NCBI RefSeq assembly: GCF_053078305.1
Contig: NZ_CP166879.1
DNA length: 64,000 nt
Reading direction: 5' to 3' (one strand)
Shown: positions 1 to 64,000 of the stretch, one piece after another
Numbering within the stretch: position 1 is the first letter of the stretch
Layout: every line of letters starts with the position of its first letter
The notes under the pieces: model-generated
What the model was told of the DNA's origin: nothing
What the model saw: the letters and a program-made list of their open reading frames with translations, nothing else
The model's database searches: none
Program-made: the position numbers and the translations under genes

Positions 1-79
1 CCACGGCGTGTTCTGGGTGATGGCGCTGGTGGCGCTTCCGGCAATGTTTTTGCGCCCGAAAGTTGTTCCCTCATGCTGA
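1..79 (+). CDS. 3' end of an ORF truncated by the window start; hydrophobic C-terminus, position consistent with hcaT-like transporter by synteny
   Basis: frame 2 open from window start to TGA at 77-79 (…HGVFWVMALVALPAMFLRPKVVPSC*); convergent with csiE; assignment by gene order only. Confidence 0.35.
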   Translation, partial: HGVFWVMALVALPAMFLRPKVVPSC

Positions 80-1351
80 TTCGAGCATTTTGCGGATCTG
101 CTCCTGTTGATGTGTTGTCAGTGTCAGGTCCGTATAGATCAGCGGTGGTGAAAAGAGCGGTAACGGCATGGTATAAGGAGCAATAATCAGTGCCGCGCCA
201 CGCGGAGCGCCTGTCTGCAAAAATGCCTTTACCGACATATGTTTAATGTTGAGCGGCAGTAACGTTAGTTCGCGTAACTGCTGCTCAATCTGCGCTTCTC
301 GCTCGCTATCATTCCCGGTCAGTAGAATAATCTGTTTTTCATGCAGATCGTTTTCCTGCATTAGCCAGGCACCGAAAATCACCGCGACCAGACCACTTTC
401 CTCATCAGAAAGATGGACGCCGTATTCACTTTCAAATCCGGCCAGCGCCGCGCGGGTGGTGCGTACCAGGCGTGGATACAGTCTGGCGAACTCTTCCGGC
501 AGGGTATTATCAATACCGATGGCAAACAAACTGCGATTTAACGCCTGGGCGAGGTGGGTATAAAGCTGATCACATAACCCCTGTTCATCATAAAAACAAA
601 CATTTCCCAGCTCACGAAAATGGTTTACCAGACGTTTGATAGACTGACGCAATTGTCTGTCCCGCTGATGCGCATCCCGCAATGGATCGGGAACCCGCAA
701 CATGGAAAAAAGTAGTGCCATAAACAGTGGCTCATCAGGTGGTACAGGCTGGAGCGCCCGACGCTGCCAGTGGCGTCCAATTTCCTGCGCTACCTGAAAT
801 TCAAGGCAGGATTCCGCCCAGCGACGTTGGAGCGGATTAAACTGAGGCGTAATTCCAGCGTGGTGCTGCAGCAAACAATATTGCAGATACAGACACAGGA
901 AATGAATATCGCGCGATTCAAAGCGTTTTTGCAGCCGTCGGGAGCAGAGATTCACTAACGCTTGTAGATTGGTATCGTCGTAAAAGTTACGCGCAATTCC
1001 GCGCCGCTTCAGTTCACTCTTCAGGGCGGGGGTGAATTGGCTGGTAATAAATGACGGACACAGACGGAAACCACGTCGTAGCCAGTGAAATAAACACAAA
1101 CGTTGGTTAAGCACTGTACCTTCAACCCGGTAGCTACCGTCATAACCAGTCGTCAGTGTGAGTTGATGATAGCGCAGGATCTCCCGTCCTGTTTCGCTGA
1201 TATCAAGACTGGCAATATCATCATCCACACCATTAAGCTCGCTGAAGGTTGCCATGGTGGCGGTCAACCCCGGCTGAAAGAGCGTCAGCAAGATCTGGCA
1301 GCGGCGCTGGGGAGCCGAAAGGACAGATGGTGGAGCAAGCGTAGGCATCAT
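71..1351 (-). CDS. csiE: stationary-phase inducible protein CsiE (PRD-domain protein)
   Basis: ORF track 71..1372; recognised protein begins at internal MMPTLAPPSV giving 426 aa. Confidence 0.8.
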   Translation of the reverse strand: MMPTLAPPSVLSAPQRRCQILLTLFQPGLTATMATFSELNGVDDDIASLDISETGREILRYHQLTLTTGYDGSYRVEGTVLNQRLCLFHWLRRGFRLCPSFITSQFTPALKSELKRRGIARNFYDDTNLQALVNLCSRRLQKRFESRDIHFLCLYLQYCLLQHHAGITPQFNPLQRRWAESCLEFQVAQEIGRHWQRRALQPVPPDEPLFMALLFSMLRVPDPLRDAHQRDRQLRQSIKRLVNHFRELGNVCFYDEQGLCDQLYTHLAQALNRSLFAIGIDNTLPEEFARLYPRLVRTTRAALAGFESEYGVHLSDEESGLVAVIFGAWLMQENDLHEKQIILLTGNDSEREAQIEQQLRELTLLPLNIKHMSVKAFLQTGAPRGAALIIAPYTMPLPLFSPPLIYTDLTLTTHQQEQIRKMLESA

Positions 1352-1541
1352 CTGTAGATCTCCCATAAGCATAATTGATAAGAATAGCTAAAGTTTGCTC
1401 AGGGAAATGGCGAAGGGAATGCTAATCATCAGAAATGTTGGCAAGCGTCACAGAATTTTTCTCATCTTAAACTGTTCTGACCAGTGGATTAGCATGTCTT
1501 AAGGTGGTTTTGTGAATGATTATCGTGCTAGCGATCATGGG

Positions 1542-2423
1542 TTAGTTCTGCGGATTCAACGCGCTAAGGATAAAGTCCACCATCTGTTCGCGATAAACAT
1601 CGCCGTGACGATCGGAAAAAGCATCAATGTGTTCGCCATCCGGGATTAGGATCAACCGTTTTGGCTCTTTTGCCAGGCTATACAACTTTTCGCTGTGCTG
1701 CCATGGGATAACGTGATCAGCTTTACCGTGAATGAGTAAAAGCGGGATCGGGCTGACGCTGGCGATGTAATTTTCGCCGCTGTAACTCTCATCAAGTAAG
1801 TAGCCACTGCCGGGGATCATCTGGTTGGCGATGGTTGCATAAGAGGCAAATGTGGAGTCGAGGATCACCGCACGTATGCCTTCACGATCACCCTGACCAA
1901 TAACAGCAAGAATATTCGCCCCGCCAATACTCTGCCCGAACAGCACCAGCCGTTGTGGGTTTACATCACTGCGATGGCGCACCACATTGATGGCGCTTTG
2001 CGTATCGTCCAGCAATCCGGCCTGGGACGGCGTGCCTTTTGATTTACCAAACCCGCGATAATCAAACATAAAAACGTTGAAATTACGCTCGGGTAACCAA
2101 CTGACCAGCGGCCAGTGGGCGGACATATTTCCGGCATTGCCGTGAGCATGAATGATGGTTGCGATGGCGTTGTCAGCAGGGCCCGTCGAAGAAGGGATAA
2201 ACCAGCCTTGCAGACGAGTACCGTCCTTAGCCGTAAATTCGACGGATTCCGCCGACCAGGGGTCGGGACCGTAAATTTTATCGTCAGGATAATAGAAGAA
2301 GTTGATGGCAACGCGCGGCACTAAATAAACGCAGAAGGCAACAACAAAGAGAATAAACAGAATTTTGAGAACGCGTTTGTTCACTGGCAGTGCCATAACC
2401 TTTCCTTGCGACTTCTTTATCAT
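1542..2423 (-). CDS. yfhR: alpha/beta hydrolase family protein YfhR
   Basis: 293-aa ORF with N-terminal TM segment and GQSIGG serine hydrolase motif; synteny next to suhB. Confidence 0.75.
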   Translation of the reverse strand: MIKKSQGKVMALPVNKRVLKILFILFVVAFCVYLVPRVAINFFYYPDDKIYGPDPWSAESVEFTAKDGTRLQGWFIPSSTGPADNAIATIIHAHGNAGNMSAHWPLVSWLPERNFNVFMFDYRGFGKSKGTPSQAGLLDDTQSAINVVRHRSDVNPQRLVLFGQSIGGANILAVIGQGDREGIRAVILDSTFASYATIANQMIPGSGYLLDESYSGENYIASVSPIPLLLIHGKADHVIPWQHSEKLYSLAKEPKRLILIPDGEHIDAFSDRHGDVYREQMVDFILSALNPQN

Positions 2424-2540
2424 CCATTAATCGGGGAAAGATGGTGGGAGAGTGACGAAAGAAAGTAAAGCGGTGAGGAAGTATTTCGGAATAGCGCCTG
2501 AAAGGCGAGGGCGGGTGAGTGATATCACCCGCCTGAGTCA

Positions 2541-3344
2541 TTAACGCTTCAGAGCGTCGCTTAACTCGTCACGCATGTTCGCCAGCATGGCTTTAACAAC
2601 ACGCGGGTTACCAGCAACGATGTTACCGGTCAGCATATAGTTATGACCACCGGTGAAGTCGCTGACGATGCCGCCCGCTTCACGAACCAGCAGCTCGCCT
2701 GCAGCGAAGTCCCACGGGCGCAGACCGATTTCAAAGAAACCGTCAACACGACCCGCAGCGACGTAAGCCAGATCCAGCGCCGCAGAACCGGTACGACGGA
2801 AGTCTGCACATTCGTTGAACAGTTTGCCGACGATGTTGATGTAGGTAGTGGCGTACTGTTTTGCTTTGAACGGGAAGCCGGTCGCCAGAATAGTACCGTC
2901 GAGATCGCGAGCGGTGCTGCCGCGCAGACGGTAGCCGTTCAGCTGTGCGCCCTGACCGCGAGTGGCGGTGAACAGTTCGTTACGCATAGGATCGTATACC
3001 ACAGCAACTTCGGTGCGGCCTTTGATACGAACGGCGATAGATACCGCGAAGTGCGGCAGACGTTTGATAAAGTTGGTAGTGCCATCCAGTGGATCGATAA
3101 CCCATTGAACATCCTGATCAGTACCTTCAAGTTCACCGCTTTCTTCGGTGATGATGGTGTGCTGTGGGTAAGATTTACGAATCGTGTCGATAATCACCGC
3201 TTCGGCAGCTTTATCTACGTTGGTCACGAAATCGTTACTGCCTTTCTGGCTCGCTTCTACAGCGTCCGGGGTTTCATAGTTTTTGGCAATTAAATTACCC
3301 GCCTTGCGCGCTGCGCGCACGGCGATGTTCAGCATCGGATGCAT
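2541..3344 (-). CDS. suhB: inositol monophosphatase SuhB
   Basis: 267-aa ORF, IMPase motifs (WVIDPLDGT), synteny. Confidence 0.9.
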   Translation of the reverse strand: MHPMLNIAVRAARKAGNLIAKNYETPDAVEASQKGSNDFVTNVDKAAEAVIIDTIRKSYPQHTIITEESGELEGTDQDVQWVIDPLDGTTNFIKRLPHFAVSIAVRIKGRTEVAVVYDPMRNELFTATRGQGAQLNGYRLRGSTARDLDGTILATGFPFKAKQYATTYINIVGKLFNECADFRRTGSAALDLAYVAAGRVDGFFEIGLRPWDFAAGELLVREAGGIVSDFTGGHNYMLTGNIVAGNPRVVKAMLANMRDELSDALKR

Positions 3345-3462
3345 CGGTCTCTCTCACTGGATGTTAAAGAACGGGAAAACGGCGCAGAGTATAGCAGCGA
3401 GATCGGCATCTGTCTTCGTTTTATGATAAGATGCGCGAATAATCTTTAGACGAAGAAAGACA

Positions 3463-4203
3463 ATGCTGCAAAATATTCGAATTGTGCTGGTGGAGACGTC
3501 ACACACCGGCAATATGGGTTCTGTTGCCCGTGCCATGAAAACAATGGGATTAACCAATCTGTGGCTGGTTAATCCACTGGTGAAACCTGACTCCCAGGCT
3601 ATTGCCCTGGCGGCGGGGGCCAGCGATGTGATTGGTAATGCTCACATCGTCGATACGCTCGACGAAGCGTTAGCCGGTTGTAGCCTGGTGGTGGGCACCA
3701 GCGCACGTTCCCGCACGCTGCCGTGGCCGATGCTCGACCCGCGCGAATGCGGTCTGAAAAGCGTCGCTGAAGCGGCAAATACCCCGGTGGCGCTGGTCTT
3801 TGGTCGCGAGCGCGTCGGCTTGACCAATGAAGAGTTGCAGAAATGCCATTATCATGTCGCGATTGCGGCAAACCCGGAATACAGTTCGCTGAACCTGGCA
3901 ATGGCGGTTCAGGTTATTGCCTATGAAGTGCGTATGGCCTGGCTGGCAACTCAGGAAAATGGCGAGCAGGTCGAGCATGAAGAGACGCCGTATCCGCTGG
4001 TCGATGATCTGGAGCGTTTTTATGGTCATCTGGAACAAACGCTGCTGGCAACCGGTTTTATCCGTGAAAACCATCCGGGGCAGGTGATGAATAAATTGCG
4101 CCGTCTGTTTACCCGTGCGCGCCCGGAAAGCCAGGAATTGAATATCCTGCGCGGGATTCTGGCTTCTATAGAGCAGCAGAATAAAGGTAATAAGGCCGAA
4201 TAA
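3463..4203 (+). CDS. trmJ: tRNA (cytidine/uridine-2'-O)-methyltransferase TrmJ
   Basis: 246-aa SPOUT-family ORF divergent from suhB. Confidence 0.9.
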
Positions 4204-4211
4204 CAGTGGTT

Positions 4212-4297
4212 GCCTGATGCGATGCTTAACGCGTCTTATCAGGCCTACAGTGAACAGAACCGTAGGTCGGATAAGGTGTTCACACCGCATCCGACAA
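4212..4297. repeat. REP/BIME palindromic elements downstream of trmJ
   Basis: GCCTGATGCGATGCTTAACGCGTCTTATCAGGCCTAC and GTAGGTCGGATAAGGTGTTCACACCGCATCCGACAA match REP consensus. Confidence 0.6.
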
Positions 4298-4337
4298 CAG
4301 GTACAAACGCCACGATAAAAAAATGGCACTGAAGGTT

Positions 4338-4403
4338 AAATACCCGACTAAATCAGTCAAGTAAATAGTTGACCAATTTACTCGGGAATGTCAGACTTGA
4401 CCC
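4338..4403 (+). promoter_or_regulatory. iscR promoter region with IscR type-1-like operator sequences
   Basis: AAATACCCGACTAAATCAGTCAAGTAAAT and following AT-rich repeat upstream of iscR; known autoregulation of isc operon. Confidence 0.45.
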
Positions 4404-4472
4404 TGCTATGCAATACCCCCACTTTTACAATAAAAAACCCCGGGCAGGGGCGAGTTTGAGGTGAAGTAAGAC

Positions 4473-4961
4473 ATGAGACTGACATCTAAAGGGCGCTATG
4501 CCGTGACCGCAATGCTTGACGTTGCGCTCAACTCTGAAGCGGGCCCGGTACCGTTGGCTGATATTTCCGAACGTCAGGGAATTTCCCTTTCTTATCTGGA
4601 ACAACTGTTTTCCCGTCTGCGTAAAAATGGTCTGGTTTCCAGCGTACGTGGACCAGGCGGTGGTTATCTGTTAGGCAAAGATGCCAGCAGCATCGCCGTT
4701 GGCGAAGTGATTAGCGCCGTTGACGAATCTGTAGATGCTACCCGTTGTCAGGGTAAAGGCGGTTGCCAGGGCGGCGATAAATGCCTGACCCACGCGCTGT
4801 GGCGTGATTTGAGCGACCGTCTCACCGGTTTTCTCAACAACATTACTTTAGGCGAACTGGTTAATAACCAGGAAGTGCTGGATGTGTCTGGTCGTCAGCA
4901 TACTCACGACGCGCCACGCACCCGCACACAAGACGCGATCGACGTTAAGTTACGCGCTTAA
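4473..4961 (+). CDS. iscR: Fe-S cluster assembly transcriptional regulator IscR
   Basis: 162-aa Rrf2-family ORF, first gene of isc operon. Confidence 0.95.
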
Positions 4962-5072
4962 TAAAAAGAATTCAGAATCAGGCCGGAGTGCTAAATACTC
5001 CGTAAACACGGTCGTACATCCAGCCGGTAGCCTGATTCCTTGCATTGAGTGATGTACGGAGTTTATAGAGCA

Positions 5073-6287
5073 ATGAAATTACCGATTTATCTCGACTACT
5101 CCGCAACCACGCCGGTGGACCCGCGTGTTGCCGAGAAAATGATGCAGTTTATGACGATGGACGGAACCTTTGGTAACCCGGCCTCCCGTTCTCACCGTTT
5201 CGGCTGGCAGGCTGAAGAAGCGGTAGATATCGCCCGTAATCAGATTGCCGATCTGGTCGGCGCTGATCCGCGTGAAATCGTCTTTACCTCTGGTGCAACC
5301 GAATCTGACAACCTGGCGATCAAAGGTGCAGCCAACTTTTATCAGAAAAAAGGCAAGCACATCATCACCAGCAAAACCGAACACAAAGCGGTACTGGATA
5401 CCTGCCGTCAGCTGGAGCGCGAAGGTTTCGAAGTCACCTACCTGGCACCGCAGCGTAACGGTATTATCGACCTGAAAGAACTCGAAGCGGCGATGCGTGA
5501 CGACACCATCCTCGTTTCTATCATGCACGTGAATAACGAAATCGGCGTGGTACAGGATATTGCGGCTATCGGCGAAATGTGCCGTGCTCGTGGCATTATC
5601 TATCACGTTGATGCAACCCAGAGCGTGGGCAAACTGCCTATCGACCTGAGCCAGTTGAAAGTTGACCTGATGTCTTTCTCCGGTCACAAAATCTATGGCC
5701 CGAAAGGTATCGGTGCGCTGTATGTGCGTCGTAAACCGCGCGTACGCATCGAAGCGCAAATGCACGGCGGCGGTCACGAACGCGGTATGCGTTCCGGCAC
5801 TCTGCCTGTTCACCAGATCGTCGGAATGGGCGAAGCCTATCGCATCGCAAAAGAAGAGATGGCGACCGAGATGGAACGTCTGCGCGGCCTGCGTAACCGT
5901 CTGTGGAACGGCATCAAAGATATCGAAGAAGTTTACCTGAACGGTGACCTGGAACACGGTGCGCCGAACATTCTCAACGTCAGCTTCAACTACGTTGAAG
6001 GTGAGTCGCTGATTATGGCGCTGAAAGACCTCGCGGTTTCTTCCGGTTCCGCCTGTACGTCAGCAAGCCTCGAACCGTCCTACGTGCTGCGCGCGCTGGG
6101 GCTGAACGACGAGCTGGCACATAGCTCTATCCGTTTCTCTTTAGGTCGTTTTACTACTGAAGAAGAGATCGACTACACCATCGAGTTAGTTCGTAAATCC
6201 ATCGGTCGTCTGCGTGACCTTTCTCCGCTGTGGGAAATGTACAAGCAGGGCGTGGATCTGAACAGCATCGAATGGGCTCATCATTAA
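5073..6287 (+). CDS. iscS: cysteine desulfurase IscS
   Basis: ORF track 5049..6287; recognised start [16 protein letters not shown] at 5073 with GGAG upstream; 404 aa. Confidence 0.95.
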
Positions 6288-6314
6288 TCGGTATCGGAAT
6301 CAGGAGAATTTATA

Positions 6315-6701
6315 ATGGCTTACAGCGAAAAAGTTATCGACCATTACGAGAATCCGCGTAACGTGGGTTCCTTTGACAACAACGACGAGAACGTCGGCAG
6401 CGGCATGGTGGGTGCACCGGCCTGTGGCGACGTGATGAAGTTGCAGATTAAAGTCAACGATGAAGGTATCATTGAAGACGCGCGTTTTAAAACTTACGGC
6501 TGCGGTTCCGCTATCGCTTCCAGCTCCCTGGTCACCGAATGGGTGAAAGGGAAGTCTCTCGACGAAGCGCAGGCGATCAAAAACACCGATATTGCTGAAG
6601 AACTTGAACTGCCGCCGGTGAAAATTCACTGTTCTATTCTGGCAGAAGACGCGATCAAAGCCGCCATTGCGGACTATAAAAGCAAACGTGAAGCAAAATA
6701 A
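6315..6701 (+). CDS. iscU: Fe-S cluster scaffold IscU
   Basis: 128-aa ORF MAYSEKVIDHYENPRNVG. Confidence 0.95.
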   Translation: MAYSEKVIDHYENPRNVGSFDNNDENVGSGMVGAPACGDVMKLQIKVNDEGIIEDARFKTYGCGSAIASSSLVTEWVKGKSLDEAQAIKNTDIAEELELPPVKIHCSILAEDAIKAAIADYKSKREAK

Positions 6702-6717
6702 GAGTTGAGGTTTGGTT

Positions 6718-7041
6718 ATGTCGATTACACTGAGCGACAGTGCAGCAGCGCGAGTAAATACCTTTCTGGCTAACCGCGGCAAAGGGTTTGGCCTGCGTCT
6801 GGGCGTGAGAACCTCCGGATGTTCAGGTATGGCTTATGTACTGGAATTTGTTGACGAACCGACGCCGGAAGACATCGTGTTTGAAGACAAAGGCGTGAAA
6901 GTCGTGGTCGATGGCAAAAGCCTGCAATTTCTGGACGGTACGCAGCTGGACTTCGTAAAAGAAGGCCTGAACGAAGGGTTTAAATTCACCAACCCGAACG
7001 TTAAAGATGAGTGTGGTTGCGGCGAAAGCTTCCACGTTTGA
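6718..7041 (+). CDS. iscA: Fe-S cluster insertion protein IscA
   Basis: ORF track starts at TTG 6712; ATG at 6718 gives [13 protein letters not shown], 107 aa. Confidence 0.9.
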
Positions 7042-7136
7042 TGCGCATACCGATAACCCCACCGTGGTCGCCTGCGCGTGGGGTTTGTTTTACCTGATTC
7101 GCCGTTATCGCGGCGGATCGCAGCCCTGAGAATGTT

Positions 7137-7652
7137 ATGGATTACTTCACCCTCTTTGGCTTGCCTGCCCGTTATCAACTCGATACCCAGGCGCTGAGCC
7201 TGCGTTTTCAGGATCTACAACGTCAGTATCATCCTGATAAATTCGCCAGCGGAAGCCAGGCGGAACAACTCGCCGCCGTACAGCAATCTGCAACCATTAA
7301 CCAGGCCTGGCAAACGCTGCGTCATCCGTTAATGCGCGCGGAATATTTGCTTTCTTTGCACGGCTTTGATCTCGCCAGCGAGCAGCATACTGTGCGCGAC
7401 ACCGCGTTCCTGATGGAACAGTTGGAGCTGCGCGAAGAGCTGGACGAGATCGAACAGGCGAAAGATGAAGCGCGGCTGGAAAGCTTTATCAAACGTGTGA
7501 AAAAGATGTTTGATACCCGCCATCAGTTGATGGTTGAACAGTTAGACAACGAGACCTGGGACGCGGCGGCGGATACCGTGCGTAAGCTGCGTTTTCTCGA
7601 TAAACTGCGAAGCAGTGCCGAACAACTCGAAGAAAAACTGCTCGATTTTTAA
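7137..7652 (+). CDS. hscB: co-chaperone HscB
   Basis: 171-aa J-domain ORF. Confidence 0.9.
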
Positions 7653-7668
7653 TTTCTGGAAGCTAAAC

Positions 7669-9519
7669 ATGGCCTTATTACAAATTAGTGAACCTGGTTT
7701 GAGTGCTGCGCCGCATCAGCGTCGTCTGGCGGCCGGTATTGACCTGGGCACAACCAACTCGCTGGTGGCGACAGTGCGCAGCGGTCAGGCCGAAACGTTA
7801 GCCGACCATGAAGGCCGTCACCTGCTGCCATCTGTTGTTCACTATCAACAGCAAGGGCATTCGGTGGGTTATGACGCGCGTACTAATGCAGCGCTCGATA
7901 CCGCCAACACAATTAGTTCTGTTAAACGCCTGATGGGACGCTCGCTGGCTGATATCCAGCAACGCTATCCGCATCTGCCTTATCAATTCCAGGCCAGCGA
8001 AAACGGCCTGCCGATGATTGAAACGGCGGCGGGGCTGCTGAACCCGGTGCGCGTTTCTGCGGACATCCTCAAAGCACTGGCGGCGCGGGCAACTGAAGCC
8101 CTGGCAGGCGAGCTGGATGGTGTAGTTATCACCGTTCCGGCGTACTTTGACGATGCCCAGCGTCAGGGCACCAAAGACGCGGCGCGTCTGGCGGGCCTTC
8201 ACGTCCTGCGCTTACTTAACGAACCGACCGCTGCGGCTATCGCCTACGGGCTGGATTCCGGTCAGGAAGGCGTGATCGCCGTTTATGACCTCGGTGGCGG
8301 GACGTTTGATATTTCCATTCTGCGCTTAAGTCGCGGCGTGTTTGAAGTGCTGGCAACCGGCGGTGATTCCGCGCTCGGCGGCGATGATTTCGACCATCTG
8401 CTGGCGGATTACATTCGCGAGCAGGCGGGCATTCCTGATCGTAGCGATAACCGCGTTCAGCGTGAACTGCTGGATGCCGCCATTGCAGCCAAAATCGCGC
8501 TGAGCGATGCGGACTCCGTGACCGTTAACGTTGCGGGCTGGCAGGGCGAAATCAGCCGTGAACAATTCAATGAACTGATCGCGCCACTGGTAAAACGAAC
8601 CTTACTGGCCTGTCGTCGCGCGCTGAAAGATGCGGGTGTTGAGGCTGACGAAGTACTGGAAGTGGTGATGGTGGGCGGTTCTACTCGCGTGCCGCTGGTG
8701 CGTGAACGGGTAGGCGAATTTTTCGGTCGTCCACCGCTGACTTCCATCGACCCGGATAAAGTCGTCGCTATTGGCGCGGCGATTCAGGCGGATATTCTGG
8801 TGGGTAACAAGCCAGACAGCGAAATGCTGTTGCTTGATGTGATCCCACTGTCGCTGGGCCTCGAAACGATGGGCGGCCTGGTGGAGAAAGTGATTCCGCG
8901 TAATACCACTATTCCGGTGGCCCGCGCTCAGGATTTCACCACCTTTAAAGATGGTCAGACGGCGATGTCTATCCATGTAATGCAGGGTGAGCGCGAACTG
9001 GTGCAGGACTGCCGCTCACTGGCGCGTTTTGCGCTGCGTGGTATTCCGGCGCTACCGGCTGGCGGTGCGCATATTCGCGTGACGTTCCAGGTCGATGCCG
9101 ACGGTCTTTTGAGCGTGACGGCGATGGAGAAATCCACCGGCGTTGAGGCGTCTATTCAGGTCAAACCGTCTTACGGTCTGACCGATAGCGAAATCGCTTC
9201 GATGATCAAAGACTCAATGAGCTATGCCGAGCAGGACGTAAAAGCCCGAATGCTGGCAGAACAAAAAGTAGAAGCGGCGCGTGTGCTGGAAAGTCTGCAC
9301 GGCGCGCTGGCTGCTGATGCCGCGCTGTTAAGCGCCGCAGAACGTCAGGTCATTGACGATGCTGCCGCTCACCTGAGTGAAGTGGCGCAGGGCGATGATG
9401 TTGACGCCATCGAACAAGCGATTAAAAACGTAGACAAACAAACCCAGGATTTCGCCGCTCGCCGCATGGACCAGTCGGTTCGTCGTGCGCTGAAAGGCCA
9501 TTCCGTGGACGAGGTTTAA
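7669..9519 (+). CDS. hscA: Fe-S cluster chaperone HscA (Hsp70 family)
   Basis: ORF track 7615..9519; recognised start [10 protein letters not shown] at 7669; 616 aa. Confidence 0.95.
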
Positions 9520-9520
9520 T

Positions 9521-9856
9521 ATGCCAAAGATTGTTATTTTGCCTCATCAGGATCTCTGCCCTGATGGCGCTGTTCTGGAAGCTAATAGCGGTGAAACCAT
9601 TCTCGACGCAGCGCTGCGTAACGGTATCGAGATTGAACACGCCTGTGAAAAATCCTGTGCTTGCACCACCTGCCACTGCATCGTTCGTGAAGGTTTTGAC
9701 TCACTGCCGGAAAGCTCAGAGCAGGAAGACGACATGCTGGACAAAGCCTGGGGACTGGAGCCGGAAAGCCGTTTAAGCTGCCAGGCGCGCGTCACCGACG
9801 AAGATTTAGTGGTCGAAATCCCGCGTTACACTATCAACCATGCGCGTGAGCATTAA
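9521..9856 (+). CDS. fdx: [2Fe-2S] ferredoxin Fdx
   Basis: 111-aa ORF with adrenodoxin-type Cys motif. Confidence 0.9.
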
Positions 9857-9867
9857 CAGAGGTTAGT

Positions 9868-10068
9868 ATGGGACTTAAGTGGACTGATAGCCGCGAAATT
9901 GGCGAAGCACTGTACGATGCGTATCCCGATCTTGATCCGAAAACGGTTCGATTCACCGATATGCATCAGTGGATTTGCGATCTGGAAGATTTCGACGACG
10001 ACCCGCAGGCATCCAACGAGAAAATCCTCGAAGCGATTTTGTTAGTCTGGCTGGACGAAGCCGAGTAA
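9868..10068 (+). CDS. iscX: Fe-S assembly protein IscX
   Basis: 66-aa acidic ORF at end of isc operon. Confidence 0.85.
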
Positions 10069-10071
10069 ATG

Positions 10072-10102
10072 AACGGGCTGCCTGGGGGTAGCCCGTTTTG
10101 CT
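10072..10102 (+). terminator. rho-independent terminator of isc operon
   Basis: hairpin AACGGGCT...AGCCCGTT followed by T-rich tract right after iscX stop. Confidence 0.55.
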
Positions 10103-10126
10103 GTTAAACGAATAAGGATAACTAAA

Positions 10127-11410
10127 ATGACAGAAGCGATGAAAATTACCCTTTCTACCCAACCTGCCGACGCGCGCTGGGGAGAAAAAGCAACTTACAG
10201 CATTAATAATGATGGCATTACCCTGCATTTGAACGGGGCAGACGATCTGGGGCTGATCCAGCGTGCGGCGCGCAAGATTGACGGTCTGGGCATCAAGCAT
10301 GTTCAGCTAAGCGGTGAAGGCTGGGATGCGGATCGCTGCTGGGCATTCTGGCAAGGTTACAAAGCCCCGAAAGGCACGCGTAAAGTGGAGTGGCCGGATC
10401 TGGACGATACCCAGCGCCAGGAACTCGATAACCGCCTGATGATCATCGACTGGGTGCGTGACACCATCAACGCACCGGCGGAAGAGCTGGGGCCATCGCA
10501 ACTGGCACAGCGTGCTGTTGATCTGATCAGCAACGTCGCGGGCGATCGTGTGACTTATCGGATCACCAAAGGCGAAGATCTGCGTGAGCAAGGTTATATG
10601 GGGCTGCACACCGTCGGACGCGGTTCAGAACGTTCTCCGGTATTGCTGGCGCTGGATTACAACCCAACTGGCGATAAAGAAGCGCCAGTGTACGCGTGCC
10701 TGGTAGGTAAAGGTATCACTTTTGACTCCGGTGGCTACAGCATCAAACAGACTGCGTTTATGGACTCGATGAAGTCGGACATGGGCGGCGCGGCAACGGT
10801 TACCGGGGCGCTGGCATTTGCCATTACGCGCGGACTGAACAAGCGCGTGAAGCTGTTCCTCTGCTGTGCGGATAACCTGATTAGCGGCAATGCGTTCAAG
10901 CTGGGCGATATCATCACCTATCGCAACGGTAAAAAAGTTGAAGTGATGAACACTGATGCCGAAGGGCGTCTGGTGCTTGCCGATGGTCTGATTGATGCCA
11001 GTGCGCAGAAACCGGAAATGATCATTGATGCGGCGACCCTCACCGGGGCGGCGAAAACTGCGCTGGGTAATGATTATCACGCGCTGTTCAGTTTTGACGA
11101 TGCGCTTGCCGGTCGTTTGCTGGCGAGTGCCTCACAAGAGAACGAACCATTCTGGCGTCTGCCGCTGGCGGAATTCCACCGCAGCCAGCTGCCGTCTAAC
11201 TTTGCCGAACTGAACAATACCGGAAGCGCGGCGTATCCGGCAGGCGCGAGCACGGCAGCGGGCTTCCTGTCGCACTTTGTTGAGAACTATCAGCAAGGCT
11301 GGCTGCATATCGACTGCTCGGCGACTTACCGTAAAGCGCCGGTTGAACAGTGGTCTGCGGGTGCTACGGGACTTGGTGTGCGCACGATTGCTAATCTGTT
11401 AACGGCGTAA
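10127..11410 (+). CDS. pepB: aminopeptidase B PepB (M17 family)
   Basis: 427-aa ORF, leucyl aminopeptidase motifs. Confidence 0.9.
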
Positions 11411-11418
11411 ACTAATAT

Positions 11419-11518
<100 letters not shown>

Positions 11519-11543
11519 TTGTGCCCCGAACGTTGAATGAATT

Positions 11544-12329
11544 GTGGTTCTTATGTCCGAAACAAAAAATGAACTTGAAGACCTGCTGGAAAAAGCAGCA
11601 ACCGAACCGGCGCACCGCCCGGCCTTTTTCCGTACTCTACTGGAATCCACCGTCTGGGTGCCTGGTACGGCGGCGCAGGGCGAGGCTGTGGTTGAAGATA
11701 GCGCGCTTGATTTACAGCACTGGGAAAAAGAAGACGGCACCAGCGTCATTCCTTTTTTTACCTCGTTAGAAGCACTTCAACAGGCGGTTGAAGACGAACA
11801 GGCATTTGTCGTAATGCCCGTTCGCACATTGTTTGAGATGACCCTTGGCGAAACGCTCTTCCTTAATGCCAAACTGCCGACCGGTAAAGAATTTATGCCG
11901 CGTGAAATCAGTTTGTTGATTGGTGAAGAGGGAAATCCGCTGAGCAGCCAGGAAATCCTGGAAGGCGGTGAATCGCTGATATTATCGGAAGTCGCAGAGC
12001 CGCCAGCACAAATGATTGATTCACTCACCACCTTATTTAAAACCATTAAGCCTGTGAAGCGTGCTTTTATTTGTTCAATTAAAGAGAACGAAGAGGCACA
12101 GCCTAATTTACTTATTGGCATTGAAGCCGATGGTGATATCGAAGAAATTATTCAGGTGGCGGGAAGTGTAGCGACCGATACATTACCTGGCGATGAACCA
12201 ATCGATATTTGTCAGGTGAAAAAAGGGGAAAAAGGAATTAGCCACTTTATTACCGAACATATTGCGCCATTCTATGAACGTCGCTGGGGTGGTTTTTTGC
12301 GTGACTTTAAACAGAATCGGATAATCTAA
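11544..12329 (+). CDS. sseB: serine sensitivity enhancing protein SseB
   Basis: 261-aa ORF; synteny; alternative start at 11553 (MSETKNE). Confidence 0.8.
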   Translation: MVLMSETKNELEDLLEKAATEPAHRPAFFRTLLESTVWVPGTAAQGEAVVEDSALDLQHWEKEDGTSVIPFFTSLEALQQAVEDEQAFVVMPVRTLFEMTLGETLFLNAKLPTGKEFMPREISLLIGEEGNPLSSQEILEGGESLILSEVAEPPAQMIDSLTTLFKTIKPVKRAFICSIKENEEAQPNLLIGIEADGDIEEIIQVAGSVATDTLPGDEPIDICQVKKGEKGISHFITEHIAPFYERRWGGFLRDFKQNRII

Positions 12330-12646
12330 AATATGCCGCCCCAAAGGGCGGCATTCGGGCTTACCTGCTGCTCTGAAGGTTGTTAATCACCAGTAAATTG
12401 TTACCGGAGAGACTCCGGTTATTATTTACCTCGGTTAACAGCGCACCAGAAACAATAAGTACGATACAAAAGCACCGTATCTTCATTGTGCGGTCCATGC
12501 GAAGACCGCATCACGACAGCACCACTGGCGATATTGCCGCGATAGCAAGCGCTGTGAAACACCTGCATTTACGGCCACGGAACATCCTTTCCTAAAGCCA
12601 GCGCCCGTTTGCGAGACGGCGGAAAGGGCCGGTGTCGATAATACGC
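12330..12646 (-). ncRNA. ryfA: ryfA-like RNA copy 1 (candidate small-protein mRNA, TimP/RyfA family)
   Basis: location between sseB and sseA; minus-strand terminator hairpin at 12332-12353; conserved internal hairpins; predicted length ~300 nt; 5' end inferred. Confidence 0.45.
12361..12498 (-). CDS. 45-codon small hydrophobic ORF inside ryfA-like copy 1 (MDRTMKIRCFCIVLIVSGALLTEVNNNRSLSGNNLLVINNLQSSR), candidate small membrane toxin
   Basis: hand-translated minus strand; conserved in copy 2 with 2 synonymous and 2 conservative changes; not in ORF track (below size cutoff). Confidence 0.4.
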   Translation of the reverse strand: MDRTMKIRCFCIVLIVSGALLTEVNNNRSLSGNNLLVINNLQSSR

Positions 12647-12661
12647 TAAATAAACAATAAT

Positions 12662-12704
12662 TACTCTCTTTTGCTTGACAAAAAGAGAGTTGCTGGCGAA
12701 TATT
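12662..12704. promoter_or_regulatory. palindromic divergent promoter region of ryfA-like locus copy 1
   Basis: inverted repeat ACTCTCTTTT-GCTTGAC-AAAAGAGAGT centred on TTGACA (plus) / TTGTCA (minus) -35-like hexamers. Confidence 0.35.
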
Positions 12705-12709
12705 GCTCT

Positions 12710-12812
12710 GCTGTGAAGCACCTGCGTTGCTCATGCAACACAAGTCAATCTGCTGGAGAGGCCGCGAACCAAACCGGCAACAAATAACCGCCTGATTTTG
12801 GCGGTTTTTTGT
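12710..12812 (+). ncRNA. candidate short plus-strand sRNA divergent from ryfA-like copy 1
   Basis: TTGACA-N18-AATATT promoter-like sequence at 12675-12704 and hairpin+T6 terminator at 12786-12812; internal hairpin GTTGC-loop-GCAAC conserved in copy 2 with loop change. Confidence 0.3.
12786..12812. terminator. bidirectional rho-independent terminator (copy 1)
   Basis: AACCGCC-TGATTT-GGCGGTT followed by TTTTTT. Confidence 0.55.
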
Positions 12813-12930
12813 TGCTTAAAGAAAGTGAATTTACATGTTTAAGTAATATCTTTTACCGGTTAGTATTTTTAATATTGAGCGGGATTTGTTTATATTTGTC
12901 TGAATTCGGACTAATAAGCCAGGTTATTTT

Positions 12931-13010
12931 ATTACTGACATATTGCGCCATTCTATGAACGTCGCTGGGGTGGTTTTTTGCATCACTTTAAACAGAATCG
13001 GATAATCTAA
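12931..13010 (+). pseudogene. duplicated 3' fragment of sseB carried on repeat unit 2
   Basis: near-identical to sseB codons for ...HIAPFYERRWGGFLRDFKQNRII* but without upstream gene. Confidence 0.55.
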
Positions 13011-13327
13011 AATATGCCGCCCCAAAGGGCGGCATTCGGGCTTACCTGCTGTTCTGAAGGTTGTTGACCACCAGTAAATTGTTGCCGGAGAGACTCCGGT
13101 TATTATTTACCTCGGTTAACAGCGCACCAGAAACAATAAGTACGATACAGAAGCACCGTATCTTCATTGTGCGGTCCATGCGAAGACCGCATCACGACAG
13201 CACCACTGGCGATATTGCCGCGATAGCAAGCACTGTGGGGTGCCTGTATTTACGGTCATGGAACATCCTTTCCTAAAGCCAGCGCCCGTTTGCGAGACGG
13301 CGAAAAGGGCCATTAAGAATAATACTC
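13011..13327 (-). ncRNA. ryfA: ryfA-like RNA copy 2
   Basis: 681-bp offset copy of 12330..12646 with conserved terminator hairpin at 13013-13034. Confidence 0.4.
13042..13179 (-). CDS. 45-codon small hydrophobic ORF, copy 2 (…VVNNLQNSR)
   Basis: same frame and length as 12361..12498; differences F(ttt>ttc) and G(ggt>ggc) synonymous, I>V and S>N conservative. Confidence 0.4.
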   Translation of the reverse strand: MDRTMKIRCFCIVLIVSGALLTEVNNNRSLSGNNLLVVNNLQNSR

Positions 13328-13391
13328 TCATGTTTGAATAATTACTCTGTTTATTATCTTGACACAGCCAGGCATAAAAGAGAGTATTTCA

Positions 13392-13495
13392 ACACTGTGG
13401 GGTGCCTGCGTTGCTCCGGCAACACAAGTCAACCTGCTGGAAAGGCCGCGAACCAGACCAGCAATAAAAAACCGCCAAATTCGGCGGTTTTTTAT
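13392..13495 (+). ncRNA. candidate short plus-strand sRNA, copy 2
   Basis: homolog of 12710..12812 ending at hairpin AAAAACCGCC-AAATTC-GGCGGTTTTT. Confidence 0.3.
13466..13495. terminator. bidirectional terminator shared by sseA and ryfA-like locus
   Basis: perfect hairpin flanked by A6 and T6, 15 bp beyond sseA stop. Confidence 0.6.
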
Positions 13496-13509
13496 TGCCT
13501 GTAAAAAGC

Positions 13510-14355
13510 TTATTTCAATGGCTCAACCGGTAAATCTGCCCGCGCGCCCCATTCACTCCATGCGCCGTCGTACAGTTTCACGTTTGGCACATCCAGCGTC
13601 GCGAGTGCCAACAAAACCACGGCTGCTGTTACACCAGAGCCGCAGCTGACGATAATCGGTTTGTCATAGCTGACGCCGCGACCAAAAAATATCGCATCCA
13701 GTTCATCGGTCGTTTTTAGTTCGCCTTCGCGCACCAGTTCCGTCCACGGAACGTTCAATGCACCTGGAATATGTCCGCGACGTAAACCTGGGCGAGGTTC
13801 ATCAACTTCTGCGTTAAAACGTGCAGCCGGGCGGGCATCAATAATTTGCGCCGTATTTTCATGGCTTGCCAATAACACATCGGTTACTTTCACCACTACT
13901 TCAGGATTAAACGCGGCGTTAAACTCTCCTTCCGGCAGCTCTACTGCACCTTCTTCTAACAACAGATCATCGCGCTGCCAGCCTGCAAGTCCACCCCCCA
14001 GAATCGACACTTTCTCTACACCAAAGGTGCGCAGCATCCACCATGCTCGTGGGGCTGAGAAAAGATTACCTTCGTCATAGACAATCAGGTGCTTATCCTG
14101 GTTAACGCCTAATTCACGCATCGCCACGGCGAACGTTTCCGGGCGCGGCAGCATGTGCGGAAGCGGGGAAGTGTGATCAGAAAGCGCTTCGATATCAAAA
14201 AACACTGCGCCGGGAATATGTCCATTCAGATACTCCTGAGCAACGTTACGATCTTCCTGTCCAGGCGACGCCATGCGGGCATCGATAATCTGAATTTCCG
14301 GGTCATCAATATGTTCGGCGAGCCAGTCGGCTCCTACAAACCATGTCGTGGACAT
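13510..14355 (-). CDS. sseA: 3-mercaptopyruvate sulfurtransferase SseA
   Basis: ORF track 13510..14514; recognised start MSTTWFVGADWL gives 281 aa; rhodanese CSGSGVTA motif. Confidence 0.9.
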   Translation of the reverse strand: MSTTWFVGADWLAEHIDDPEIQIIDARMASPGQEDRNVAQEYLNGHIPGAVFFDIEALSDHTSPLPHMLPRPETFAVAMRELGVNQDKHLIVYDEGNLFSAPRAWWMLRTFGVEKVSILGGGLAGWQRDDLLLEEGAVELPEGEFNAAFNPEVVVKVTDVLLASHENTAQIIDARPAARFNAEVDEPRPGLRRGHIPGALNVPWTELVREGELKTTDELDAIFFGRGVSYDKPIIVSCGSGVTAAVVLLALATLDVPNVKLYDGAWSEWGARADLPVEPLK

Positions 14356-14561
14356 AGGCATCTCCATTTTTGCCGGGGTTAGGCTAAATTGTCGGATGTT
14401 TAGTGAAAAGCGACAAGCAAAAGAGGCTGATTTGGCTGTCTGAGCCACAATTCTCACTAAAATTCGGATTGTATGGGCGTGATACTGAATTACATAACGT
14501 AAATTCTCACGCATAATAATTATTCGACGTTGCTAACGGGCCATTGTGGCAGGGATGAAAA

Positions 14562-17500
14562 ATGAAAAAGTTACGCGTAGCCGCCTGCATGCTAATGCTG
14601 GCGCTGGCAGGGTGCGACAACAACGATAACGCGCCAACAGCGGTGAAAAAAGATGCGCCTTCTGAAGTTACTAAAGCGGCCTCTTCAGAAAACGCGAGTT
14701 CAGCAAAACTCTCCGCGCCAGAGCGACAAAAACTGGCCCAACAGAGTGCCGGTAAGGCGCTGACATTGCTGGATCTCTCTGAAGTCCAACTTGATGGTGC
14801 AGCCACGCTGGTGCTGACGTTCTCCATCCCTCTCGACCCGGATCAGGATTTCTCACGCGTTATTCATGTCGTCGATAAAAAAAGCGGCAAAGTGGATGGT
14901 GCCTGGGAGCTGTCAGATAATCTTAAAGAGCTGCGTTTACGCCACCTCGAACCGAAACGTGATTTGATCGTTACTATTGGCAAGGAGGTCAAAGCACTCA
15001 ACAACGCAACCTTCAGTAAAGATTACGAAAAAACTATAACTACCCGCGACATCCAACCCAGCGTCGGTTTTGCCAGCCGTGGTTCGCTGCTGCCAGGTAA
15101 AGTCGTTGAAGGGCTGCCGGTAATGGCGCTCAACGTTAATAATGTCGATGTTAACTTCTTCCGCGTTAAGCCAGAATCTCTGCCAGCATTCATCAGCCAA
15201 TGGGAATACCGCAATTCGCTGGCGAACTGGCAGTCAGACAAACTGCTGCAGATGGCGGATCTGGTCTACACCGGACGGTTTGATCTCAATCCTGCGCGTA
15301 ACACCCGTGAAAAATTATTGCTGCCGCTGGGCGATATCAAACCGCTTCAGCAGGCGGGCGTGTATCTGGCTGTGATGAATCAGGCTGGACGTTACGATTA
15401 CAGTAATCCCGCGACGCTGTTTACGTTAAGTGATATCGGCGTTTCAGCTCATCGTTATCACAATCGTCTGGATATCTTTACCCAAAGTCTGGAAAACGGC
15501 GCGGCCCAGCAAGGAATTGAAGTCTCTTTATTAAATGAGAAAGGGCAGACTCTGACTCAGGCAACCAGTGACGCTCAGGGGCATGTGCAGCTGGAAAATG
15601 ATAAAAACGCCGCATTATTGCTGGCACGTAAAGACGGTCAGACAACGCTACTCGATTTAAAACTTCCGGCGCTGGACTTAGCAGAATTTAACATTGCTGG
15701 CGCGCCAGGCTATAGCAAACAGTTTTTCATGTTTGGCCCGCGCGATCTTTATCGCCCGGGAGAAACGGTCATCCTCAATGGTTTGCTGCGTGATGCAGAC
15801 GGTAAAGCGTTGCCCAATCAACCCATCAAGTTAGACGTGATTAAACCCGATGGGCAGGTACTCAGGAGCGTCGTTAGTCAGCCGGAAAATGGCCTCTACC
15901 ACTTTACCTGGCCACTCGATAGCAATGCGGCAACCGGTATGTGGCATATTCGTGCTAACACGGGCGATAACCAGTATCGGATGTGGGATTTCCACGTCGA
16001 AGATTTTATGCCAGAGCGTATGGCGCTGAATCTGACCGGTGAGAAAACCCCGCTTACGCCGAATGATGAAGTGAAATTCTCCGTGGTGGGATACTACCTG
16101 TACGGTGCGCCTGCTAATGGTAATACTTTGCAAGGGCAACTTTTCCTGCGCCCACTGCGTGAGGCTGTGTCAGCCTTACCTGGTTTTGAATTCGGCGATA
16201 TAGCTGCCGAAAACCTTTCCCGCACGCTGGATGAAGTTCAGTTGACGCTGGATGATAAAGGGCGCGGCGAAGTTTCTACAGAAAGCCAGTGGAAGGAAAC
16301 GCATTCCCCATTGCAGGTTATTTTCCAGGGCAGTTTGCTGGAATCGGGCGGTCGCCCGGTGACGCGCCGTGCTGAGCAGGCTATCTGGCCAGCCGATGCA
16401 TTGCCGGGGATCCGTCCGCAGTTCGCCTCGAAATCGGTTTACGATTATCGCACTGACAGCACGGTGAAACAGCCCATTGTTGATGAAGGCAGTAACGCCG
16501 CTTTTGACATCGTTTATAGCGATGCGCAAGGCGTGAAAAAAGCCGTGTCGGGCTTGCAGGTGCGCCTGATTCGCGAACGCCGCGATTACTACTGGAACTG
16601 GTCAGAAGATGAAGGCTGGCAATCACAGTTTGATCAAAAAGATCTGATTGAAAATGAACAAACTCTGGATCTGAAAGCGGACGAAACCGGCAAGGTCAGT
16701 TTCCCGGTAGAGTGGGGCGCTTATCGTCTGGAAGTCAAAGCGCCGAATGAAGCGGTCAGTAGTGTGCGTTTCTGGGCTGGCTATAGCTGGCAGGACAACA
16801 GCGACGGGAGCGGTGCCGTGCGACCCGACCGTGTCACGCTGAAACTAGATAAAGCCAGTTATCGCCCTGGCGATACCATTAAGTTGCATATTGCCGCGCC
16901 AACGGCGGGTAAAGGTTATGCGATGGTCGAGTCCAGTGAAGGGCCGCTGTGGTGGCAAGAGATTGATGTTCCGGCTCAAGGGCTTGATCTGACGATTCCG
17001 GTCGATAAAACCTGGAATCGTCATGATCTTTATTTGAGTACGCTGGTGGTGCGTCCTGGCGATAAATCTCGCTCCGCGACGCCAAAACGCGCGGTTGGTG
17101 TGTTGCATCTGCCGCTTGGTGATGAAAACCGTCGCCTCGGTCTGGCGCTGGAAACACCAGCAAAAATGCGTCCCAATCAACCATTAACCGTGAAAATTAA
17201 AGCCAGCACTAAAAATGGCGAGAAGCCTAAACAGGTGAATGTGCTGGTGTCTGCCGTTGATAGTGGTGTGCTGAATATTACTGACTACGTCACGCCAGAT
17301 CCGTGGCAGGCGTTCTTTGGTCAGAAACGCTATGGCGCAGACATTTACGATATTTACGGTCAGGTTATTGAAGGTCAGGGGCGTCTGGCAGCTCTGCGTT
17401 TCGGTGGCGATGGTGATGAGCTGAAACGTGGTGGTAAACCGCCGGTCAATCACGTCAATATTGTCGCGCAGCAGGCGCTGCCGGTAACGCTCAACGAACA

Positions 17501-19523
17501 GGGCGAAGGCTCGGTTACACTGCCGATTGGCGATTTTAACGGTGAATTGCGCGTCATGGCGCAAGCCTGGACGGCAGATGACTTCGGTAGCAACGAAAGC
17601 AAAGTGATAGTTGCCGCACCGGTGATTGCTGAACTGAACATGCCGCGCTTTATGGCGAGTGGCGATACCTCGCGTCTGACGCTGGATATCACTAATCTTA
17701 CCGATAAACCGCAAAAACTGAACGTTGCCCTGACCGCCAGTGGTTTGCTTGAACTGGTCAGCGATTCACCCGCAGCCGTTGAATTAGCGCCAGGTGTGCG
17801 TACTACGCTGTTTATCCCGGTGCGAGCATTGCCGGGTTATGGCGATGGAGAAATTCAGGCCACCATTAGCGGGTTAGCGTTACCGGGTGAAACCGTTGCC
17901 GATCAGCATAAGCAGTGGAAAATCGGCGTCCGTCCGGCGTTCCCGGCACAAACGGTTAATTACGGTACGGCGTTACAGCCTGGTGAGACATGGGCGATTC
18001 CGGCGGATGGATTGCAAAACTTCTCGCCTGTTACGCTGGAAGGGCAATTGTTGTTGAGCGGCAAACCACCGCTGAACATCGCACGTTATATCAAAGAGTT
18101 AAAAGCGTATCCGTACGGCTGTCTTGAGCAAACCGCCAGCGGCCTGTTCCCGTCACTTTATACCAACGCAGCCCAACTGCAGGCGTTGGGCATCAAAGGC
18201 GACAGTGATGAGAAACGCCGTGCATCGGTCGATATCGGCATTTCCCGTTTGCTGCAAATGCAACGTGATAACGGCGGCTTTGTGCTGTGGGATAAAAACG
18301 GTGACGAAGAGTACTGGCTGACGGCTTACGTGATGGATTTCCTGGTCCGCGCAGGCGAACAGGGTTACAGCGTGCCGACAGACGCCATTAACCGGGGTAA
18401 TGAGCGTCTGCTGCGCTATTTACAAGATCCGGGCATGATGTCGATCCCGTACGCGGATAATCTCAAAGCCAGTAAATTCGCCGTACAGTCTTACGCTGCG
18501 CTGGTGTTGGCCCGTCAGCAAAAGGCTCCGCTGGGTGCGCTGCGTGAAATCTGGGAGCATCGTGCAGATGCCGCTTCTGGTTTACCGCTGCTGCAACTTG
18601 GCGTTGCGCTGAAAACCATGGGTGATGCAACGCGTGGTGAAGAAGCGATTGTGCTGGCGCTGAAAACGCCGAGAAATAGTGATGAGCGGATATGGCTGGG
18701 TGATTACGGTAGTCCACTGCGCGACAACGCGTTAATGCTCTCCTTGCTGGAAGAAAATAAACTGCTACCCGATGAGCAGTACACTTTGCTGAACACACTT
18801 TCGCAGCAGGCGTTTGGTGAACGCTGGCTATCGACGCAGGAAAGTAACGCGTTGTTCCTGGCTGCCCGTACGATTCAGGATTTACCGGGTAAATGGCAGG
18901 CGCAAACCTCTTTCTCAGCTGAGCCGCTGACAGGCGAGAAAGCGCAAAACAGCAATCTGAATAGCGATCAACTTGCCACCTTGCAGGTGAGCAACAGTGG
19001 CGATCAGCCGTTATGGTTGCGTGTGGATGCCAGCGGTTATCCGCAATCCGCACCTTTACCGGCGAACAATGTGCTGCAAATCGAGCGTCATATTCTTGGT
19101 ACTGATGGTAAGAGCAAATCGCTGGACTCGTTACGTAGCGGCGATCTGGTGCTGGTGTGGTTGCAGGTAAAAGCCAGTAACAGCGTGCCGGATGCGTTGG
19201 TCGTGGATCTGCTGCCTGCGGGTCTGGAACTGGAAAACCAGAATCTGGCGAACGGTAGCGCCAGCCTGGAGCAAAGTGGTGGCGAAGTGCAGAACTTACT
19301 GAACCAGATGCAGCAGGCGAGTATTAAGCACATTGAGTTCCGTGACGATCGCTTTGTGGCGGCGGTTGCCGTTGATGAATACCAACCGGTAACGCTGGTG
19401 TATCTGGCGCGGGCGGTGACGCCGGGAACGTATCAGGTACCGCAACCGATGGTGGAATCAATGTATGTTCCCCAATGGCGGGCGACCGGCGCGGCTGAAG
19501 ATTTGCTGATTGTCAGACCGTAA
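14562..19523 (+). CDS. yfhM: alpha-2-macroglobulin family lipoprotein YfhM
   Basis: 1653-aa ORF with lipobox LAGC and thioester-region motif CLEQ. Confidence 0.9.
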   Translation: MKKLRVAACMLMLALAGCDNNDNAPTAVKKDAPSEVTKAASSENASSAKLSAPERQKLAQQSAGKALTLLDLSEVQLDGAATLVLTFSIPLDPDQDFSRVIHVVDKKSGKVDGAWELSDNLKELRLRHLEPKRDLIVTIGKEVKALNNATFSKDYEKTITTRDIQPSVGFASRGSLLPGKVVEGLPVMALNVNNVDVNFFRVKPESLPAFISQWEYRNSLANWQSDKLLQMADLVYTGRFDLNPARNTREKLLLPLGDIKPLQQAGVYLAVMNQAGRYDYSNPATLFTLSDIGVSAHRYHNRLDIFTQSLENGAAQQGIEVSLLNEKGQTLTQATSDAQGHVQLENDKNAALLLARKDGQTTLLDLKLPALDLAEFNIAGAPGYSKQFFMFGPRDLYRPGETVILNGLLRDADGKALPNQPIKLDVIKPDGQVLRSVVSQPENGLYHFTWPLDSNAATGMWHIRANTGDNQYRMWDFHVEDFMPERMALNLTGEKTPLTPNDEVKFSVVGYYLYGAPANGNTLQGQLFLRPLREAVSALPGFEFGDIAAENLSRTLDEVQLTLDDKGRGEVSTESQWKETHSPLQVIFQGSLLESGGRPVTRRAEQAIWPADALPGIRPQFASKSVYDYRTDSTVKQPIVDEGSNAAFDIVYSDAQGVKKAVSGLQVRLIRERRDYYWNWSEDEGWQSQFDQKDLIENEQTLDLKADETGKVSFPVEWGAYRLEVKAPNEAVSSVRFWAGYSWQDNSDGSGAVRPDRVTLKLDKASYRPGDTIKLHIAAPTAGKGYAMVESSEGPLWWQEIDVPAQGLDLTIPVDKTWNRHDLYLSTLVVRPGDKSRSATPKRAVGVLHLPLGDENRRLGLALETPAKMRPNQPLTVKIKASTKNGEKPKQVNVLVSAVDSGVLNITDYVTPDPWQAFFGQKRYGADIYDIYGQVIEGQGRLAALRFGGDGDELKRGGKPPVNHVNIVAQQALPVTLNEQGEGSVTLPIGDFNGELRVMAQAWTADDFGSNESKVIVAAPVIAELNMPRFMASGDTSRLTLDITNLTDKPQKLNVALTASGLLELVSDSPAAVELAPGVRTTLFIPVRALPGYGDGEIQATISGLALPGETVADQHKQWKIGVRPAFPAQTVNYGTALQPGETWAIPADGLQNFSPVTLEGQLLLSGKPPLNIARYIKELKAYPYGCLEQTASGLFPSLYTNAAQLQALGIKGDSDEKRRASVDIGISRLLQMQRDNGGFVLWDKNGDEEYWLTAYVMDFLVRAGEQGYSVPTDAINRGNERLLRYLQDPGMMSIPYADNLKASKFAVQSYAALVLARQQKAPLGALREIWEHRADAASGLPLLQLGVALKTMGDATRGEEAIVLALKTPRNSDERIWLGDYGSPLRDNALMLSLLEENKLLPDEQYTLLNTLSQQAFGERWLSTQESNALFLAARTIQDLPGKWQAQTSFSAEPLTGEKAQNSNLNSDQLATLQVSNSGDQPLWLRVDASGYPQSAPLPANNVLQIERHILGTDGKSKSLDSLRSGDLVLVWLQVKASNSVPDALVVDLLPAGLELENQNLANGSASLEQSGGEVQNLLNQMQQASIKHIEFRDDRFVAAVAVDEYQPVTLVYLARAVTPGTYQVPQPMVESMYVPQWRATGAAEDLLIVRP

Positions 19524-21836
19524 ATGCCTCGCTTGTTAACCAAACGCGGCTGCTGGATAACGCTGGCAGCTGCGCCATTTCTCCTTTTTCTTGCAGCGTG
19601 GGGAGCAGATAAACTCTGGCCTCTACCGCTGCATGAAGTCAATCCCGCACGAGTGGTCGTGGCGCAGGATGGTACGCCGCTCTGGCGCTTCGCCGATGCT
19701 GACGGCATCTGGCGTTATCCTGTAACAATCGAAGATGTTTCTCCACGTTACCTTGAAGCGCTGATCAATTATGAAGATCGCTGGTTCTGGAAGCATCCTG
19801 GGGTGAATCCATTCTCGGTGGCGCGCGCAGCATGGCAAGATTTCACTTCGGGACGGGTTATTTCCGGTGGCAGCACGCTCACTATGCAGGTTGCTCGTCT
19901 GCTTGATCCTCACCCCAAAACATTTGGCGGCAAAATTCGCCAGCTCTGGCGCGCGTTGCAACTGGAGTGGCATTTGTCTAAGCGTGAAATTCTGACCTTG
20001 TATCTTAACCGCGCTCCGTTTGGCGGTACGTTGCAGGGGATCGGTGCGGCAAGTTGGGCTTATCTCGGAAAATCGCCTGCGAATTTAAGCTATTCCGAGG
20101 CGGCAATGCTGGCGGTTTTGCCGCAAGCGCCCAGCCGTCTTCGCCCGGATCGTTGGCCGGAGCGTGCCGAAGCCGCGCGTAATAAAGTGCTCGAACGGAT
20201 GGCCGTGCAAGGTGTGTGGTCCCGTGAGCAGGTAAAAGAGTCAAGGGAAGAACCCATCTGGCTGGCACCCCGACAAATGCCGCAACTGGCACCGCTGTTT
20301 TCGCGCATGATGCTCGGTAAAAGTAAAAGCGACAAAATCGTTACTACGCTGGATGCCGGGCTTCAGCGACGTCTGGAAGAACTGGCGCAAAACTGGAAAG
20401 GACGATTGCCGCCGCGCAGCTCACTGGCGATGATCGTGGTTGATCATACCGATATGCGTGTTCGCGGCTGGGTGGGATCGGTAGATCTCAACGATGATTC
20501 ACGCTTTGGTCATGTTGATATGGTCAATGCGATCCGATCGCCAGGATCGGTGCTCAAACCGTTTGTTTATGGTCTGGCGCTGGATGAAGGCTTGATCCAC
20601 CCGGCATCACTGCTGCAAGACGTCCCCCGGCGCACCGGTGATTATCGACCAGGTAACTTTGATAGCGGTTTTCATGGCCCGATCAGCATGAGCGAGGCGC
20701 TGGTGCGCTCGCTGAATTTACCTGCTGTGCAGGTACTGGAAGCCTATGGACCGAAACGGTTTGCGGCAAAGTTACGCAATGTTGGATTGCCGTTATATTT
20801 GCCCAACGGTGCGGCGCCGAATCTTTCGCTCATTCTCGGCGGCGCTGGTGCAAAACTGGAAGATATGGCGGCAGCGTATACCGCGTTTGCTCGCCACGGC
20901 AAGGCAGGCAAATTGCGCTTACAGCCTGACGATCCGCTGCTTGAACGGCCTTTAATGTCGTCGGGGGCTGCGTGGATCATTCGCCGGATTATGGCTGATG
21001 AAGCGCAACCCTTGCCGGATGGTGCCTTGCCGCGCGTCGCCCCACTGGCATGGAAAACGGGCACCAGCTATGGCTATCGTGACGCCTGGGCGATTGGGGT
21101 TAACGCTCGCTATGTCATTGGGATCTGGACTGGCAGACCGGACGGCACGCCCGTTGTTGGTCAGTTTGGTTTTGCCAGCGCCGTACCATTGTTGAATCAG
21201 GTCAATAATATCTTACTGTCGCGCAGTGCTAATCTGCCGGAAGACCCGCGCCCGAACTCAGTCACTCGTGGCGTTATCTGCTGGCCGGGCGGACAGTCTT
21301 TGCCGGAAGGTGACGGTAACTGTCGCCGCCGCCTGGCAACCTGGCTGCTGGACGGGAGTCAGCCGCCAACTCTATTACTGCCGGAGCAGGAAGGCATTAA
21401 TGGCATTCGTTTCCCCATCTGGCTGGATGAAAATGGCAAACGTGTTGCCGCTGATTGCCCTCAGGCGCGACAAGAAATGATAAATGTCTGGCCGCTACCG
21501 CTGGAACCCTGGTTGCCCGCATCAGAACGCCGCGCTGTGCGCTTACCACCGGCCTCGACAATTTGCCCGCCATACGGTCACGATGCCCAGCTCCCGCTGC
21601 AGCTGACAGGCGTTCGCGATGGCGAGATTATTAAACGTTTACCGGGCGCAGCGGAAGCGACTTTGCCGTTGCAATCAAGTGGAGGGGCAGGTGAACGCTG
21701 GTGGTTTCTGAATGGCGAACCGTTAACTGAACGCGGGCGCAACGTGACCCTGCATTTGACGGATAAAGGTGATTATCAATTGCTGGTGATGGATGACGTA
21801 GGGCAAATCGCGTCAGTACATTTTTCATTTCAGTGA
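19524..21836 (+). CDS. pbpC: penicillin-binding protein 1C (PbpC)
   Basis: 770-aa ORF; glycosyltransferase and transpeptidase (SVLKP) motifs; start abuts yfhM stop. Confidence 0.9.
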   Translation: MPRLLTKRGCWITLAAAPFLLFLAAWGADKLWPLPLHEVNPARVVVAQDGTPLWRFADADGIWRYPVTIEDVSPRYLEALINYEDRWFWKHPGVNPFSVARAAWQDFTSGRVISGGSTLTMQVARLLDPHPKTFGGKIRQLWRALQLEWHLSKREILTLYLNRAPFGGTLQGIGAASWAYLGKSPANLSYSEAAMLAVLPQAPSRLRPDRWPERAEAARNKVLERMAVQGVWSREQVKESREEPIWLAPRQMPQLAPLFSRMMLGKSKSDKIVTTLDAGLQRRLEELAQNWKGRLPPRSSLAMIVVDHTDMRVRGWVGSVDLNDDSRFGHVDMVNAIRSPGSVLKPFVYGLALDEGLIHPASLLQDVPRRTGDYRPGNFDSGFHGPISMSEALVRSLNLPAVQVLEAYGPKRFAAKLRNVGLPLYLPNGAAPNLSLILGGAGAKLEDMAAAYTAFARHGKAGKLRLQPDDPLLERPLMSSGAAWIIRRIMADEAQPLPDGALPRVAPLAWKTGTSYGYRDAWAIGVNARYVIGIWTGRPDGTPVVGQFGFASAVPLLNQVNNILLSRSANLPEDPRPNSVTRGVICWPGGQSLPEGDGNCRRRLATWLLDGSQPPTLLLPEQEGINGIRFPIWLDENGKRVAADCPQARQEMINVWPLPLEPWLPASERRAVRLPPASTICPPYGHDAQLPLQLTGVRDGEIIKRLPGAAEATLPLQSSGGAGERWWFLNGEPLTERGRNVTLHLTDKGDYQLLVMDDVGQIASVHFSFQ

Positions 21837-21930
21837 AATATACAAAATATTTATTAATCTAATTATGGTATTTATATTTGGAATGCATTAATAATTTAAT
21901 AATCTCACGTTTTTTTAAACGACTAATTAT

Positions 21931-21944
21931 TTGATTGTTATCAG
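21931..21944 (+). promoter_or_regulatory. FNR-like binding site upstream of DMSO-reductase-family operon
   Basis: TTGATTGTTATCAG matches TTGAT-N4-ATCAA at 9/10; 56 bp upstream of ATG in an AT-rich region. Confidence 0.35.
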
Positions 21945-21999
21945 CATTGTTCTCGAATAAATACGTGAATATTTATTTTTTCATTTTCGGGAACGCAAG

Positions 22000-24381
22000 A
22001 TGGATACGCCAGACGAAAAGGAACGCATTACATTTCCGCAAGTATCACGACGTAGTTTTTTACAAGCGACTTCCGCGCTTATCACTTTGCCTTTTATTTC
22101 TTATACCGTAAAGGCGCAATCCCCAGATGCGTCGCCAGAAGTTACAGCTCCAGTAGCTGATAAAGTCGTGCCCACCTGTAGCACATTTGACTGCGGTGGT
22201 AAGTGCGATATTCGGGCGCATATGCGCGACGGTGTGGTGACGCAAATTACCACGCTTCCCGATAACGAACTGGATCCACAAATGCCGATTATGCGCGCCT
22301 GTGTTCGTGGTTGCGGCTATCGTAAATTTGTTTATCATCCAGACCGCCTCAAATATCCGATGAAACGGGTCGGTAAACGGGGCGAGGGGAAATTTGAGCG
22401 TATTTCATGGGATGAGGCGACGACCTTAATTGCCGATAACCTGAAAAGGATCACGCAACAATATGGCCCGGCTTCACGTTATGTCCATGTCGGGACGGCT
22501 GTTTCTGGTGGAACATTTTCTGGTGATGCGATGGCGCGTCGGCTGTTAAATTTAACCGGTGGTTATCTTGAATATTATCACTCAGTTAGTCTGGGTAATA
22601 CTGCGGCGGCAACGCCTTACACGTATGGCGTGGCGGCCAGCGGTAACTCGATGGATACTCTTCTGGATACCAAACTGGTGATCCTCTGGGGGCATAACCC
22701 AACGGAAACCATCTTCGGTCACACCAATTACTTTTTTCAAAAAATGAAGCAAAACGGTACGCGTTTTATCGTGGTAGATCCGCGTTATTCCGACACTGTA
22801 TCTTCGCTTGCCGATCAGTGGATCCCGCTGCTGCCGACCACGGACAATGCGTTGATGGACGCGATGATGTACGTCATTATCAGCGAAAATCTCCACAATA
22901 AGACATTTATCGACACATATACTCTCGGTTTTGATGAAAACTCTATGCCAGAAGGCGTACCAGCCAACGAATCGTTGGTTGCCTACCTTTTTGGCGCAAA
23001 AGATGGGATACACAAAACGCCGGAATGGGCAGAAAAAATTACCCACGTTCCAGCACAATCCATTCGTCAACTGGCACGCGATTACGCCACTACAAAACCC
23101 GCAGCGTTGATTCAGGGATGGGGGCCACAGCGACATATTTGCGGCGAACGCACCGCCCGAGGTTCAACTTTACTGGCCTCGATTACCGGTAACGTCGGCA
23201 TCAAAGGTGGCTGGGCGGCAGGTTACGGCGGTAGTTCTAATCGTAAATTCTGCGTTGGACCAGATATGCCAGAAAATCCGGTACAAGCGAAAATCTCGAT
23301 TATGAACTGGATGCAGGCGGCGGATGATGCTTCTAAAGTTACGCCGCAAGATGGGCTTAAAGGTGTCGATAAACTCGACAGTAATATCCGCCTGCTGTTC
23401 TCACTGGCAGGTAATTATCTGGCGAACCAGAACCCGGACGTCCACCAGGCCGCGAAGCTCCTTGAAGACGAATCTAAAATAGAATTCATCGTACTCAGCG
23501 ATCTGTTCATGACTCCGAGCGCGAAATATGCCGATGTGTTGCTGCCGGAAACCAGCTTTATGGAACGCTGGAATATCGGCGAAACATGGGGAACTGCGAG
23601 CTATCTTATTCTGTCAGAAAAACTGATTGAGCCGGATTTTGAACGTCGCACCGATTATGACTGGTTGCGTGACGTGGCGAAAAAACTGGGTGTCGAAGCC
23701 GAGTTCAGTCAAGGACGTGATGAGAAGCAATGGGTAGAGCATATCTGGGAGCAAACTCGTCTGGCGATGCCGGATGAAAATTTGCCGGACTTCGCGACCC
23801 TGCAAAAAACACGTCGACATCTTTTTAAAAGTGCGCCGCACATCGCTTTCGAAGCAAATATTCGCGATCCGCAGAATAATCCTTTCCCGACGCCTTCCGG
23901 CAAAATTGAGATCTTCTCTAAGCGTCTTTTTGATATGCAAGATCCAGAAATTCCCGCGCTTTCGCACTATGTCCCTGCATTTGAAGGGCCAGAAGATAAA
24001 CTGACGGCGAAATACCCGTTGCAGCTCATCACCTGGAAAGGGAAAAACCGTGCTAATTCCACCCAGTATGCTAACCCGTGGCTGCAAGAAGTTCAGACGC
24101 AAAAACTCTGGCTGAATCCGCAAGATGCAAAACAGCGCGGGATTAGCGAAGGAGATAGCGTAAAAATTTATAACGATCGTGGTGTGAGCATTATCCCGGT
24201 GGAAATAACCCCCCGTATCATCCCTGGCGTAGTTGCTATGCAGGCGGGGGCATGGTGGCAACCGGATGCACAAGGTATCGATCGCGGAGGCTGTGCCAAT
24301 GTACTGAGTTCGACCCGCATTACGGCGCTGGCGAAAGGGAATTCGCATCAAACAATGCTGGTGGAGGTTGAGAAAGCATGA
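22000..24381 (+). CDS. molybdopterin (DMSO reductase family) oxidoreductase catalytic subunit with Tat signal
   Basis: 793 aa; SRRSFLQATSAL twin-arginine motif; N-terminal CxxCxxxC Fe-S motif (CSTFDCGGKC). Confidence 0.85.
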   Translation: MDTPDEKERITFPQVSRRSFLQATSALITLPFISYTVKAQSPDASPEVTAPVADKVVPTCSTFDCGGKCDIRAHMRDGVVTQITTLPDNELDPQMPIMRACVRGCGYRKFVYHPDRLKYPMKRVGKRGEGKFERISWDEATTLIADNLKRITQQYGPASRYVHVGTAVSGGTFSGDAMARRLLNLTGGYLEYYHSVSLGNTAAATPYTYGVAASGNSMDTLLDTKLVILWGHNPTETIFGHTNYFFQKMKQNGTRFIVVDPRYSDTVSSLADQWIPLLPTTDNALMDAMMYVIISENLHNKTFIDTYTLGFDENSMPEGVPANESLVAYLFGAKDGIHKTPEWAEKITHVPAQSIRQLARDYATTKPAALIQGWGPQRHICGERTARGSTLLASITGNVGIKGGWAAGYGGSSNRKFCVGPDMPENPVQAKISIMNWMQAADDASKVTPQDGLKGVDKLDSNIRLLFSLAGNYLANQNPDVHQAAKLLEDESKIEFIVLSDLFMTPSAKYADVLLPETSFMERWNIGETWGTASYLILSEKLIEPDFERRTDYDWLRDVAKKLGVEAEFSQGRDEKQWVEHIWEQTRLAMPDENLPDFATLQKTRRHLFKSAPHIAFEANIRDPQNNPFPTPSGKIEIFSKRLFDMQDPEIPALSHYVPAFEGPEDKLTAKYPLQLITWKGKNRANSTQYANPWLQEVQTQKLWLNPQDAKQRGISEGDSVKIYNDRGVSIIPVEITPRIIPGVVAMQAGAWWQPDAQGIDRGGCANVLSSTRITALAKGNSHQTMLVEVEKA

Positions 24382-25007
24382 GCCAATTTAAAGAATTTGC
24401 ATCTGTCAGCGACAAACAATTAGGGTTCTTTATTGACTCTTCGCGTTGTTCTGGCTGTAAAGCGTGTCAGGTGGCCTGTAAAGACAAAAACAACCTTGAG
24501 GTTGGGCGACGTTTTCGCCGCGTGTATGAAGTGAACGGCGGTGGCTTCATCGCCACTGGAGAGGGCGGTGTGAGTCATAATGTCTTTGCTTATACCCTTT
24601 CTGTTTCCTGTAACCATTGCGCGGATCCGATCTGTACCAAAAATTGCCCGACGATGGCGATGCATAAGCGTCCCGGAGACGGCATTGTGCGCGTGAATAC
24701 TGATAAGTGCGTCGGTTGCGGTTACTGCGCCTGGTCCTGTCCTTACGGCGCACCACAAATGAATGAGCAGACCGGGCAGATGTCGAAATGCGATTTCTGT
24801 ATTGATCTGCAAGCTAAAGGAGAACAACCCATTTGCGTGGCAACGTGCCCGTTGGGGGCGATTAAGTTCGGCCCTATTGATGAGTTGCGTGAAAAGTATG
24901 GCGATGTCAGTGATGTGAAAGGTTTACCTGATTCGTCGATTACGCAGCCAAATCTGGTGATTAAACCGCATCAGGGCGCGGAAAAGGAGGCGTCACATCA
25001 TGCATGA
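24378..25007 (+). CDS. 4Fe-4S ferredoxin-type electron transfer subunit (DmsB-like)
   Basis: 209 aa with multiple CxxCxxCxxxCP motifs; ATGA overlap with upstream gene. Confidence 0.85.
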   Translation: MSQFKEFASVSDKQLGFFIDSSRCSGCKACQVACKDKNNLEVGRRFRRVYEVNGGGFIATGEGGVSHNVFAYTLSVSCNHCADPICTKNCPTMAMHKRPGDGIVRVNTDKCVGCGYCAWSCPYGAPQMNEQTGQMSKCDFCIDLQAKGEQPICVATCPLGAIKFGPIDELREKYGDVSDVKGLPDSSITQPNLVIKPHQGAEKEASHHA

Positions 25008-25821
25008 ATTACCGTTAATGGCTTTTACGCTGTTGTTACAGGCATCGGTCGGTATGACGTTGTGGCTGGCGTTTCTTCATCGTCATATTTTAATCACCTC
25101 CAGTGCCCGCCCGGTTATGCGACCGCCATTACTGTTGGCTTTTTTGGCCGGGGCAGTAGGGTTACTGATTTCTACCTTACACCTGGGTTATCCACTTAAT
25201 GCGATGCATGCGCTAAGTCACTTTTCCAGTTCATGGCTGAGTCGGGAAATTATCTTTGGTGCGCTGTATCTGGCGCTATTGGGTTTAACCACATTACTGG
25301 TCATGTTACACAAAGGCGGCTGGCAACTCCTTCTTATGCTAGCGGCAGTGGTCGGAATTGTTGATGTTTTCTGCATGGCGCAAGTTTACATCCATACGTC
25401 GATTATCACCTGGCAGCATTACAACACGCTGATTATGTTCTTAGGTACAGTGGGAATTCTCGGTTCAGCGCTGGTAGCAGTGTTTCGTATTAGCGGAATT
25501 TTGCCGCAGATTGATGCCCTGCGTAATGGATGCGTGTTGGTGATCGCTCTCCTGGTTCTGTTGCGCTTGTTGGTTCAGCCGTTGTGGGTAGGGGATTTAA
25601 CGGCGAATGCGATGCAGATAGCTACACTGCCACATGCGCCATTAGCGATGCTGGGACAGTTAAAACCCATACTGACACTAAGCTGGGGAATTTCCGTCAT
25701 TGGGATGATGTTCTTTGCTGTCGGTGGTTGTAAAAAGAATATCCCTGCGGCGTTATTCGGTAGCGTACTGCTAGTGGGCAGTGAAGTTATGCTGCGTTTT
25801 GTCTTTTTTAGTATCGGCTAA
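25000..25821 (+). CDS. integral membrane anchor subunit (DmsC-like)
   Basis: 273 aa, highly hydrophobic multi-TM; 8-bp overlap with upstream gene. Confidence 0.75.
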   Translation: MHELPLMAFTLLLQASVGMTLWLAFLHRHILITSSARPVMRPPLLLAFLAGAVGLLISTLHLGYPLNAMHALSHFSSSWLSREIIFGALYLALLGLTTLLVMLHKGGWQLLLMLAAVVGIVDVFCMAQVYIHTSIITWQHYNTLIMFLGTVGILGSALVAVFRISGILPQIDALRNGCVLVIALLVLLRLLVQPLWVGDLTANAMQIATLPHAPLAMLGQLKPILTLSWGISVIGMMFFAVGGCKKNIPAALFGSVLLVGSEVMLRFVFFSIG

Positions 25822-26675
25822 TGTTAAGTCATAACATAACGATTGGCGCGGAATGCGCGCGCCAACGCTTTCGTTTTGCAACATGTCATGCCTGTGTCGA
25901 GGCTTGCCCGGCACAGGCGCTAACGCTGACAGAAGAGGGCATAGCGGTCGACGCGGAACAATGTATTGAGTGTGCGGTTTGCCAGTTTATTTGTCCGCAA
26001 GAGGCTATTCGTGGCGTTAATTCCCCTTTACGTTATTTTCGCAATCACACCCTGGTCGCACCTTTCACCACTATTGCGCCGACGCTGGAAGAACTTTTGC
26101 TATGGCATAAAGAGCAGGGGATCACAGCGATCGCGATTGATCTGAGTCAGGCGAAGGCATGGGAGCGCGCATTATTGCTGTTAAACGAACGCTTACGGCA
26201 ATATGGCGAGGAAGGCTGGTCTGTGGTATCTCCACATACCAGTGAGGTGAATGTTTCCCGGCGTCGTTTGTTCCATGTGCAGCGTGCGGATGTTCAGATG
26301 ACACAAATACAACCAGGATTACGTCGGTTACATTATTTATGGCCCCAGATTAGTGATGCTCGCCCGATGATGGATCCTCAAAAGTGTCAGCTTTGCGGTG
26401 CATGCTGGCGGGCCTGCGAGCAACAGGTCTTTTCGCTTAACGAAGGCCATTTACAAATCAATGATGCCTTGTGTAACGGATGCCAAAATTGTATTGCTGT
26501 TTGTTTTCATCAGGCAATGACCGTTGAATTGACGATTCTACCGGCAAAAATTGTGAATCTTCATGCTAATCGCAAAGTCTGTAAAACCTGTCAAAAATCC
26601 TTTCTTACTTTTCAGCAAAATGCGCAAAATTGTCTTTATTGCCAACGTCATCGCTATGGGATGAGAGCACCATAA
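25821..26675 (+). CDS. cysteine-rich ferredoxin-like protein, fourth gene of the operon
   Basis: 284 aa; motifs CHACVEACP, CIECAVCQFICP, CQLCGACWRAC, CNGCQNCIAVC; TAATG stop/start overlap. Confidence 0.7.
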   Translation: MLSHNITIGAECARQRFRFATCHACVEACPAQALTLTEEGIAVDAEQCIECAVCQFICPQEAIRGVNSPLRYFRNHTLVAPFTTIAPTLEELLLWHKEQGITAIAIDLSQAKAWERALLLLNERLRQYGEEGWSVVSPHTSEVNVSRRRLFHVQRADVQMTQIQPGLRRLHYLWPQISDARPMMDPQKCQLCGACWRACEQQVFSLNEGHLQINDALCNGCQNCIAVCFHQAMTVELTILPAKIVNLHANRKVCKTCQKSFLTFQQNAQNCLYCQRHRYGMRAP

Positions 26676-26815
26676 AAGTCGAGTTGTTGCTAAAACTCAT
26701 TTTATTTTAAAAAAATGTTACCTTCATCAATAGTCAACGGCCCTGTTGCTCATTATAATCCGCGCCATCTCGTACGCTGGTACAGACAACAACAGAACAA
26801 TTTACAGAGGTAAAA

Positions 26816-27247
26816 ATGGCTATTGAACGTACTTTTTCCATTATCAAACCGAACGCGGTAGCAAAAAACGTCATTGGTAATATCTTTGCGCGCTTTGAAG
26901 CTGCAGGGTTCAAAATTGTCGGCACCAAAATGCTGCACCTGACCGTTGAACAGGCACGTGGCTTTTATGCTGAACACGATGGAAAACCGTTCTTTGATGG
27001 TCTGGTTGAATTCATGACCTCTGGCCCGATCGTGGTTTCCGTGCTGGAAGGTGAAAACGCCGTTCAGCGTCACCGCGATCTGCTGGGCGCGACCAATCCG
27101 GCAAACGCACTGGCCGGTACTCTGCGCGCTGATTACGCTGACAGCCTGACCGAAAACGGTACCCACGGTTCTGATTCCGTCGAATCTGCCGCTCGCGAAA
27201 TCGCTTATTTCTTCGGCGAAGGCGAAGTGTGCCCGCGCACCCGTTAA
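26816..27247 (+). CDS. ndk: nucleoside diphosphate kinase
   Basis: 143-aa [18 protein letters not shown]. Confidence 0.95.
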
Positions 27248-27307
27248 TAATTTCGTAAATGCCGCGTGCAAACGTGGCATCCGTGCGCCAGAATTTGTAC
27301 AATGCAG

Positions 27308-27350
27308 CGCCCCCGGACGAGCAGCCGCTCACCGGGGCGTTTCTTTTTTC
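27308..27350 (+). terminator. ndk terminator
   Basis: GC-rich hairpin CGCCCCCGG...CCGGGGCG followed by TTTCTTTTTT. Confidence 0.5.
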
Positions 27351-27396
27351 AACCCTCCAGGGGCCATAACGTGTAATAACGAGGCCGGAATAGCAT

Positions 27397-28551
27397 ATGT
27401 CTGAACAATTAGTCACACCTGAAAACGTCACCACCAAAGATGGAAAAATCAACCTGCTGGATCTCAACCGTCAGCAGATGCGGGAGTTTTTTAAAGATTT
27501 AGGTGAAAAACCCTTCCGCGCCGATCAGGTGATGAAGTGGATGTATCACTATTGCTGCGACAACTTTGATGAGATGACTGACATCAACAAAGTGTTGCGC
27601 GGCAAACTGAAAGAGGTGGCGGAGATCCGCGCACCGGAAGTGGTTGAAGAACAGCGTTCATCTGACGGCACCATTAAATGGGCGATCGCCGTAGGCGATC
27701 AGCGCGTCGAAACGGTGTATATCCCGGAAGACGACCGTGCCACGCTCTGCGTCTCTTCGCAGGTGGGGTGTGCGCTGGAGTGTAAATTCTGTTCCACCGC
27801 CCAGCAGGGCTTTAACCGCAACCTGCGGGTATCGGAAATTATCGGCCAGGTTTGGCGTGCGGCGAAAATCGTCGGCGCAGCAAAAGTCACCGGTCAGCGC
27901 CCAATCACTAACGTAGTGATGATGGGCATGGGCGAGCCGCTGCTCAACCTGAACAACGTCGTTCCGGCGATGGAAATCATGCTTGATGATTTCGGTTTTG
28001 GCCTGTCTAAACGTCGCGTGACGCTTTCCACTTCCGGTGTAGTTCCAGCGCTGGATAAACTGGGCGATATGATCGACGTTGCGCTGGCAATTTCCCTGCA
28101 CGCGCCGAACGACGAAATTCGTGACGAAATTGTGCCGATCAACAAAAAGTACAATATCGAAACGTTCCTTGCTGCGGTGCGCCGTTATCTGGAGAAATCC
28201 AACGCCAATCAAGGCCGAGTCACTATTGAATACGTGATGCTTGACCACGTTAACGACGGCACTGAACACGCGCACCAACTGGCGGAACTGCTGAAAGATA
28301 CGCCGTGTAAGATCAACCTGATCCCGTGGAACCCGTTCCCGGGCGCACCGTATGGACGCAGCTCGAACAGCCGTATCGACCGTTTCTCAAAAGTGCTGAT
28401 GAGCTACGGTTTCACCACTATTGTGCGTAAAACGCGTGGTGATGATATCGATGCTGCCTGTGGTCAGTTGGCGGGCGATGTTATCGACCGTACGAAACGT
28501 ACCCTGCGTAAACGGATGCAGGGTGAAGCCATCGACATTAAAGCGGTCTGA
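27397..28551 (+). CDS. rlmN: 23S rRNA/tRNA A-C2 methyltransferase RlmN (radical SAM)
   Basis: 384-aa ORF with CALECKFC radical-SAM motif. Confidence 0.9.
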
Positions 28552-28554
28552 TAG

Positions 28555-28599
28555 CCATTACGCCACGGTTACTTTATGTACCGTGGCGTAATGTTTTAT
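28555..28599 (+). terminator. rlmN terminator
   Basis: 14-bp stem CCATTACGCCACGG/CCGTGGCGTAATG followed by TTTTAT. Confidence 0.6.
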
Positions 28600-28835
28600 G
28601 AATGAAGTATTAAGTTGCAATTGTCTGGTCAATATTAACGGTGCGTTTTTGCTGACTTTAAGGCAGTATGTAACGATGCAACAGTAAGTTAGCCTTAGTG
28701 AATGTGGACTTTGTCACGAGCACACAGACGGTCTTATACTGTATGATAACGGTTAACTTAACGGATGTTTCGCGGTGTGGGTGAGCATGATGGTTCACCG
28801 GCATCTCAATTCTCATTTAAACGTACCTGCAGCGA

Positions 28836-29849
28836 ATGAATACTGAAGCCACGCACGACCAAAATGAAGCACTTACTACCGGCGCTCGCCTGCGTAATGC
28901 TCGCGAACAACTAGGACTTAGTCAGCAGGCCGTTGCCGAGCGACTTTGCCTGAAGGTTTCCACGGTACGCGACATTGAAGAAGATAAGGCACCCGCCGAT
29001 CTTGCTTCAACATTCCTGCGCGGATATATCCGCTCTTATGCGCGTCTGGTACATATTCCAGAAGAAGAACTGCTGCCAGGGCTGGAAAAGCAGGCTCCAC
29101 TACGGGCTGCAAAAGTTGCGCCGATGCAGAGTTTTTCCCTCGGTAAACGCCGCAAAAAACGCGACGGCTGGCTGATGACCTTCACCTGGCTGGTGTTGTT
29201 TGTGGTTATCGGCCTGAGCGGTGCCTGGTGGTGGCAAGACCACAAAGCTCAGCAGGAAGAGATCACCACTATGGCCGATCAATCTTCGGCGGAACTGAGC
29301 AGTAATAGCGAGCAGGGGCAGAGTGTTCCGTTAAATACGTCGACAACTACAGACCCGGCTACAACGTCCACGCCGCCAGCGTCTGTGGATACTACCGCAA
29401 CCAACACGCAAACACCTGCCGTAACTGCGCCAGCACCAGCTGTTGATCCGCAACAGAATGCGGTTGTTTCGCCTTCGCAGGCAAATGTTGATACCGCCGC
29501 GACCCCGGCACCAACGGCAGCAACAACGCCAGATGGTGCTGCGCCGTTGCCAACCGATCAGGCTGGCGTGACCACGCCGGTGGCTGATCCGAATGCGCTG
29601 GTGATGAACTTTACTGCCGATTGCTGGCTGGAGGTCACTGATGCTACCGGTAAAAAATTGTTTAGCGGTATGCAGCGTAAAGACGGTAATTTGAACTTAA
29701 CCGGCCAGGCACCATACAAACTGAAAATTGGTGCGCCAGCCGCAGTACAGATCCAGTATCAAGGGAAACCTGTCGATCTGAGTCGTTTTATCAGAACTAA
29801 CCAGGTTGCGCGTCTGACCCTCAATGCCGAACAATCACCGGCGCAGTAA
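28836..29849 (+). CDS. rodZ: cytoskeleton protein RodZ
   Basis: 337-aa ORF; N-terminal HTH, TM segment, Pro/Thr/Ala-rich linker. Confidence 0.9.
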
Positions 29850-29875
29850 CAGACGGGTAACGCGGGAGATTTTTC

Positions 29876-30994
29876 ATGCATAACCAGGCTCCAATTCAAC
29901 GTAGAAAATCAACACGTATTTACGTTGGGAATGTGCCGATTGGCGATGGTGCTCCCATCGCCGTACAGTCCATGACCAATACGCGTACGACAGATGTCGA
30001 AGCAACGGTCAATCAAATCAAGGCGCTGGAACGCGTTGGCGCTGATATCGTCCGTGTCTCCGTACCGACGATGGACGCGGCAGAAGCGTTCAAACTCATC
30101 AAACAGCAGGTTAACGTGCCGCTGGTGGCTGACATCCACTTCGACTATCGCATTGCGCTGAAAGTAGCGGAATACGGTGTCGATTGTCTGCGTATTAACC
30201 CTGGCAATATCGGTAATGAAGAGCGTATTCGCATGGTGGTTGACTGTGCGCGCGATAAAAACATTCCGATCCGTATTGGCGTTAACGCCGGATCGCTGGA
30301 AAAAGATCTGCAAGAAAAGTATGGCGAACCGACGCCGCAGGCGTTGCTGGAATCCGCCATGCGCCATGTTGATCATCTCGATCGCCTGAACTTCGATCAG
30401 TTCAAAGTCAGCGTGAAAGCGTCTGACGTCTTCCTCGCTGTTGAGTCTTATCGTTTGCTGGCAAAACAAATCGATCAGCCGCTGCATCTGGGGATCACCG
30501 AAGCGGGTGGCGCGCGCAGCGGGGCAGTAAAATCCGCCATTGGTTTAGGTCTGCTGCTGTCTGAAGGCATCGGCGACACGCTGCGCGTATCACTGGCGGC
30601 CGATCCGGTCGAAGAGATCAAAGTCGGTTTCGATATTTTGAAATCGCTTCGTATCCGTTCGCGAGGTATCAACTTCATCGCCTGTCCGACCTGTTCGCGT
30701 CAGGAATTTGATGTTATCGGTACAGTTAACGCGCTGGAGCAACGCCTGGAAGATATCATCACTCCGATGGACGTTTCGATTATTGGCTGCGTGGTGAATG
30801 GCCCGGGTGAGGCGCTGGTATCTACACTCGGCGTCACCGGCGGCAACAAGAAAAGCGGTCTCTATGAAGATGGCGTGCGCAAAGACCGTCTGGACAACAA
30901 CGATATGATCGACCAGCTGGAGGCACGCATTCGTGCGAAAGCCAGTCAGCTGGACGAAGCGCGTCGAATTGACGTTCAGCAGGTTGAAAAATAA
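29876..30994 (+). CDS. ispG: HMBPP synthase IspG
   Basis: 372-aa [26 protein letters not shown]. Confidence 0.95.
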
Positions 30995-31104
30995 TAACGT
31001 GATGGGAAGCGCCTCGCTTCCCGTGTATGATTGAACCCGCATGGCTCCCGAAACATTGAGGGAAGCGTTGAGGGTTCATTTTTATATTCAGAAAGAGAAT
31101 AAAC

Positions 31105-32379
31105 GTGGCAAAAAACATTCAAGCCATTCGCGGCATGAACGATTACCTGCCTGGCGAAACGGCCATCTGGCAGCGCATTGAAGGCACACTGAAAAACGTG
31201 CTCGGCAGCTACGGTTACAGTGAAATCCGCTTGCCGATTGTAGAGCAGACCCCGCTATTCAAACGTGCGATTGGTGAAGTCACCGACGTGGTTGAAAAAG
31301 AGATGTACACCTTTGAGGATCGCAATGGCGACAGCCTGACTCTGCGCCCTGAAGGGACGGCGGGCTGTGTACGCGCCGGCATCGAGCATGGTCTTCTGTA
31401 CAATCAGGAACAGCGTCTGTGGTATATCGGGCCGATGTTCCGTCACGAGCGTCCGCAGAAAGGGCGTTATCGTCAGTTCCATCAGTTGGGCTGCGAAGTT
31501 TTCGGTCTGCAAGGTCCGGATATCGACGCTGAACTGATTATGCTCACCGCCCGCTGGTGGCGCGCGCTGGGTATTTCCGAACACGTAACTCTTGAGCTGA
31601 ATTCTATCGGTTCGCTGGAAGCACGCGCCAATTACCGCGATGCGCTGGTGGCATTCCTTGAGCAGCATAAAGAAAAGCTGGACGAAGACTGCAAACGCCG
31701 CATGTACACTAACCCGCTGCGCGTGCTGGATTCAAAAAATCCGGAAGTGCAGGCGCTTCTCAACGACGCTCCGGCATTAGGTGATTATCTGGACGAGGAA
31801 TCTCGTGAGCATTTTGCCGGTCTGTGCAAACTGCTTGAGAGCGCGGGGATCGCTTACACCGTAAACCAGCGTCTGGTGCGTGGTCTGGATTACTACAACC
31901 GTACCGTTTTCGAGTGGGTGACTAACAGTCTCGGCTCCCAGGGCACCGTGTGTGCAGGCGGTCGTTATGACGGTCTTGTGGAACAACTGGGCGGCCGTGC
32001 AACACCGGCTGTCGGTTTTGCGATGGGCCTCGAACGTCTTGTATTGTTAGTACAGGCCGTTAATCCGGAATTTAAAGCCGATCCTGTTGTCGATATATAC
32101 CTGGTGGCTTCAGGTGCTGATACACAATCTGCGGCTATGGCATTAGCTGAGCGTCTGCGTGATGAATTACCGGGCGTGAAATTGATGACCAACCACGGCG
32201 GCGGCAACTTTAAGAAACAGTTTGCCCGTGCTGATAAATGGGGTGCCCGCGTTGCTGTGGTGCTGGGTGAGTCTGAAGTGGCTAACGGCACAGCAGTAGT
32301 GAAGGATTTGCGCTCTGGTGAGCAAACGGCAGTTGCGCAGGATAGCGTAGCCGCGCATTTGCGCACGTTACTGGGTTAA
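31105..32379 (+). CDS. hisS: histidine--tRNA ligase
   Basis: 424-aa class II aaRS ORF. Confidence 0.95.
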
Positions 32380-32396
32380 GGAAGGAGAAGGACAGC

Positions 32397-33017
32397 GTGG
32401 AAATTTACGAGAACGAAAACGACCAGGTAGAAGCGGTTAAACGCTTTTTTGCTGAAAATGGCAAAGCACTGGCTGTTGGGGTGATTTTGGGCGTTGGCGC
32501 ACTGATTGGCTGGCGCTACTGGAACAGCCATCAGGTTGATTCTGCACGCTCCGCTTCTCTTGCCTATCAAAATGCGGTTACCGCAGTGAGCGAAGGCAAA
32601 CCGGATAGCATCCCGGCGGCGGAAAAATTTGCTGCTGAAAATAAAAATACTTATGGTGCGCTGGCTTCTTTGGAACTTGCGCAGCAATTTGTTGACAAAA
32701 ATGAACTAGAGAAAGCTGCCGCCCAGTTACAACAGGGGCTGGCAGACACGAGCGATGAAAATCTCAAAGCCGTGATAAATCTGCGTCTTGCTCGCGTTCA
32801 GGTACAGCTCAAGCAGGCTGATGCCGCGCTGAAAACCCTTGATACCATCAAAGGTGAAGGGTGGGCTGCCATTGTTGCCGACCTGCGTGGTGAAGCATTG
32901 CTGAGCAAAGGTGATAAGCAAGGTGCGCGTAGTGCATGGGAAGCAGGCGTGAAAAGCGATGTTACTCCGGCACTGAGCGAAATGATGCAGATGAAAATTA
33001 ATAATTTGTCCATCTGA
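32397..33017 (+). CDS. yfgM: TPR-like membrane protein YfgM
   Basis: 206-aa ORF with GTG start; synteny between hisS and bamB. Confidence 0.8.
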   Translation: MEIYENENDQVEAVKRFFAENGKALAVGVILGVGALIGWRYWNSHQVDSARSASLAYQNAVTAVSEGKPDSIPAAEKFAAENKNTYGALASLELAQQFVDKNELEKAAAQLQQGLADTSDENLKAVINLRLARVQVQLKQADAALKTLDTIKGEGWAAIVADLRGEALLSKGDKQGARSAWEAGVKSDVTPALSEMMQMKINNLSI

Positions 33018-33027
33018 GAGGGACCCG

Positions 33028-34206
33028 ATGCAATTGCGTAAATTACTGCTGCCAGGACTGCTTTCCGTTACCCTTTTAAGCGGCTGTTCGCTGTTTAACA
33101 GCGAAGAAGATGTGGTAAAGATGTCCCCATTGCCAACCGTTGAAAACCAGTTTACGCCGACCACGGCGTGGAGCACTTCCGTTGGTAGCGGCATTGGCAA
33201 CTTCTATTCCAATCTTCATCCGGCACTGGCGGACAACGTTGTCTATGCAGCGGACCGCGCTGGTTTAGTAAAAGCGCTGAATGCGGATGATGGCAAAGAA
33301 ATCTGGTCTGTCAGCCTGGCCGAGAAAGATGGCTGGTTCTCTAAAGAGCCTGCATTACTTTCTGGCGGTGTGACCGTGTCTGGTGGGCATGTCTACATTG
33401 GCAGCGAAAAGGCGCAGGTTTACGCGCTGAATACCAGCGATGGTACTGTGGCATGGCAAACTAAAGTCGCGGGTGAAGCACTTTCGCGCCCGGTGGTCAG
33501 CGACGGTCTGGTGTTAATCCACACCAGTAACGGTCAGTTACAAGCGCTGAACGAAGCTGACGGCGCTGTCAAATGGACAGTTAACCTCGATATGCCTTCG
33601 CTCTCTTTGCGTGGCGAGTCTGCGCCGGCAACGGCTTTTGGTGCGGCCGTCGTGGGTGGCGATAATGGTCGCGTCAGCGCAGTGCTGATGGAACAGGGCC
33701 AGATGATTTGGCAGCAGCGTATTTCCCAGGCGACCGGTTCTACCGAAATTGACCGTCTGAGCGATGTTGACACGACTCCCGTCGTTGTTAACGGCGTTGT
33801 TTTCGCGCTGGCCTATAATGGTAACCTGACGGCGCTTGATCTGCGCAGTGGTCAGATTATGTGGAAACGCGAACTGGGTTCGGTGAATGATTTCATCGTC
33901 GACGGCAATCGCATCTATCTGGTCGATCAAAATGACCGGGTGATGGCGTTGACCATTGATGGCGGCGTTACGCTGTGGACACAAAGCGATCTGCTGCATC
34001 GCCTGCTGACTTCTCCGGTGCTGTATAATGGCAACCTGGTGGTCGGTGACAGTGAAGGTTATCTGCACTGGATTAACGTCGAAGATGGTCGTTTCGTTGC
34101 CCAGCAAAAAGTTGATAGTTCCGGTTTCCAGACTGAACCGGTTGCCGCTGACGGCAAACTGCTGATCCAGGCAAAAGACGGAACCGTGTACTCTATTACA
34201 CGTTAA
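33028..34206 (+). CDS. bamB: outer membrane protein assembly factor BamB
   Basis: 392-aa lipoprotein (LLSGCS lipobox), PQQ-like beta-propeller repeats. Confidence 0.9.
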   Translation: MQLRKLLLPGLLSVTLLSGCSLFNSEEDVVKMSPLPTVENQFTPTTAWSTSVGSGIGNFYSNLHPALADNVVYAADRAGLVKALNADDGKEIWSVSLAEKDGWFSKEPALLSGGVTVSGGHVYIGSEKAQVYALNTSDGTVAWQTKVAGEALSRPVVSDGLVLIHTSNGQLQALNEADGAVKWTVNLDMPSLSLRGESAPATAFGAAVVGGDNGRVSAVLMEQGQMIWQQRISQATGSTEIDRLSDVDTTPVVVNGVVFALAYNGNLTALDLRSGQIMWKRELGSVNDFIVDGNRIYLVDQNDRVMALTIDGGVTLWTQSDLLHRLLTSPVLYNGNLVVGDSEGYLHWINVEDGRFVAQQKVDSSGFQTEPVAADGKLLIQAKDGTVYSITR

Positions 34207-34323
34207 TCGTCTCTGTCGTTCACTTTGAAAACGGCTCCTGGACAGGGGCCGTTTTCCTGTTTTTAACAACGACGCGAATATAGCGTGCGTTGTCTGATGA
34301 TTTATAAAAATGAGGCTTTAAAC

Positions 34324-35796
34324 ATGGTACCTGTGGTCGCGCTTGTCGGGCGCCCTAACGTAGGAAAATCCACGTTATTTAACCGTCTAACTCGCACCCG
34401 AGATGCGCTGGTTGCGGATTTCCCGGGTCTGACTCGTGACCGTAAGTACGGTCGTGCGGAAATTGAAGGCCGTGAGTTTATCTGTATTGATACCGGCGGG
34501 ATTGATGGCACAGAAGACGGTGTAGAAACCCGCATGGCGGAACAGTCGCTGCTGGCGATTGAAGAAGCGGACGTCGTACTGTTTATGGTGGATGCGCGCG
34601 CGGGCCTGATGCCGGCAGATGAAGCGATTGCCAAACATCTGCGCTCCCGTGAAAAACCGACCTTCCTGGTGGCAAACAAAACTGACGGTCTGGATCCCGA
34701 TCAGGCAGTGGTTGATTTCTACTCGCTTGGTTTAGGTGAAATCTACCCGATCGCCGCGTCTCACGGTCGTGGCGTATTAAGTCTGCTGGAGCATGTGCTA
34801 CTGCCGTGGATGGAAGATCTCGCACCGCAAGAGGAAGTCGACGAAGACGCTGAATACTGGGCGCAATTTGAAGCGGAAGAGAACGGCGAAGAAGAAGAGG
34901 AAGACGACTTCGACCCGCAAAGTCTGCCGATCAAACTGGCGATTGTGGGTCGTCCGAACGTAGGTAAGTCTACACTCACTAACCGTATTCTTGGTGAAGA
35001 GCGCGTTGTTGTTTATGACATGCCTGGTACGACGCGTGACAGTATCTACATTCCAATGGAACGCGATGGACGTGAGTATGTGCTCATTGACACCGCTGGC
35101 GTACGTAAACGCGGCAAAATCACCGATGCTGTAGAGAAATTCTCCGTAATCAAAACGTTGCAGGCCATTGAAGACGCCAACGTGGTGATGTTAGTGATTG
35201 ATGCGCGCGAAGGTATTTCCGATCAGGATCTCTCGCTGCTGGGCTTTATTCTCAATAGTGGGCGCTCACTTGTCATTGTGGTGAATAAGTGGGATGGCCT
35301 GAGTCAGGAAGTGAAAGAGCAGGTGAAAGAAACGCTGGACTTCCGTCTGGGCTTTATCGATTTTGCTCGTGTGCACTTTATCTCTGCCTTGCACGGCAGT
35401 GGTGTTGGTAACTTGTTTGAATCAGTACGTGAAGCGTATGACAGCTCCACCCGTCGTGTGGGGACCTCTATGCTGACGCGCATCATGACGATGGCTGTTG
35501 AAGATCACCAACCGCCGCTGGTACGCGGTCGTCGTGTGAAGCTGAAATATGCACACGCCGGTGGTTATAATCCGCCGATTGTGGTGATTCACGGTAATCA
35601 GGTGAAAGACCTGCCTGATTCCTACAAGCGTTACTTGATGAACTACTTCCGCAAATCGCTGGACGTAATGGGATCGCCGATTCGTATTCAGTTCAAAGAA
35701 GGGGAAAACCCGTATGCGAACAAGCGTAACACCCTGACGCCAACCCAGATGCGTAAACGTAAGCGTCTGATGAAGCACATCAAGAAAAATAAATAA
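34324..35796 (+). CDS. der: ribosome-associated GTPase Der (EngA)
   Basis: ORF track 34285..35796; recognised start [16 protein letters not shown]; two GKS P-loops; 490 aa. Confidence 0.9.
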
Positions 35797-35864
35797 TTAT
35801 CCGTAAGTATTTTATCTGCCATTCCCTCTATGAATGTAGAGGGGTGGCTACCGGAGGAATTCAT

Positions 35865-37477
<1,613 letters not shown>

Positions 37478-37559
37478 TTATTCAGTCGATAGTAACCCGC
37501 CCTTCGGGGATAGCAAGCATTTTTTGCAAAAAGGGGTAGATGCAATCGGTTACGCTCTG

Positions 37560-37565
37560 TATAAT
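37560..37565 (+). promoter_or_regulatory. guaB promoter -10 hexamer
   Basis: perfect TATAAT 44 bp upstream of guaB ATG; -35 not resolved. Confidence 0.4.
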
Positions 37566-37608
37566 GCCGCGGCAATATTTATTAACCACTCTGGTCGAGA
37601 TATTGCCC

Positions 37609-39075
37609 ATGCTACGTATCGCTAAAGAAGCTCTGACGTTTGACGACGTTCTCCTCGTTCCTGCTCATTCTACTGTTCTGCCGAATACTGCTGACCTCAG
37701 CACCCAGCTGACGAAAACTATTCGTCTGAATATCCCTATGCTTTCCGCAGCAATGGATACCGTAACGGAAGCGCGCCTGGCTATTGCTCTGGCTCAGGAA
37801 GGCGGTATCGGCTTTATCCACAAAAACATGTCCATTGAACGCCAGGCAGAAGAAGTTCGCCGTGTGAAAAAACACGAATCTGGCGTGGTGACTGATCCGC
37901 AGACTGTTCTGCCAACCACGACGCTGCGCGAAGTGAAAGAACTGACCGAGCGTAACGGTTTTGCGGGCTATCCGGTCGTTACCGAAGAAAACGAACTGGT
38001 GGGTATTATCACCGGTCGTGACGTGCGTTTTGTTACCGACCTGAACCAGCCGGTTAGCGTTTACATGACGCCGAAAGAGCGTCTGGTCACCGTGCGTGAA
38101 GGTGAAGCCCGTGAAGTGGTGCTGGCAAAAATGCACGAAAAACGCGTTGAAAAAGCGCTGGTGGTTGATGACGAATTCCACCTGATCGGCATGATCACCG
38201 TGAAAGATTTCCAGAAAGCGGAACGTAAACCGAACGCCTGTAAAGACGAGCAAGGCCGTCTGCGTGTTGGTGCTGCAGTTGGCGCAGGTGCGGGTAACGA
38301 AGAGCGTGTTGACGCGCTGGTTGCCGCTGGCGTTGACGTTCTGCTGATCGACTCCTCCCACGGTCACTCAGAAGGCGTTTTGCAGCGTATCCGTGAAACC
38401 CGTGCTAAATATCCGGATCTGCAAATCATCGGCGGCAACGTGGCAACAGCTGCAGGTGCACGCGCTCTGGCAGAAGCTGGTTGCAGCGCGGTTAAAGTCG
38501 GTATCGGCCCTGGTTCTATCTGTACGACTCGTATCGTTACTGGCGTAGGTGTTCCGCAGATCACTGCCGTTGCTGACGCAGTTGAAGCCCTGGAAGGCAC
38601 CGGTATTCCGGTTATCGCAGATGGTGGTATTCGCTTCTCCGGCGACATCGCCAAAGCTATCGCCGCTGGCGCAAGCGCGGTGATGGTAGGTTCCATGCTG
38701 GCGGGTACTGAAGAATCTCCGGGTGAAATCGAACTCTACCAGGGCCGTTCTTACAAATCTTACCGTGGTATGGGTTCCCTGGGCGCGATGTCCAAAGGTT
38801 CCTCTGACCGTTATTTCCAGAGCGATAACGCTGCCGACAAACTGGTGCCGGAAGGTATCGAAGGTCGCGTAGCTTATAAAGGTCGCCTGAAAGAGATCAT
38901 TCACCAGCAGATGGGCGGCCTGCGCTCCTGTATGGGTTTGACCGGCTGTGGTACTATCGACGAACTGCGTACTAAAGCGGAGTTTGTACGTATCAGCGGT
39001 GCGGGCATTCAGGAAAGCCACGTTCACGACGTGACCATTACTAAAGAGTCCCCGAACTACCGTCTGGGCTCCTGA
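37609..39075 (+). CDS. guaB: IMP dehydrogenase GuaB
   Basis: ORF track 37540..39075; recognised start [21 protein letters not shown]; 488 aa. Confidence 0.95.
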
Positions 39076-39081
39076 TTCTCT

Positions 39082-39110
39082 TCGCCCGACTTCATGTCGG
39101 GCGATTTATA
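39082..39110 (+). terminator. intercistronic hairpin between guaB and guaA
   Basis: TCGCCCGAC-TTCAT-GTCGGGCGA followed by TTTAT; probably partial terminator/processing site within guaBA operon. Confidence 0.35.
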
Positions 39111-39143
39111 TTATCTGTTTCACTTGCCTCGGAATAAGCGTCA

Positions 39144-40721
39144 ATGACGGAAAACATTCATAAGCATCGCATCCTCATTCTGGACTTCGGTTCTCAGTAC
39201 ACTCAACTGGTTGCGCGCCGCGTGCGTGAGCTGGGTGTTTACTGCGAACTGTGGGCGTGGGATGTGACAGAAGCACAAATTCGTGACTTCAATCCAAGCG
39301 GCATTATTCTTTCCGGCGGCCCGGAAAGTACTACTGAAGAAAACAGTCCGCGTGCGCCGCAGTATGTCTTTGAAGCAGGCGTACCGGTATTCGGCGTTTG
39401 CTATGGCATGCAGACCATGGCAATGCAGTTGGGCGGTCACGTTGAAGCCTCTAACGAACGTGAATTTGGCTACGCGCAGGTTGAAGTCGTAAACGACAGC
39501 GCACTGGTTCGCGGTATCGAAGATGCGCTGACCGCAGACGGTAAACCGCTGCTCGATGTCTGGATGAGCCACGGCGATAAAGTTACCGCTATCCCGTCCG
39601 ACTTCGTCACCGTAGCCAGCACCGAAAGCTGCCCGTTTGCCATTATGGCTAACGAAGAAAAACGCTTCTATGGCGTACAGTTCCACCCGGAAGTGACTCA
39701 CACCCGCCAGGGTATGCGCATGCTGGAGCGTTTTGTGCGTGATATCTGCCAGTGTGAAGCCCTGTGGACGCCAGCGAAAATTATCGACGATGCTGTAGCT
39801 CGCATCCGCGAGCAGGTAGGCGACGATAAAGTCATCCTCGGCCTCTCTGGTGGTGTGGATTCCTCCGTAACCGCAATGCTGCTGCACCGCGCTATCGGTA
39901 AAAACCTGACTTGCGTATTCGTCGACAACGGCCTGCTGCGTCTCAACGAAGCAGAGCAGGTTCTGGATATGTTTGGCGATCACTTTGGTCTTAACATTGT
40001 TCACGTACCGGCAGAAGATCGCTTCCTGTCAGCGCTGGCTGGCGAAAACGATCCGGAAGCAAAACGTAAAATCATCGGTCGCGTTTTCGTTGAAGTATTC
40101 GATGAAGAAGCGCTGAAACTGGAAGACGTGAAGTGGCTGGCACAGGGCACCATCTACCCTGACGTTATCGAATCTGCGGCGTCTGCAACCGGTAAAGCAC
40201 ACGTCATCAAATCTCACCACAACGTGGGCGGCCTGCCGAAAGAGATGAAGATGGGCCTGGTTGAACCGCTGAAAGAGCTGTTCAAAGACGAAGTGCGTAA
40301 GATTGGTCTGGAGCTGGGTCTACCGTACGACATGCTGTACCGTCACCCGTTCCCGGGACCAGGCCTTGGCGTTCGTGTTCTGGGTGAAGTGAAGAAAGAG
40401 TACTGTGACCTGCTGCGCCGTGCTGACGCCATCTTCATTGAAGAACTGCGTAAAGCGGATCTGTACGACAAAGTCAGCCAGGCGTTCACCGTCTTCCTGC
40501 CAGTACGTTCCGTTGGCGTAATGGGCGATGGTCGTAAGTATGACTGGGTTGTCTCTCTGCGTGCTGTCGAAACCATCGACTTTATGACCGCACACTGGGC
40601 GCATCTGCCGTACGATTTCCTCGGTCGCGTTTCCAACCGCATTATCAATGAAGTGAACGGTATTTCCCGCGTGGTGTATGACATCAGCGGCAAGCCGCCA
40701 GCTACCATTGAGTGGGAGTGA
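39144..40721 (+). CDS. guaA: GMP synthase (glutamine-hydrolysing) GuaA
   Basis: 525-aa ORF, GATase and ATP-PPase (SGGVDSSV) motifs. Confidence 0.95.
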
Positions 40722-40760
40722 GGCTATTATTTAAACTATTGTTTTATTTGATTTAGTGAG

Positions 40761-40800
40761 TGCCATTGATGATATTGACTGCATTATCAATGGCATTTTT
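40761..40800 (+). terminator. guaA terminator
   Basis: imperfect stem TGCCATTGATGAT / ATTATCAATGGCA followed by ATTTTT. Confidence 0.5.
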
Positions 40801-41105
40801 CATGGTATAAGGCCGACGCTGAATCGAAGATATAGCAAATACCATGTGACTGTATCAGCAAATGCCATGGTATCGACAACCGGGGGCATTGCAGCGCTGT
40901 GCTGATGCCATCGATGCCCGCTTTTAGTCAGAACACTCTCTCGACCCAAGCCTCCAGATCCTTAAATATGCGCCAGAGGAGCACCTCGTGATCGAAATTA
41001 TGAACAAGACAGCCGCCGCTCGGAATCGAAGTCTCCATATGGGTGAATAAGGTTTGCGGAAAACACGCTGAGAAAATAGAAAAGCGTCAATGAAGGGACA
41101 TAGCA

Positions 41106-42386
41106 ATGGCGATTAACGGAGTGGACGGTGTTAGCGCAGTCACCGTGGATGAACTACTCAAGCAAGGCCTTCGGATACCGAACTATCAACGCCCATACAG
41201 TTGGGAAGTATCGACCGCTCTACAACTGGTGGATGATCTCAGCGAAGCTCTTCGAGATACCGAAAGAAAAGATATTCCCTATGTTTTGGGTGCAATCATT
41301 CTTCACGATGATGGTGAGTATCTCAATGTAGTCGACGGACAGCAACGTCTGCTGACTTTGCGAATGATTCTTGCGGCCTTAGATCCGATAAATCACCAAA
41401 TTTCGGTGTCTGGTAACAGAGAAACCTCTGTCTCCCTGGTTTGGATAGAGCTTCAAAGGCGCCTGTCGCAGTTGGAAGATAAAAAAGAATTTTTGGATTT
41501 TATCTGTCACAAATGTCAGTTGGTGCGTATTGTGACGGACGATATTGATGAGGCATTCCGTGTCTTTGATTCCCAGAACTATCGCGGCAAACCGCTTGCC
41601 CCTCATGACTTGCTCAAAGCACACCACCTGCGCGAAATGCACGATGAGTCCGCTGCTATGAAAGTGGCTGTCGTTGAGGCTTGGGAAGCCGTAAATGATG
41701 AGGATCTGGACAGGCTTTTTTCTACTTTTTTATACCGGATATCCAAGTGGTCACGAGGAGAAAGCTCGCTCGAATTTGCTATTCGGGACATCGGTATGTT
41801 CAAGGGAATTTCATCACGATCCCACAGATCATTTTCGCCAAATCTGCGATATCACCTTGCAGCACAAGCCGCTATGCCACTTCTAAGTGCATGGGCGGTG
41901 TCCTCGACACATGATGCTCGAAATGCCGGGCGCAGCCGCTTTCAGCTTGATGCCCCGATAATCGCTGGGCGCTCATTTTTCGAGATGGTGGCATTCATGC
42001 TTGACGAATTGAAGATACTGGAAAAAGAGGTTATCGACAAAGGTTTCAAAAACTTTGGCCCATCTCAAAGTCGCTACCGCTACGTGTACGAATTGTTCAT
42101 TGCCGCTCTGCTTTGCTATACAAACAAGTTTGGCGATGAAGATGTGGATGAAGTGCGAAATAGGTTATTCGCATGGGCATATGCCTTGCGGGTCGAGTTA
42201 CTTCGTGTGCAATTTGTATCTGCTGACAACCGAGCTCGAGGTAAAAACGATGCAAATAAATCGCCTTTTGTTTTGCTACGCAACGCGATGACTGGAAGTG
42301 TTGTCCGCAAACTTCCAATAGCAAGTCAGCCATACAACGATAACCACGAAAAGGAACTCATTGCTTTTATCAAGGGGCTGCAATGA
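41106..42386 (+). CDS. DUF262-like (ParB/Srx-fold, GmrS-like) protein without nuclease domain; first gene of accessory two-gene cassette
   Basis: 426 aa; N-terminal IPNYQRPYSW and DGQQRL motifs at ~aa 25-80, later FDSQNYRGKPL motif; SD AAGGGA upstream; stop overlaps next start. Confidence 0.8.
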   Translation: MAINGVDGVSAVTVDELLKQGLRIPNYQRPYSWEVSTALQLVDDLSEALRDTERKDIPYVLGAIILHDDGEYLNVVDGQQRLLTLRMILAALDPINHQISVSGNRETSVSLVWIELQRRLSQLEDKKEFLDFICHKCQLVRIVTDDIDEAFRVFDSQNYRGKPLAPHDLLKAHHLREMHDESAAMKVAVVEAWEAVNDEDLDRLFSTFLYRISKWSRGESSLEFAIRDIGMFKGISSRSHRSFSPNLRYHLAAQAAMPLLSAWAVSSTHDARNAGRSRFQLDAPIIAGRSFFEMVAFMLDELKILEKEVIDKGFKNFGPSQSRYRYVYELFIAALLCYTNKFGDEDVDEVRNRLFAWAYALRVELLRVQFVSADNRARGKNDANKSPFVLLRNAMTGSVVRKLPIASQPYNDNHEKELIAFIKGLQ

Positions 42387-44335
42387 GCAAGAAGGAGTTG
42401 AAACCCGAACTGCTAACAGTAGGCAAGCTATTCACGGACAATTATCTGATTCCTATTTATCAACGGAACTATGCTTGGCGGGCCGAACAGATTGAGCAAC
42501 TTATCAGCGATATTCAAGACTCGGTTGTTGGGGGCCAGGACGACTATTTTCTTGGAAACCTTGTTGTAATCAAGCGGGGTAGAGAGGACGAGTTCGAGGT
42601 CATAGATGGACAACAACGACTTACAACCCTCTATCTGCTTCTGACCTTCCTGGAGCAAGACGGTGAGGGTGGGAAGCCGTCGATTGGCCATGCAGGCCAC
42701 TTGCAATATGAGTCGCGTGCACGGGCAACGGAAGCCCTGCGGCGAGTAGCACAGGAGGCGGCTAAGGGGCACGTCCGACCGCAGGGCTCCACGAGTAATG
42801 CAGATGCTGGCATCCATGAAGGCTACAGCATCATCAATCAGTTCTTCAAACAAAATGAAACCCTTAATTGCTCACGCGAAAAATTCTCCGATTTCTTGCT
42901 AACGAAGGTTACTGTCGTCCGTGCCTCGCTGCCACCCAATACAGATCTCAATCGCTACTTCGAGATCATGAACACTCGTGGGCAGCAACTCAAGCAGGTT
43001 GATATTGTTAAGGCTCGCCTGATGAGCAAGCTGCCCAATCAATATGAACGCGAATGCTTCGCCTGGGTTTGGGATGCCTGTGCTGAGATGGATTCTTATG
43101 TCCAGATGTCTCTGACCCGTGGTGACACCAGTTTGCGAAACAAAGTATTTGGCGATGAATGGTCCTGGCTGGAGGTGACCAGCTTCGCGTCGTTAATGGA
43201 AAGTCGTCCGCAATCCGGCATCAATTCTTCAAGGCAATCCTCCGAAGGGGTATCGTTGTCCTTGGATGAGGCGTTGTCAAAATACGCTAAAGAGATCGAG
43301 TCAAATTCCACTGAAGACGAGGGCAACGAGCGGTTTCGTTCGACTATTGAGTTTCCGGCCTTTCTGCTACACGTTCTAAGAATTATGAAAGGCGATGAGG
43401 TCGAAGACGAAGGCCAGCTTGACGACAAACGCCTCATCAAGTCATTTGACGACGCTGTAAATAATGTACCCGATGCTAAAGCCGATTGGGTGCGTAACTT
43501 TACATTCATGCTCCTCAAGTGCCGCAACCTCTTCGATGGCTTCATTTTGAAGCGTCAATTCACGGCGAACATCGGTGACGATGGCGATTGGTCTCTCCAG
43601 CGATTGAAGAAAGGCGGCGCGGACAAGAAGCCAACCCCGACGTATATCCATGTTTTCTCGGCCAGCAATGGAAACTTAGAGGAGGACGGCGGTGCTGACC
43701 CACATACCCGAGATGTATTGCTGCTTCAGTCCATGCTTCGGATAACCTACACTTCTCCGCGAACGATGCACTGGATTACCAAAGTTCTTCGCTGGCTATC
43801 CGTCAAAGCCCCTCAAGACGCGAAACATGCGGATCTTGCCGATTTGTTGAAGGGGTATGCCCGCAGCAAGGTCAAAGAGACATTCCCCTTTGAGGAAGAT
43901 CAGCAACCACAAGGGTTTGGTATCAGCCGCATCGTCTTTTCGTATCTCGACTATCTTCTGTTGAGCGATTCCTCAAAACGAGATTTCAAATTTCAGTTCA
44001 GAACTTCCATTGAGCACTTTTATCCACAGCATCCGGACAAAGAACAGTCGGGCGCGGTTGTTTCAGGTTCTAGCCTTAACCTGCTTGGCAACCTTGCGCT
44101 CGTAAGCGTCAGCGCGAACTCAAAATTCAGCAATAGCCTTCCCAGAGCGAAGGCCGAAAACTTCAAGGATACGATTGAACTTCAAAGTCCCAAGCTCAAG
44201 AGAATGGCGGAAATCACTCGAAATACAAGCTGGGACGATCAGCAGATAACAGCTCATCATGAAGAGATGGTGACATTGCTTCGTGATGATGTAAGTCTGG
44301 TGGAGGCAAGCGGAAGATCCTACCCGGGGCGTTGA
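42383..44335 (+). CDS. GmrSD/SspE-like protein: N-terminal DUF262-like domain fused to C-terminal DUF1524-like His-Me finger nuclease domain (putative modification-dependent or defence endonuclease)
   Basis: 650 aa; IPIYQRNYAW and DGQQRLTTL motifs; FEIMNTRGQQL; C-terminal SIEHFYPQHP ... GNLALVSVSANSKFSN. Confidence 0.8.
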   Translation: MSKKELKPELLTVGKLFTDNYLIPIYQRNYAWRAEQIEQLISDIQDSVVGGQDDYFLGNLVVIKRGREDEFEVIDGQQRLTTLYLLLTFLEQDGEGGKPSIGHAGHLQYESRARATEALRRVAQEAAKGHVRPQGSTSNADAGIHEGYSIINQFFKQNETLNCSREKFSDFLLTKVTVVRASLPPNTDLNRYFEIMNTRGQQLKQVDIVKARLMSKLPNQYERECFAWVWDACAEMDSYVQMSLTRGDTSLRNKVFGDEWSWLEVTSFASLMESRPQSGINSSRQSSEGVSLSLDEALSKYAKEIESNSTEDEGNERFRSTIEFPAFLLHVLRIMKGDEVEDEGQLDDKRLIKSFDDAVNNVPDAKADWVRNFTFMLLKCRNLFDGFILKRQFTANIGDDGDWSLQRLKKGGADKKPTPTYIHVFSASNGNLEEDGGADPHTRDVLLLQSMLRITYTSPRTMHWITKVLRWLSVKAPQDAKHADLADLLKGYARSKVKETFPFEEDQQPQGFGISRIVFSYLDYLLLSDSSKRDFKFQFRTSIEHFYPQHPDKEQSGAVVSGSSLNLLGNLALVSVSANSKFSNSLPRAKAENFKDTIELQSPKLKRMAEITRNTSWDDQQITAHHEEMVTLLRDDVSLVEASGRSYPGR

Positions 44336-44632
44336 CTTCTTTGAATAACCGCTTTTGGACGAATGTCCCTTGTGGAGTGCAAGTTGTCAGTTTAAAAGTG
44401 TTTTGCGTCGGGCGACACGATCAGTACAGCTCCCAGGTTTTTTTACCATGGTATTTTGTGTGGTATCGACATGCAAAGATAATGCTATTTTGTTGATTTT
44501 ATAGTGTTTTAAGGCGGCATTGATCATCGAGTGGGAATAAACCCTGTACATATTGCTGAAGTTTTCTTTTCGGATAAAACTTCAGCAGATTTTCACAGCA
44601 AACCCCTCTTATCTCTGGAGGTTTTTTTTACG

Positions 44633-44667
44633 CAAATTAAAAACCCATAACTCTCACGAATCATGGG
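44633..44667 (-). terminator. yfgI terminator
   Basis: minus-strand hairpin CCCATGATTCGTGAGAGTTATGGG followed by T-rich run. Confidence 0.4.
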
Positions 44668-44686
44668 CTTTGTGGTAGAAAGACGA

Positions 44687-45226
44687 TTAATTAAACCAAC
44701 CGTCCGATTTATTCTCTTCTGCTTTACCCACGCTTTTCATCAAATCGCGACCGCCTTCTGTCACATTTCTGTTAGCGTCAGCTTCAGATTGCACGACATC
44801 AGTTTGCGCGGCTTTGTGCTTCAGCTCCTGGTCGATAAACTCGTTCTCTCGCTTAACGCGGGCTTCTTCTTTCGCCAGCGCCAGCTTTTGTTTCTGAATC
44901 TCTAAGCTGCGCAGCTCATCTTCATAACTTTGATCGCGTTTTTTATCCGCGGTGGCTTCGGCGTCCAGTTTATCCTGACGAGCTTTCTTATCCGCTGCTG
45001 CTGCCGCCGCTCTTTTGTTAGCGGCGGCCTGGGCATTTGCGCGACGTTGCTTCTCTTGCTGGATTTCCCTGTTGCGCTCCGCGACCCATTCGTCATGCTG
45101 CCTTTGCTCTTCATTTTTACCTTGCTGTTCCGCTTCTGCGACAGCAGAGAGTTGATCCTGCAATGATGAGGCGATAGCCGGATAGCTTAAGGAGACCAAG
45201 ATGGCGCAAAGAAAAACTTTCTTCAT
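44687..45226 (-). CDS. yfgI: secreted coiled-coil protein YfgI
   Basis: 179-aa ORF with signal peptide and charged coiled-coil; synteny. Confidence 0.8.
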   Translation of the reverse strand: MKKVFLCAILVSLSYPAIASSLQDQLSAVAEAEQQGKNEEQRQHDEWVAERNREIQQEKQRRANAQAAANKRAAAAAADKKARQDKLDAEATADKKRDQSYEDELRSLEIQKQKLALAKEEARVKRENEFIDQELKHKAAQTDVVQSEADANRNVTEGGRDLMKSVGKAEENKSDGWFN

Positions 45227-45241
45227 GACTCCTCCTGATTA

Positions 45242-45760
45242 TTAGCTCTTTTCAGGACATTTGGTATTTGGCTGAATACGCGTTTCGTTATACGTCGTGG
45301 TAATAACAACGGCTAAACCTGTCGTAAACTGGCACTCTTTACCCACCTGAGTAGAGGTATACACTTTGGTGCCTTCCTTATACGTTAAAGAAACACCTTC
45401 CACTAAGGTTTTATCATTCACCATAGAACCCGCTGCCGCGCCTACAGCTCCGCCGCCAACTGCACCTGCCGTCGTTCCGGAATTGCTGCCAGACCCGACG
45501 TTGTGGCCGATAACACCGCCAGCGACTGCGCCAATAAGCGCGCCGAAGGCTTGTGCGTTCCGTTTATTTTGGGAGTTGTCTACGGCAACTTTTGCGGGAA
45601 GAATGGAAATAATATTAACGGTTTTAGTTTCTTGTTTGGTATTCAGTTGATCGGTTTGATAAACATCGGCGGCATGATCGTCAGCATTTGACTGGCATCC
45701 TGCCAGAGTGAATGACGCTAACATTGCCACAGGCAGAAGACATTTTTTAAATTTCATCAC
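45242..45760 (-). CDS. yfgH: glycine-zipper outer membrane lipoprotein YfgH
   Basis: 172-aa ORF, lipobox LAGC, Gly-rich GAxxG repeats. Confidence 0.8.
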   Translation of the reverse strand: MMKFKKCLLPVAMLASFTLAGCQSNADDHAADVYQTDQLNTKQETKTVNIISILPAKVAVDNSQNKRNAQAFGALIGAVAGGVIGHNVGSGSNSGTTAGAVGGGAVGAAAGSMVNDKTLVEGVSLTYKEGTKVYTSTQVGKECQFTTGLAVVITTTYNETRIQPNTKCPEKS

Positions 45761-46059
45761 TATTCCTTGTTATACACATTACGAAAAATAAGACATTTAA
45801 GATCATCAAAAGAGGAAAGTAAATGTATTGCGTATAAAGGGATAGATTAAATTTATTAAAATTCACGTGGGGAATAATTTATGAAAACACATCATTACAA
45901 CATATATATTAATTTTGCAGCCAAACAGGATAAACATCAGTCAGGACAAAGACGTAAAATTTAAGATGAAAGAATATCTGCCGCTTTGATAATTCCAAAG
46001 AGCAAAAGCATCCGACAGCGAAGCGCCGTTATGTTCTGTGAAAGTGGAGAAGGTAACCG

Positions 46060-46251
46060 CTAACGTTGTACCGGTGATTCGACGGAGAGTGTGGATTGCT
46101 GAGCTTCTTTTTTGCTCTGATGGTGCTGCCAGGCACCGACGGACGAGTAGATAAAACGGCCAAAGAAGAAGATAAAGCTGATGAGCAGTACGATACGGGT
46201 CATGCGACTGTTAAATCGGTGTCGTTTTCGCATACTGGTTGCCTGACTCAC
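46060..46251 (-). CDS. yfgG: small membrane protein YfgG
   Basis: 63-aa ORF with single TM segment; synteny. Confidence 0.65.
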   Translation of the reverse strand: MSQATSMRKRHRFNSRMTRIVLLISFIFFFGRFIYSSVGAWQHHQSKKEAQQSTLSVESPVQR

Positions 46252-46461
46252 AAAAGGTTCCTTGAAGTATGTCCCACGCTGTGGACGGTACTTACATTAA
46301 GGCACAACAGGACAAAATGGTCAATTCTTCGTTATGTAAAAAAGCGTCAGTGGATACATATTTTAATGTTATGGAAGTTAATTTAATTATTTACAATGAT
46401 GATGTAATAATGATGAATTAACATGATAAACGTAATAATTCATTAATCAGGGTTATTTTGT

Positions 46462-46475
46462 TTGATATATATCAA
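46462..46475 (+). promoter_or_regulatory. FNR binding site upstream of pdeF
   Basis: TTGATATATATCAA is a perfect TTGAT-N4-ATCAA palindrome 128 bp upstream of pdeF start. Confidence 0.5.
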
Positions 46476-46602
46476 TTGGAACTTTCATATGACACTTAGA
46501 ATCAATGCTCTCTATAGTGATGAATAATCATCATTCGAAGTCAGGTGGGATGCCTGTCTGAATACACCTCCTTCAGGATGTGGGGGATTCTGCTGAGCAT
46601 CT

Positions 46603-48846
46603 ATGAAACTGAATGCAACTTATATAAAAATACGTGATAAATGGTGGGGGCTTCCGCTGTTCCTGCCTTCTTTAATCTTGCCCATTTTCGCCCACATTAA
46701 TACTTTCGCGCATATTTCTTCCGGTGAGGTTTTTCTCTTTTATCTGCCTTTGGCACTGATGATCAGCATGATGATGTTTTTCAGCTGGGCGGCATTGCCA
46801 GGGATCGCCTTAGGGATTTTTGTCCGCAAATATGCAGAGCTTGGTTTTTACGAAACGCTCTCATTAACGGCTAATTTTATTATCATTATCATTCTCTGTT
46901 GGGGCGGTTACAGGGTCTTTACTCCCCGCCGTAACAACGTTTCACATGGTGATACCCGTTTAATTTCCCAGCGTATATTCTGGCAGATTGTGTTTCCTGC
47001 AACGCTGTTTCTGATACTTTTCCAGTTTGCTGCGTTTGTAGGATTACTGGCGAGCAGAGAAAATCTGGTCGGCGTCATGCCTTTTAACCTCGGGACCTTA
47101 ATCAATTATCAGGCCTTACTGGTGGGTAATCTGATCGGTGTCCCGCTGTGCTACTTCATCATTCGGGTAGTGCGAAATCCATTTTATTTACGTAGCTATT
47201 ATTCGCAATTAAAACAGCAGGTTGATGTCAAAGTCACCAAAAAAGAGTTCGCACTCTGGCTACTGGCATTAGGTGCTTTACTGTTGCTGTTATGCATGCC
47301 GTTAAATGAAAAAAGCACAATTTTTAGCACCAATTATACCTTGTCATTATTGCTGCCCCTGATGATGTGGGGAGCGATGCGCTATGGTTATAAGCTGATT
47401 TCGCTGCTCTGGGCGGTCGTGTTGATGATCAGCATCCACAGCTATCAAAATTACATTCCCATTTATCCTGGCTATACCACGCAGCTGACCATAACCTCCT
47501 CCAGTTATCTGGTATTCTCTTTTATTGTCAATTATATGGCTGTACTGGCAACCCGTCAGAGAACGGTAGTCAGACGCATTCAGCGGCTTGCGTATGTGGA
47601 CCCGGTGGTTCATCTGCCAAATGTTCGCGCCCTGAATCGCGCGTTGCGTGATGCCCCCTGGTCTGCGCTTTGTTATTTACGCATCCCTGGCATGGAAATG
47701 CTGGTTAAGAACTATGGCATCATGCTGCGGATTCAATACAAGCAAAAACTTTCTCACTGGCTGTCACCCTTGCTGGAACCGGGTGAAGATGTTTATCAGC
47801 TTTCGGGTAACGATCTCGCGCTGCGACTGAATACAGAATCGCACCAGGAGCGCATTGCCGCACTGGATAGCCATCTCAAGCAATTTCGTTTCTTTTGGGA
47901 TGGCATGCCGATGCAACCGCAGATTGGCGTCAGTTACTGCTATGTGCGCTCGCCAGTGAATCATATCTACCTGCTGCTGGGAGAGCTAAATACGGTCGCC
48001 GAACTTTCCATCGTGACCAACGCCCCGGAAAATATGCAGCGTCGCGGGGCAATGTATTTGCAACGCGAATTGAAAGATAAAGTCGCGATGATGAATCGAC
48101 TACAGCAGGCGCTGGAACACAACCATTTTTTCCTGATGGCCCAGCCGATTACCGGTATGCGTGGTGATGTTTACCATGAAATTCTTCTGCGCATGAAAGG
48201 TGAGAATGATGAACTGATCGGCCCCGATAGCTTCTTGCCGGTCGCGCACGAATTTGGTTTATCGTCGAGTATCGACATGTGGGTCATTGAGCATACGCTG
48301 CAATTTATGGCTGAAAACAGAGCGAAGATGCCCGCTCACCGTTTTGCTATTAATCTGTCTCCAACCTCGGTATGTCAGGCTCGTTTTCCTGTTGAAGTCA
48401 GTCAGTTGCTGGATAAATATCAGATTGAAGCGTGGCAACTTATTTTTGAAGTCACCGAAAGTAATGCTCTGACCAATGTTAAGCAGGCGCAAATCACCTT
48501 GCAGCATCTTCAGGAATTAGGCTGCCAGATTGCGATTGATGATTTCGGCACCGGCTACGCCAGCTATGCGCGGCTTAAAAATGTGAATGCCGATCTGCTT
48601 AAAATTGACGGCAGTTTTATCCGCAATATTGTGTCAAATAGTCTGGATTATCAGATAGTGGCATCGATTTGCCACCTGGCGCGAATGAAGAAAATGCGGG
48701 TAGTGGCAGAGTACGTTGAAAACGAAGAGATCCGCGAGGCGGTGCTCTCTTTGGGGATCGATTATATGCAGGGTTATCTTATTGGTAAGCCGCAGCCGTT
48801 AATTGATACGTTGAATGAAATCGAACCCATTCGCGAAAGTGCCTGA
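46603..48846 (+). CDS. pdeF: c-di-GMP phosphodiesterase PdeF (YfgF); MASE1 membrane domain, degenerate GGDEF, EAL
   Basis: 747-aa ORF with multi-TM N-terminus and EAL-domain motifs. Confidence 0.85.
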   Translation: MKLNATYIKIRDKWWGLPLFLPSLILPIFAHINTFAHISSGEVFLFYLPLALMISMMMFFSWAALPGIALGIFVRKYAELGFYETLSLTANFIIIIILCWGGYRVFTPRRNNVSHGDTRLISQRIFWQIVFPATLFLILFQFAAFVGLLASRENLVGVMPFNLGTLINYQALLVGNLIGVPLCYFIIRVVRNPFYLRSYYSQLKQQVDVKVTKKEFALWLLALGALLLLLCMPLNEKSTIFSTNYTLSLLLPLMMWGAMRYGYKLISLLWAVVLMISIHSYQNYIPIYPGYTTQLTITSSSYLVFSFIVNYMAVLATRQRTVVRRIQRLAYVDPVVHLPNVRALNRALRDAPWSALCYLRIPGMEMLVKNYGIMLRIQYKQKLSHWLSPLLEPGEDVYQLSGNDLALRLNTESHQERIAALDSHLKQFRFFWDGMPMQPQIGVSYCYVRSPVNHIYLLLGELNTVAELSIVTNAPENMQRRGAMYLQRELKDKVAMMNRLQQALEHNHFFLMAQPITGMRGDVYHEILLRMKGENDELIGPDSFLPVAHEFGLSSSIDMWVIEHTLQFMAENRAKMPAHRFAINLSPTSVCQARFPVEVSQLLDKYQIEAWQLIFEVTESNALTNVKQAQITLQHLQELGCQIAIDDFGTGYASYARLKNVNADLLKIDGSFIRNIVSNSLDYQIVASICHLARMKKMRVVAEYVENEEIREAVLSLGIDYMQGYLIGKPQPLIDTLNEIEPIRESA

Positions 48847-48884
48847 ATAATGCGGGCCGACATTTCTCGTCGGCCCGCAAAGCA

Positions 48885-52497
<3,613 letters not shown>

Positions 52498-52667
52498 TAC
52501 CACTTTTACTCCGTTTTATTCACGGGACACTGCCTGGATATTATGGCGAGCAATATTGGCAGATGTCCAACTATGCCAGAAAAGGGGGAAAAAAACTGCT
52601 GGAGCTTGCGATTTACAGGTGAATTGAAAAACGCCAGCGGCAGAGCTGGCGCTTTAACTACGGGGCA

Positions 52668-53305
52668 TTACTCGTCGGCAGCGTAGCCCTGCGGCGGCAG
52701 ACGTTGACCATCCAGCCACGCGGCGTTTTCGTGCATTTTCAGACGACCATCGGCAAACCAGCTAATCACCAGTGGATAAATGGCGTGTTCCTGGGTTTGC
52801 ACGCGGGCGGTGACGTCATCTTCCGTATCACCAGCAAATACCGGGACTTTCGCCTGTAAAATAACCGGGCCACCGTCCAGTTCATCGGTGACGAAATGCA
52901 CCGATGTACCGTGCTCTTCATCACCATTTTCCAGCGCCTGACGATGGGTGTGTAATCCGGGATATTTCGGCAGCAGAGAAGGGTGAATGTTCAGCAAACG
53001 CCCGGCATAGTGGGAGACAAACGCCGGGCTGAGAATGCGCATAAAACCAGCCAGCACGACCACATCGGGTGCGTACATGTCGATTTCATGAATCAACTCC
53101 CGGTCATAGGCTTCACGACTGTCAAACGCGCTGGCGATGAGCGTATGCGTTGCAATACCCGCCTGGCGGGCGCGTTCAAGGCCGAACGCGTCGGCCTTAT
53201 TGCTGAAAACTGCCCGTACGGTGCCTTTAATTTTGTTGGTTTTACAGGCGTCAATAATTGCCTGCAAATTACTTCCGTTGCCGGAAATAAGCACCACAAT
53301 ATTCA

Positions 53306-53306
<1 letters not shown>
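52668..53306 (-). CDS. purN: phosphoribosylglycinamide formyltransferase PurN
   Basis: 212-aa ORF MNIVVLISGNGSNLQAIIDA. Confidence 0.95.
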
Positions 53307-54361
<1,055 letters not shown>

Positions 54362-54407
54362 TTACTTGCGGTAGAAAAATAAAATTCGGCGCAATTCTAA
54401 CAGGGAA

Positions 54408-54423
54408 AGCAAACGTTTGCGAG
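54408..54423. promoter_or_regulatory. PurR operator (pur box) upstream of purMN
   Basis: AGCAAACGTTTGCGAG contains the palindromic GCAAACGTTTGC core. Confidence 0.6.
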
Positions 54424-54667
54424 ACTGCTTTACACAACCTTTTTGCACGTCTTTTCCCCAGGCGCGCGGCGAAAGAAGATTTGTGCCAGGGCAAAGGTTA
54501 GTTTTCGGATGGAATAATCTTCTTTCATAACCATTTGAATATAAAATAACTTTATCTCAAACCGTTATCATTTTGACTAAAGTCAACGAAAATAATATTG
54601 CCGCCTTGAAGAAAGGAGGTATAATCCGTCGATTTTTTTTGTGGCTGCCCCTCAAAGGAGAAAGAGT

Positions 54668-55294
54668 ATGAAGATCGTGGAAGTCAAACACCCACTCGTC
54701 AAACACAAGCTGGGACTGATGCGTGAGCAAGATATCAGCACCAAGCGCTTTCGCGAACTCGCTTCCGAAGTGGGTAGCCTGCTGACTTACGAAGCGACCG
54801 CCGACCTCGAAACGGAAAAAGTAACTATCGAAGGCTGGAACGGCCCGGTAGAAATCGACCAGATCAAAGGTAAGAAAATTACCGTTGTGCCAATTCTGCG
54901 TGCGGGTCTGGGGATGATGGACGGTGTGCTGGAAAACGTTCCGAGCGCGCGCATCAGCGTTGTCGGTATGTACCGTAATGAAGAAACGCTGGAGCCGGTA
55001 CCGTACTTCCAGAAACTGGTTTCTAACATCGATGAGCGTATGGCGCTGATCGTTGACCCAATGCTGGCAACCGGTGGTTCCGTTATCGCGACCATCGACC
55101 TGCTGAAAAAAGCGGGCTGCAGCAGCATCAAAGTTCTGGTGCTGGTAGCTGCACCAGAAGGTATCGCTGCGCTGGAAAAAGCGCATCCGGACGTCGAACT
55201 GTATACCGCATCGATTGACCAGGGACTGAACGAGCACGGATACATTATTCCGGGCCTCGGCGATGCCGGTGACAAAATCTTTGGTACGAAATAA
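54668..55294 (+). CDS. upp: uracil phosphoribosyltransferase Upp
   Basis: ORF track 54641..55294; recognised start [15 protein letters not shown]; 208 aa. Confidence 0.95.
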
Positions 55295-55311
55295 AGAATA
55301 AAAATAATTAA

Positions 55312-55340
55312 AGCCGACTTTAAGAGTCGGCTTTTTTTTG
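55312..55340 (+). terminator. hairpin between upp and uraA (attenuator/terminator)
   Basis: AGCCGACT-TTAAG-AGTCGGCT followed by T8. Confidence 0.55.
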
Positions 55341-55379
55341 AGTAAAGCGCCTATAACACATAATACAGAGGATAATACT

Positions 55380-56669
55380 ATGACGCGCCGTGCTATCGGG
55401 GTGAGTGAAAGACCGCCACTTTTACAGACAATCCCGCTTAGTTTGCAACATTTGTTCGCCATGTTTGGTGCAACCGTCCTGGTGCCCGTCTTATTTCATA
55501 TTAACCCGGCGACTGTACTGTTATTTAACGGTATTGGAACGCTGCTGTATCTCTTCATCTGTAAAGGGAAAATTCCGGCTTATCTTGGTTCCAGCTTTGC
55601 CTTTATTTCACCGGTATTGCTGCTGTTGCCGTTGGGGTATGAAGTCGCGCTGGGCGGCTTTATTATGTGCGGCGTGCTGTTTTGCCTGGTTTCTTTTATC
55701 GTGAAGAAAGCGGGGACCGGCTGGCTGGACGTGCTGTTTCCACCTGCGGCAATGGGCGCAATCGTTGCCGTCATCGGTCTGGAGCTGGCGGGCGTAGCTG
55801 CCGGTATGGCGGGTTTACTCCCGGCTGAAGGGCAAACGCCAGACTCCAAAACCATCATCATCTCTATTACCACCCTGGCGGTCACGGTTTTAGGTTCCGT
55901 GCTGTTCCGTGGTTTCCTGGCAATTATCCCGATTTTAATTGGCGTGCTGGTGGGGTACGCGCTCTCTTTCGCAATGGGAATTGTCGATACCACGCCGATT
56001 ATTAATGCTCACTGGTTTGCGCTGCCAACCCTCTATACGCCGCGCTTCGAGTGGTTTGCCATTCTGACTATTCTGCCAGCGGCGTTAGTGGTTATTGCCG
56101 AACACGTAGGGCACCTGGTAGTAACGGCTAATATCGTCAAAAAAGATCTGCTGCGCGATCCAGGTCTGCACCGTTCGATGTTTGCTAACGGCTTGTCGAC
56201 CGTGATTTCCGGCTTCTTTGGCTCCACGCCAAACACCACCTACGGGGAAAACATTGGCGTGATGGCGATCACCCGTGTTTACAGTACCTGGGTTATCGGC
56301 GGGGCGGCGATTTTCGCTATCCTGCTTTCCTGCGTCGGTAAACTGGCTGCCGCTATCCAGATGATCCCATTGCCGGTGATGGGCGGCGTTTCGCTGCTGC
56401 TTTATGGTGTCATCGGTGCTTCCGGTATTCGTGTTTTGATCGAATCGAAAGTGGATTACAACAAAGCACAGAACCTGATCCTGACTTCCGTGATTTTGAT
56501 CATCGGCGTCAGTGGCGCGAAGGTAAACATCGGCGCGGCGGAGTTGAAAGGTATGGCGCTGGCGACCATCGTCGGTATCGGCTTAAGTTTGATTTTCAAA
56601 CTGATCAGTGTGCTGCGCCCTGAAGAAGTGGTGCTGGACGCAGAAGACGCGGATATAACAGACAAATAA
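55380..56669 (+). CDS. uraA: uracil:proton symporter UraA
   Basis: ORF track 55338..56669; recognised start [16 protein letters not shown]; 429 aa. Confidence 0.9.
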
Positions 56670-56763
56670 TGTACCGACCGGGCAGTGTTGCTGCCCGGTT
56701 CAAACATCATGGCATTCTGTGGTAAACTTCTCGCGATTTTGTGAAATCCTGGTTGAGGTATCT

Positions 56764-57465
56764 CTGAACACACCGGCACAGCTCTCTTTGCCACTTTATC
56801 TTCCTGACGACGAAACCTTTGCAAGTTTCTGGCCGGGGGATAACTCCTCTTTACTGGCCGCGCTGCAAAACGTGCTGCGTCAGGAACATAGCGGTTACAT
56901 CTATCTCTGGGCACGCGAAGGCGCGGGGCGCAGCCATCTGCTGCACGCGGCTTGCGCGGAATTGTCGCAGCGTGGCGATGCGGTGGGCTATGTCCCGCTG
57001 GATAAACGCACCTGGTTTGTTCCGGAAGTGCTCGACGGTATGGAGCATTTGTCGCTGGTCTGTATCGACAACATTGAGTGTATTGCAGGCGATGAGTTGT
57101 GGGAGATGGCGATTTTCGATCTCTACAATCGAATTCTGGAATCGGGCAAAACACGGTTGTTGATCACCGGCGATCGTCCACCGCGGCAGTTGAATCTGGG
57201 ATTACCGGATCTCGCGTCGCGACTCGACTGGGGGCAGATCTACAAATTGCAGCCACTTTCTGATGAAGATAAGTTGCAGGCGCTACAGTTACGCGCGCGT
57301 TTGCGTGGTTTTGAACTGCCGGAAGATGTGGGGCGTTTCTTGCTGAAGCGGCTCGACAGAGAAATGCGCACGCTATTTATGACGTTGGATCAGTTGGATC
57401 GTGCGTCGATTACCGCGCAACGTAAATTGACCATTCCGTTTGTGAAAGAAATTCTGAAGTTGTAG
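56764..57465 (+). CDS. hda: DnaA regulatory inactivator Hda
   Basis: ORF track 56719..57465 starts at GTG; recognised 233-aa protein begins at CTG codon 56764 ([12 protein letters not shown]), as I recall from the literature. Confidence 0.75.
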
Positions 57466-57479
57466 ATAAGGTGTGTATT

Positions 57480-57574
57480 GTCGGATGCGGCGCGAACGCC
57501 TTATCCGAACTACGCGAAGTTAATCCATAGTATTCGTAGGCCGGATAAGACGTGGCAAGCGTCGCATCCGGCAA
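57480..57574. repeat. REP/BIME elements between hda and yfgD
   Basis: GTCGGATGCGGCGCGAACGCCTTATCCGAACTAC and GTAGGCCGGATAAGACGTGGCAAGCGTCGCATCCGGCA. Confidence 0.6.
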
Positions 57575-57602
57575 TGTGCTTCAACTAGCGATGGAGCACA
57601 TC

Positions 57603-57962
57603 TTAACCCACGATTTCCAGTACCTGCTCCGGTGGACGACCAATCCGCGCTTTGCCATTCGCGACCACAATCGGGCGCTCCATCAGCTTCGGATTATCCA
57701 CCATTGCCTGAATTAGCGCCTCTTCGCTAAGCGAACTGTCAGCCAGGTTCAGTTCTTTATAAAGATCCTCTTTCTGGCGCATCAATTCACGGGCGCTATT
57801 CATCCCCAGCATTTTCAGCAAATCGCGCAGCGTTGCCGCATCGGCGGGTGTCTCAAGGTAGAGCACCACTTCTGGCTCCACGCCGTTTTCTTTCAGCAGG
57901 TTCAGCGTTTCCCGGCTCTTTGAACAGCGTGGGTTATGGTAGATTTTTACCTGTTTGGTCAT
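57603..57962 (-). CDS. yfgD: ArsC-family (arsenate reductase-like) protein YfgD
   Basis: 119-aa ORF MTKQVKIYHNPRCSKSRETL. Confidence 0.85.
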   Translation of the reverse strand: MTKQVKIYHNPRCSKSRETLNLLKENGVEPEVVLYLETPADAATLRDLLKMLGMNSARELMRQKEDLYKELNLADSSLSEEALIQAMVDNPKLMERPIVVANGKARIGRPPEQVLEIVG

Positions 57963-57982
57963 TGTTCTTCCTTTAATGCGAA

Positions 57983-59446
57983 TTACATCTTGGTATAAGG
58001 CTTAAAGCGTTCCTGCAGCTGGCGCAACTGGTCGATGCGCGCATCGTAACGCGCTTGTTGCAGGCTGCCTAATTTCACCTGCGAACTGGCGCTACTCAAC
58101 AGCGAAATAGCCTGATCGAGTCGCCCGGCGAGCGCATAACCTTCTGCTCGCGCAGCCAGTTCCTGATCGCGGTTATTTAGCGCGGCTTCCGCCTGTGCCA
58201 GTAAATCCCAGCCGTTACTGTCATCTTTATTATTAAAGGTGTAGCGATTAAGAATATTGGCCGCTTCTTGTGGTTGACCGCCTTGTAGATAAGCGTTCGC
58301 CAGGTTGAGCTGCAACACAGGATTGGTGCGCAAATCGCGGGCATTTTTCAGACGATTGATCGCCTCATTGGCTTTGTTTTGCCCAAGATCGATATCAGTA
58401 GCCAGATCGAGATACCATGCGTTGCCAGGTTCTGCCGCCAGTAACGGTTGCAGCGTTTTACGCGCCTCGTCGTATTTATTGGCTTCCATCGCCTGTAAAG
58501 CACGACCATATTGTGCTGCTCGTTGCTGACGAACGTTTCCTTTCGCCCATTCATCCAGCAAATCACTGGTGAGCTGGTTACGTCCGGAATTATACATCCC
58601 CAGTGTGCGCGCTTTCGCCAGATAGAAATCTTCCGACGACTGCACCACCATCGGGCGCATCTGATTAGCACGGTTGCGGGCATCTGCCAGACGACTTTCC
58701 GGCAACGGGTGAGTCAATAAAATTTCCGGCGGACGCGAGGAGTAACGCGCCTGATCGAGTAATTTTTCGAGGAAGGTCGGCATCGCCTGCGGATCGAATC
58801 CTGAGCGTTGCAGCACCTGAATACCAATGCGGTCCGCTTCCTGTTCATTTTGCTGGGTGAAACTGATCATCCCCTGACGCGTTCCCGCCAGTGTACCGGT
58901 CAGCGCCGCCATCCCCGCCTGCGGACTGGCCATCGCCAGTAAAATAGAACCTAACGCGCCGACCCAGGTCAGCGGCGCGCTGCGCTGCTGATCTTCCATC
59001 GCTCGCGCCAGGTGACGTTGGGTGACGTGGGAGATTTCGTGCGCCATAACTGAAGCCAGTTGACTTTCGTTATCGGAATAACGGAACAGGGCAGAGTGCA
59101 GCACCACGTTGCCGCCAAAGAAAGCAAAGGCGTTAATTTCGTCGTTGTTGATCAGAAAGAAATGAAACGGTGTCTTAACCGAATTGGCATGCGAAACCAG
59201 ACGCATCCCCAGCGAATTAATATATTGCGTTAACAGCGGGTCATTAATTAACGGCGCGCTGCCGCGTAGCTGGCGGACATAATAGTCGCCCATCTGCATT
59301 TCCTGACCAATGGAAAGCGTGCTTCCTGCGGAGGTTCCCATATCCGGCAAGGTGTCTGCGCTGTCGGCAAACGCCGGGGCTACCTGACCAATGGTCATAG
59401 CAGCAATGAGGGTTGCAACCAGGTTTTTTTTCAACTGCCTGAACAT
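57983..59446 (-). CDS. bepA: periplasmic M48 metalloprotease/chaperone BepA (YfgC)
   Basis: 487-aa ORF, signal peptide, HEISH zinc motif, C-terminal TPR. Confidence 0.9.
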
Positions 59447-59658
59447 AACCTCTATCCTGTATTTCTGAAGATAGTCATTTGACCGATACTGTGAAATATC
59501 GTTCCCACCGCGCCGCCTTTGAGTGTAACGGCGAAGATTAGCCCACTCAAATGACTTTTCAGTTTCCTGAATCCGTCATAAAAAGCGAAGTCTTTTTTGT
59601 GACATTTCGATACAATTGCGGATCGCAATCCCGCTCTTGAGGTTCAGGGAAGGTCTTT

Positions 59659-60720
59659 ATGCTCGAAATGTTGATGCAATGGTATCGCCGCCGTTTTAGC
59701 GACCCGGAAGCGATTGCCTTGCTGGTTATTTTAGTTGCCGGATTTGGCATTATCTTTTTCTTTAGTGGCCTGCTTGCTCCGTTGCTGGTGGCTATTGTGC
59801 TGGCCTATTTGCTGGAATGGCCAACCGTGCGCCTGCAATCTATTGGCTGCTCCCGCCGCTGGGCGACGTCGATTGTATTGGTGGTTTTCGTCGGTATATT
59901 GCTACTGATGGCGTTCGTGGTACTGCCTATCGCCTGGCAACAGGGCATCTACTTAATCCGCGATATGCCGGGGATGCTCAATAAGCTTTCTGACTTTGCC
60001 GCCACGTTGCCGCGCCGCTATCCGGCGTTAATGGACGCGGGCATTATTGATGCAATGGCCGAAAATATGCGCAGTCGGATGCTGACCATGGGCGATTCGG
60101 TGGTGAAAATTTCCCTCGCCTCGCTGGTCGGTTTGCTGACCATTGCCGTCTATCTGGTGCTGGTGCCATTGATGGTCTTCTTCCTGCTGAAAGACAAAGA
60201 GCAGATGCTGAATGCCGTTCGCCGGGTGCTGCCGCGTAACCGTGGGCTGGCAGGACAGGTGTGGAAGGAGATGAATCAACAAATCACCAACTATATCCGC
60301 GGCAAAGTGCTGGAGATGATCGTGGTGGGGATCGCCACCTGGCTGGGGTTCTTGCTCTTTGGGCTGAACTATTCGCTGCTGCTGGCGGTGCTGGTCGGCT
60401 TCTCGGTACTTATTCCGTACATTGGCGCATTTGTGGTGACCATTCCTGTGGTTGGCGTGGCGCTATTCCAGTTTGGTGCAGGCACGGAATTCTGGAGCTG
60501 CTTCGCAGTGTATCTGATTATTCAGGCGCTGGACGGTAATCTGTTAGTACCGGTGTTGTTCTCCGAAGCGGTTAACCTGCATCCGCTGGTGATTATTTTA
60601 TCGGTGGTGATCTTCGGTGGTTTGTGGGGATTCTGGGGCGTATTCTTCGCCATTCCATTGGCGACGCTGATCAAAGCCGTGATCCACGCCTGGCCCGATG
60701 GTCAAATAGCGCAAGAATAA
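59659..60720 (+). CDS. perM: AI-2E family membrane transporter PerM (YfgO)
   Basis: 353-aa multi-TM ORF. Confidence 0.85.
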   Translation: MLEMLMQWYRRRFSDPEAIALLVILVAGFGIIFFFSGLLAPLLVAIVLAYLLEWPTVRLQSIGCSRRWATSIVLVVFVGILLLMAFVVLPIAWQQGIYLIRDMPGMLNKLSDFAATLPRRYPALMDAGIIDAMAENMRSRMLTMGDSVVKISLASLVGLLTIAVYLVLVPLMVFFLLKDKEQMLNAVRRVLPRNRGLAGQVWKEMNQQITNYIRGKVLEMIVVGIATWLGFLLFGLNYSLLLAVLVGFSVLIPYIGAFVVTIPVVGVALFQFGAGTEFWSCFAVYLIIQALDGNLLVPVLFSEAVNLHPLVIILSVVIFGGLWGFWGVFFAIPLATLIKAVIHAWPDGQIAQE

Positions 60721-60757
60721 TCTTCAGCCCGACGAACTGTTTCGCCGGGCTGATTTT

Positions 60758-61606
60758 TCAGGATTCCTGACGTAAATAAATAGCCCGATAACAAATACTC
60801 ACCAGCACTGCACCGCCGATAATATTACCCAGCATCACCGGGAGCAGATTGGCGGTAATAAAATGGCTGACCGTCAGTGCAGGAAAATTGTCTGCGCTAC
60901 TGTGCGCCAGTTGCCAGAAGGGGCGTGGGGCAAAATGGCGAATGGCAATGGCGAACGGAATCACAAACAAATTGGCGATACAGTGCTCAAAGCCACTGGC
61001 GACAAACAGGGTGATGGGCAAAATCATGGCGACGATTTTGTCGCATAACGAACGCCCGCAATAACTCATCCACAGCGCCAGGCAAACCATCAGATTGCAC
61101 ATAATGCCGAGGCTGACAGATTCAGTAAATGTATGATGCATTTTGCCCTCGGCGCAGTGTAAAACCGCGACTCCCCACATCGCGTTTTCACTCATCACCA
61201 GCCCGGAAAACCAGATTAACAAACTGAAACAGGCAATACCTGCCAGATTACCGCAGGCCACCAGAAGTGCGTTAATCAGCCAAGTTCGCCAACTAATAAC
61301 GCCCCGACTTTTTGCCATCACCGTCATTACCGACGAGGTGAACAGGCTGGTGCCACAAACCGCCAGCAAAATAAAGCCGAGTGTAAAGCAAAGGCCGCCC
61401 ACCAGATGGGTTAATGCCTGTGAAGACGGGGCATCGGCGATAACGGAAAGGTAAAAAGTAAATCCAATCGCCATAAACACGCCAGCGGACATCGCCATTA
61501 AAAAGACCGATACATTGCTGCGGGCAATTTTATGGGCAGCAATCCGTTCAGCGATTGCCGCTTTTCTGGCGCTCAACTGCAAGTCGAAAGAGAGTTTATT
61601 TCTCAT
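60758..61606 (-). CDS. focB: formate channel FocB (FNT family)
   Basis: 282-aa multi-TM ORF; synteny with hyf operon. Confidence 0.85.
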   Translation of the reverse strand: MRNKLSFDLQLSARKAAIAERIAAHKIARSNVSVFLMAMSAGVFMAIGFTFYLSVIADAPSSQALTHLVGGLCFTLGFILLAVCGTSLFTSSVMTVMAKSRGVISWRTWLINALLVACGNLAGIACFSLLIWFSGLVMSENAMWGVAVLHCAEGKMHHTFTESVSLGIMCNLMVCLALWMSYCGRSLCDKIVAMILPITLFVASGFEHCIANLFVIPFAIAIRHFAPRPFWQLAHSSADNFPALTVSHFITANLLPVMLGNIIGGAVLVSICYRAIYLRQES

Positions 61607-61627
61607 GCATACTCCTGCAAAAACAGA

Positions 61628-63643
61628 TTACAACACCTCGCGAACCGAGATCCCCAGACGCTGCATTCGTGACAGCAGCGTGGTGCGCTTCATCCCTAAT
61701 CGTGTCGCCGCGCCACGGGGCCCGGCAACAATGCCATTGGTTTCTCGCAATACCTGAACAATGCGCTGACGTTCTTCTTCGTCATTCTCTGGCGTCGTCG
61801 GGTGCAGCAACTGCGCCATTGAACTGCGAAGCGCTGAATCTTCATTTAGCGTCGGCAGTAAACGGCTTTGTCGGACATTAAGATGTAAATTCAGACTGTT
61901 ACCGCGAGTCAGCAGTACCGCTCGCTCAATCACGTTTTCCAGCTCGCGCACGTTGCCCGGCCAGTCCCACGACATCAACTGGCGTAGCGCCTCGGTTGGG
62001 ATGGCGTCAATTGCGCGATTCATATGGCGCGCCATTTTTTGCGTGAAATGTTTTGCTAAAAGAGGGATATCTTCCGGACGGTCGCGTAGCGGCGGCAATT
62101 CCAGTGGGAAGACATTCAGGCGATAAAAGAGATCGCTGCGAAACTGGCGATCTTCAACCATTTGCCACAAATCACGGTTGGTGGCGGCAATGACTCTGAC
62201 ATTCACCGGGATCGTTCTACTCCCGCCGAGACGCTCAATCTCCCGCTCCTGCAATACGCGCAGCAATTTAGGCTGAAGTTCTAACGGCAGATCGCCAATT
62301 TCATCGAGAAACAACGTGCCGCCATCGGCAATTTCAAAACGACCACGATGGGTATTAATCGCACCAGTAAACGCCCCTTTGTCATGACCGAATAACTCAC
62401 TTTCCAGAAGACTGGCGGGGATGGCAGCGCAGTTGATTTTGACCAGCGGTTTGTCGCGTCGCGGGCTAAGTTGATGGATCGCTCTGGCGATCACCTCTTT
62501 GCCGGTTCCGGTTTCACCGCAAATCAACACCGTACTGTCGCTCTTCGCCACAATATCTACCTGCTGGAGCAGGTCTTCCATTGCCTGGCTTTGATAGATA
62601 ATGTCACCGACGCCCAGATTCGAAAGGAGCTGCTCGCTAAGCTGGTGGTTTTCTTGCTGCAAACTTTCCTGCAAATCGGTCATGCTACGCCAGGCATCGG
62701 CATTGCCAACGGCAATAGCGATGCGATCGGCTATGTGTTGTAGTAGCTGGCAGTTTTCCTCACTAAAGAGAGTGGAAGAGGTATGCGCCAGCAACAATGC
62801 ACCCGGTGTATGGTTGCCAAAGGTAAGCGGTATCAGGAGCGCAGATTCGCAGCCGTTAGATGCAAGTAAGTGTAATAATGGGTCGCGTTGCCAGAGAAAC
62901 AGATCGTCTGCACGGTGCGTCAAGGTCGGTTGTCGGGTTTGTAGCGTTTGTGTCAGCAATACACTGTCGCCAGGCATATTGCGTGGCAGACACGCACAAT
63001 GTGAGGCAGAAAGATCGCTGCACCACAGGCTGAACTTCTCGTTCTTTCGATGATCGCCCAGTACCATACTGACTGAAGCCAGACCGAAAAAATGATGGAT
63101 CTCACGGGCGACGTCAGCGATCAGATCGTCGAGATCAAGATGTGACAGCACTGCATTAGTGATATCCACCAGTACCCGATGATGATCGCGATCTTTCTCC
63201 AGCAAACGCAGCGCCACCTGTTGTTCTTCATCATTGAGCCATGATTGCAGAACCGGGGTGATAATGCGTGCCAGCCAGTTAAACAGTGTGCAATCCTGGG
63301 GAGTAAAACGGCTGCCGTGGGTACGAATAAAGCGTAGCTCCGCCATTCCACTACTGCCGAGAAGGACGGCGTGACGCGAATAATCGACCATCTCGCCCTG
63401 ATACTCTACTGTTGCCGTCACATCGCTGCCATCATCATGGTAGCGGTAATAGAAGTTGCTTTTGAGAACATGCAGTTCAATAAGTTGTACCGGGCTGAAC
63501 GGCGGCGGCAGCGGGATGAAGGCGCGTAATAAAGACGCCTTGCCGTGTTTCTGCGCTAACCGCTCCGCGAGCATTCCGTTTACCGCTTCAATTGTTATTC
63601 CTTGCGGCGGGGCAAACATCGCCTCGTCTGACATAGCCATCAA
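61628..63643 (-). CDS. hyfR: sigma54-dependent transcriptional activator HyfR (GAF + AAA+ + HTH)
   Basis: 671-aa ORF with GETGTGKE Walker A and GAFTGA motif. Confidence 0.9.
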
Positions 63644-63669
63644 CAGTCCTTATTAATGAGAAATCCTTC

Positions 63670-64000
63670 TCACGCAATTTTTCTGGCCATCAGATAGATG
63701 GCCGGTTCCAGCACAATTTCATCCAACAGATGAATGAATTGAATGCTACGCGCCTGCCACGCCGACGTCGCGTCATCTGCCAGTGGCGCGAATGCCCGGG
63801 TCAACAGGGCGGTGTGGCTGGCGTCAATAACAATCTCACCAAAGGTCATCACCCCCAGCATCTTACGTCGGGCTTGCTTCTCTTCGACCTGTGCAAGCCA
63901 ATCTTCGTATTCCGTCTGTGGGCAGCGGAAGGCGACATTCAGACAATCAATCACGCCAACGTGATGACCGATAGCCAACGAGTAATACATTACCTGGGAG
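63670..64000 (-). CDS. hyfJ: HycH-like hydrogenase maturation protein HyfJ, 5' end probably beyond window
   Basis: frame stays open from ATG at 63990 to window end; synteny. Confidence 0.6.
   Translation of the reverse strand, partial: SQVMYYSLAIGHHVGVIDCLNVAFRCPQTEYEDWLAQVEEKQARRKMLGVMTFGEIVIDASHTALLTRAFAPLADDATSAWQARSIQFIHLLDEIVLEPAIYLMARKIA

Follow-up and report, generated by a model that had tools for sequence, protein, structure and literature searches.

Inverted REP pairs behind trmJ, pepB and hda in an Escherichia coli chromosome are genuine REP/BIME repeats

In E. coli, REPs have been described as imperfect palindromes of 30–40 nt with a conserved GTAG at the foot, which fall into the types y, z1 and z2 and need a mismatch in the stem for binding by RayT (Ton-Hoang et al. 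2012, PMC3333891). [quoted passage not shown] PU-BIMEs interact with gyrase and IHF and act as mRNA stabilizers and transcription attenuators (PMC2267715). The three sites analyzed here share with the E. coli REP/PU sequences studied by Gilson, Bachellier and colleagues (PMC3333891) the length of 29–37 nt, the palindrome with an internal mismatch, the GTAG/CTAC foot, the inverted pairing, the linker classes, the extragenic position and the high copy number. Nothing essential differs from known E. coli BIMEs; the first site is a single unit here and comprises three units in K-12.

Two further systems are close enough for comparison. REP325, a six-unit Y/Z2 BIME-2 array between yjdM and yjdN that is represented by naRNA4 in Rfam (RF02564), serves as the experimental model for a dual role as terminator and stabilizer: it is a partly Rho-dependent terminator and stabilizes the upstream mRNA (Harris et al. 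2026, bioRxiv 10.64898/2026.03.23.713779). Its Y and Z2 hairpins are like those at our sites, and its unit architecture is that of site 1. The REPINs of Pseudomonas (Bertels and Rainey, PMC3116915) also consist of two inverted REPs that can form one long hairpin, as predicted here for sites 2 and 3, and they resemble E. coli REP pairs in their dependence on a RAYT (PMC3116915). On the other hand, REPINs belong to another sequence family and another genus and are built from two copies of one REP, whereas E. coli combines Y with Z.

The stretch of DNA under study, here called the window, comprises 64,000 nucleotides of contig NZ_CP166879.1 and is part of an E. coli chromosome, in which the gene order is that of MG1655 at 2.60–2.67 Mb in inverted orientation. 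The 601 nt around the trmJ-iscR site are 100% identical to strain ET350 and 95–100% identical in 5,425 of 5,426 complete E. coli genomes; it is this overall identity that establishes the E. coli origin. The repeats had originally been taken as typical enterobacterial extragenic palindromes that help to confirm the origin at genus level. Their extragenic nature holds, but they are no genus marker, because Salmonella also possesses PU-BIMEs (PMC2267715). Synteny with annotated MG1655 and the PGAP annotation beneath the BLAST matches confirmed the gene names: site 1 lies between trmJ and iscR and site 2 between pepB and sseB, all four genes being on the plus strand, and site 3 separates the convergent genes hda and yfgD (named arsC by PGAP). 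All six REP units are intergenic, and PGAP annotates nothing beneath the BIMEs. The elements are as follows, with unit types assigned by comparison with independent MG1655 REPs and with bit scores and E-values from the covariance model described below.

4205–4211, plus strand: head-flanking motif of site 1, 7 nt, AGTGGTT, corresponding to AGCCGTT of MG1655
4212–4248, plus strand: first REP of site 1, Z2-type, 37 nt, GCCTGATGCGATGCTTAACGCGTCTTATCAGGCCTAC, 44.5 bits, E 7.5e-9, predicted hairpin -19.5 kcal/mol
4249–4261, no strand assigned: tail-to-tail linker of site 1, S class, 13 nt, AGTGAACAGAACC
4262–4295, minus strand: second REP of site 1, Y-type, 34 nt, GTCGGATGCGGTGTGAACACCTTATCCGACCTAC, 49.3 bits, E 5e-10
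11419–11452, plus strand: first REP of site 2, Y-type, 34 nt, exact consensus, GCCGGATGCGGCGTAAACGCCTTATCCGGCCTAC, 60.2 bits, E 1e-12
11453–11487, no strand assigned: L linker of the BIME-1 at site 2, 35 nt, core TGCAAATTCAACAAATTGTGA
11488–11516, minus strand: second REP of site 2, Z1-type, 29 nt, GCCTGATGCGCCATACTTATCAGGCCTAC, 35.1 bits, E 1.6e-6
57480–57513, plus strand: first REP of site 3, Y-type, 34 nt, GTCGGATGCGGCGCGAACGCCTTATCCGAACTAC, 38.8 bits, E 2e-7
57514–57535, no strand assigned: tail-to-tail linker of site 3, 22 nt, GCGAAGTTAATCCATAGTATTC
57536–57572, minus strand: second REP of site 3, Z2 length (37 nt) with a Y-like GCCGGATG head, GCCGGATGCGACGCTTGCCACGTCTTATCCGGCCTAC, 46.0 bits, E 3.3e-9

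Direct reading and extraction of the sequences thus yielded three inverted, tail-to-tail pairs. The tail motif CTTATCMGGCCTAC, with up to two mismatches allowed, occurs six times in the window and only at the three REP sites, compared to 0.66 expected occurrences, and none of 100 shuffled sequences reached this count. Since Rfam contains no REP family as such and offers no usable REP model, we constructed our own covariance model from 23 aligned MG1655 REPs, using the known hairpin as the structure. These REPs stem from loci unrelated to the window, namely 150 kb of MG1655 sequence covering the rayT REPtron, the mal region and the nuo-his region, which hold 24 REPs. When the whole window was searched with filters switched off, the model retrieved exactly the six listed units, which score 35–60 bits with E-values between 1e-12 and 1.6e-6. 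After these, at E 0.08, comes the reverse strand of a palindrome already found, and there is no further REP site at E<1 in the 64 kb. The original prediction of paired inverted REPs after trmJ, pepB and hda, for which a scan with REP models had been proposed as the check, is therefore borne out in full: no REP site in the window had been missed, and the predicted ranges (4212–4297, 11419–11518 and 57480–57574) are right to within 1–2 nt.

The structural features of the family are present throughout. All six units end in a CTAC foot (GTAG on the other strand) and form an imperfect palindrome with an internal C/T mismatch, such that an unpaired C and an unpaired T flank the upper stem; the predicted hairpins range from -10.6 to -21.3 kcal/mol. 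When the 24 MG1655 REPs and the six from the window were considered together, 96.3% of the pair cells in these 30 sequences form standard pairs, and compensatory changes are found in five pairs and 40 cells. Pairing as high as this was reached in none of 500 shuffles, and no slid register came close. The sequence of site 2 is found in at least 39–40 places per genome in 5,425 of 5,426 E. coli genomes. A foldable palindrome, the GTAG foot, the stem mismatch, an extragenic position and dispersed occurrence in high copy number thus all characterize the six units. The three sites are genuine E. coli REP/BIME repeats, and an origin of the six units by chance is excluded.

Hairpins rich in G+C that lie behind genes could also represent plain intrinsic terminators, or palindromes that resemble REPs only by chance. 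We regard this as next to impossible: six matches with E-values of 1.6e-6 or lower to a model derived from unrelated loci, a CTAC foot in every unit and dozens of copies per genome all speak against it, and none of the hairpins is followed by a T-run. A scan for intrinsic terminators found no hairpin with a subsequent T-run at any of the three sites, and the reading as Rho-independent terminators was rejected as no such combination overlaps any REP. Rfam at gathering thresholds gave no match at the three sites. The naRNA4 family matches them with 28–40 bits, the best scores for the three sites being 40.3, 40.3 and 31.2 bits; all are below the gathering threshold of 59.5 bits, and membership was rejected. 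These sub-threshold matches arise because the REP hairpin is common to both, not because a naRNA4 gene is present. Matches to miRNAs obtained at the sites in the E-value mode of Rfam were spurious.

Apart from the repeats, the window contains several features that are lacking in MG1655 or differ from it. A four-gene operon of the DMSO reductase family resides between pbpC and ndk (22000–26675, plus strand) and encodes a molybdopterin oxidoreductase (793 aa), a 4Fe-4S subunit (209 aa), a DmsC-type anchor (273 aa) and a second ferredoxin-like protein (284 aa). MG1655 does not have this operon, and its pbpC-ndk gap is about 150 bp; the covariance model detected no REP flanking the operon. Two overlapping genes of the GmrSD family between guaA and yfgI (41106–44335, plus strand) are likewise absent from MG1655. 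One combines GmrSD_N with DUF7834 (426 aa), the other GmrSD_N with GmrSD_C (650 aa), and PADLOC matches them best to HEC-06, Orf5 and SspE-like models; the two genes probably form a small islet of type IV restriction or defence. Finally, the ryfA sRNA/toxin locus is duplicated (12257–13493, minus strand). Rfam ryfA matches lie at 12328–12632 and 13009–13313 with an IS128 RNA match between them (12768–12977), and the locus contains a 300-nt direct repeat with 97% identity and a spacing of 681 nt. MG1655 carries a single ryfA/timP together with timR in this place.

Site 2 in the pepB-sseB intergenic region is a textbook BIME-1 (Y-L-Z1), with inverted Y and Z1 units, a long conserved L linker and a single copy. 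The Y unit starts 8 nt past the pepB stop codon (TAA, 11408–11410) and the Z1 unit ends 36 nt before the ATG of sseB (11553). An IHF-like site, ATTCAACAAATTG, is located within the L linker at 11465–11477 and deviates from WATCAANNNNTTR by one mismatch. The linker core TGCAAATTCAACAAATTGTGA and the IHF-like site ATTCAAnnnnTTG are both shared with an independent MG1655 BIME-1 between ubiA and plsB; one-mismatch matches of this kind are common, with 62 in the 64 kb when both strands are counted. The linker region 11453–11495 (plus strand) also resembles Rfam ES036 (CssrF) with 23.7 bits (E 0.009), which is below the gathering score of 37.6; this likeness suggests a possible origin of the ES036 sRNA from a BIME-1. 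In 5,424 of 5,426 genomes site 2 has its full length, and its span is equal in 28 of 29 sampled chromosomes, the remaining one being shorter with 447 nt. Compared to MG1655, three substitutions weaken the upper stem of the Z1 unit in the window strain, and its predicted hairpin is the one with -10.6 kcal/mol. The allele with the altered Z1 upper stem (11416–11520) is found with at least 99% identity in about 540 of about 5,500 records, including O157:H7 and O145. As the trmJ-iscR region of the window is unlike that of these strains, the strain combines alleles that occur in different lineages.

Site 1, on the other hand, represents one unit of a BIME-2 (Z2-S-Y). The Z2 unit begins 8 nt past the trmJ stop codon (TAA, 4201–4203), and motif, Z2 unit, linker and Y unit together make up a single 91-nt unit (4205–4295). 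In independent MG1655 Y/Z2 BIMEs, the tail-to-tail linkers measure 14–17 nt. When compared with the MG1655 copies, the Y unit carries U-A in place of a C-G pair in the upper stem, a double change that keeps the bases paired. The trmJ-iscR region of MG1655 carries 3.0 tandem copies of the 91-nt unit, with AGCCGTT also separating the tandem units head to head, and an O145 strain carries two. The pairing of Y and Z2 around a short linker, the head-side motif and the tandem variation across strains are all characteristic of BIME-2. We followed this variation in 60 records taken in even steps down the match ranking; strain P276M was left aside for its odd trmJ match and its low-quality assembly full of frameshifted pseudogenes. 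One unit is present in 31 records (about 52%), two units in six (10%) and the three units of the K-12 type in seven (12%). In another 15 records (about 25%), among them O157:H7, other sequence lies between the same junctions. This replacement is a dispersed repeat of 128 nt (249–376 of the compared O157:H7 NE92 locus), which occupies 17 places per genome in the median and may resemble boxC. When it is present, trmJ is one codon shorter and ends at a TGA inside the repeat. In either allele, trmJ takes its final codon and its stop codon from the variable segment (4199–4298 in the window), and the start codon of iscR follows about 180 nt downstream. Further along, between iscR and iscS, the iscR stability element (Rfam iscRS) is found at 4962–5071 on the plus strand with 138 bits, as expected for this operon.

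Site 3, between hda and yfgD, fits best into the atypical class of BIMEs and is best described as an atypical Y/Z2-like pair, because its 22-nt linker belongs neither to the S class (13–17 nt) nor to the L class (35–36 nt). The Y unit starts 14 nt past the stop codon of hda (TAG, 57463–57465), and the second unit, which has a Z2 upper stem but a Y-like head, starts 30 nt past the stop codon of yfgD on the minus strand. This second unit is identical to MG1655 REP182, GCCGGAUGCGACGCUUGCCACGUCUUAUCCGGCCUA, and the whole hda-yfgD intergenic region differs from MG1655 by a single flanking SNP. The REP182 annotation covers only the yfgD-proximal REP, whereas the hda-proximal Y unit (57480–57513) lies outside its coordinates. 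The supplement of bioRxiv 10.64898/2026.03.23.713779 lists the REP182 hairpin as bidirectional terminator no. 202 (yfgD:hda:bepA) in both log and stationary phase and places a rut peak and a bicyclomycin-sensitive transcript start next to it. Full-length site 3 occurs in 5,419 of 5,426 genomes; about 32 nt are missing in four of 30 sampled genomes. No repeat_region features are listed in the MG1655 RefSeq annotation as used here, and REP numbers could not be taken from there. Since REP182 lies at hda-yfgD and REP185 beyond trmJ, the other two sites are presumably REP183 and REP184 of MG1655. The identification of REPs was right but generic in its original form: the three sites fall into three BIME classes (BIME-2, BIME-1 and atypical), and the IHF-type L linker had gone without comment.

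It could be argued that the REPs at the three loci are mere leftovers of RayT-driven spread, selfish or neutral, which are tolerated between genes and have no function for the host. The variable copy number of site 1 and the presence of a different repeat in its place in roughly 25% of the genomes, the segment lost from site 3 in some of them and the degraded Z1 unit of site 2 in the window strain all agree with such a view. However, sites 2 and 3 are kept in about 5,420 of 5,426 genomes, compensatory changes keep the stems paired and the site 3 hairpin has been catalogued as a bidirectional terminator. We consider it rather unlikely that the elements are mere relics. The rayT gene, which encodes the cognate REP-associated transposase, is not located in the 64-kb window. 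A megablast search with rayT from MG1655 (22637–23134 of the rayT region) detected the gene in only 3,574 of 5,426 complete E. coli genomes; none of the 5,426 lacks REP/BIMEs.

The reading that we prefer, with a probability of roughly 0.9, is that the three sites are REP/BIME elements; they most likely act as transcribed 3'-UTR hairpins that protect the upstream mRNA and attenuate read-through. As the BIMEs directly follow the stop codons and a canonical intrinsic terminator was not found at any of the sites, the trmJ, pepB, hda and yfgD mRNAs probably carry them at their 3' ends. Predicted RNA folds of the sites reach -41 to -55 kcal/mol, with z-scores of -4.8 to -6.2 relative to shuffled sequences, and are dominated by the REPs; site 1 is predicted to form two separate hairpins, sites 2 and 3 one long hairpin between the REPs each. 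Such G+C-rich hairpins would block 3'-to-5' exonucleases and thereby stabilize the upstream message, and they would attenuate or terminate read-through into iscR or sseB, in part together with Rho. Between the convergent genes hda and yfgD, they would limit read-through in both directions. Published work on other REPs and the local anatomy make this the most likely mechanism at the three sites. In the 2026 preprint, tandem gene pairs with a REP have a higher ratio of upstream to downstream expression, and in convergent pairs with a REP both genes are more highly expressed (bioRxiv 10.64898/2026.03.23.713779). On the other side, this preprint emphasizes that REP effects depend on context and that terminal REPs are not generally tied to longer mRNA half-lives. 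The REP literature searched, including the RepRanger supplements, yielded no mention of trmJ-iscR or pepB-sseB. It also counts against the proposed role that site 1 is dispensable as such, being replaced in about one quarter of the sampled E. coli genomes, that the Z1 upper stem of site 2 is weakened in the window strain and that rayT was detected in only 3,574 of 5,426 genomes.

The hairpins could instead act mainly on translation by stalling the terminating ribosome, with the consequence that tmRNA tags the protein and less TrmJ, PepB and Hda is made. PMC12306157 states, with reference to Liang et al. 2015, that translation is reduced if fewer than 16 nt separate a hairpin from the stop codon, and the gaps between stop codon and REP hairpin are 8 nt for trmJ, 8 nt for pepB and 14 nt for hda (30 nt for yfgD). 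As the hairpins start 8–14 nt past the stop codon, translation of trmJ, pepB and hda may possibly be lowered. However, this spacing is the norm for REPs: at nine of 12 independent MG1655 REP sites the distance is 13 nt or less, and at one the REP overlaps the stop codon. A special stop-codon spacing at the three sites was therefore rejected. Furthermore, trmJ, pepB and hda were not encountered in the literature searched, and it appears doubtful that translation is the main target. In MG1655, the TAG with which yafL terminates is part of the GTAG foot of the REP located closely upstream of rayT (22458–22461 of the rayT region), and a REP can therefore overlap a coding end.

A main role at the level of DNA has likewise to be weighed. 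According to this explanation, the pepB-sseB BIME-1 would serve as an IHF site (a RIP/RIB element) and the trmJ-iscR BIME-2 as a site for gyrase binding and cleavage, and both would shape local supercoiling and the nucleoid instead of acting on RNA. It is consistent with the L-linker core and the IHF-like ATTCAAnnnnTTG shared with an independent BIME-1, with the cited interaction of gyrase and IHF with PU-BIMEs (PMC2267715) and with the fixation of site 2 at full length in 5,424 genomes. The IHF-like match in the window, however, contains a mismatch and is one of 62 such matches. In addition, long-range REP-REP contacts and nucleoid compaction by REP325 were not found in bioRxiv 10.64898/2026.03.23.713779, and nucleoid condensation by naRNA4 with HU was not reproduced. 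The idea is also compatible with action on RNA, and we consider it a less likely candidate for the main role. IHF would probably find a site in the L linker of site 2, as gyrase would in the BIME-2 of site 1, and binding of these proteins is a likely property of the DNA; the roles at the RNA level and at the DNA level are not mutually exclusive. The original suggestion that the repeats may be transcript stabilizers or gyrase sites names roles documented for REPs (PMC2267715; Harris et al. 2026), with the refinement that gyrase binding is mainly attributed to the BIME-2 class in the literature. Termination (partly Rho-dependent) and reduced translation where hairpin and stop codon are less than 16 nt apart are equally relevant documented roles (PMC12306157; bioRxiv 10.64898/2026.03.23.713779).

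A more speculative and quite improbable proposal is that the variable content of the trmJ-iscR region, that is, one to three BIME-2 units or the 128-nt repeat, constitutes a lineage-specific expression dial, which might set the read-through from trmJ into iscRSUA, the amount of TrmJ or the supercoiling at the iscR promoter. If this were true, E. coli lineages would differ in Fe-S cluster homeostasis while promoter and coding sequence remain unchanged.

The three REP/BIME sites are ordinary and long known in kind and hold nothing new. REP182 has already been named and catalogued, and the other two sites appear to be neighboring numbered MG1655 elements. The REPs account for the sole strong secondary structures in the three intergenic regions, and annotators are warned that these hairpins are neither intrinsic terminators nor sRNA genes. 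The trmJ-iscR region is a locus of variable copy number at which assemblies can break and which can be used to type strains. If REPs are context-dependent 3'-UTR regulators, the three sites are candidates for tuning the expression of trmJ, pepB, hda and yfgD, which would be known biology applied to these genes rather than a discovery.

Follow-up and report, generated by a model that had tools for sequence, protein, structure and literature searches.

Two abutting Type-1 IscR sites as the operator of the iscR promoter in an Escherichia coli chromosome segment

Do the short repeats that precede iscR form an operator through which IscR controls its own operon, and where do the individual sites begin and end? 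The original prediction held that two consecutive strings in this region resemble the tandem Type-1 IscR sites that autoregulate the isc operon. Both strings are present as written, at 4338–4366 and 4364–4403, overlapping by 3 bases and spanning 4338–4403. Our analysis of the window (the whole 64-kb stretch of DNA that was analysed) indicates that positions 4340–4389 are almost certainly an operator that represses the iscR promoter and is built from a pair of adjoining Type-1 IscR sites, A and B, each 25 bp long. The basis computed here comprises identity with the K-12 promoter, matches to the motif, a site B that overlaps the core promoter, conservation throughout the Gammaproteobacteria and an intact iscR gene. 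Binding, cluster dependence and repression at both sites would follow from the published work on the same sequence. The features of the locus are presented in Table 1.

Table 1. Features of the iscR operator locus, with positions in the window
Feature	Position	Strand	Description
suhB	2541–3344	−	Gene around the operator locus
trmJ	3463–4203		Confirmed; upstream neighbour of iscR
IscR Type-1 site A, ATACCCGACTAAATCAGTCAAGTAA	4340–4364	+	24/25 to the consensus; −65 to −41 relative to the putative +1
IscR Type-1 site B, ATAGTTGACCAATTTACTCGGGAAT	4365–4389	+	22/25 to the consensus; −40 to −16 relative to the putative +1
−35 hexamer, TTGACC	4369–4374	+	Read from the sequence; inside site B
Putative extended −10: TG, one base, CAGACT	4389–4390 (TG), 4392–4397 (CAGACT)	+	Placed by spacing and cross-species composition
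'Site C' candidate (third IscR site of the literature)	4393–4417	+	Weak; uncertain assignment; left half-site AGACTTGACC only
Putative transcription start, G	~4405 (± ~2 nt)	+	Placed from the −10 position; 68 nt before the iscR ATG
iscR	4473–4961	+	NCBIfam IscR equivalog, 344.7 bits against a cutoff of 275
'iscR stability element'	4962–5071	+	iscR–iscS intergenic; Rfam RF01517, 138.1 bits against a gathering score of 40
iscS, iscU, iscA, hscB, hscA, fdx, iscX	5076–10068	+	Body of the repressed operon

The window is a segment of the E. coli chromosome, as named from the surrounding genes. Downstream of iscR, the order is iscS, iscU, iscA, hscB, hscA, fdx and iscX, followed by pepB, and all seven genes from iscS to iscX exceed the cutoffs of their respective NCBIfam equivalog models. 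Sites A and B are located 84–133 nt 5' of iscR. The encoded IscR is identical to the protein in PDB 4HF1 save for the engineered C92A, C98A and C104A substitutions of the latter; the cluster ligands Cys92, Cys98, Cys104 and His107 and the discriminator Glu43 are therefore intact. Since iscR encodes the regulator for the binding sites in its own promoter, the autoregulatory loop is closed within the locus. The iscR stability element has been described as a RyhB-dependent post-transcriptional layer of the isc operon (PMC8593673). Elsewhere in the window, Rfam matches include two full-length copies of the ryfA RNA on the minus strand (12328–12632, 320.6 bits; 13009–13313, 323.1 bits), an IS128 RNA match between the two copies (12768–12977), and the sroE small RNA on the plus strand at 30994–31085 (RF00371, 116.6 bits).

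The operator proved to be the same, base for base, as that of E. coli K-12. Through alignment with NC_000913.3, the comparison that the original prediction had proposed, positions 4290–4480 were found to be 100% identical to the iscR promoter of K-12 MG1655; the abutting arrangement of the sites, the downstream operon and IscR itself are also shared, and no difference occurs within the operator. The two loci differ upstream, where the trmJ–iscR spacer carries one REP/BIME unit of ~97 bp with nested inverted repeats (4204–4300), whereas the spacer of K-12 MG1655 carries three tandem copies. The copy number of this unit between trmJ and iscR appears to vary among strains. A 371-bp query spanning the spacer matched 5,425 of 5,426 complete E. 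coli genomes, in features annotated as trmJ and iscR, and at least 80% of the query was covered in only 3,988 of those 5,425. The 91-bp core (4330–4420) was found as a single copy in 5,424 of the 5,426 genomes, with at least 99% identity in 5,342.

The motif evidence within the window is concentrated on the same 50 bases. The published Type-1 consensus is ATASYYGACTRWWWYAGTCRRSTAT (PMC6599224, PMC3899308). Both strands of the 64 kb were scanned with it, allowing up to 3 mismatches, and the only two matches were 4340–4364 (1 mismatch) and 4365–4389 (3 mismatches), a result with some circularity because the consensus was derived partly from sites A and B themselves. The predicted tandem pair was thus recovered as the only consensus matches of the window, and 100 dinucleotide-preserving shuffles of the window gave zero matches. 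The two 25-mers adjoin exactly, with no gap between them, and site A contains a perfect GACT-N5-AGTC dyad. A 25-mer across the A/B junction was also considered as a site and was rejected, its equivalent in E. albertii having 10 mismatches to the consensus. The weight-matrix scan that had been suggested as a check was performed with a matrix built on 94 species from outside the clade of Escherichia, Citrobacter and Enterobacter, whose training sites were chosen by means of the Type-1 consensus, and sites A and B took ranks 1–3 of the 127,952 positions. Site B ranked first with 36.3 bits, followed by site A with 34.4 bits on the minus strand and 24.9 bits on the plus strand. The top match away from the isc promoter scored 9.2 bits. 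It is found at 55310–55334 (AAAGCCGACTTTAAGAGTCGGCTTT), a near-perfect hairpin with A/T flanks whose appearance suggests a bidirectional terminator and not an IscR site.

The extent of the second predicted string required correction. Its segment 4365–4389 is site B, but its last 14 bases, GTCAGACTTGACCC (4390–4403), fall outside both 25-bp sites; this tail is the putative −10 hexamer and start-site region, not a Type-1 repeat, and holds at most a weak and poorly conserved half-site. Site B spans the −35 hexamer and the entire 17-bp spacer between −35 and −10, ending at the extended −10 element TG-n-CAGACT. A generic sigma-70 scan of 4150–4550 reported no promoter, as the −10 hexamer CAGACT matches at only 3 of 6 positions, and the −10 and +1 assignments are therefore positions that we infer. 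The site numbering of Giel et al. (2006/2013) reportedly runs from −65 to −41 and from −40 to −16, and the putative +1 reproduces these values.

The relation between the proximal site and the core promoter is also found in other species. TTGAC occupies site positions 5–9 in 84 of the 102 promoter-proximal sites of other species. Beyond the proximal site, positions 4, 6 and 8 are A (79/102), A (73/102) and T (83/102), respectively, giving an xAxAxT −10 pattern that begins 2 nt beyond the site, at a fixed distance across the 102 species. Overall, a geometry of site and core promoter like the present one is observed in 84–93 of the 102 species. In an alignment of 14 Enterobacterales, CAGACTT is kept in most members.

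These tallies derive from a broader survey, in which contigs representing one genome per species were searched with a degenerate nucleotide pattern encoding the N-terminus of IscR. The pattern yielded 120 iscR loci, nearly all of them from Gammaproteobacteria; the 114 loci with 300 nt upstream were scored, and 2,233 control windows were taken from the same loci. A Type-1 site with at most 5 mismatches was found 5' of iscR in 102 of the 114 other species, against 8 of the 2,233 control windows. Abutting pairs of 25-mers (summed mismatches of at most 14) occurred at 60 of the 114 loci and in none of the 2,233 controls. Additionally, a consensus-free analysis of the 7-mers overrepresented 5' of iscR in 113 non-Escherichia species returned ATAGTTG, TAGTTGA, GACTAAA and AAATAGT at the top, all of which fall on 4346–4352 and 4363–4373 in the window.

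The non-coding columns that are invariant among the 14 aligned Enterobacterales track both sites together with the −35 and −10 elements. They comprise AATA, GA, T and A in site A and CA and TT in the −10 region. In site B they comprise TAAATAGTTGAC, A, TC and GAATG, a conservation confounded with that of the −35 hexamer inside this site. Site B is near-constant across the Enterobacterales while site A varies in two flavours, as seen when window positions 4340–4364 were compared with seven further loci (L017, L074, L082, L071, L052, L062 and L089). One flavour, ATACCYGACTAAAnYAGTCAAGTAA, is present in Escherichia, Citrobacter and some Enterobacter, and the other, ATA(C/G)TTGAGTAAATTACTAGGTTAA, in Yersinia, Photorhabdus, Arsenophonus, Klebsiella sp. 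BIGb0407 and Enterobacter sp. Ag1.

Several structural features were observed in the iscR 5' UTR. A GC hairpin, CCCC-GGGCA-GGGG, lies at 4438–4450, just upstream of the ribosome-binding site. The fold of 4405–4490 is no more stable than that of shuffled sequences (z = +1.16) and contains only this 4-bp hairpin; given this value, we make no claim of a leader structure. The segment of ~35–40 nt that carries the hairpin is found in 9 of the 14 Enterobacterales (Escherichia, Citrobacter, Superficieibacter, and Enterobacter/Klebsiella isolates), Superficieibacter having a compensatory variant, GCCC...GGGC, and it is missing from the other 5 (Yersinia, Photorhabdus, Arsenophonus and Acerihabitans). 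Read on the minus strand, the hairpin is terminator-like and is followed by a T-run. Furthermore, a 16-nt inverted repeat of 81% complementarity joins the −10/start region (4391–4406) to the stretch just 5' of the ribosome-binding site (4444–4459). It is probably a chance occurrence, the upstream arm being almost entirely untranscribed from PiscR.

Other readings of the conserved block were weighed against two Type-1 sites. The block could be a mere core promoter with an AT-rich upstream element, its likeness to IscR sites being a by-product of the TTGAC of the −35 hexamer. The frequent presence of TTGAC inside site B (the 84 of 102 species above) and the AT-rich flanks of both sites fit this reading, but site A lies wholly 5' of the −35 hexamer, with its perfect dyad and 24 of 25 consensus positions, and the conservation of site B reaches into its right half, ACTCGGGAAT, a stretch that plays no part in the promoter. 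Moreover, it has been published that holo-IscR binds a site B oligonucleotide and that PiscR-lacZ is repressed in an IscR-dependent manner (PMC12594620), and we consider the explanation very improbable. The sites could also be Type-2 IscR sites, or sites of another Rrf2-family regulator such as NsrR, in which case binding would occur without [2Fe-2S] on IscR and Fe-S status would not be read out through holo-IscR. IscR is a member of the Rrf2 family, in which related dyads with AT flanks are recognised, and the NsrR and CymR models also match the IscR protein of the window, weakly. However, the Type-2 consensus AWARCCCYTSnGTTTGMnGKKKTKWA gave 0 matches at up to 3 mismatches over the whole window on both strands, whereas the Type-1 consensus matches both sites, and this assignment is hardly credible.

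A further reading keeps sites A and B and adds a third tandem Type-1 unit, in which the tail GTCAGACTTGACCC would begin a site C at about 4393–4417 (−12 to +13) and would strengthen repression by preventing the open complex from forming or RNA polymerase from escaping the promoter. The decamer AGACTTGACC (4393–4402, −12 to −3) does resemble a left half-site, scoring 5.1 bits at rank 71 of 127,980, and ACTTGAC is a 7-mer enriched 52-fold upstream of iscR in other species. Against this, the full 25-mer 4393–4417 scores −19.7 bits (rank 1,537), within the background range, and its 11 mismatches to the Type-1 consensus are the number to be expected of random 300-nt windows. The GAC of the half-site was found only in E. 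coli among the relatives compared, being replaced by GAT in E. albertii, GCC in Citrobacter, GCG in Enterobacter and GGC in Superficieibacter, while the flanking CAGACTTG and CTGCTATGCAA stay conserved in those genera. As a full third tandem repeat the tail is unsupported, given the −19.7 bits and a GAC that is not conserved in sister genera. We regard the three-unit arrangement as possible, although we lean against it. More speculative, and in our view improbable, is the proposal that AGACTTGACC is a functional third IscR contact providing a lineage-specific tightening of isc autorepression and that, separately, the number of REP/BIME units alters the read-through from trmJ into isc between strains. 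Neither the half-site nor the REP/BIME idea affects the identity of sites A and B.

The two-site operator is in accordance with published binding data on the identical K-12 sequence. The Type-1 30-mer 'iscRB' used by the Kiley lab (PMC12594620) is AAATAGTTGACCATTTTACTCGGGAATGTC, and 29 of its 30 bases equal window positions 4363–4392. The sole mismatch is at 4376, where the paper has T (CCATTTTAC) and the genome has A (CCAATTTAC); the window agrees with K-12 MG1655 at this position, and both bases fit the W of the Type-1 consensus. Either the T is a printing error in the paper or it was chosen on purpose. The T version occurs naturally in Enterobacter sp. Ag1 and BIGb0383. On the iscRB 30-mer, reduced [2Fe-2S]1+-IscR bound with an apparent Kd of 22 nM and the oxidised form with >1000 nM, and PiscR-lacZ was repressed 32-fold with holo-IscR and not at all with IscR(C92A) (PMC12594620). 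Type-1 sites are described as bound by holo-IscR only and as always repressive (PMC8593673; PMC8561392). With iscR directly downstream and a promoter identical to that of K-12, the predicted autoregulation of the isc operon would hold for this locus by analogy with these data.

A comparable operator has been described in Pseudomonas aeruginosa PAO1, whose iscR promoter also contains two abutting 25-bp Type-1 sites, footprinted at −67 to −43 (A) and −42 to −18 (B) (PMC6599224, PMC3899308). In both organisms, the −35 element lies in the proximal site, holo-IscR is needed and the isc operon is repressed (PMC6599224, PMC3899308). Site B of PAO1, ATAGTTGACCTAATTACTCGGATAA, nearly equals that of E. 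coli, ATAGTTGACCAATTTACTCGGGAAT. The distal sites differ. In PAO1, site A is weak (68% consensus match) and becomes occupied after site B only, in a stepwise or cooperative manner; in E. coli, by contrast, site A matches the consensus better than site B does (24/25), and A and B have been reported to be bound independently (PMC6599224). The Type-2 sites of the hyaA and sufA promoters are bound by the same protein, are also ~25 bp long with AT-rich flanks, and may overlap the −35 element (PMC8593673). They differ from Type-1 sites in their consensus, in being bound by apo- as well as holo-IscR, and in their ability to activate or repress.

Taken together, these features suggest how the operator may work. 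One [2Fe-2S]-IscR dimer would bind each site, and two holo-IscR dimers would cover −65 to −16. Occupancy of site B would mask the −35 hexamer and the whole 17-bp spacer, with site A immediately upstream, and RNA polymerase would therefore be kept off the iscR promoter when the sites are filled. Because site B shares bases with the −35 hexamer and with the spacer, we infer steric occlusion as the physical mechanism. With clusters plentiful, holo-IscR would repress iscRSUA-hscBA-fdx-iscX and so exert negative feedback on the synthesis of Fe-S clusters. Depletion or oxidation of the cluster, whether through demand, oxygen or redox-cycling agents, would release IscR from the Type-1 sites and derepress the operon. 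The isc loop would thus act as a homeostat, because IscR receives its cluster from the Isc machinery encoded by the same operon.

The operator is already known in full, and the present analysis adds no new biology to it; it does show that a real operator could be recognised from the sequence alone by a first-stage reader. The cross-species tallies show a rigid promoter-operator architecture at iscR throughout the Gammaproteobacteria. In E. coli, the operator represents the link from sensor to promoter by which Fe-S cluster synthesis is matched to demand, and it is a textbook case of a DNA specificity changed by a cofactor.

Follow-up and report, generated by a model that had tools for sequence, protein, structure and literature searches.

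Two head-to-tail units of the timP/timR type I toxin-antitoxin family, probably largely insulated from each other, between sseB and sseA of an Escherichia/Shigella genome

The sseB-sseA intergenic region of an Escherichia/Shigella genome (RefSeq assembly GCF_053078305.1, contig NZ_CP166879.1) contains a direct repeat, 12257-12810 and 12938-13493, with copies 681 bp apart; positions are those of the 64,000-nt stretch analyzed here, hereafter the window. We conclude, with a probability of about 0.87, that both copies are complete type I toxin-antitoxin units, belong to the timP/timR (ryfA/ryfB) family, and, arranged head to tail, form largely insulated modules. The genes, ORFs, timR promoters and terminators, and co-varying complementarity were read from the sequence of this genome; we infer that the units are expressed and toxic here, as well as how far they are insulated. 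The two-unit arrangement is real but already known. Little in it is new because tandem ryfA1/ryfA2 genes, each with its own ryfB, were published in 2017 for Shigella dysenteriae (PMC5333039), and matching E. coli genomes carry two annotated timP genes in RefSeq.

Self-comparison of the region yielded a repeat core of 300 nt (12257-12556 versus 12938-13237; 97% identity, no gaps, spacing 681) and a more diverged extension (12698-12809 versus 13382-13493; 78% identity), and MAFFT aligned 12250-12810 to 12931-13493. Both comparisons confirmed the tandem duplication of a ryfA-like locus between sseB and sseA that a first-pass annotation of the sequence had proposed. Tandem Repeats Finder reported no repeat in the region, which is no evidence against one because the 681-bp period exceeds the longest period that the program considered (500). 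The duplication had been described as a ~681-bp unit present twice. The spacing is indeed 681 bp, but the second copy is incomplete: unit 2 is the shorter and lacks the 128-bp AT-rich spacer (12811-12937) that closes unit 1, and its terminator is followed after 17 nt by the sseA stop codon. The left end of unit 1 is the last 73 nt of sseB (12257-12329). The fragment of sseB that had been noted in unit 2 is also present, although it measures 73 nt (24 codons plus the stop) and not ~26 codons, and RefSeq labels its equivalent in matching loci a partial SseB pseudogene. An ORF of ~49 aa spanning the spacer (12809-12958) is AT-rich, partially overlaps the sseB' fragment, and is unannotated in related genomes.

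Table 1. Features of the sseB-sseA region, in window coordinates
Feature	Position	Strand	Evidence
sseB (enhanced serine sensitivity protein)	11553..12329	+	ORF list, RefSeq annotation of matching loci
ryfA / timP mRNA, copy 1	12328..12632	-	Rfam RF00126, 320.6 bits, model positions 1-296 of 296
timP ORF 1, 41 codons, MKIRCFCIVLIVSGALLTEVNNNRSLSGNNLLVINNLQSSR	12361..12486	-	ORF list; NCBIfam NF040796 toxic_TimP, 88.6 bits
Predicted TimR1 target in timP mRNA 1	12551..12567	-	Complementary to TimR1 nt 1-17
timR1 sigma-70-like promoter (TTGACA, 18-nt spacer, AATATT)	12675..12704	+	Promoter scan, 10/12 matches
timR1 / ryfB-like antitoxin sRNA, ~101 nt	12710..12810	+	85/100 identical to K-12 timR b4811
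AT-rich spacer, 128-bp, after unit 1 only	12811..12937	.	Block unaligned in MAFFT comparison
sseB' fragment, last 24 codons and stop of sseB, 2 substitutions; left end of unit 2	12938..13010	+	
ryfA / timP mRNA, copy 2	13009..13313	-	Rfam RF00126, 323.1 bits, full length
timP ORF 2, 41 codons, MKIRCFCIVLIVSGALLTEVNNNRSLSGNNLLVVNNLQNSR	13042..13167	-	ORF list; NCBIfam NF040796, 84.2 bits
Predicted TimR target in timP mRNA 2, RNA sense UACAGGCACCCCACAGU	13232..13248	-	Complementary to TimR2 nt 1-15
timR2 / ryfB1-like antitoxin sRNA, 100 nt	13394..13493	+	91/100 identical to K-12 timR
sseA (3-mercaptopyruvate sulfurtransferase), right boundary of locus	13510..14355	-	ORF list, RefSeq annotation of matching loci

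Each unit comprises an RNA of Rfam family RF00126 (gathering score, 80), a small ORF recognized by NCBIfam model NF040796 (cutoff, 45 bits), and a divergent ~100-nt sRNA complementary to the timP 5'UTR (Table 1). Based on the ORFs and the annotation of matching loci, both units also occupy the position typical of the family, beside sseB and, in E. coli, between sseB and sseA. The label ryfA-like was well chosen, as both copies are full-length ryfA by Rfam, on the minus strand. The copy 1 RNA, with its 5' end placed at 12632, is identical to K-12 ryfA at 292 of 304 positions, and its timP ORF is a 126-nt CDS of the same extent as RefSeq timP in related genomes. Copy 2 shares 98.4% identity with the single copy of O157:H7, and its 5' end is matched by the RyfA1 cloning primers of PMC5333039. 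The variable region reads UGUUU in copy 1 (type A, shared with K-12 and RyfA2-like in the naming of PMC5333039) and CACCC in copy 2 (type B, RyfA1-like).

The Salmonella homologue is TimP under TimR control, as the first-pass annotation had stated: the TimP protein, its toxicity and membrane targeting, and its TimR-dependent translational repression were shown by experiment, and the 18-nt TimR-timP pairing was proven with compensatory mutants (PMC7667032). Translation of Salmonella timP needs an SL1-SL3 pseudoknot and a site 1-4 structural switch, and TimR acts by destabilizing this pseudoknot, which is required for translation initiation (PMC11228461). In the window, TimR (RyfB), an sRNA of ~100 nt, would be transcribed opposite to timP from a back-to-back promoter region, and its first ~17 nt would block translation by pairing with a timP 5'UTR hairpin. 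The timR1 promoter ends 6 nt upstream of the TimR 5' end placed at 12710, and a terminator scan located an intrinsic terminator at 12786-12806, with a U-run behind it. The timR1 seed (nt 1-17, GCUGUGAAGCACCUGCG, type A) lies in a 5' end that is weakly structured in the predicted fold, with just one 3-bp helix within nt 1-10. For timR2, we read the promoter by eye (TTGACA at 13359-13364; -10 element, AGTATT), and a terminator hairpin is present in the predicted fold; its seed, ACUGUGGGGUGCCUGCG (type B), equals the RyfB1 primer sequences of PMC5333039. In the predicted folds, the unit 1 target makes up a hairpin's 5' arm and loop, and the unit 2 target likewise lies in a hairpin. Pairing of the unit 2 target with TimR2 is weaker beyond nt 15.

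The ryfA copies differ at 17 of 305 positions (94.4% identity) with no indels. An earlier estimate of about 15 scattered substitutions and ~95% identity without indels was therefore close in number but not in distribution: 9 of the 17 differences fall within the 29-nt TimR target (69% identity there), where ~1.6 would be expected. Elsewhere, the copies are 100% identical in the terminator/3'UTR and over 63 nt of the 5'UTR, the 5'UTR outside the target matches overall at 114 of 117 positions, and the timP ORF carries 5 substitutions that change 2 amino acids. Segment-wise identity between the units ranges from 100% down to 58%, with the timP body at 97-100%. All five TimR seed differences mirror target differences (5/5). 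The first-pass annotation had mentioned neither the divergent TimR/RyfB gene in each unit nor this clustering of target substitutions with compensating changes in TimR.

Predicted core duplexes between own partners have energies of -37.3 (type A) and -36.9 (type B) kcal/mol, compared with -16.1 (mRNA B with TimR A) and -29.7 kcal/mol (mRNA A with TimR B, including five G.U pairs) for swapped partners, all calculated as duplexes that ignore intramolecular structure and pseudoknot-dependent kinetics. Over longer windows, duplexfold paired 24 and 21 bp, and the seed/target regions themselves span 15-17 nt. RNAduplex applied to 140 nt by 60 nt gave unrealistic interactions of -46 to -61 kcal/mol with large loops, and we discarded these values in favor of the core windows. 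The difference between own (about -37) and swapped (-16 and -30) partners argues that the units are largely insulated pairs, in which each antitoxin should mainly silence its own toxin mRNA; we would regard them as insulated modules and not as redundant copies. Since the U-rich type A target pairs with TimR B at -29.7 kcal/mol through G.U pairs, the insulation is predicted to be asymmetric, and on energy grounds TimR B could still repress toxin A.

Covariation among 9 distinct units, drawn from E. coli and three further Escherichia lineages, supports the pairing of TimR with the timP target of its own unit. Of the cells for the 17 intermolecular pairs, 94.8% held standard pairs, and 7 pairs had changed on both sides. 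Only 25-47% paired when the register was shifted, and none of 500 shuffles reached the observed covariation score. Feature mapping with blastn-short further showed that the target type equals the seed type in every intact unit examined. The locus may be a natural example of a type I pair whose duplicates avoid mutual interference through five or six base changes in each partner, and it could be useful for studies of sRNA specificity and for the design of orthogonal RNA regulators.

Three other accounts of the two copies bear on this conclusion. It is unlikely, though deserving of serious consideration, that the RyfA RNAs are mainly trans-acting "sibling" sRNAs with different targets, that RyfB/TimR is an anti-sRNA, and that the TimP ORF is incidental, an account that is compatible with the toxin-antitoxin reading. 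In S. dysenteriae, overproducing RyfA1 eliminated both ompC mRNA and cell-to-cell spread, and no reporter protein was detected (PMC5333039); ORF-disrupted ryfA variants still complemented a uropathogenic E. coli mutant, whose phenotypes were reported to be independent of the TimP ORF (PMC8205139); and the variable region, predicted to fold into a hairpin arm and loop, could double as a seed. Nevertheless, neither ORF is disrupted and both score above the cutoff of the curated TimP model, only 5 substitutions, changing 2 amino acids, separate the two 126-nt ORFs, the Salmonella experiments demonstrate a toxic protein repressed by TimR (PMC7667032), and the variable region co-varies with TimR and not with any known mRNA target. 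A recent neutral duplication into redundant copies that have since changed by drift only would be consistent with the 94.4% ryfA identity and the two differing TimP residues, but we consider it very improbable: more than half of the ryfA differences sit in 29 of 305 nt and are compensated in the partner gene, the A/B pairing of units is kept in unrelated genomes, and RyfB1 discriminates RyfA1 from RyfA2 by experiment (PMC5333039). Least credible of all is a misjoined or misexpanded repeat. Repeats of such length can be misassembled from short reads, and nothing specific points to this here; the copies differ at 17 or more positions, neither their partner genes nor their flanks are the same, and copy-specific reverse transcription-PCR detected both transcripts in S. 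dysenteriae (PMC5333039). The two-unit layout recurs in the independent complete genomes GPT24-02 and PapRG-06-5 (junction 100% identical in the latter), which rules out an assembly artefact. The closest complete E. coli genome is 99.4% identical to the window over 21.5 kb.

The duplicated toxin-antitoxin units most closely resemble those of S. dysenteriae, for which Fris et al. (2017, PMC5333039) described tandem ryfA1/ryfA2 and ryfB1/ryfB2, the variable region, and the specificity of RyfB1, and which shared the tandem ryfA1/ryfA2 with a few other isolates. This work bears out the sibling copies cited at first pass. The two loci share their position, two tandem ryfA genes ~95% identical, a 5-nt variable region that is TGTTT in one copy and GC-rich in the other, and a ~100-nt divergent ryfB upstream of each ryfA with complementarity overlapping the variable region. 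UGUUU and CACCC fit the sibling-locus definition, with CACCC being one of the four published variants, and the S. dysenteriae primers for RyfA1 cloning, the RyfA1 5'UTR, and RyfB1 match unit 2. However, the published ryfA1 probe is GCAGGCCCCCCACAG (CCCCC, as in the primer), whereas the window has ACAGGCACCCCACAG (CACCC), which is fully complementary to the RyfB1-type seed. A G/A difference 5' of the variable region also distinguishes the window from the probe/primer. We therefore rejected the idea that the window represents the published strain; it differs in allele and strain and shares the architecture. In S. dysenteriae, RyfB1 acted on RyfA1 and not on RyfA2, and RyfA1, whose protein was undetected, was read as a regulatory sRNA acting on ompC (PMC5333039). 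Unlike Fris et al., who treated the RyfA RNAs as noncoding, we found that both ORFs in the window pass the TimP model.

The TimP/TimR system of Salmonella Typhimurium (Andresen et al. 2020, PMC7667032; PMC11228461; PMC13000454) shares the RF00126 and NF040796 families with the window, as well as a divergent, nonoverlapping antitoxin sRNA whose 5' end pairs with ~17 to 18 nt of the toxin 5'UTR. In both, the antitoxin is trans-encoded within the locus and is no true antisense RNA. We liken the unit 1 target to the 18-nt Salmonella TimR site by location only (timP 5'UTR, TimR 5' end; PMC7667032). In Salmonella there is just one unit, and an additional gene, STM2534, lies between sseA and timP; the two units of the window differ in their recognition sequences.

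Several E. coli type I loci are multicopy with cognate-specific antitoxins, including zorO-orzO (two copies in O157:H7), ibs/sib, and ldr/rdl. These are tandem or dispersed paralogous toxins, each with its own sRNA, and cross talk is limited by short complementarity. They belong to unrelated toxin and RNA families; in timP/timR, by contrast, the antitoxin is divergent and nonoverlapping, and specificity types segregate as alleles of a single chromosomal site.

The first-pass annotation had suggested an old duplication or the import of one copy, which was reasonable, and our comparisons lean toward import, or allele capture, over a simple in-place duplication. This preference derives from the unit 2 promoter and TimR, which match the single-copy allele of O157:H7 at 196/196 positions and share 95% identity with other Escherichia species, compared with 73% for unit 1. 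Under allele capture, unit 2 would be the ordinary single-copy B allele of the locus, to which an A-type unit with its spacer would have been joined by recombination with a junction inside the sseB 3' end; gene conversion or constraint could then account for the near-identity of sseB' and the timP body between the units. This scenario is based on ~20 loci. The outgroup species, which have single units without the spacer, were sampled from ~10 usable enterobacterial loci, Salmonella not among them, among the matches listed by a scan for the GC-rich stem pattern, most of which were chance matches in unrelated phyla.

In-place tandem duplication and divergence, with diversifying selection on the recognition module, gene conversion elsewhere, and no captured allele, is in our view an improbable origin, though one with several points in its favor. 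A segmental duplication would produce the head-to-tail order and the sseB 3' fragment at the junction, the existence of one-, two-, and three-unit arrays suggests unequal crossing-over, and the timP body is nearly identical between units. A simple recent duplication would have given equal units, roughly uniform divergence, and one novel junction; instead, the spacer is missing from unit 2, divergence by segment is very uneven (100 to 58% identity), and the right half of unit 2 is another allele, with a promoter and TimR exactly those of O157:H7. In addition, the spacer was not found after unit 2 or in the single-unit genomes and other Escherichia species examined, and types B and C occur as single units in other Escherichia species.

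Compared with the window, E. coli K-12 shares the flanking genes, a type A timP with an identical target, and the spacer (96.5% identical), and its annotation supports the earlier statement that a single ryfA lies between its sseA and sseB. Its structure nevertheless differs from the two-copy arrangement in the window: K-12 (ryfA b4440, timP b4812, timR b4811) has one toxin, two timR genes, and a deletion scar that Rfam lists as "IS128." The deletion in the second K-12 unit begins with the sseB' fragment and stops 15 nt before the timP 5' end is reached. The seed of the timR beside ryfA is of type C, and the type A timR that is cognate to the K-12 toxin adjoins sseA, at a distance of 400 bp. 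Based on the spacer, the relic timP 5' end, and the second timR, we conclude that K-12 has a degraded two-unit locus and not a simple single-copy one, a point absent from the first-pass annotation. In K-12, the IS128 model (RF00125) scores 261 bits, and its positions 1-45 correspond to the relic 5' end and promoter side of the deleted timP. In the window, the spacer and adjoining sequence also match this model (12768-12977, minus strand, 210 bits), but positions 1-45 align poorly and correspond to the sseB' fragment, so the presumed K-12 IS128 promoter is absent. A third sRNA gene in the window was thus rejected as unsupported, given the poor alignment of these positions and the lack of a K-12-type promoter.

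Two or more copies are present in ~3% of 5,425 complete E. coli genomes, one of which has three, and the spacer is present in 2217 of 5426. The K-12-type layout accounts for ~36 to 38% of complete E. coli genomes (type A target in 1970; spacer in 2217 less ~165). We tentatively propose, at somewhat less than even odds, that the sseB-sseA site of E. coli/Shigella, instead of an occasionally duplicated ryfA, is a recombining array whose one to three timP/timR cassettes fall into at least three mutually insulated classes (A, UGUUU; B, CACCC; C, CGCGU), in which K-12-type layouts are degraded two-unit arrays with an orphan type C TimR next to a type A toxin and IS128 is the scar of a deleted toxin gene; no description of this reading was found in the literature searched, coverage of which was incomplete. 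Since single B-like and C units occur in other Escherichia lineages, these classes are probably older than E. coli. If the proposal is correct, orphan antitoxins could confer protection when a cassette of a different class arrives (anti-addiction), or they could instead buffer the promiscuous type A mRNA.

These side observations may matter more than the duplication itself. Strains vary in how many timR genes they have, in the specificity class of these genes, and in how far the genes lie from timP, and therefore a timR deletion or a cross-pathotype comparison of RyfA can differ in meaning by background; many "ryfA" and "timR" experiments use K-12-like or extraintestinal pathogenic E. coli strains. 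The K-12 "RyfB" of PMC4606813 is presumably a different K-12 gene from the ryfB/timR of the sseB-sseA locus.

Bordered on the left by pepB and sseB and on the right by sseA and yfhM, the locus very probably encodes two toxin/antitoxin pairs that are largely insulated from each other. Each of two full-length ryfA matches (RF00126 gathering score, 80) contains a 41-codon ORF and has a timR-like gene upstream, so the window carries two complete timP/timR (ryfA/ryfB) units. The two encoded peptides differ at two residues, both C-terminal. Both timR genes end in an intrinsic terminator, and the promoter of the unit 1 copy reads TTGACA-18-AATATT. The overall interpretation in the first-pass annotation, a tandem ryfA-like duplication, was supported, with corrections to strand, unit length, clustering of substitutions, the timR genes, and the K-12 state.

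A repeat search and a MAFFT alignment of 12250-12810 to 12931-13493 bore out the two copies. The proposed ∼681-bp unit holds as the repeat spacing, but unit 2 is shorter, abuts the sseA stop codon directly, and has no counterpart of the AT-rich spacer that follows unit 1. Likewise, a duplicated sseB tail (sseB') is present but is less extensive than the ∼26 codons (12931-13010) first described. Tandem Repeats Finder reported no repeat at the locus, solely because its period was limited to 500.

Features of the window and layouts of comparison loci (L numbers) from other genomes; A, B, and C are specificity classes of the TimR target
Feature	Coordinates	Strand	Description
Direct repeat	12257-12556, 12938-13237		300 nt, gap-free, 97% identity, spacing 681 bp
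Divergent repeat block	12698-12809, 13382-13493		78% identity
Spacer	12811-12937		128 bp
sseB'	12938-13010		73 nt, 2 substitutions
ryfA copy 1	12328-12632	-	Rfam RF00126, full-length, 320.6 bits
ryfA copy 2	13009-13313	-	Rfam RF00126, full-length, 323.1 bits
ORF in ryfA copy 1	12361-12486		41 codons
ORF in ryfA copy 2	13042-13167		41 codons
timR-like gene 1	12710-12810	+	∼100 nt; 85/100 vs K-12 timR (b4811)
timR-like gene 2	13394-13493	+	∼100 nt; 91/100 vs K-12 timR (b4811)
IS128 match, window	12768-12977	-	RF00125, 210 bits
IS128, K-12 MG1655 (L001)	1216-1424	+	RF00125, 261 bits
K-12 MG1655 locus (L001)	NC_000913.3 2653340-2654160
Window, GPT24-02, PapRG-06-5			[A A spacer][sseB' B B]
23CRST026, KN13-4, 4973			[A A spacer][sseB' C C]
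GF4-3 (L004, NZ_CP053258.1)	1141-2946		Three complete tandem units, C-A-B, target matching seed in each
O157:H7, YZMc3-1			Single B
ST131, 0H24			Single C
K-12, WP7-S17			Type A timP, type C timR, spacer, 15-nt timP 5'-end relic, type A timR adjoining sseA
2022N21-074-17 (L010)	1546-1833		Single type C unit, partial spacer, second timR-like gene
06-00048 (L014)	2260-2412		timP-timR fusion
Citrobacter amalonaticus (L091)	around 8071-8216		timP-timR fusion
Escherichia whittamii (L079)	3254-3564		sseB stop to conserved ryfA body
REP-like inverted repeat	11405-11518		Arms 11439-11467 and 11473-11501
Reductase-family operon	22000-26675		Four genes
iscRS	4962-5071		138 bits
sroE	30994-31085		117 bits

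Over 305 nt the ryfA copies differ by 17 substitutions without indels (94.4% identity), close to the ∼15 at ∼95% noted initially; the differences are clustered rather than scattered, with 9 of the 17 within 29 nt (12550-12578, 69% identity). This cluster corresponds to the “variable region” of Fris et al., a five-nucleotide segment with four variants, and reads, in RNA sense, UGUUU in unit 1 (type A, their RyfA2 type and also that of K-12) and CACCC in unit 2 (type B, one of their three “RyfA1-like” types) (PMC5333039). Between units, there are no differences in the terminator/3'UTR or in 63 nt of the 5'UTR; identity is only 58% in the back-to-back promoter region and 83% in TimR.

In each unit, TimR nucleotides 1 to 17 are complementary to the variable-region site of the same unit, and each of the five positions at which the TimR1 and TimR2 seeds differ mirrors a difference between the targets. 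Predicted core duplex energies with the own partner are -37.3 (A) and -36.9 (B) kcal/mol; swapped duplexes are predicted at -16.1 kcal/mol for mRNA B with TimR A and -29.7 kcal/mol, with five G.U pairs, for mRNA A with TimR B. For type C (CGCGU), found in other genomes, the predicted values are -41.9 kcal/mol with the own partner and -17 to -31 kcal/mol off-diagonal. Insulation is predicted to be unequal in the two directions: the type A site is rich in U, which allows wobble pairing with foreign TimRs. Across 17 intermolecular pairs in nine distinct units (from E. coli, Escherichia sp. E1V33, E. whittamii, and one representative of another Escherichia species), standard pairs filled 94.8% of cells, with both sides changed in seven pairs, and slid registers were 25 to 47% paired. 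The observed target/seed covariation score was reached by 0 of 500 shuffles. In the predicted folds, the target lies in a hairpin, of which it makes up the loop and the 5' arm, and the TimR seed is mostly unpaired.

The two-unit arrangement is already published and not new: as the first-pass annotation stated, Shigella dysenteriae carries sibling copies ryfA1/ryfA2. These are in tandem at 95% identity and are accompanied by divergent, ∼100-nt ryfB1/ryfB2; expression was shown for each RyfA copy, and overproduction of RyfB1 reduces RyfA1 and not RyfA2 (PMC5333039). The RyfA1 and RyfB1 primers of that study match unit 2, but its ryfA1 probe carries CCCCC where unit 2 carries CACCC, and the window is therefore not from that strain. 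Also as stated there, the Salmonella homolog encodes the toxic protein TimP, controlled by TimR. Salmonella TimP is a Sec-dependent inner-membrane peptide, toxic on overproduction; 18 nt of the TimR 5' region pair with the timP 5'UTR, as proven in vivo and in vitro by compensatory mutants (PMC7667032). Translation of Salmonella timP requires a pseudoknot that TimR binding destabilizes (PMC11228461; PMC13000454). For the window genome, we infer that the pairs are expressed and toxic, and also how far they are insulated. RyfA may act also, or mainly, as a regulatory sRNA, given its effect on ompC in Shigella (PMC5333039) and ryfA phenotypes independent of the ORF in UPEC (PMC8205139); such a role is compatible with the toxin-antitoxin reading. 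In matching E. coli genomes, RefSeq annotates “timP (x2)” along with a partial SseB pseudogene, and the closest complete E. coli genomes reach at most 98.8% over the locus and at most 99.4% over the 21.5-kb flank. The window comes from an Escherichia/Shigella lineage that this genome set does not include. Only two points are possibly new: the proposed view of the site as an array of cassettes, and the orphan antitoxin of K-12 with the apparent IS128 scar.

K-12 was checked for an identical two-copy structure, which is absent. It has the single timP (type A target) that had been expected, but also two timR-like genes; the 128-bp spacer and a 15-nt relic, left from the 5' end of a deleted timP, lie between them. 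The annotated timR (b4811) is the cognate, type A gene and lies 400 bp from ryfA, and the gene adjoining ryfA is thus an orphan of another class, with a type C seed (GCUGAGACGCGC) and no cognate toxin. K-12 IS128 spans exactly three elements: the timP relic, the spacer, and sequence antisense to the terminator of the type C TimR; the window match covers only the spacer with flanks. IS128 appears to be the scar of a deleted second timP unit in K-12-type genomes rather than a conserved sRNA in its own right.

The promoter and TimR of unit 2 (196 nt) match the single-copy O157:H7 allele at 196 of 196 positions; identity is 95% with Escherichia sp. E1V33 and with a second species representative, and only 73% with unit 1. 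Among the matches listed, the loci of other Escherichia species and of other genera are single units of B-like or C type without the spacer; these units and the allele identities argue that the specificity classes predate the array. Judging from ∼20 loci, the two-unit state appears to have arisen when recombination joined two alleles at a junction within the sseB 3' end; of the two options in the first-pass annotation, an old duplication or import of one copy, the evidence leans toward import. Duplication in place, with diversifying selection acting afterward, seems the less likely origin. That the sseB'/timP body is nearly identical suggests gene conversion or constraint.

A ryfA query matched 5590 places in 5425 genomes; these roughly 165 extra copies correspond to at least two copies in roughly 3% of genomes (maximum, 3). 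Of 5426 complete E. coli genomes, 2217 carry the spacer, and a type A target occurs in 1970 genomes. Layouts were parsed for 15 loci. The three units of GF4-3 are separated by two sseB' fragments and two spacers. The second timR-like gene of E. coli 2022N21-074-17 has a further, degenerate 5' sequence (GAGTAGACGAGATACACTTGC) and could represent either a decayed copy or a further specificity class. In E. coli 06-00048 and Citrobacter amalonaticus, a fusion through the 17-nt target/seed direct repeat joins the timP body straight to timR, with both promoters and 5' ends deleted, which looks like a recurrent route to unit inactivation; 06-00048 also has ISEcB1 inserted in the TimR terminator. The distance from the sseB stop to the ryfA body in E. 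whittamii, ∼310 nt versus ∼130 in E. coli, suggests an insertion in or beside the ryfA 3' region.

Elsewhere in the window, pbpC and the ndk side enclose a DMSO/selenate-reductase-family operon. Coverage of the 21.5-kb stretch holding it reaches 80% or more in just 380 of the 5426 complete E. coli genomes, which marks the stretch as an accessory segment. The REP-like repeat between pepB and sseB has subthreshold Rfam matches to naRNA4/CssrE and ES036. The iscR stability element and the sroE sRNA were found as expected.

Follow-up and report, generated by a model that had tools for sequence, protein, structure and literature searches.

Two tandem modules related to the timP/TimR toxin–antitoxin system in an Escherichia/Shigella sseA–sseB spacer

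Described timP/TimR systems and related type I pairs

The timP transcript was originally listed as an 'sRNA', RyfA, and a 45-aa ORF within it (+135 to +270) has already been described in UPEC CFT073 (PMC8205139). In Salmonella, translation, start codon, toxicity and inner-membrane location of TimP and its repression by TimR have been demonstrated (PMC7667032). Activation of Salmonella timP is a purely structural switch (PMC11228461, PMC13000454); its SL1–SL3 pseudoknot is essential for translation, and SL4 has been probed experimentally (PMC11228461). In Shigella dysenteriae, the tandem ~305-nt RNAs ryfA1/ryfA2, which are ~95% identical, and the accompanying ryfB1/ryfB2 were read as non-coding regulators ('sibling sRNAs') and protein went undetected (PMC5333039, Fris et al. 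2017). RyfB1 lowers RyfA1 RNA in this species, a repression that is RyfB1-specific (PMC5333039). The divergent, non-overlapping E. coli pairs zorO-orzO, tisB-istR-1, shoB-ohsC and dinQ-agrB resemble timPR in that the toxin is a small hydrophobic protein of the inner membrane, its ribosome-binding site is hidden by a long structured 5'UTR, and a trans-like antisense sRNA with 16-20 nt of complementarity is encoded divergently. In contrast to timP with its purely structural switch, the zorO, tisB, shoB and dinQ mRNAs need cleavage to be translatable, and TimP lacks sequence homology to the ZorO, TisB, ShoB and DinQ toxins.

The window analysed here, a stretch of 64,000 nucleotides from contig NZ_CP166879.1, contains two tandem modules of this type (Table 1), compared with one in the timPR locus of Salmonella enterica (Andresen et al. 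2020; Eleftheraki & Holmqvist 2024; Eleftheraki et al. 2026). Both loci share the sseA/sseB position, the RNA family RF00126 and the protein family NF040796, a non-overlapping antitoxin sRNA that is encoded divergently and has a 5' end complementary to SL2 and, as predicted here from sequence, stem-loops SL1-SL4, the pseudoknot sites, the site 2-4 pairing and a Shine-Dalgarno (SD) sequence within SL4. They differ in the length of the product (41 aa here, 38 aa in Salmonella), in its Asn-rich C-terminal tail, which has no predicted LHA|D cleavage motif, in the SD sequence, which is AUGGA instead of AAGGA and thereby creates an extra in-frame upstream ATG, and in the lack of an STM2534-like gene between module and sseA. 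Furthermore, the two large RNAs are 94.4% identical, the divergence between the two small RNAs far exceeds that between the large ones, and a five-nucleotide variable region lies inside the site complementary to an upstream divergent ~100-nt RNA, all of which resembles the S. dysenteriae arrangement. Tandem duplication with seed divergence is also a feature of zorO-orzO / zorP-orzP. The tandem repeat has an offset of 681 bp and the alignment of the copies runs into the 3' end of sseB, a stump of which is duplicated at the edge of the repeat unit; the equivalent stump in strain ES5 is a partial pseudogene in RefSeq.

Table 1. Features of the two timP modules and their surroundings (window coordinates).
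Feature	Position	Strand	Basis
SseB	11544..12329	+	ORF listing
timP mRNA copy 1 (formerly sRNA RyfA), adjoins sseB	12328..12632	-	RF00126
Intrinsic terminator of copy 1; on the other strand, just past the sseB stop	12333..12354	-	9 pairs, 7 G-C, tail ATTTTAG
timP CDS copy 1, 41 codons + stop, MKIRCFCIVLIVSGALLTEVNNNRSLSGNNLLVINNLQSSR	12361..12486	-	NF040796, RefSeq
Four-codon upstream extension MDRT of the 45-codon ORF, overlaps SD region	12487..12498	-	SL4 fold, Salmonella comparison
SL4 hairpin GCGGUCUUCGCAUGGACCGC, sequesters SD (GGA) of timP copy 1 (predicted)	12490..12509	-	MFE and centroid folds
Predicted pseudoknot partners, copy 1: site 1 CGCUGGC 12597-12603 (SL1), site 3 GCCAGUG 12523-12529 (SL3 loop)	12523..12603	-	complementarity
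SL2 / TimR-binding region copy 1 (+55..+82), predicted; variable region UGUUU, site 2 GGCCGU 12571-12576	12549..12576	-	duplex
TimR1 (RyfB-type) sRNA, divergent from timP copy 1; seed GCUGUGAAGCACCUGC	12710..12810	+	homology to K-12 timR b4811 (5' end)
Duplicated stump, last ~90 nt of sseB; edge of repeat unit	12921..13010	+	alignment of the two copies
timP mRNA copy 2 (ryfA copy adjoining sseA)	13009..13313	-	RF00126
timP CDS copy 2, 41 codons + stop, MKIRCFCIVLIVSGALLTEVNNNRSLSGNNLLVVNNLQNSR	13042..13167	-	NF040796
SL2 / TimR-binding region copy 2, predicted; variable region CACCC	13230..13257	-	duplex
TimR2 sRNA, divergent from timP copy 2; seed CACUGUGGGGUGCCUG	13394..13493	+	conserved TimR core and seed
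SseA	13510..14514	-	ORF listing

Identity, start codon and coding signal of the small ORFs

The first-pass annotation had reported a 45-codon minus-strand ORF in both ryfA copies, and its coordinates and translations agree exactly with the ORF listing (12361..12498, MDRTMKIRCFCIVLIVSGALLTEVNNNRSLSGNNLLVINNLQSSR, for copy 1; 13042..13179, ending LLVVNNLQNSR, for copy 2). Both ORFs are situated in the 3' half of the ryfA/timP RNA, on the same strand as the RF00126 match and between sseA and sseB, which is also the placement of timP in K-12 and Salmonella. The Rfam ryfA model RF00126 matches both copies over its full length, with 320.6 bits for copy 1 (model 1-296) and 323.1 bits for copy 2. The NCBIfam profile NF040796 (toxic_TimP; cutoff 45) scores 88.1 and 83.7 bits, respectively, with all 40 profile positions (1-40) aligned to residues 5-44 of the 45-aa ORF. 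Homologue searches returned TimP-named proteins in Escherichia, Shigella, Citrobacter and Salmonella. The closest E. coli genomes carry two timP annotations in RefSeq, with CDSs of 126 nt, and the K-12 annotation contains timP (b4812) and timR (b4811). The exact 41-aa sequence of copy 1 is deposited as TimP on at least 1000 contigs and that of copy 2 on 32 contigs, and a hypothetical protein deposited for S. dysenteriae 155-74 has exactly the 45-aa sequence of copy 2.

With high probability (about 0.9), the two ORFs represent a tandem duplication of timP, which encodes the toxin in the type I toxin-antitoxin system timP/TimR of enterobacteria. The earlier proposal of a type-I-toxin-like small membrane protein on the ryfA strand is supported by the NF040796 match, the RefSeq timP annotation and the characterisation in Salmonella (PMC7667032). 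However, the timP ORF in both ryfA copies is already described and annotated and is not a new finding; as gene, product family, antitoxin RNA, translation switch and tandem duplication have all been published, the locus carries little weight as a discovery. It is, nevertheless, a clean positive control, indicating that reading sequence alone can recover a genuine toxin gene of fewer than 50 codons.

The hydrophobic core claimed for the product was borne out by a Kyte-Doolittle mean of +2.9 for CFCIVLIVSGALL, which follows the N-terminal MKIR, compared with -0.7 for the remaining tail. As expected of TimP, the 41-aa product is predicted to consist of a short basic N-terminus, a 13-residue hydrophobic segment that would serve as a Sec signal-anchor without being cleaved, and a polar C-terminal tail. 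TimP would insert in the inner membrane, and its over-production would make the membrane leaky.

Two in-frame ATG codons are candidate starts. The first (12498 / 13179), from which the ORF had primarily been listed, is in frame in Escherichia and Citrobacter, is the annotated start of some RefSeq Citrobacter entries (42 aa) and of the GenBank entry of S. dysenteriae 155-74, and would yield the 45-aa protein drawn for UPEC CFT073 (PMC8205139). We nevertheless regard a 45-aa product as very unlikely. The upstream ATG has no SD upstream of it and falls within the predicted hairpin SL4, which is very stable, at the loop and the 3' side of the stem. It is not conserved but occupies the SD position, as the ATGGA found here corresponds to AAGGA in Salmonella, with AAG in place of the ATG. 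Furthermore, the curated TimP profile starts at the second Met, the second ATG is used by the K-12 and RefSeq annotations, and mutation of the downstream ATG in Salmonella led to the loss of both protein and toxicity (PMC7667032). The profile, RefSeq and Salmonella evidence thus favours the other candidate named in the first-pass annotation, the ATG at 12486 / 13167 (41 aa), and the MDRT extension is probably untranslated. The loci from a scan of genome contigs with the SL4/start pattern GCGGTCNNNGCANNGACCGCACNANNAAG, which recovered six in Escherichia and Citrobacter only, are uninformative on the start codon, because the pattern itself forced conservation of the upstream ATG. Salmonella has GCAAGGACCGCAAC instead, and its locus was obtained by a protein search with the profile and subsequent retrieval of the contigs encoding matches.

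The two copies differ at 17 of 305 positions, of which 12 are in the 5'UTR, five in the ORF and none in the 3' end. The codon changes had been read correctly as TTT/TTC (Phe), GGT/GGC (Gly), Ile/Val and Ser/Asn, but they amount to five rather than four nucleotide differences (three synonymous, two non-synonymous), because the Ile/Val codon (ATT vs GTC) contains two changes. The argument for purifying selection that had been built on these two copies does not hold statistically, as the differences are too few (Nei-Gojobori dN/dS 0.19; binomial p=0.085). ORF length alone is no evidence either, because stop-free runs of comparable length occur in other frames; within the ~270-nt stretch they reach 48-49 codons in all three sense frames and up to 72-78 codons in antisense. 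Disruption of the frame in other species had been named as a refuting observation; the timP frame is open in 12 loci of three genera and was intact in all loci examined from Escherichia, Citrobacter and Salmonella. The proposed comparison of dN/dS across homologs gave overall values of 0.25-0.8 between genera, which are only moderately below 1. Relative to Salmonella, pN/pS is 0.16-0.26 over the N-terminal 17 codons and about 0.55-0.75 in the tail; part of this conservation could be due to RNA constraints, since the conserved N-terminal codons are also contained in an RNA stem-loop. At the sequence level, the convincing coding evidence is the profile-HMM match, the conservation of this frame, and not of the others, in Salmonella and Citrobacter, and the frame-preserving indels, with ORF length differences of 6 and 3 nt between homologues.

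A 71-aa ORF on the plus strand (12380..12595 and 13061..13276) exceeds the minus-strand ORF in length and is likewise present in both copies. It was rejected as the gene because two or three stops interrupt the equivalent frame in Citrobacter and Salmonella. In addition, this ORF begins with TTG and is antisense to the mapped transcript, and two homologue searches, whose queries did not include it, returned only proteins of the minus-strand (TimP) frame. The probability that the plus strand is the coding strand is negligible.

Leader structure and translation of the timP mRNAs

Folding showed the copy 1 RNA to be strongly structured, with a minimum free energy of -126 kcal/mol (z = -6.1), and gave -119.7 kcal/mol (z = -4.4) for copy 2. 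Transcription is likely to start at 12630 (G) and 13311, respectively; the former position was derived from the Salmonella start codon at +145 (PMC7667032) and from the position of a TATTAT -10 box (12638-12643), which has the same spacing in Salmonella. Hairpins SL2, SL3 and SL4 are predicted in both copies, and the SL4 stem (GCGGUCU/GGACCGC), which is identical in sequence across Escherichia and Citrobacter, is present in both the MFE and the centroid folds of each. By complementarity, sites 1 and 3 could form 7 bp including one G-U in both copies; this pairing is perfect in Salmonella and still compatible with the Citrobacter site 1 (CACUGGU). Similarly, sites 2 and 4 (site scheme of PMC13000454) could form 6 bp between G[G/A]CCGU and GCGGUC in both copies. 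The terminator hairpin reported downstream of the stop codon is present as ATGCCGCCC-TTTG-GGGCGGCAT at 12333-12354 and 13014-13035, at a distance of 6 nt (TAA-GCCCGA-ATGCC...) rather than 8.

Based on these elements, each ~300-nt timP mRNA would be transcribed from the minus strand and end at the GC-rich hairpin by sseB (copy 1) or the sseB stump (copy 2). The 144-nt leader would fold into four stem-loops with the SD trapped by SL4, and translation of the 41 codons from the ATG at 12486 / 13167 would require the SL1-SL3 pseudoknot and the long-range site 2-4 pairing that opens SL4.

Several groups attribute phenotypes in Escherichia and Shigella to the RNA. To our knowledge, no Escherichia or Shigella TimP protein has been detected by anyone, and a search of the literature for ribosome profiling of E. 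coli ryfA turned up no evidence apart from the Salmonella work. The transcript could be a regulatory RNA (RyfA) only, with an untranslated relic ORF conserved through RNA structure. A ryfA1 5'UTR-gfp fusion produced no GFP in E. coli DH5alpha; this fusion used another predicted start (a 30-aa ORF) and a host with chromosomal timR (PMC5333039). Moreover, ryfA alleles with a destroyed ORF complemented all phenotypes of the UPEC ryfA mutant (PMC8205139), APEC was only minimally affected by deletion of timR (PMC13188913), a predicted stem-loop encloses the start codon and the first ~12 codons, the SD (AUGGA) is weaker than that of Salmonella (AAGGA), which counts against translation, and the two-copy comparison alone is not significant. 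Such a purely regulatory role is unlikely in our view, as the intact timP frame contrasts with a broken antisense frame, indels are multiples of three, and synonymous exceeds non-synonymous change in the hydrophobic segment. Both copies have also kept the SD hairpin, the pseudoknot sites, the site 2-4 pairing and a matched antitoxin-like sRNA. Furthermore, Salmonella TimP is toxic when expressed from the E. coli chromosome (PMC13000454), and a dual function as mRNA and riboregulator fits all data. Judged by homology, the proteins encoded here would be made and be toxic.

TimR-like RNAs and their seed specificity

Each timP is preceded by a divergent gene for a putative TimR RNA. TimR1 has a promoter that matches at 10 of 12 positions (TTGACA at 12675, 18-nt spacing, AATATT at 12704) and a terminator at 12786-12806. 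For TimR2, a TTGACA -35 box (13359-13364) and a terminator hairpin followed by a T-run ending at 13493 were identified, and the promoter and the exact ends are inferred; it shows a 96% match to the 3' part of K-12 timR and a sub-threshold resemblance to Rfam AgrB (E = 0.034). As suggested by the Salmonella system, the 5' end of each ~100-nt TimR would pair with the SL2 loop of its cognate timP leader, thereby breaking the pseudoknot conformation and blocking translation.

Duplex predictions (RNAduplex) were restricted to the seed and SL2 segments, as predictions over the entire molecules were not meaningful. TimR1 is predicted to pair with timP copy 1 at -36.1 kcal/mol (contiguous run of 20, including three G-U), compared with only -15.1 kcal/mol for copy 2. 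TimR2 is predicted to pair with copy 2 at -40.1 kcal/mol (16 contiguous Watson-Crick pairs), and its seed (...GGGGUG...) would also pair with copy 1 at -31.5 kcal/mol via five G-U wobbles. Since the seeds have co-varied in both modules, each TimR best matches its own timP, and co-variation of seed and target extends across Escherichia, Salmonella and K-12. In K-12, the TimR-like gene beside timP seems to be an orphan, with a seed matching the timP site of E. whittamii, and the true timP antitoxin seems to lie at a distance of 400 nt, beyond a second timP that has been deleted.

Rather than being simply redundant, the modules might be partly orthogonal to each other, with cross-talk in one direction only and at least three interchangeable seed specificity types circulating in Escherichia, a reading that we put forward only tentatively and hold to be somewhat doubtful. 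The locus raises the questions of whether the Escherichia/Shigella TimP variants are translated and toxic and whether the two co-varied modules cross-regulate each other. If the modules are indeed partly orthogonal, the sseA-sseB spacer would be a place where antitoxin specificities turn over on a small scale, in a manner comparable to zorO/orzO.

Tandem timP modules between sseB and sseA

Two 45-codon ORFs were recovered from the ORF listing with the coordinates and translations reported in the first-pass annotation, one within each of two ryfA matches (gathering score 80), which came back when the Rfam scan was repeated across the whole window (see table). Copy 1 (timP1) adjoins sseB and copy 2 (timP2) adjoins sseA. 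Sequence reading and pairwise alignment of both repeat units revealed a tandem duplication with an offset of 681 bp. Each unit includes the final ~90 nt of sseB together with a structured stretch of ~305 nt and a short divergent region. The equivalent of the resulting sseB stump is annotated in RefSeq as a partial pseudogene in the two-copy E. coli strain ES5.

The proposal that the ORF encodes a type I toxin-like small protein is borne out by its membership of the TimP family of the timPR system, as identified by the 40-position NF040796 TimP profile (alignment starting at residue 5 of the 45-aa ORF), TimP-named homologues, and RefSeq and K-12 annotation. With this profile, copies 1 and 2 score 88.1 and 83.7 bits against a cutoff of 45. 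A search of 5.8 billion proteins recovered dozens of TimP-named proteins of 41 aa from Escherichia and Shigella, to which the profile search adds TimP of 38 or 42 aa from Citrobacter and Salmonella. Both 41-aa window proteins have exact existing database entries under the name TimP, and the 45-aa form of copy 2 has an identical counterpart in a hypothetical protein from Shigella dysenteriae 155-74. K-12 MG1655 is annotated with ryfA (b4440), timP (b4812, 41 aa) and timR (b4811). The closest complete E. coli genomes (98.9% identity over the 1.2-kb region) contain two annotated timP genes between sseB and sseA, each a 126-nt CDS, and none of 5426 complete E. coli genomes matched window positions 12300-13520 at more than 98.9%. 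Together with the copy 2 match to S. dysenteriae 155-74, this makes Shigella, or else an unusual lineage of Escherichia, a possible origin of the window. The 305-nt query was found at 5590 places across 5425 E. coli genomes, so the two-copy state is a minority condition (roughly 3%). Every testable sequence-level hallmark of the TimP family and the timPR system is present.

The two 305-nt RNAs differ at 17 positions: 12 fall within the 134 nt that precede the first ATG and include five consecutive changes (UGUUU versus CACCC), the other five are in the ORF, and the 3' end has none. Between the repeat units, timP is 94% identical, whereas the parts containing the promoters and TimR (the divergent RyfB-type antitoxin sRNA) are much more diverged; this pattern suggests that the duplication is old and that timP has since been homogenised or kept under constraint. 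A terminator scan confirmed the proposed minus-strand terminator hairpin, which begins 6 nt past the stop codon rather than 8.

The Rfam scan also matched IS128, an old sRNA candidate family, across the sseB stump, the AT-rich unique spacer and the antisense of the TimR1 terminator; the family probably represents the stretch between the modules and not an RNA gene in its own right. The iscR stability element and sroE are ordinary for the isc-to-hisS chromosome region and fit an Escherichia/Shigella chromosome, and no tRNA genes were found in the 64 kb window.

Features of the timP region and other Rfam matches in the window
Feature	Position	Strand	Basis
ryfA (RF00126) copy 1	12328-12632	-	Rfam, full-length, 320.6 bits
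ryfA (RF00126) copy 2	13009-13313	-	Rfam, full-length, 323.1 bits
45-codon ORF, copy 1	12361-12498	-	ORF listing
45-codon ORF, copy 2	13042-13179	-	ORF listing
SL2/TimR-binding region, timP copy 1	12549-12576		predicted pairing
SL2/TimR-binding region, timP copy 2	13230-13257		predicted pairing
TimR1 stretch	12710-12740		predicted pairing
TimR2 stretch	13394-13425		predicted pairing
sseB stump (duplicated last ~90 nt)	12921-13010	+	boundary of tandem repeat
IS128 (RF00125)	12768-12977	-	Rfam, full-length, 210 bits
iscR stability element (RF01517)	4962-5071	+	Rfam, 138 bits
sroE (RF00371)	30994-31085	+	Rfam, 117 bits

Coding signal and translation start

ORF length is uninformative as coding evidence, since stop-free runs of 48-49 codons occur in all three sense frames of this stretch and longer ones in the antisense frames. 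Codon-by-codon comparison of the copies confirmed the four variant codons described previously but raised the nucleotide count from four to five, as ATT/GTC comprises two changes; three differences are synonymous and two non-synonymous. With a dN/dS of 0.19 (Nei-Gojobori) but a binomial p of 0.085 for the synonymous excess among five differences, these changes can only suggest the purifying selection that had been argued from them. What decides the matter is comparative evidence. No frame disruption was seen in homologues: the frame is open in all 12 timP loci compared (two window copies, two copies in E. coli ES5, K-12, another E. coli, E. whittamii, Escherichia sp. E1V33, three Citrobacter and Salmonella). 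Two gaps, one of two codons and one of a single codon, account for the length difference between 41-aa and 38-aa TimP, and the Rfam alignment of ryfA has matching insertions of 6 and 3 nt. Compared with Salmonella, pN/pS is 0.16-0.26 in the first 17 codons (MKIR and the hydrophobic segment) and 0.55-0.75 in the fast-evolving polar tail, in agreement with the published conservation of the N-terminal signal sequence (PMC7667032, section 13). A plus-strand 71-aa ORF overlapping the region was rejected because stop codons break its frame in both Citrobacter and Salmonella.

In a Salmonella enterica locus, the counterpart of GCAUGGACCGCACAAUGAAG is GCAAGGACCGCAACAUGAAG. The ATG listed first as start by the first-pass annotation (12498/13179) is absent from Salmonella and occupies the Shine-Dalgarno (SD) position (AUGGA in the window versus AAGGA in Salmonella). 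In the predicted folds of both RNAs it straddles the loop and the 3' stem of a 7-bp hairpin (GCGGUCU/GGACCGC), identified as SL4, the experimentally probed, SD-sequestering hairpin (PMC11228461). By homology to Salmonella, the start would instead be the alternative ATG (12486/13167), yielding a 41-aa product; the Salmonella ORF runs from +145 to +261, and replacing its start ATG with AAG abolishes both protein and toxicity (PMC7667032, section 7). The inferred transcription starts (12630 and 13311) lie seven nt downstream of a TATTAT box kept in both window copies and Salmonella. RefSeq start calls for Citrobacter TimP are inconsistent, with 42 aa from an upstream MDR(T/A) ATG (P0062, P0066, P0067, P0069, P0071-P0073) versus 38 aa from the conserved MKIR start (P0061, P0063, P0064, P0068).

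Leader structure and TimR pairing

RNA folding predicted the stem-loops SL2, SL3 and SL4 in both leaders, which also contain pseudoknot sites 1 (CGCUGGC) and 3 (GCCAGUG) and a site 2 (G(G/A)CCGU) complementary to the 5' arm of SL4. These elements control timP translation in Salmonella (PMC11228461, PMC13000454). Each timP has a divergent neighbour of ~100 nt that carries a TTGACA -35 box, a GC-rich terminator and a T-run and is homologous to the annotated timR of K-12. No Rfam family is dedicated to TimR. At 13415-13496 (plus strand), TimR2 resembles the dinQ antitoxin sRNA AgrB (RF02891) only below threshold, scoring 30.7 bits (E = 0.034; gathering score 40).

In both modules, the 5' end of TimR shows complementarity to the SL2 region of its neighbouring timP, with predicted duplex energies of -36.1 kcal/mol (TimR1-timP1) and -40.1 kcal/mol (TimR2-timP2). 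The non-cognate duplexes were predicted at -15.1 kcal/mol (TimR1-timP2) and, via five consecutive G-U wobbles, -31.5 kcal/mol (TimR2-timP1). Cross-talk is thus predicted to be asymmetric, with TimR2 able to pair with timP copy 1 but TimR1 unable to pair with copy 2. The five-nt block distinguishing the leaders is matched by a complementary block in the two TimR seeds, and seed and target co-vary likewise in Salmonella and other Escherichia. This matching parallels the "variable region" and RyfB1-specific repression of S. dysenteriae ryfA1/ryfA2 (PMC5333039).

K-12 MG1655 (L010, record 2653340-2653860) has one intact timP, whose matching TimR (b4811, seed GCUGUGAAGCACCUGC) lies ~400 nt off, adjoining sseA, beyond what is left (~25 nt) of a second, deleted timP. 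Directly alongside the intact timP is a TimR-like gene with another seed, CGCUGAGACGCGCUUGC; this seed complements the SL2 site of timP in Escherichia whittamii (L005) and not that of K-12 timP. The gene looks like an orphan antitoxin belonging to a third specificity type. In Citrobacter amalonaticus AUH_CA_2023_1 (L004, 8040-8190), TimR terminator/core-like sequence stands in for the part of the timP leader upstream of about +60; this looks like a deletion removing the promoter, SL1 and a pseudoknot site, and the copy is therefore probably dead.

Proposed regulation and significance

Those of the following steps that have been established only in Salmonella are transferred to the window by homology. 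The timP mRNA would be constitutive but, with its SD hidden in SL4, would mostly go untranslated. In some molecules, a pseudoknotted conformation would allow site 2 to open SL4, and 30S subunits would initiate at the second ATG. TimR would pair with SL2 of this conformation and switch translation off; when TimR falls, the 41-aa signal-anchored peptide may build up in the inner membrane, causing leakage and growth arrest.

To date, TimP protein has never been detected in Escherichia or Shigella. In work on S. dysenteriae, a leader-gfp fusion built on another predicted start and placed in a timR+ host was negative (PMC5333039, section 3.6). Furthermore, UPEC mutants were complemented by ORF-disrupted ryfA alleles (PMC8205139, section 20), and an APEC timR deletion was nearly silent (PMC13188913). 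A dual role as riboregulator and toxin mRNA is possible, as is a mostly silent toxin.

The ORF finding is correct but already known, since the ORF, including its 45-codon form (PMC8205139), the timPR system (three mechanistic papers: PMC7667032, PMC11228461, PMC13000454) and the tandem arrangement (PMC5333039) are published and the gene is in the reference annotation. Mildly new are only the predicted one-way cross-pairing of the modules and the evidence from K-12 and E. whittamii that TimR seeds have been shuffled or orphaned.

Follow-up and report, generated by a model that had tools for sequence, protein, structure and literature searches.

The window, the 64,000-nucleotide stretch of DNA analysed here, most probably encodes a TimR-family antitoxin small RNA (sRNA) on its plus strand at 12710-12811 (probability about 0.93), which would pair with the 5' untranslated region (5'UTR) of the divergent timP1 gene and block translation of the toxin TimP. 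We describe the anatomy and homology of this RNA and of a second TimR copy, the copy-specific complementarity between each RNA and its neighbouring toxin gene, and the covariation that supports their structure. The sRNA, known as RyfB in Shigella and as IS129 or ECS011 in K-12, the divergent layout, the pairing site and the mechanism have all been published before, and a two-copy locus is known from Shigella. The features to which the text refers are as follows.

12328-12632, minus strand: timP1 mRNA (ryfA copy 1), Rfam RF00126 at 320.6 bits, variable region TGTTT (ryfA2 type)
12361-12486, minus strand: TimP1 toxin open reading frame (ORF), 41 aa, NCBIfam NF040796 (toxic_TimP) at 88.6 bits (cut-off 45)
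12550-12569, minus strand: predicted site of TimR binding on the timP1 mRNA, covering the 5' arm and loop of SL2 (Rfam stem-loop, model positions 68-87)
12643 to 12638, minus strand: timP1 -10 box TATTAT; all genera keep a TAnnAT equally far from the 5' end of the mRNA
12663-12690, no strand: perfect palindrome ACTCTCTTTT-GCTTGACA-AAAAGAGAGT, arms complementary at 10/10 positions
12675-12703, plus strand: timR1 sigma70 promoter, -35 TTGACA (12675-12680), 17-nt spacer, -10 GAATAT (12698-12703)
12709-12728, plus strand: seed at the 5' end of TimR copy 1, with complementarity to the timP1 5'UTR
12710-12811, plus strand: probable TimR-family antitoxin sRNA copy 1, seed type A, RyfB2 type (covariance model and homology)
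12726-12739, plus strand: hairpin 1, GTTGC-TCAT-GCAAC, paired in 96.8% of cells over 19 homologs
12751-12779, plus strand: hairpin 2, near-invariant loop GGAGAGGCCGCGAACC, stem paired in 93% of cells
12768-12977, minus strand: Rfam IS128 match (RF00125), 210.4 bits (gathering score 80), overlapping the last 45 nt of TimR copy 1 in antisense
12780-12811, plus strand: Rho-independent terminator of TimR copy 1 (terminator scan and fold)
13009-13313, minus strand: timP2 mRNA (ryfA copy 2), RF00126 at 323.1 bits, variable region CACCC (ryfA1-like)
13042-13167, minus strand: timP2 ORF, NF040796 at 84.2 bits
13394-13494, plus strand: TimR copy 2, seed type B, RyfB1 type, -35 at 13359-13364 and -10 GAGTAT at 13382-13387

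The plus-strand RNA and its locus

Two timP/timR modules lie in tandem between sseB, which ends at 12329, and sseA (13510-14514, minus strand), as the product of a 681-bp duplication. A direct repeat joins 12257-12556 to 12938-13237 with 97% identity, and a second one joins 12698-12809 to 13382-13493 with 78% identity. The edge of the tandem duplication is marked by a duplicated 3' fragment of sseB (...ATTGCGCCATTCTATGAACGTCGCTGGGGTGG...TAA) at 12938-13005, which the RefSeq annotation of strain ES5 carries as a partial pseudogene. The full two-copy stretch was matched at an identity of at least 95% in roughly 49 of 5,425 complete E. coli genomes. Elsewhere in the window, Rfam matches on the plus strand to the iscR stability element (4962-5071, 138 bits) and to sroE (30994-31085, 117 bits) fit a segment of an E. 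coli or Shigella chromosome. RefSeq annotates timP at the equivalent place in E. coli genomes and no RNA gene there.

For the search that identified the plus-strand RNA, we built a covariance model (R1) from Salmonella TimR, rebuilt from the published T7-template oligos EHO-1419/1420 (PMC7667032 Table S2), and from homologs outside Escherichia, so that it contained no Escherichia sequence. Across the 64 kb, R1 matched 12709-12811 over its full length (model positions 1-97) with 69 bits (E-value of 2.5e-14) and TimR copy 2 at 13393-13494 with 92.1 bits (E-value of 1e-19); apart from these two copies, this search gave no match above 29 bits. Homology to the 5' end of Salmonella TimR (CTACGG...) places the start site of copy 1 within 12709-12711. 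Its 3' end would fall in the T-run, and the resulting RNA of about 100 nt, from about 12710 to about 12811, closes with the hairpin and T6 terminator that the initial annotation had described. The genes timR1 and timP1 are divergent and do not overlap, with start sites about 80 bp apart, and complementarity between the two RNAs spans only about 20 nt, which separates them from the cis-antisense type I class (Sok, Sib and Rdl type).

Rfam returned no family for the plus-strand RNA at either gathering or permissive thresholds, and it holds no TimR family. Several matches below threshold were set aside: RNAI, the sole plus-strand match at copy 1, reached 14 bits against a threshold of 47, while sraL (32 bits against 39) and AgrB (30.7 bits against a gathering score of 40) at copy 2 are chance matches.

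The predicted structure of the RNA is consistent with this assignment. Hairpin 1 has a counterpart in copy 2 (GTTGC-TCCG-GCAAC, 13410-13423), appears in both the minimum free energy and centroid folds predicted for the two TimR RNAs, and is also predicted independently by RNAalifold. Changes on both sides of the stem (G-C to A-U or the reverse) occur at two of its five pairs across 19 distinct homologs, and its covariation score of 0.169 exceeds that of all 500 shuffles and of every slid register. A structured RNA had been proposed from the loop difference between the two copies. That difference is no covariation, and it is the compensatory changes across genera, found by the comparison of homologs that the initial annotation had suggested, that bear the proposal out. 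Hairpin 2 shows one-sided changes only in its stem, and its loop is almost invariant over seven genera. The core stem of the terminator (12786-12806) has 7 bp, five of them G-C, with a loop of 7, is followed by T6 at 12805-12810, and carries compensatory changes at two pairs among the homologs. Copy 1 as a whole folds with a z-score of -2.2. In E. coli ES5, the 3' half of the TimR-B terminator carries a small tandem duplication (GGCGGTTTTTTATTTTCGGCGGTTTTTTATTGCC) relative to the window.

To place the two copies in a wider family, we scanned species-representative genomes with a pattern for the conserved SL4 hairpin of ryfA. This identified timP loci in Yersinia, Rahnella, Erwinia, Pantoea, Citrobacter, Superficieibacter, E. 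coli and E. whittamii. The pattern missed Salmonella, which has an A in place of the final C, and 15 chance matches in unrelated phyla were discarded. A common TimR layout lies upstream of timP on the opposite strand, 70-85 bp away, in 18 of the 20 loci scanned. It consists of a CTTGACA -35 box with a -10 box about 17 nt later; a hypervariable seed of about 18 nt at the 5' end that matches nt ~61-80 of timP from the same locus; and then TGCGTT, a 5-bp hairpin, GGAAAGGCCGC / CTGCTGGAAAGGCCGC..ACC.GACCAGCA and a terminator. At the Citrobacter amalonaticus and Yersinia aleksiciae loci, neither the TimR core nor the seed was recognisable in the 330 nt upstream. There, a terminator-like TimR 3' end directly adjoins the timP 5' end, which suggests that these two modules are rearranged or truncated.

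Part of the same DNA is claimed for the opposite strand by Rfam, and the 210-bit IS128 match at 12768-12977 raises the question of whether the real gene is a minus-strand sRNA, with the hairpin at 12786-12806 terminating that RNA and the plus-strand features being incidental. The terminator hairpin is indeed flagged on the minus strand as well, but it is only on the plus strand that a T-run (T6) follows the stem; on the minus strand ATTTGTTGCC comes next. Conservation across genera also covers the plus-strand promoter, seed, hairpins and terminator. In K-12, Shinhara et al. (2011) detected IS129/ECS011, antisense to IS128, as bands of about 95 and about 100 nt, and did not detect IS128 with strand-specific probes, its original detection having used a double-stranded probe (PMC3175480). 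These northerns also contradict the idea, which the initial annotation had raised against itself, that the terminator is used by minus-strand transcripts only. We consider a minus-strand gene very improbable, and what the IS128 family describes appears to be the opposite strand of the TimR terminator, the downstream spacer and the sseB 3' remnant. A partial IS128 match is also found at copy 2 (13452-13520, minus strand, 38 bits).

Less probable still is that the plus-strand transcript is the mRNA of a small protein. Two ORFs that begin with TTG, 12671-12787 (38 aa) and 12703-12795 (30 aa), are present in the mechanical ORF list, yet the longer one begins upstream of the predicted start site, and no Shine-Dalgarno sequence was seen upstream of either. 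A 5-nt indel and the hypervariable 5' end break the frame in the alignment of homologs, where conservation tracks base pairs and not codons. The TimR assignment is useful for annotation, as RefSeq labels only the timP coding sequence and Rfam is without a TimR family; since Rfam models IS128 on what is probably the wrong strand, a scan of this locus comes up with a structured RNA that has no annotation.

Seed pairing and copy specificity

The 5' seed of TimR copy 1 forms 20 contiguous pairs (17 Watson-Crick and 3 G-U) with nt 64-83 of the timP1 mRNA. Full-length RNAduplex gave meaningless end-to-end pairing, and we therefore restricted duplexes to the seed and searched for complementarity without gaps, with shuffled sequences as the control. 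The predicted duplex energy of the copy 1 seed is -37.5 kcal/mol with timP1 and -16.6 kcal/mol with timP2, against a mean of -23 kcal/mol (sd 2.8) for shuffled seeds. The copy 2 seed has 16 contiguous Watson-Crick pairs with timP2 and reaches -38.2 kcal/mol with this target and -27.0 kcal/mol with timP1, the latter through G-U wobbles. In a matrix of three seed and target types, cognate combinations lie between -34 and -37 kcal/mol and the rest between -12 and -25 kcal/mol. Together with the family anatomy, the R1 match and the covariation, this pairing supports the resemblance to TimR/TimP noted in the initial annotation, with the plus-strand RNA as the TimR homolog.

Seeds and targets of the two modules (12550-12569 and 12709-12728 in copy A; 13231-13246 and 13393-13408 in copy B) differ by transitions only, and cross-pairing is asymmetric as a result. 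TimR-B is predicted to wobble-pair with timP-A through seven G-U pairs (-25 to -27 kcal/mol), while A-C mismatches leave TimR-A without predicted pairing to timP-B (-15 to -17 kcal/mol). As the transitions in the seeds match the changes in the two target sites, each sRNA seems tuned to its own toxin mRNA.

Going by the literature, both timR and timP would be transcribed in the source strain, and TimR would act at the level of translation. TimR1 would be transcribed from the sigma70 promoter TTGACA-17-GAATAT and end at the intrinsic terminator, and its single-stranded 5' end (12709-12728) would pair with the 5' arm and loop of SL2 in the timP1 5'UTR, at a predicted site more than 50 nt upstream of the timP1 start codon. 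By analogy with Salmonella, this pairing would open SL2 and destabilise the SL1-SL3 pseudoknot, so that the Shine-Dalgarno sequence would stay locked in SL4 and TimP, a membrane toxin of 41 aa, would remain untranslated. In Salmonella, TimR was found to bind SL2 of the active conformer and to destabilise the SL1-SL3 pseudoknot while the Shine-Dalgarno sequence stays sequestered (PMC11228461, PMC13000454), and the predicted target site in the window has the equivalent position. The toxin-antitoxin role of timPR is demonstrated only in Salmonella, because TimP protein went undetected in Shigella and E. coli and deletion of timR in avian pathogenic E. coli (APEC) had no clear phenotype (PMC5333039, PMC13188913).

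A second stretch of complementarity lies between the TimR loop GGCCGC (12756-12771) and the 5' arm of timP1 SL4, GCGGUC (12502-12510), with 6-9 bp counting G-U pairs. This could be a second TimR-timP contact or chance, as a 6-bp match is not significant. Covariation is of no help here: neither side varies, and the search pattern itself prescribed SL4.

With timR and timP pointing in opposite directions, the DNA of the TimR seed repeats that of the timP target site in direct orientation. In E. coli 400660, at about 900-930 (compared with 12550-12712 of the window), a deletion fuses the target site exactly to the seed (…GATAGCAAGC joined to GCTGAGACGCGC…). The lost segment takes in both promoters together with some 60 nt from the start of timP, yet RefSeq still has a timP coding sequence in this genome.

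Other E. coli strains combine the types differently. E. coli NZ_CP026359 (K-12-like, 1929-2400) and ATCC 8739 have one timP with a type A target and two TimR-like genes. The TimR adjacent to timP carries a type C seed (CGCTGAGACGCGC) that matches the target partially (-25 kcal/mol, four mismatches), and a near-perfect type A TimR is found ~320 bp further on, adjoining sseA; in front of this TimR, about 20 nt from the start of a deleted timP copy remain. The two K-12 TimR paralogs, at 98 and 101 nt with the boundaries set here, could account for the ~95 and ~100-nt bands of Shinhara et al. That E. coli strains differ in the TimR seed type beside each timP matters for the reading of timR and ryfA deletion phenotypes.

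Promoters and the palindrome over the timR -35 box

The promoters of timR1 and timP1 stand back to back. For timR1, the TTGACA-17-GAATAT spacing predicts a start site at 12709-12711, in agreement with the alignment to the Salmonella TimR 5' end, and the layout matches that of the Salmonella timR promoter in oligo EHO-1349 (TTGACA-17-GAGTAT-TAATC/+1). The -35 box within CTTGACA is invariant across all genera compared. The -10 box is weak, with GAATAT matching at 3/6 positions or AATATT at 4/6; read with the latter and an 18-nt spacer, the promoter has 10/12 matches and is the top promoter-like site in our scan of 12200-13600. For timP1, homology to the Salmonella +1 (GGCCCTTTCC) places the start site at about 12630. 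The Salmonella timP start reads ...GGTATTATCTTTCCC/+1 GGCCC and is likewise preceded by TATTAT (oligos EHO-1224, 1421 and 1348).

As described in the initial annotation, -35-like hexamers are present on both strands, TTGACA at 12675-12680 on the plus strand and TTGTCA from 12681 to 12676 on the minus strand. Its proposal of a palindromic divergent promoter stands for one side only: TTGACA is the timR -35, but 32 nt separate TTGTCA from the conserved timP -10, so that it cannot be the -35 of that promoter, and the two genes share no -35 box. With a 16-nt spacer to TATTGT, TTGTCA scored 9/12 in the promoter scan. We rejected this combination as the main timP promoter, since both the conserved -10 box and the +1 placed by homology are 15-17 nt further downstream; TATTGT itself is not conserved, and the intergenic region of Rahnella is too short for it. 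The site may provide a weak secondary timP start near 12647.

The inverted repeat over these hexamers is real, although it had been placed one base off (12662-12689), with a 7-nt loop that drops one A. Its arms are ACTCTCTTTT (12663-12672) and AAAAGAGAGT (12681-12690), and its 8-nt loop GCTTGACA coincides with the timR -35; relative to timP1, the left arm spans about -33 to -42. The 64-kb window has seven loci with a perfect 10-bp inverted repeat and a loop of 3-12, against 0.6 expected from dinucleotide-type shuffles, and shuffling gave P~0.003 for such a palindrome in the 80-bp intergenic region. These comparisons indicate that it is more than chance. As the palindrome lies outside both transcripts, any role would have to be at the DNA level.

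In this position, ACTCTCTTTT-N8-AAAAGAGAGT might be the operator of a dimeric regulator that covers the timR -35 and the position of a timP -35 and switches toxin and antitoxin jointly. Such an operator, which would add to the TimR assignment and is no alternative to it, seems unlikely to us, though less so than the two rival readings of the transcript discussed above. In its favour, a 10/10 repeat is unlikely by chance, and K-12-like strains (at each of their two timR promoters) and strain MSB2_1A keep palindromes with arms of 10-12 bp despite differing downstream seeds. Both arms also persist in the rearranged palindrome of window copy 2, but with a spacing of 21 nt that differs from that of copy 1. 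The timR spacer of Salmonella has an inverted repeat of its own with a different sequence (CTCCCTT-aa-AAGGGAG).

Against an operator, the palindrome is degenerate in E. whittamii (8/10), and the timR promoters of Citrobacter, Yersinia, Rahnella, Erwinia and Superficieibacter lack it; that of Pantoea has only an unrelated 8-bp repeat of marginal significance. The palindrome is thus significant only in Escherichia promoters of types A and C, and its absence outside Escherichia rules it out as a feature of promoters family-wide. Its persistence within E. coli is explicable by recent common ancestry, gene conversion or template-switch mutation. A text search of a collection of papers gave no match to its sequence, and we know of no regulator motif that matches it. 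Either a lineage-specific operator or neutral inheritance may hold. As an operator, it would provide the so far missing cue for the timing of TimP synthesis, and the promoter palindrome could bear on the question of when TimR is turned off.

Comparison with known systems

The closest described relative of the plus-strand RNA is TimR of Salmonella. Andresen et al. (2020) reported that ryfA of Salmonella encodes the toxin TimP and that translation of this toxin is blocked by TimR (STnc2070), a divergent sRNA, through an 18-nt pairing with the 5'UTR, supported by compensatory mutants; they observed TimR by northern blot in Salmonella and found TimR-like sequences upstream of timP across enterobacteria (PMC7667032). 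TimR has also been seen by northern blot in E. coli CFT073 and CH138 (PMC13188913). The window copies share with Salmonella TimR the divergent, non-overlapping position upstream of timP/ryfA, the TTGACA-17-GAnTAT promoter, and the complementarity of the 5'-terminal ~18-20 nt to SL2 of the timP 5'UTR. Also shared are the hairpin GTTGC-N4-GCAAC, the core CTGCTGGAAAGGCCGCGAACC, the terminator and the length of about 100 nt. They differ in the seed, which co-varies with the target of each copy, in the tandem arrangement of two modules, and in the geometry of the palindrome, which is unlike the Salmonella spacer repeat. Unlike Salmonella TimR, copy 1 has a 5-nt insertion (AAGTC) after hairpin 1.

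The two-copy arrangement resembles that of Shigella dysenteriae, where each of the two ryfA copies has a divergent transcript of about 100 nt upstream; Fris et al. (2017) found these transcripts by RNA-seq, called them ryfB1 and ryfB2, and described a complementarity of 16/18 that overlaps a 5-nt variable region (PMC5333039). The window likewise has two ryfA copies, each with a divergent RNA of about 100 nt, and its complementarity overlaps the same variable region, with types TGTTT (ryfA2) and CACCC (ryfA1-like). Under the typing of Fris et al., the TGTTT of copy 1 makes the plus-strand RNA a sibling of the RyfB2 type. In S. dysenteriae, RyfB1 lowers RyfA1 and not RyfA2 (PMC5333039). This functional test covered RyfB1 only, whereas window copy 1 corresponds to the RyfB2 type, and Fris et al. 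read RyfA and RyfB as non-coding regulators, TimP then being unknown. IS129/ECS011 of K-12 shares the strand and position of the TimR 3' part, along with the bands of about 95 and about 100 nt, but in K-12 another seed type adjoins timP.

Beyond the TimR family, OrzO/zorO, IstR-1/tisB, OhsC/shoB and AgrB/dinQ also place a short divergent sRNA beside a toxin gene, and OrzO, IstR-1, OhsC and AgrB pair over about 18-20 nt with the toxin 5'UTR, at a site remote from that of ribosome binding. Their sequences are unrelated to TimR, the AgrB model reaching 30.7 bits at copy 2 only. The mRNAs of zorO, tisB, shoB and dinQ need nucleolytic processing, whereas timP relies on a structural switch (PMC11228461).

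Follow-up and report, generated by a model that had tools for sequence, protein, structure and literature searches.

A truncated sseB 3′ end as the probable scar of a founding event in the ryfA/timPR arrays of Escherichia coli

The gap between sseB and sseA in the DNA analysed here (a stretch of 64,000 nucleotides, hereafter the window) contains a second, cut-off version of the sseB 3′ end. This remnant, S′ (12928–13010, + strand, 83 nt, bounded by alignment and by its PGAP equivalents), is a gene-fragment pseudogene and duplication scar of sseB: its parent can be named, it is truncated, its frame is disabled by an in-frame TGA at 12936–12938, and it sits at the boundary of a repeat unit, ending in a TAA at 13008–13010. 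Very probably it is a dead fragment that goes back to a single founding event and to later crossing-over, with no function of its own. The genes of the locus are pepB (10127–11410 in the list of open reading frames, ORFs), sseB, two copies of ryfA, sseA (− strand) and yfhM. REP/BIME-like palindromes (11405–11518) separate pepB from sseB; they give weak naRNA4 matches below threshold and probably account for the many scattered genome-wide matches of an 11-kb query.

The remnant and its parent gene

Intact sseB (11553–12329, +, 258 aa) is identified by the ORF list, by NCBIfam family NF008624 (481.8 bits against a cut-off of 295), by matches to both Pfam SseB and Pfam SseB_C, and by PGAP annotation of near-identical genomes. 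The parent segment, S (12246–12329, +), is defined by the repeat finder and by alignment as the last 84 nt of the gene, including its TAA (12327–12329). These 84 of sseB's 777 nt are all that the remnant keeps, and 5′ of it stand a spacer, X, and then a timR terminator. The repeat finder pairs 12257–12556 with 12938–13237 (family D1, 300 nt, 97%); alignment begins the homology at 12928, where S′ opens with TTTATTAC (sseB 12246), and extends it to the TAA at 13008–13010. Both methods thus bear out the initial annotation's claim of a duplicated sseB 3′ end that stops at the same TAA with a ryfA hairpin 3 nt further on. That annotation had placed the remnant at 12931–13010, which is right for the end but starts it too late.

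S and S′ are identical at 80 of 84 positions (71 of 73 counted from 12938), an agreement that, judged from the two sequences, lies far beyond chance. They are separated by three substitutions (12254 C to 12936 T, 12301 G to 12982 A, and 12303 G to 12984 C) and by one A deleted from S′ relative to S; over the final ~30 nt there are no differences in the window. A further extension of the remnant to the left (AATAAGCCAG against AATTAGCCAC, with a 5-nt insertion) has no statistical support and was rejected. Longer SseB variants returned by a protein search (P0001, P0003 and P0005) are internal duplications unconnected with the remnant. S′ forms the left edge of a repeat unit of ~681 bp and opens units 2 and 3 in every array examined; read along the + strand, a unit consists of the sseB tail, ryfA/timP (−), a divergent promoter region, timR/ryfB (+) and spacer X. 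Tandem Repeats Finder, whose longest period (500) is shorter than the 681-nt unit, reported no repeat.

Two toxin-antitoxin units of different pairing type

From their sequences, the neighbours of S and S′ are ryfA/timP toxin genes, each accompanied by a divergent timR/ryfB-like sRNA gene. Copy 1 of ryfA (12328–12632, −), of the alpha pairing type, has its TimP ORF at 12361–12486 and its terminator hairpin at 12333–12354; copy 2 (13009–13313, −), of the beta type, has the corresponding elements at 13042–13167 and 13014–13035. Both copies match Rfam RF00126 over its full length (320.6 and 323.1 bits, respectively; gathering score 80), and their 41-aa TimP ORFs score 88.6 and 84.2 bits against NCBIfam toxic_TimP (NF040796; cut-off 45). 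The hairpin is ATGCCGCCC-TTTG-GGGCGGCAT in both copies, with 9 pairs and −20 kcal/mol in context. In copy 1 it lies 3 nt beyond the sseB TAA, and the same spacing is found in copy 2; the initial annotation had the spacing right and the coordinates (12332–12353) one base off. The U-rich tail that follows the hairpin, AUUUUAGAUU, is the complement of the sseB stop codon and last codon. Because this tail passes the complement of the TAA, and because the Rfam matches end at 12328 and 13009, ryfA overlaps the sseB stop codon. A terminator-like hairpin with a T-rich tail is also seen on the + strand inside each ryfA, antisense to it (12403–12419 and 13084–13100); as the ryfA hairpin has no T-run on the + strand, the one in unit 1 may be the actual end of sseB transcription.

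The first timR/ryfB-like gene (12675–12812, +) was delimited by a promoter and terminator scan, by complementarity to ryfA and by comparison with published work (Fris et al., 2017, PMC5333039): it has a promoter-like TTGACA-18-AATATT (12675–12704), a pairing box (12710–12724) and a terminator with T-run (12786–12806). The second (13359–13498, +), recognised through repeat families D4 and I4, has a TTGACA at 13359–13364, a pairing box at 13393–13408 and a terminator at 13461–13498. The transcript ends of both genes are predicted. After the second gene comes sseA (13510–14355, −, from the ORF list), which adjoins the last unit directly, with no X spacer between them.

Within each unit, the ryfA variable region and the timR 5′ end carry the same + strand box, so the two RNAs would be complementary, and the box differs between the alpha and beta units. 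The alpha box of unit 1 has GTGAAACACCTGC with GTGAAGCACCTGC (ryfA 12553–12567 and timR 12710–12724); the beta box of unit 2 is a stretch of 16 nt identical in ryfA (13231–13246) and timR (13393–13408). Pairing boxes are 15–17 nt long. Predicted duplexes are stronger for cognate partners (−45.2 and −43.7 kcal/mol) than for non-cognate ones (−37.1 and −30.5 kcal/mol). The variable region and the timR 5′ end co-vary as pairs, with gamma and delta types in other E. coli and a type of its own in Salmonella. The promoter/timR halves of the two units are only ~78% identical, and the internal timR terminator is ~78–80% identical. In the arrays examined, the beta unit, where present, is always the one next to sseA.

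Much of this arrangement has been described in other organisms. Shigella dysenteriae has tandem ryfA1 and ryfA2 genes of ~305 nt with divergent ryfB1 and ryfB2 genes of ~100 nt, and an effect of RyfB1 on RyfA1 has been shown there at the RNA level (Fris et al., 2017, PMC5333039). The window shares with that pair the chromosomal site, the tandem organisation and the 5-nt variable region complementary to the cognate divergent sRNA; the existence of two ryfA/ryfB pairing types is thus already published (PMC5333039). In Salmonella, ryfA encodes the small toxic membrane protein TimP, and a divergent, non-overlapping sRNA, TimR, base-pairs with its mRNA; apart from the RNA-level result for RyfB1/RyfA1, experimental demonstration of TimP toxicity and of repression by TimR comes from Salmonella only (Andresen et al., 2020, PMC7667032). 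The TimP family is common to the Salmonella locus and the window. Unlike the window, the Salmonella locus has one unit, its own pairing type, no remnant and no X, and a DUF5066 gene lies between timR and sseA.

Spacer X and the IS128 annotation

Spacer X (~12816–12927) is ~110 nt of AT-rich junction DNA (28% GC) between unit 1 and the remnant. Local alignment against shuffled sequences finds no convincing similarity of X to sseB or sseA (p = 0.09–0.9) or to the ryfA units (the lowest of four tests giving an unconvincing p = 0.03), and no similarity to the rest of the window is detectable. The region downstream of Salmonella timR is likewise not similar (p = 0.35–0.51). A phage collection yields no match, and the sole match in a plasmid collection is a mislabelled E. 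coli chromosome. Among 5,426 complete E. coli genomes, X is found in 2,243 (41%) and only at this locus, with two copies in 14 genomes.

X is also the core of a match to the sRNA family IS128 (RF00125; 12768–12977, −, 210 bits, gathering score 80), which spans the terminator of the first timR, X and the start of S′. Positions 1–50 of the model fall on the sseB remnant, and many of the pairs there are non-canonical. The model fits K-12-type sequence better (261 bits at 2164–2372, −, of the locus in K-12 TG1), and in K-12 its 5′ 50 nt correspond to an orphan ryfA promoter plus 17 nt of ryfA, not to the sseB remnant. In K-12, strand-specific Northern blots gave no IS128 signal, whereas they revealed an antisense RNA of ~95 nt (PMC3175480); this RNA is probably timR.

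Distribution of the joint in E. coli and its relatives

The survey of the same 5,426 complete E. coli genomes separates several forms of the locus. X runs contiguously into the remnant in 156 genomes, whose arrays have two or three units; the joint is AAGCCAGGTTAT|TTTATTAC in each multi-unit genome that was examined. This identity of the joint points to a single origin. A K-12-type joint occurs in 1,831 genomes at most, since the search also joins pieces that are not collinear. In 392 genomes there is a third form, in which X leads directly into an orphan timR of a fourth pairing type. The remaining ~59%, of which O157 is an example, have one unit, with timR adjoining sseA and no X. At the other extreme, 19KM1831 (locus 1947–3807) and MEW each have three annotated timP genes and two remnants, and PapM-32-1 has two remnants within the 2.1 kb fetched. 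In ST648, the intact-length sseB (locus 667–1444) is annotated as frameshifted because the T-run in its tail is one T longer, a change that the remnant does not carry.

Outgroups come from a loose ryfA-hairpin pattern search of genome contigs that returned mostly chance matches; among the matches listed, the usable ones are two non-coli Escherichia, one Citrobacter and one Superficieibacter, alongside some more distant enterobacterial matches. The two divergent Escherichia (91% and 95% identical), Salmonella, the Citrobacter and the Superficieibacter all carry one unit and lack both X and the remnant, and the polarity of the change rests on the two non-coli Escherichia genomes. In the other Citrobacter and Enterobacter genomes examined, no ryfA lies between sseB and sseA. 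Several Enterobacteriaceae have a gap with neither ryfA nor timR, holding only REP-like sequence or an unrelated regulator gene, and the toxin-antitoxin module therefore appears to be a presence/absence polymorphism at this site.

Origin of the joint

The best explanation would be one historical event in the E. coli lineage, in which a second toxin-antitoxin cassette, together with ~110 nt of non-local AT-rich DNA, was joined at a point 84 nt before the end of sseB. Such a joining would leave sseB whole on the upstream side and put a truncated tail before the ryfA copy nearer to sseA. Since the sseB stop-codon region encodes the terminator U-tract, ryfA could stay functional only if the joint lay within sseB; the exact position of the joint, at −84, would be a historical accident of the breakpoint. 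In the initial annotation a complete ryfA was expected to drag adjacent sseB sequence along with it. That expectation is sound for ~6–10 nt (the U-tract overlap is ~6 nt) and does not account for a length of 84 nt.

The cassette could have arrived in two ways. The first, which has a little under an even chance, is import: foreign or divergent DNA carrying sseB, ryfA, timR and X would have recombined homologously on its left (in sseB or pepB), while its right end was joined illegitimately at sseB −84, so that the remnant would be the displaced tail of the resident gene and not a copy. Import would fit an X that is AT-rich and non-local, an internal terminator and alpha, gamma and delta modules that are strongly diverged from the ancestral beta type of the outgroups, a beta unit that always lies next to sseA when present, and a timPR module whose presence between sseB and sseA varies across Enterobacteriaceae. 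Against it, no donor was found: X occurs neither in the phage and plasmid collections nor at any other locus fetched; in addition, unit 1 shows nothing visibly foreign in its sseB tail or its ryfA, which obliges the model to assume homogenisation at a later date.

The second is the model of the initial annotation, a plain head-to-tail duplication of local sequence from sseB −84 to just past timR, followed by point mutations. The copies are indeed head to tail at a spacing of 681–684 nt, homology runs from the sseB tail past the timR terminator by ~12–15 nt, and the tandem ryfA1/ryfA2 pair has been called a duplication (PMC5333039). A local duplication, however, predicts sseA-side sequence at the joint, where X matches nothing local (p = 0.09–0.9 as above). 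It also leaves the ~78–80% identity of the promoter/timR halves and internal terminator, against ~99% for flanking genes across E. coli, as a divergence too great for an event that is absent from Escherichia relatives 91–95% identical. Plain local duplication is therefore rather unlikely. The remnant does hold up as a by-product of an added ryfA unit; a simple local origin of that unit does not, given the non-local X, the diverged promoter/timR halves and the different pairing types. Because X has no local source and the timR terminator and promoter/timR halves fall so far below their flanks in identity, import of a divergent cassette is modestly favoured over duplication with filler DNA.

Rearrangement of the array and the K-12 locus

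Once the joining had taken place, the sseB tail together with the conserved last two-thirds of ryfA (the 3′ ~220 nt), a block of ~300 nt, would provide homology for unequal crossing-over and gene conversion. Crossing-over within this shared block would give arrays of one, two and three units as well as deletion derivatives, and the remnant would by now be gathering independent frame-breaking lesions in different lineages.

Traces of exchange between S and S′ vary among strains. The two segments share rare variants in ST648, WB61, ETEC1738 and 19KM, where they differ at 0–1 positions, against 4 in the window's lineage. Across 12 genomes, which are phylogenetically non-independent, the mean S–S′ distance is 3.86 within a genome and 4.34 between genomes (permutation p = 0.04). 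The signal of concerted evolution is weak overall and absent from the window's lineage.

After X, K-12 has 14 nt of the remnant, TTTATTACCGAACA, and then jumps to a ryfA 5′ end, of which the first 17 nt and the promoter remain; a second timR follows. X, a 14-nt vestige of the remnant and a ryfA 5′ end in one place suggest that the K-12 form arose from a two-unit array by deletion. In K-12 TG1 (locus 1729–2540), ryfA has an alpha box, the adjacent timR is of the gamma type, and the alpha-type timR is the distal, sseA-proximal one; RNAduplex predicts that ryfA pairs more strongly with the distal timR (−49.5 kcal/mol) than with the proximal one (−40.5 kcal/mol). Unit 1 of 19KM1831 is also a chimera, with a beta ryfA and a gamma timR. 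A broader proposal, with somewhat less than an even chance, is that the sseB tail and 3′ part of ryfA may act as a portable homology arm of ~300 nt, and that the gap may be a recombining cassette array with at least four mutually orthogonal TimP/TimR types, chimeric units and orphan antitoxins, in which IS128 would be a relic of a deleted second unit.

Coding status and possible function of the remnant

All of this treats the remnant as a non-coding, untranslated relic without function by itself, a reading that is very probable as part of the whole best explanation and that, for expression, is drawn from sequence context. The sseB frame of S′ is closed by the TGA at 12936–12938, which was made by a C-to-T change together with the 1-nt deletion, and the ORF list of the window has no ORF of at least 20 aa ending at 13010. 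A 23-codon conceptual translation of S′ aligns only to positions 236–257 of the 258-position NF008624 (32.6 bits against the cut-off of 295, E = 4e-8) and has no Pfam match; the SseB_C domain stops at residue 243, short of this tail. As had been claimed, the remnant has neither a start codon nor an upstream gene, its upstream sequence being spacer X and the timR terminator. It is flanked by convergent terminators, one on the + strand (12786–12806, plus a T-run) and one on the − strand (13035–13014). Two features count against a silent remnant: a sigma-70-like match that the promoter scan gives within X (12869–12896), and a 41-aa TTG ORF of other strains, described below.

In RefSeq E. coli, PGAP annotates the allele with the deletion as a 72-nt pseudogene ("hypothetical protein; missing N-terminus") and the allele without it as an 87-nt [quoted passage not shown]. 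The feature is thus already known as an annotated pseudogene fragment next to a published tandem toxin-antitoxin pair; these entries label the identical stretch automatically and attach no interpretation. Two different 1-nt deletions have arisen independently in S′ in separate lineages, showing that no coding constraint acts on it.

One role that the remnant might still have is that of a cis element of ryfA copy 2, kept by selection for its terminator context or for stability of the RNA 3′ end. In its favour, the TAA and last codons encode the terminator tail AUUUUAGAUU, and in the window S′ does not differ from S over its final ~30 nt. Intrinsic terminators, though, need just a hairpin and a U-tract, which suffice by themselves; the 5′ two-thirds of S′ carry lineage-specific indels and substitutions; and in K-12-type and FDA1288-type genomes the remnant is lost jointly with ryfA, not separately. 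Selection for a cis element is accordingly improbable.

A longer ORF with its own start was looked for in the window and none was found; a 41-aa ORF with a TTG start exists mechanically only in strains without the 1-nt deletion, running into the intact remnant in most carriers (at 2001–2126 of the ST648 locus). A 49-aa ORF at 12809–12958 is not taken as coding, since it begins with TTG, indels among strains shift its frame and no family matches it. A start codon, an intact frame and conservation in carriers, as in a functional small protein, are all lacking in S′. That S′ belongs to an expressed small protein with the C-terminal 22–27 residues of SseB is most improbable, for the open 41-aa TTG ORF of strains without the deletion is its one point of support, and it is opposed by the TGA that shuts the frame in the window with no ORF ending at 13010, by the two independent frameshifts in other lineages, by indels among strains in the X portion, and by the missing Pfam match of a tail beyond SseB_C.

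Implications

Short toxin genes with antisense RNA partners are repeated elsewhere in E. coli: the ldr/rdl long direct repeats, ibs/sib and zor/orz are tandem type I toxin-antitoxin units with copy numbers that vary among strains. They resemble the window in having such units head to tail. They differ from it in that their antisense RNAs overlap the toxin genes, whereas timR in the window is divergent and pairs in trans. The description of the S. dysenteriae pair (PMC5333039) does not contain the terms sseA, sseB or IS128 and does not describe the remnant, the X spacer or variation in array copy number. The wider dynamics of the array, the chimeric K-12 locus and the explanation of IS128 were not found in the literature searched.

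The remnant itself is of little weight. As a junction scar, it marks the common descent of the multi-unit ryfA/timPR arrays of E. coli from one founding event, and it helps explain why pathogenic and laboratory strains differ in the number and type of their ryfA copies, a question that arises from the S. dysenteriae study (PMC5333039). It further points to K-12 as the carrier of a two-unit array in decay, whose two timR genes differ in pairing type, and it offers a simple origin for the doubtful IS128 sRNA annotation. Where timR or ryfA is to be deleted in E. coli, the form of the array in the strain would be worth checking first.
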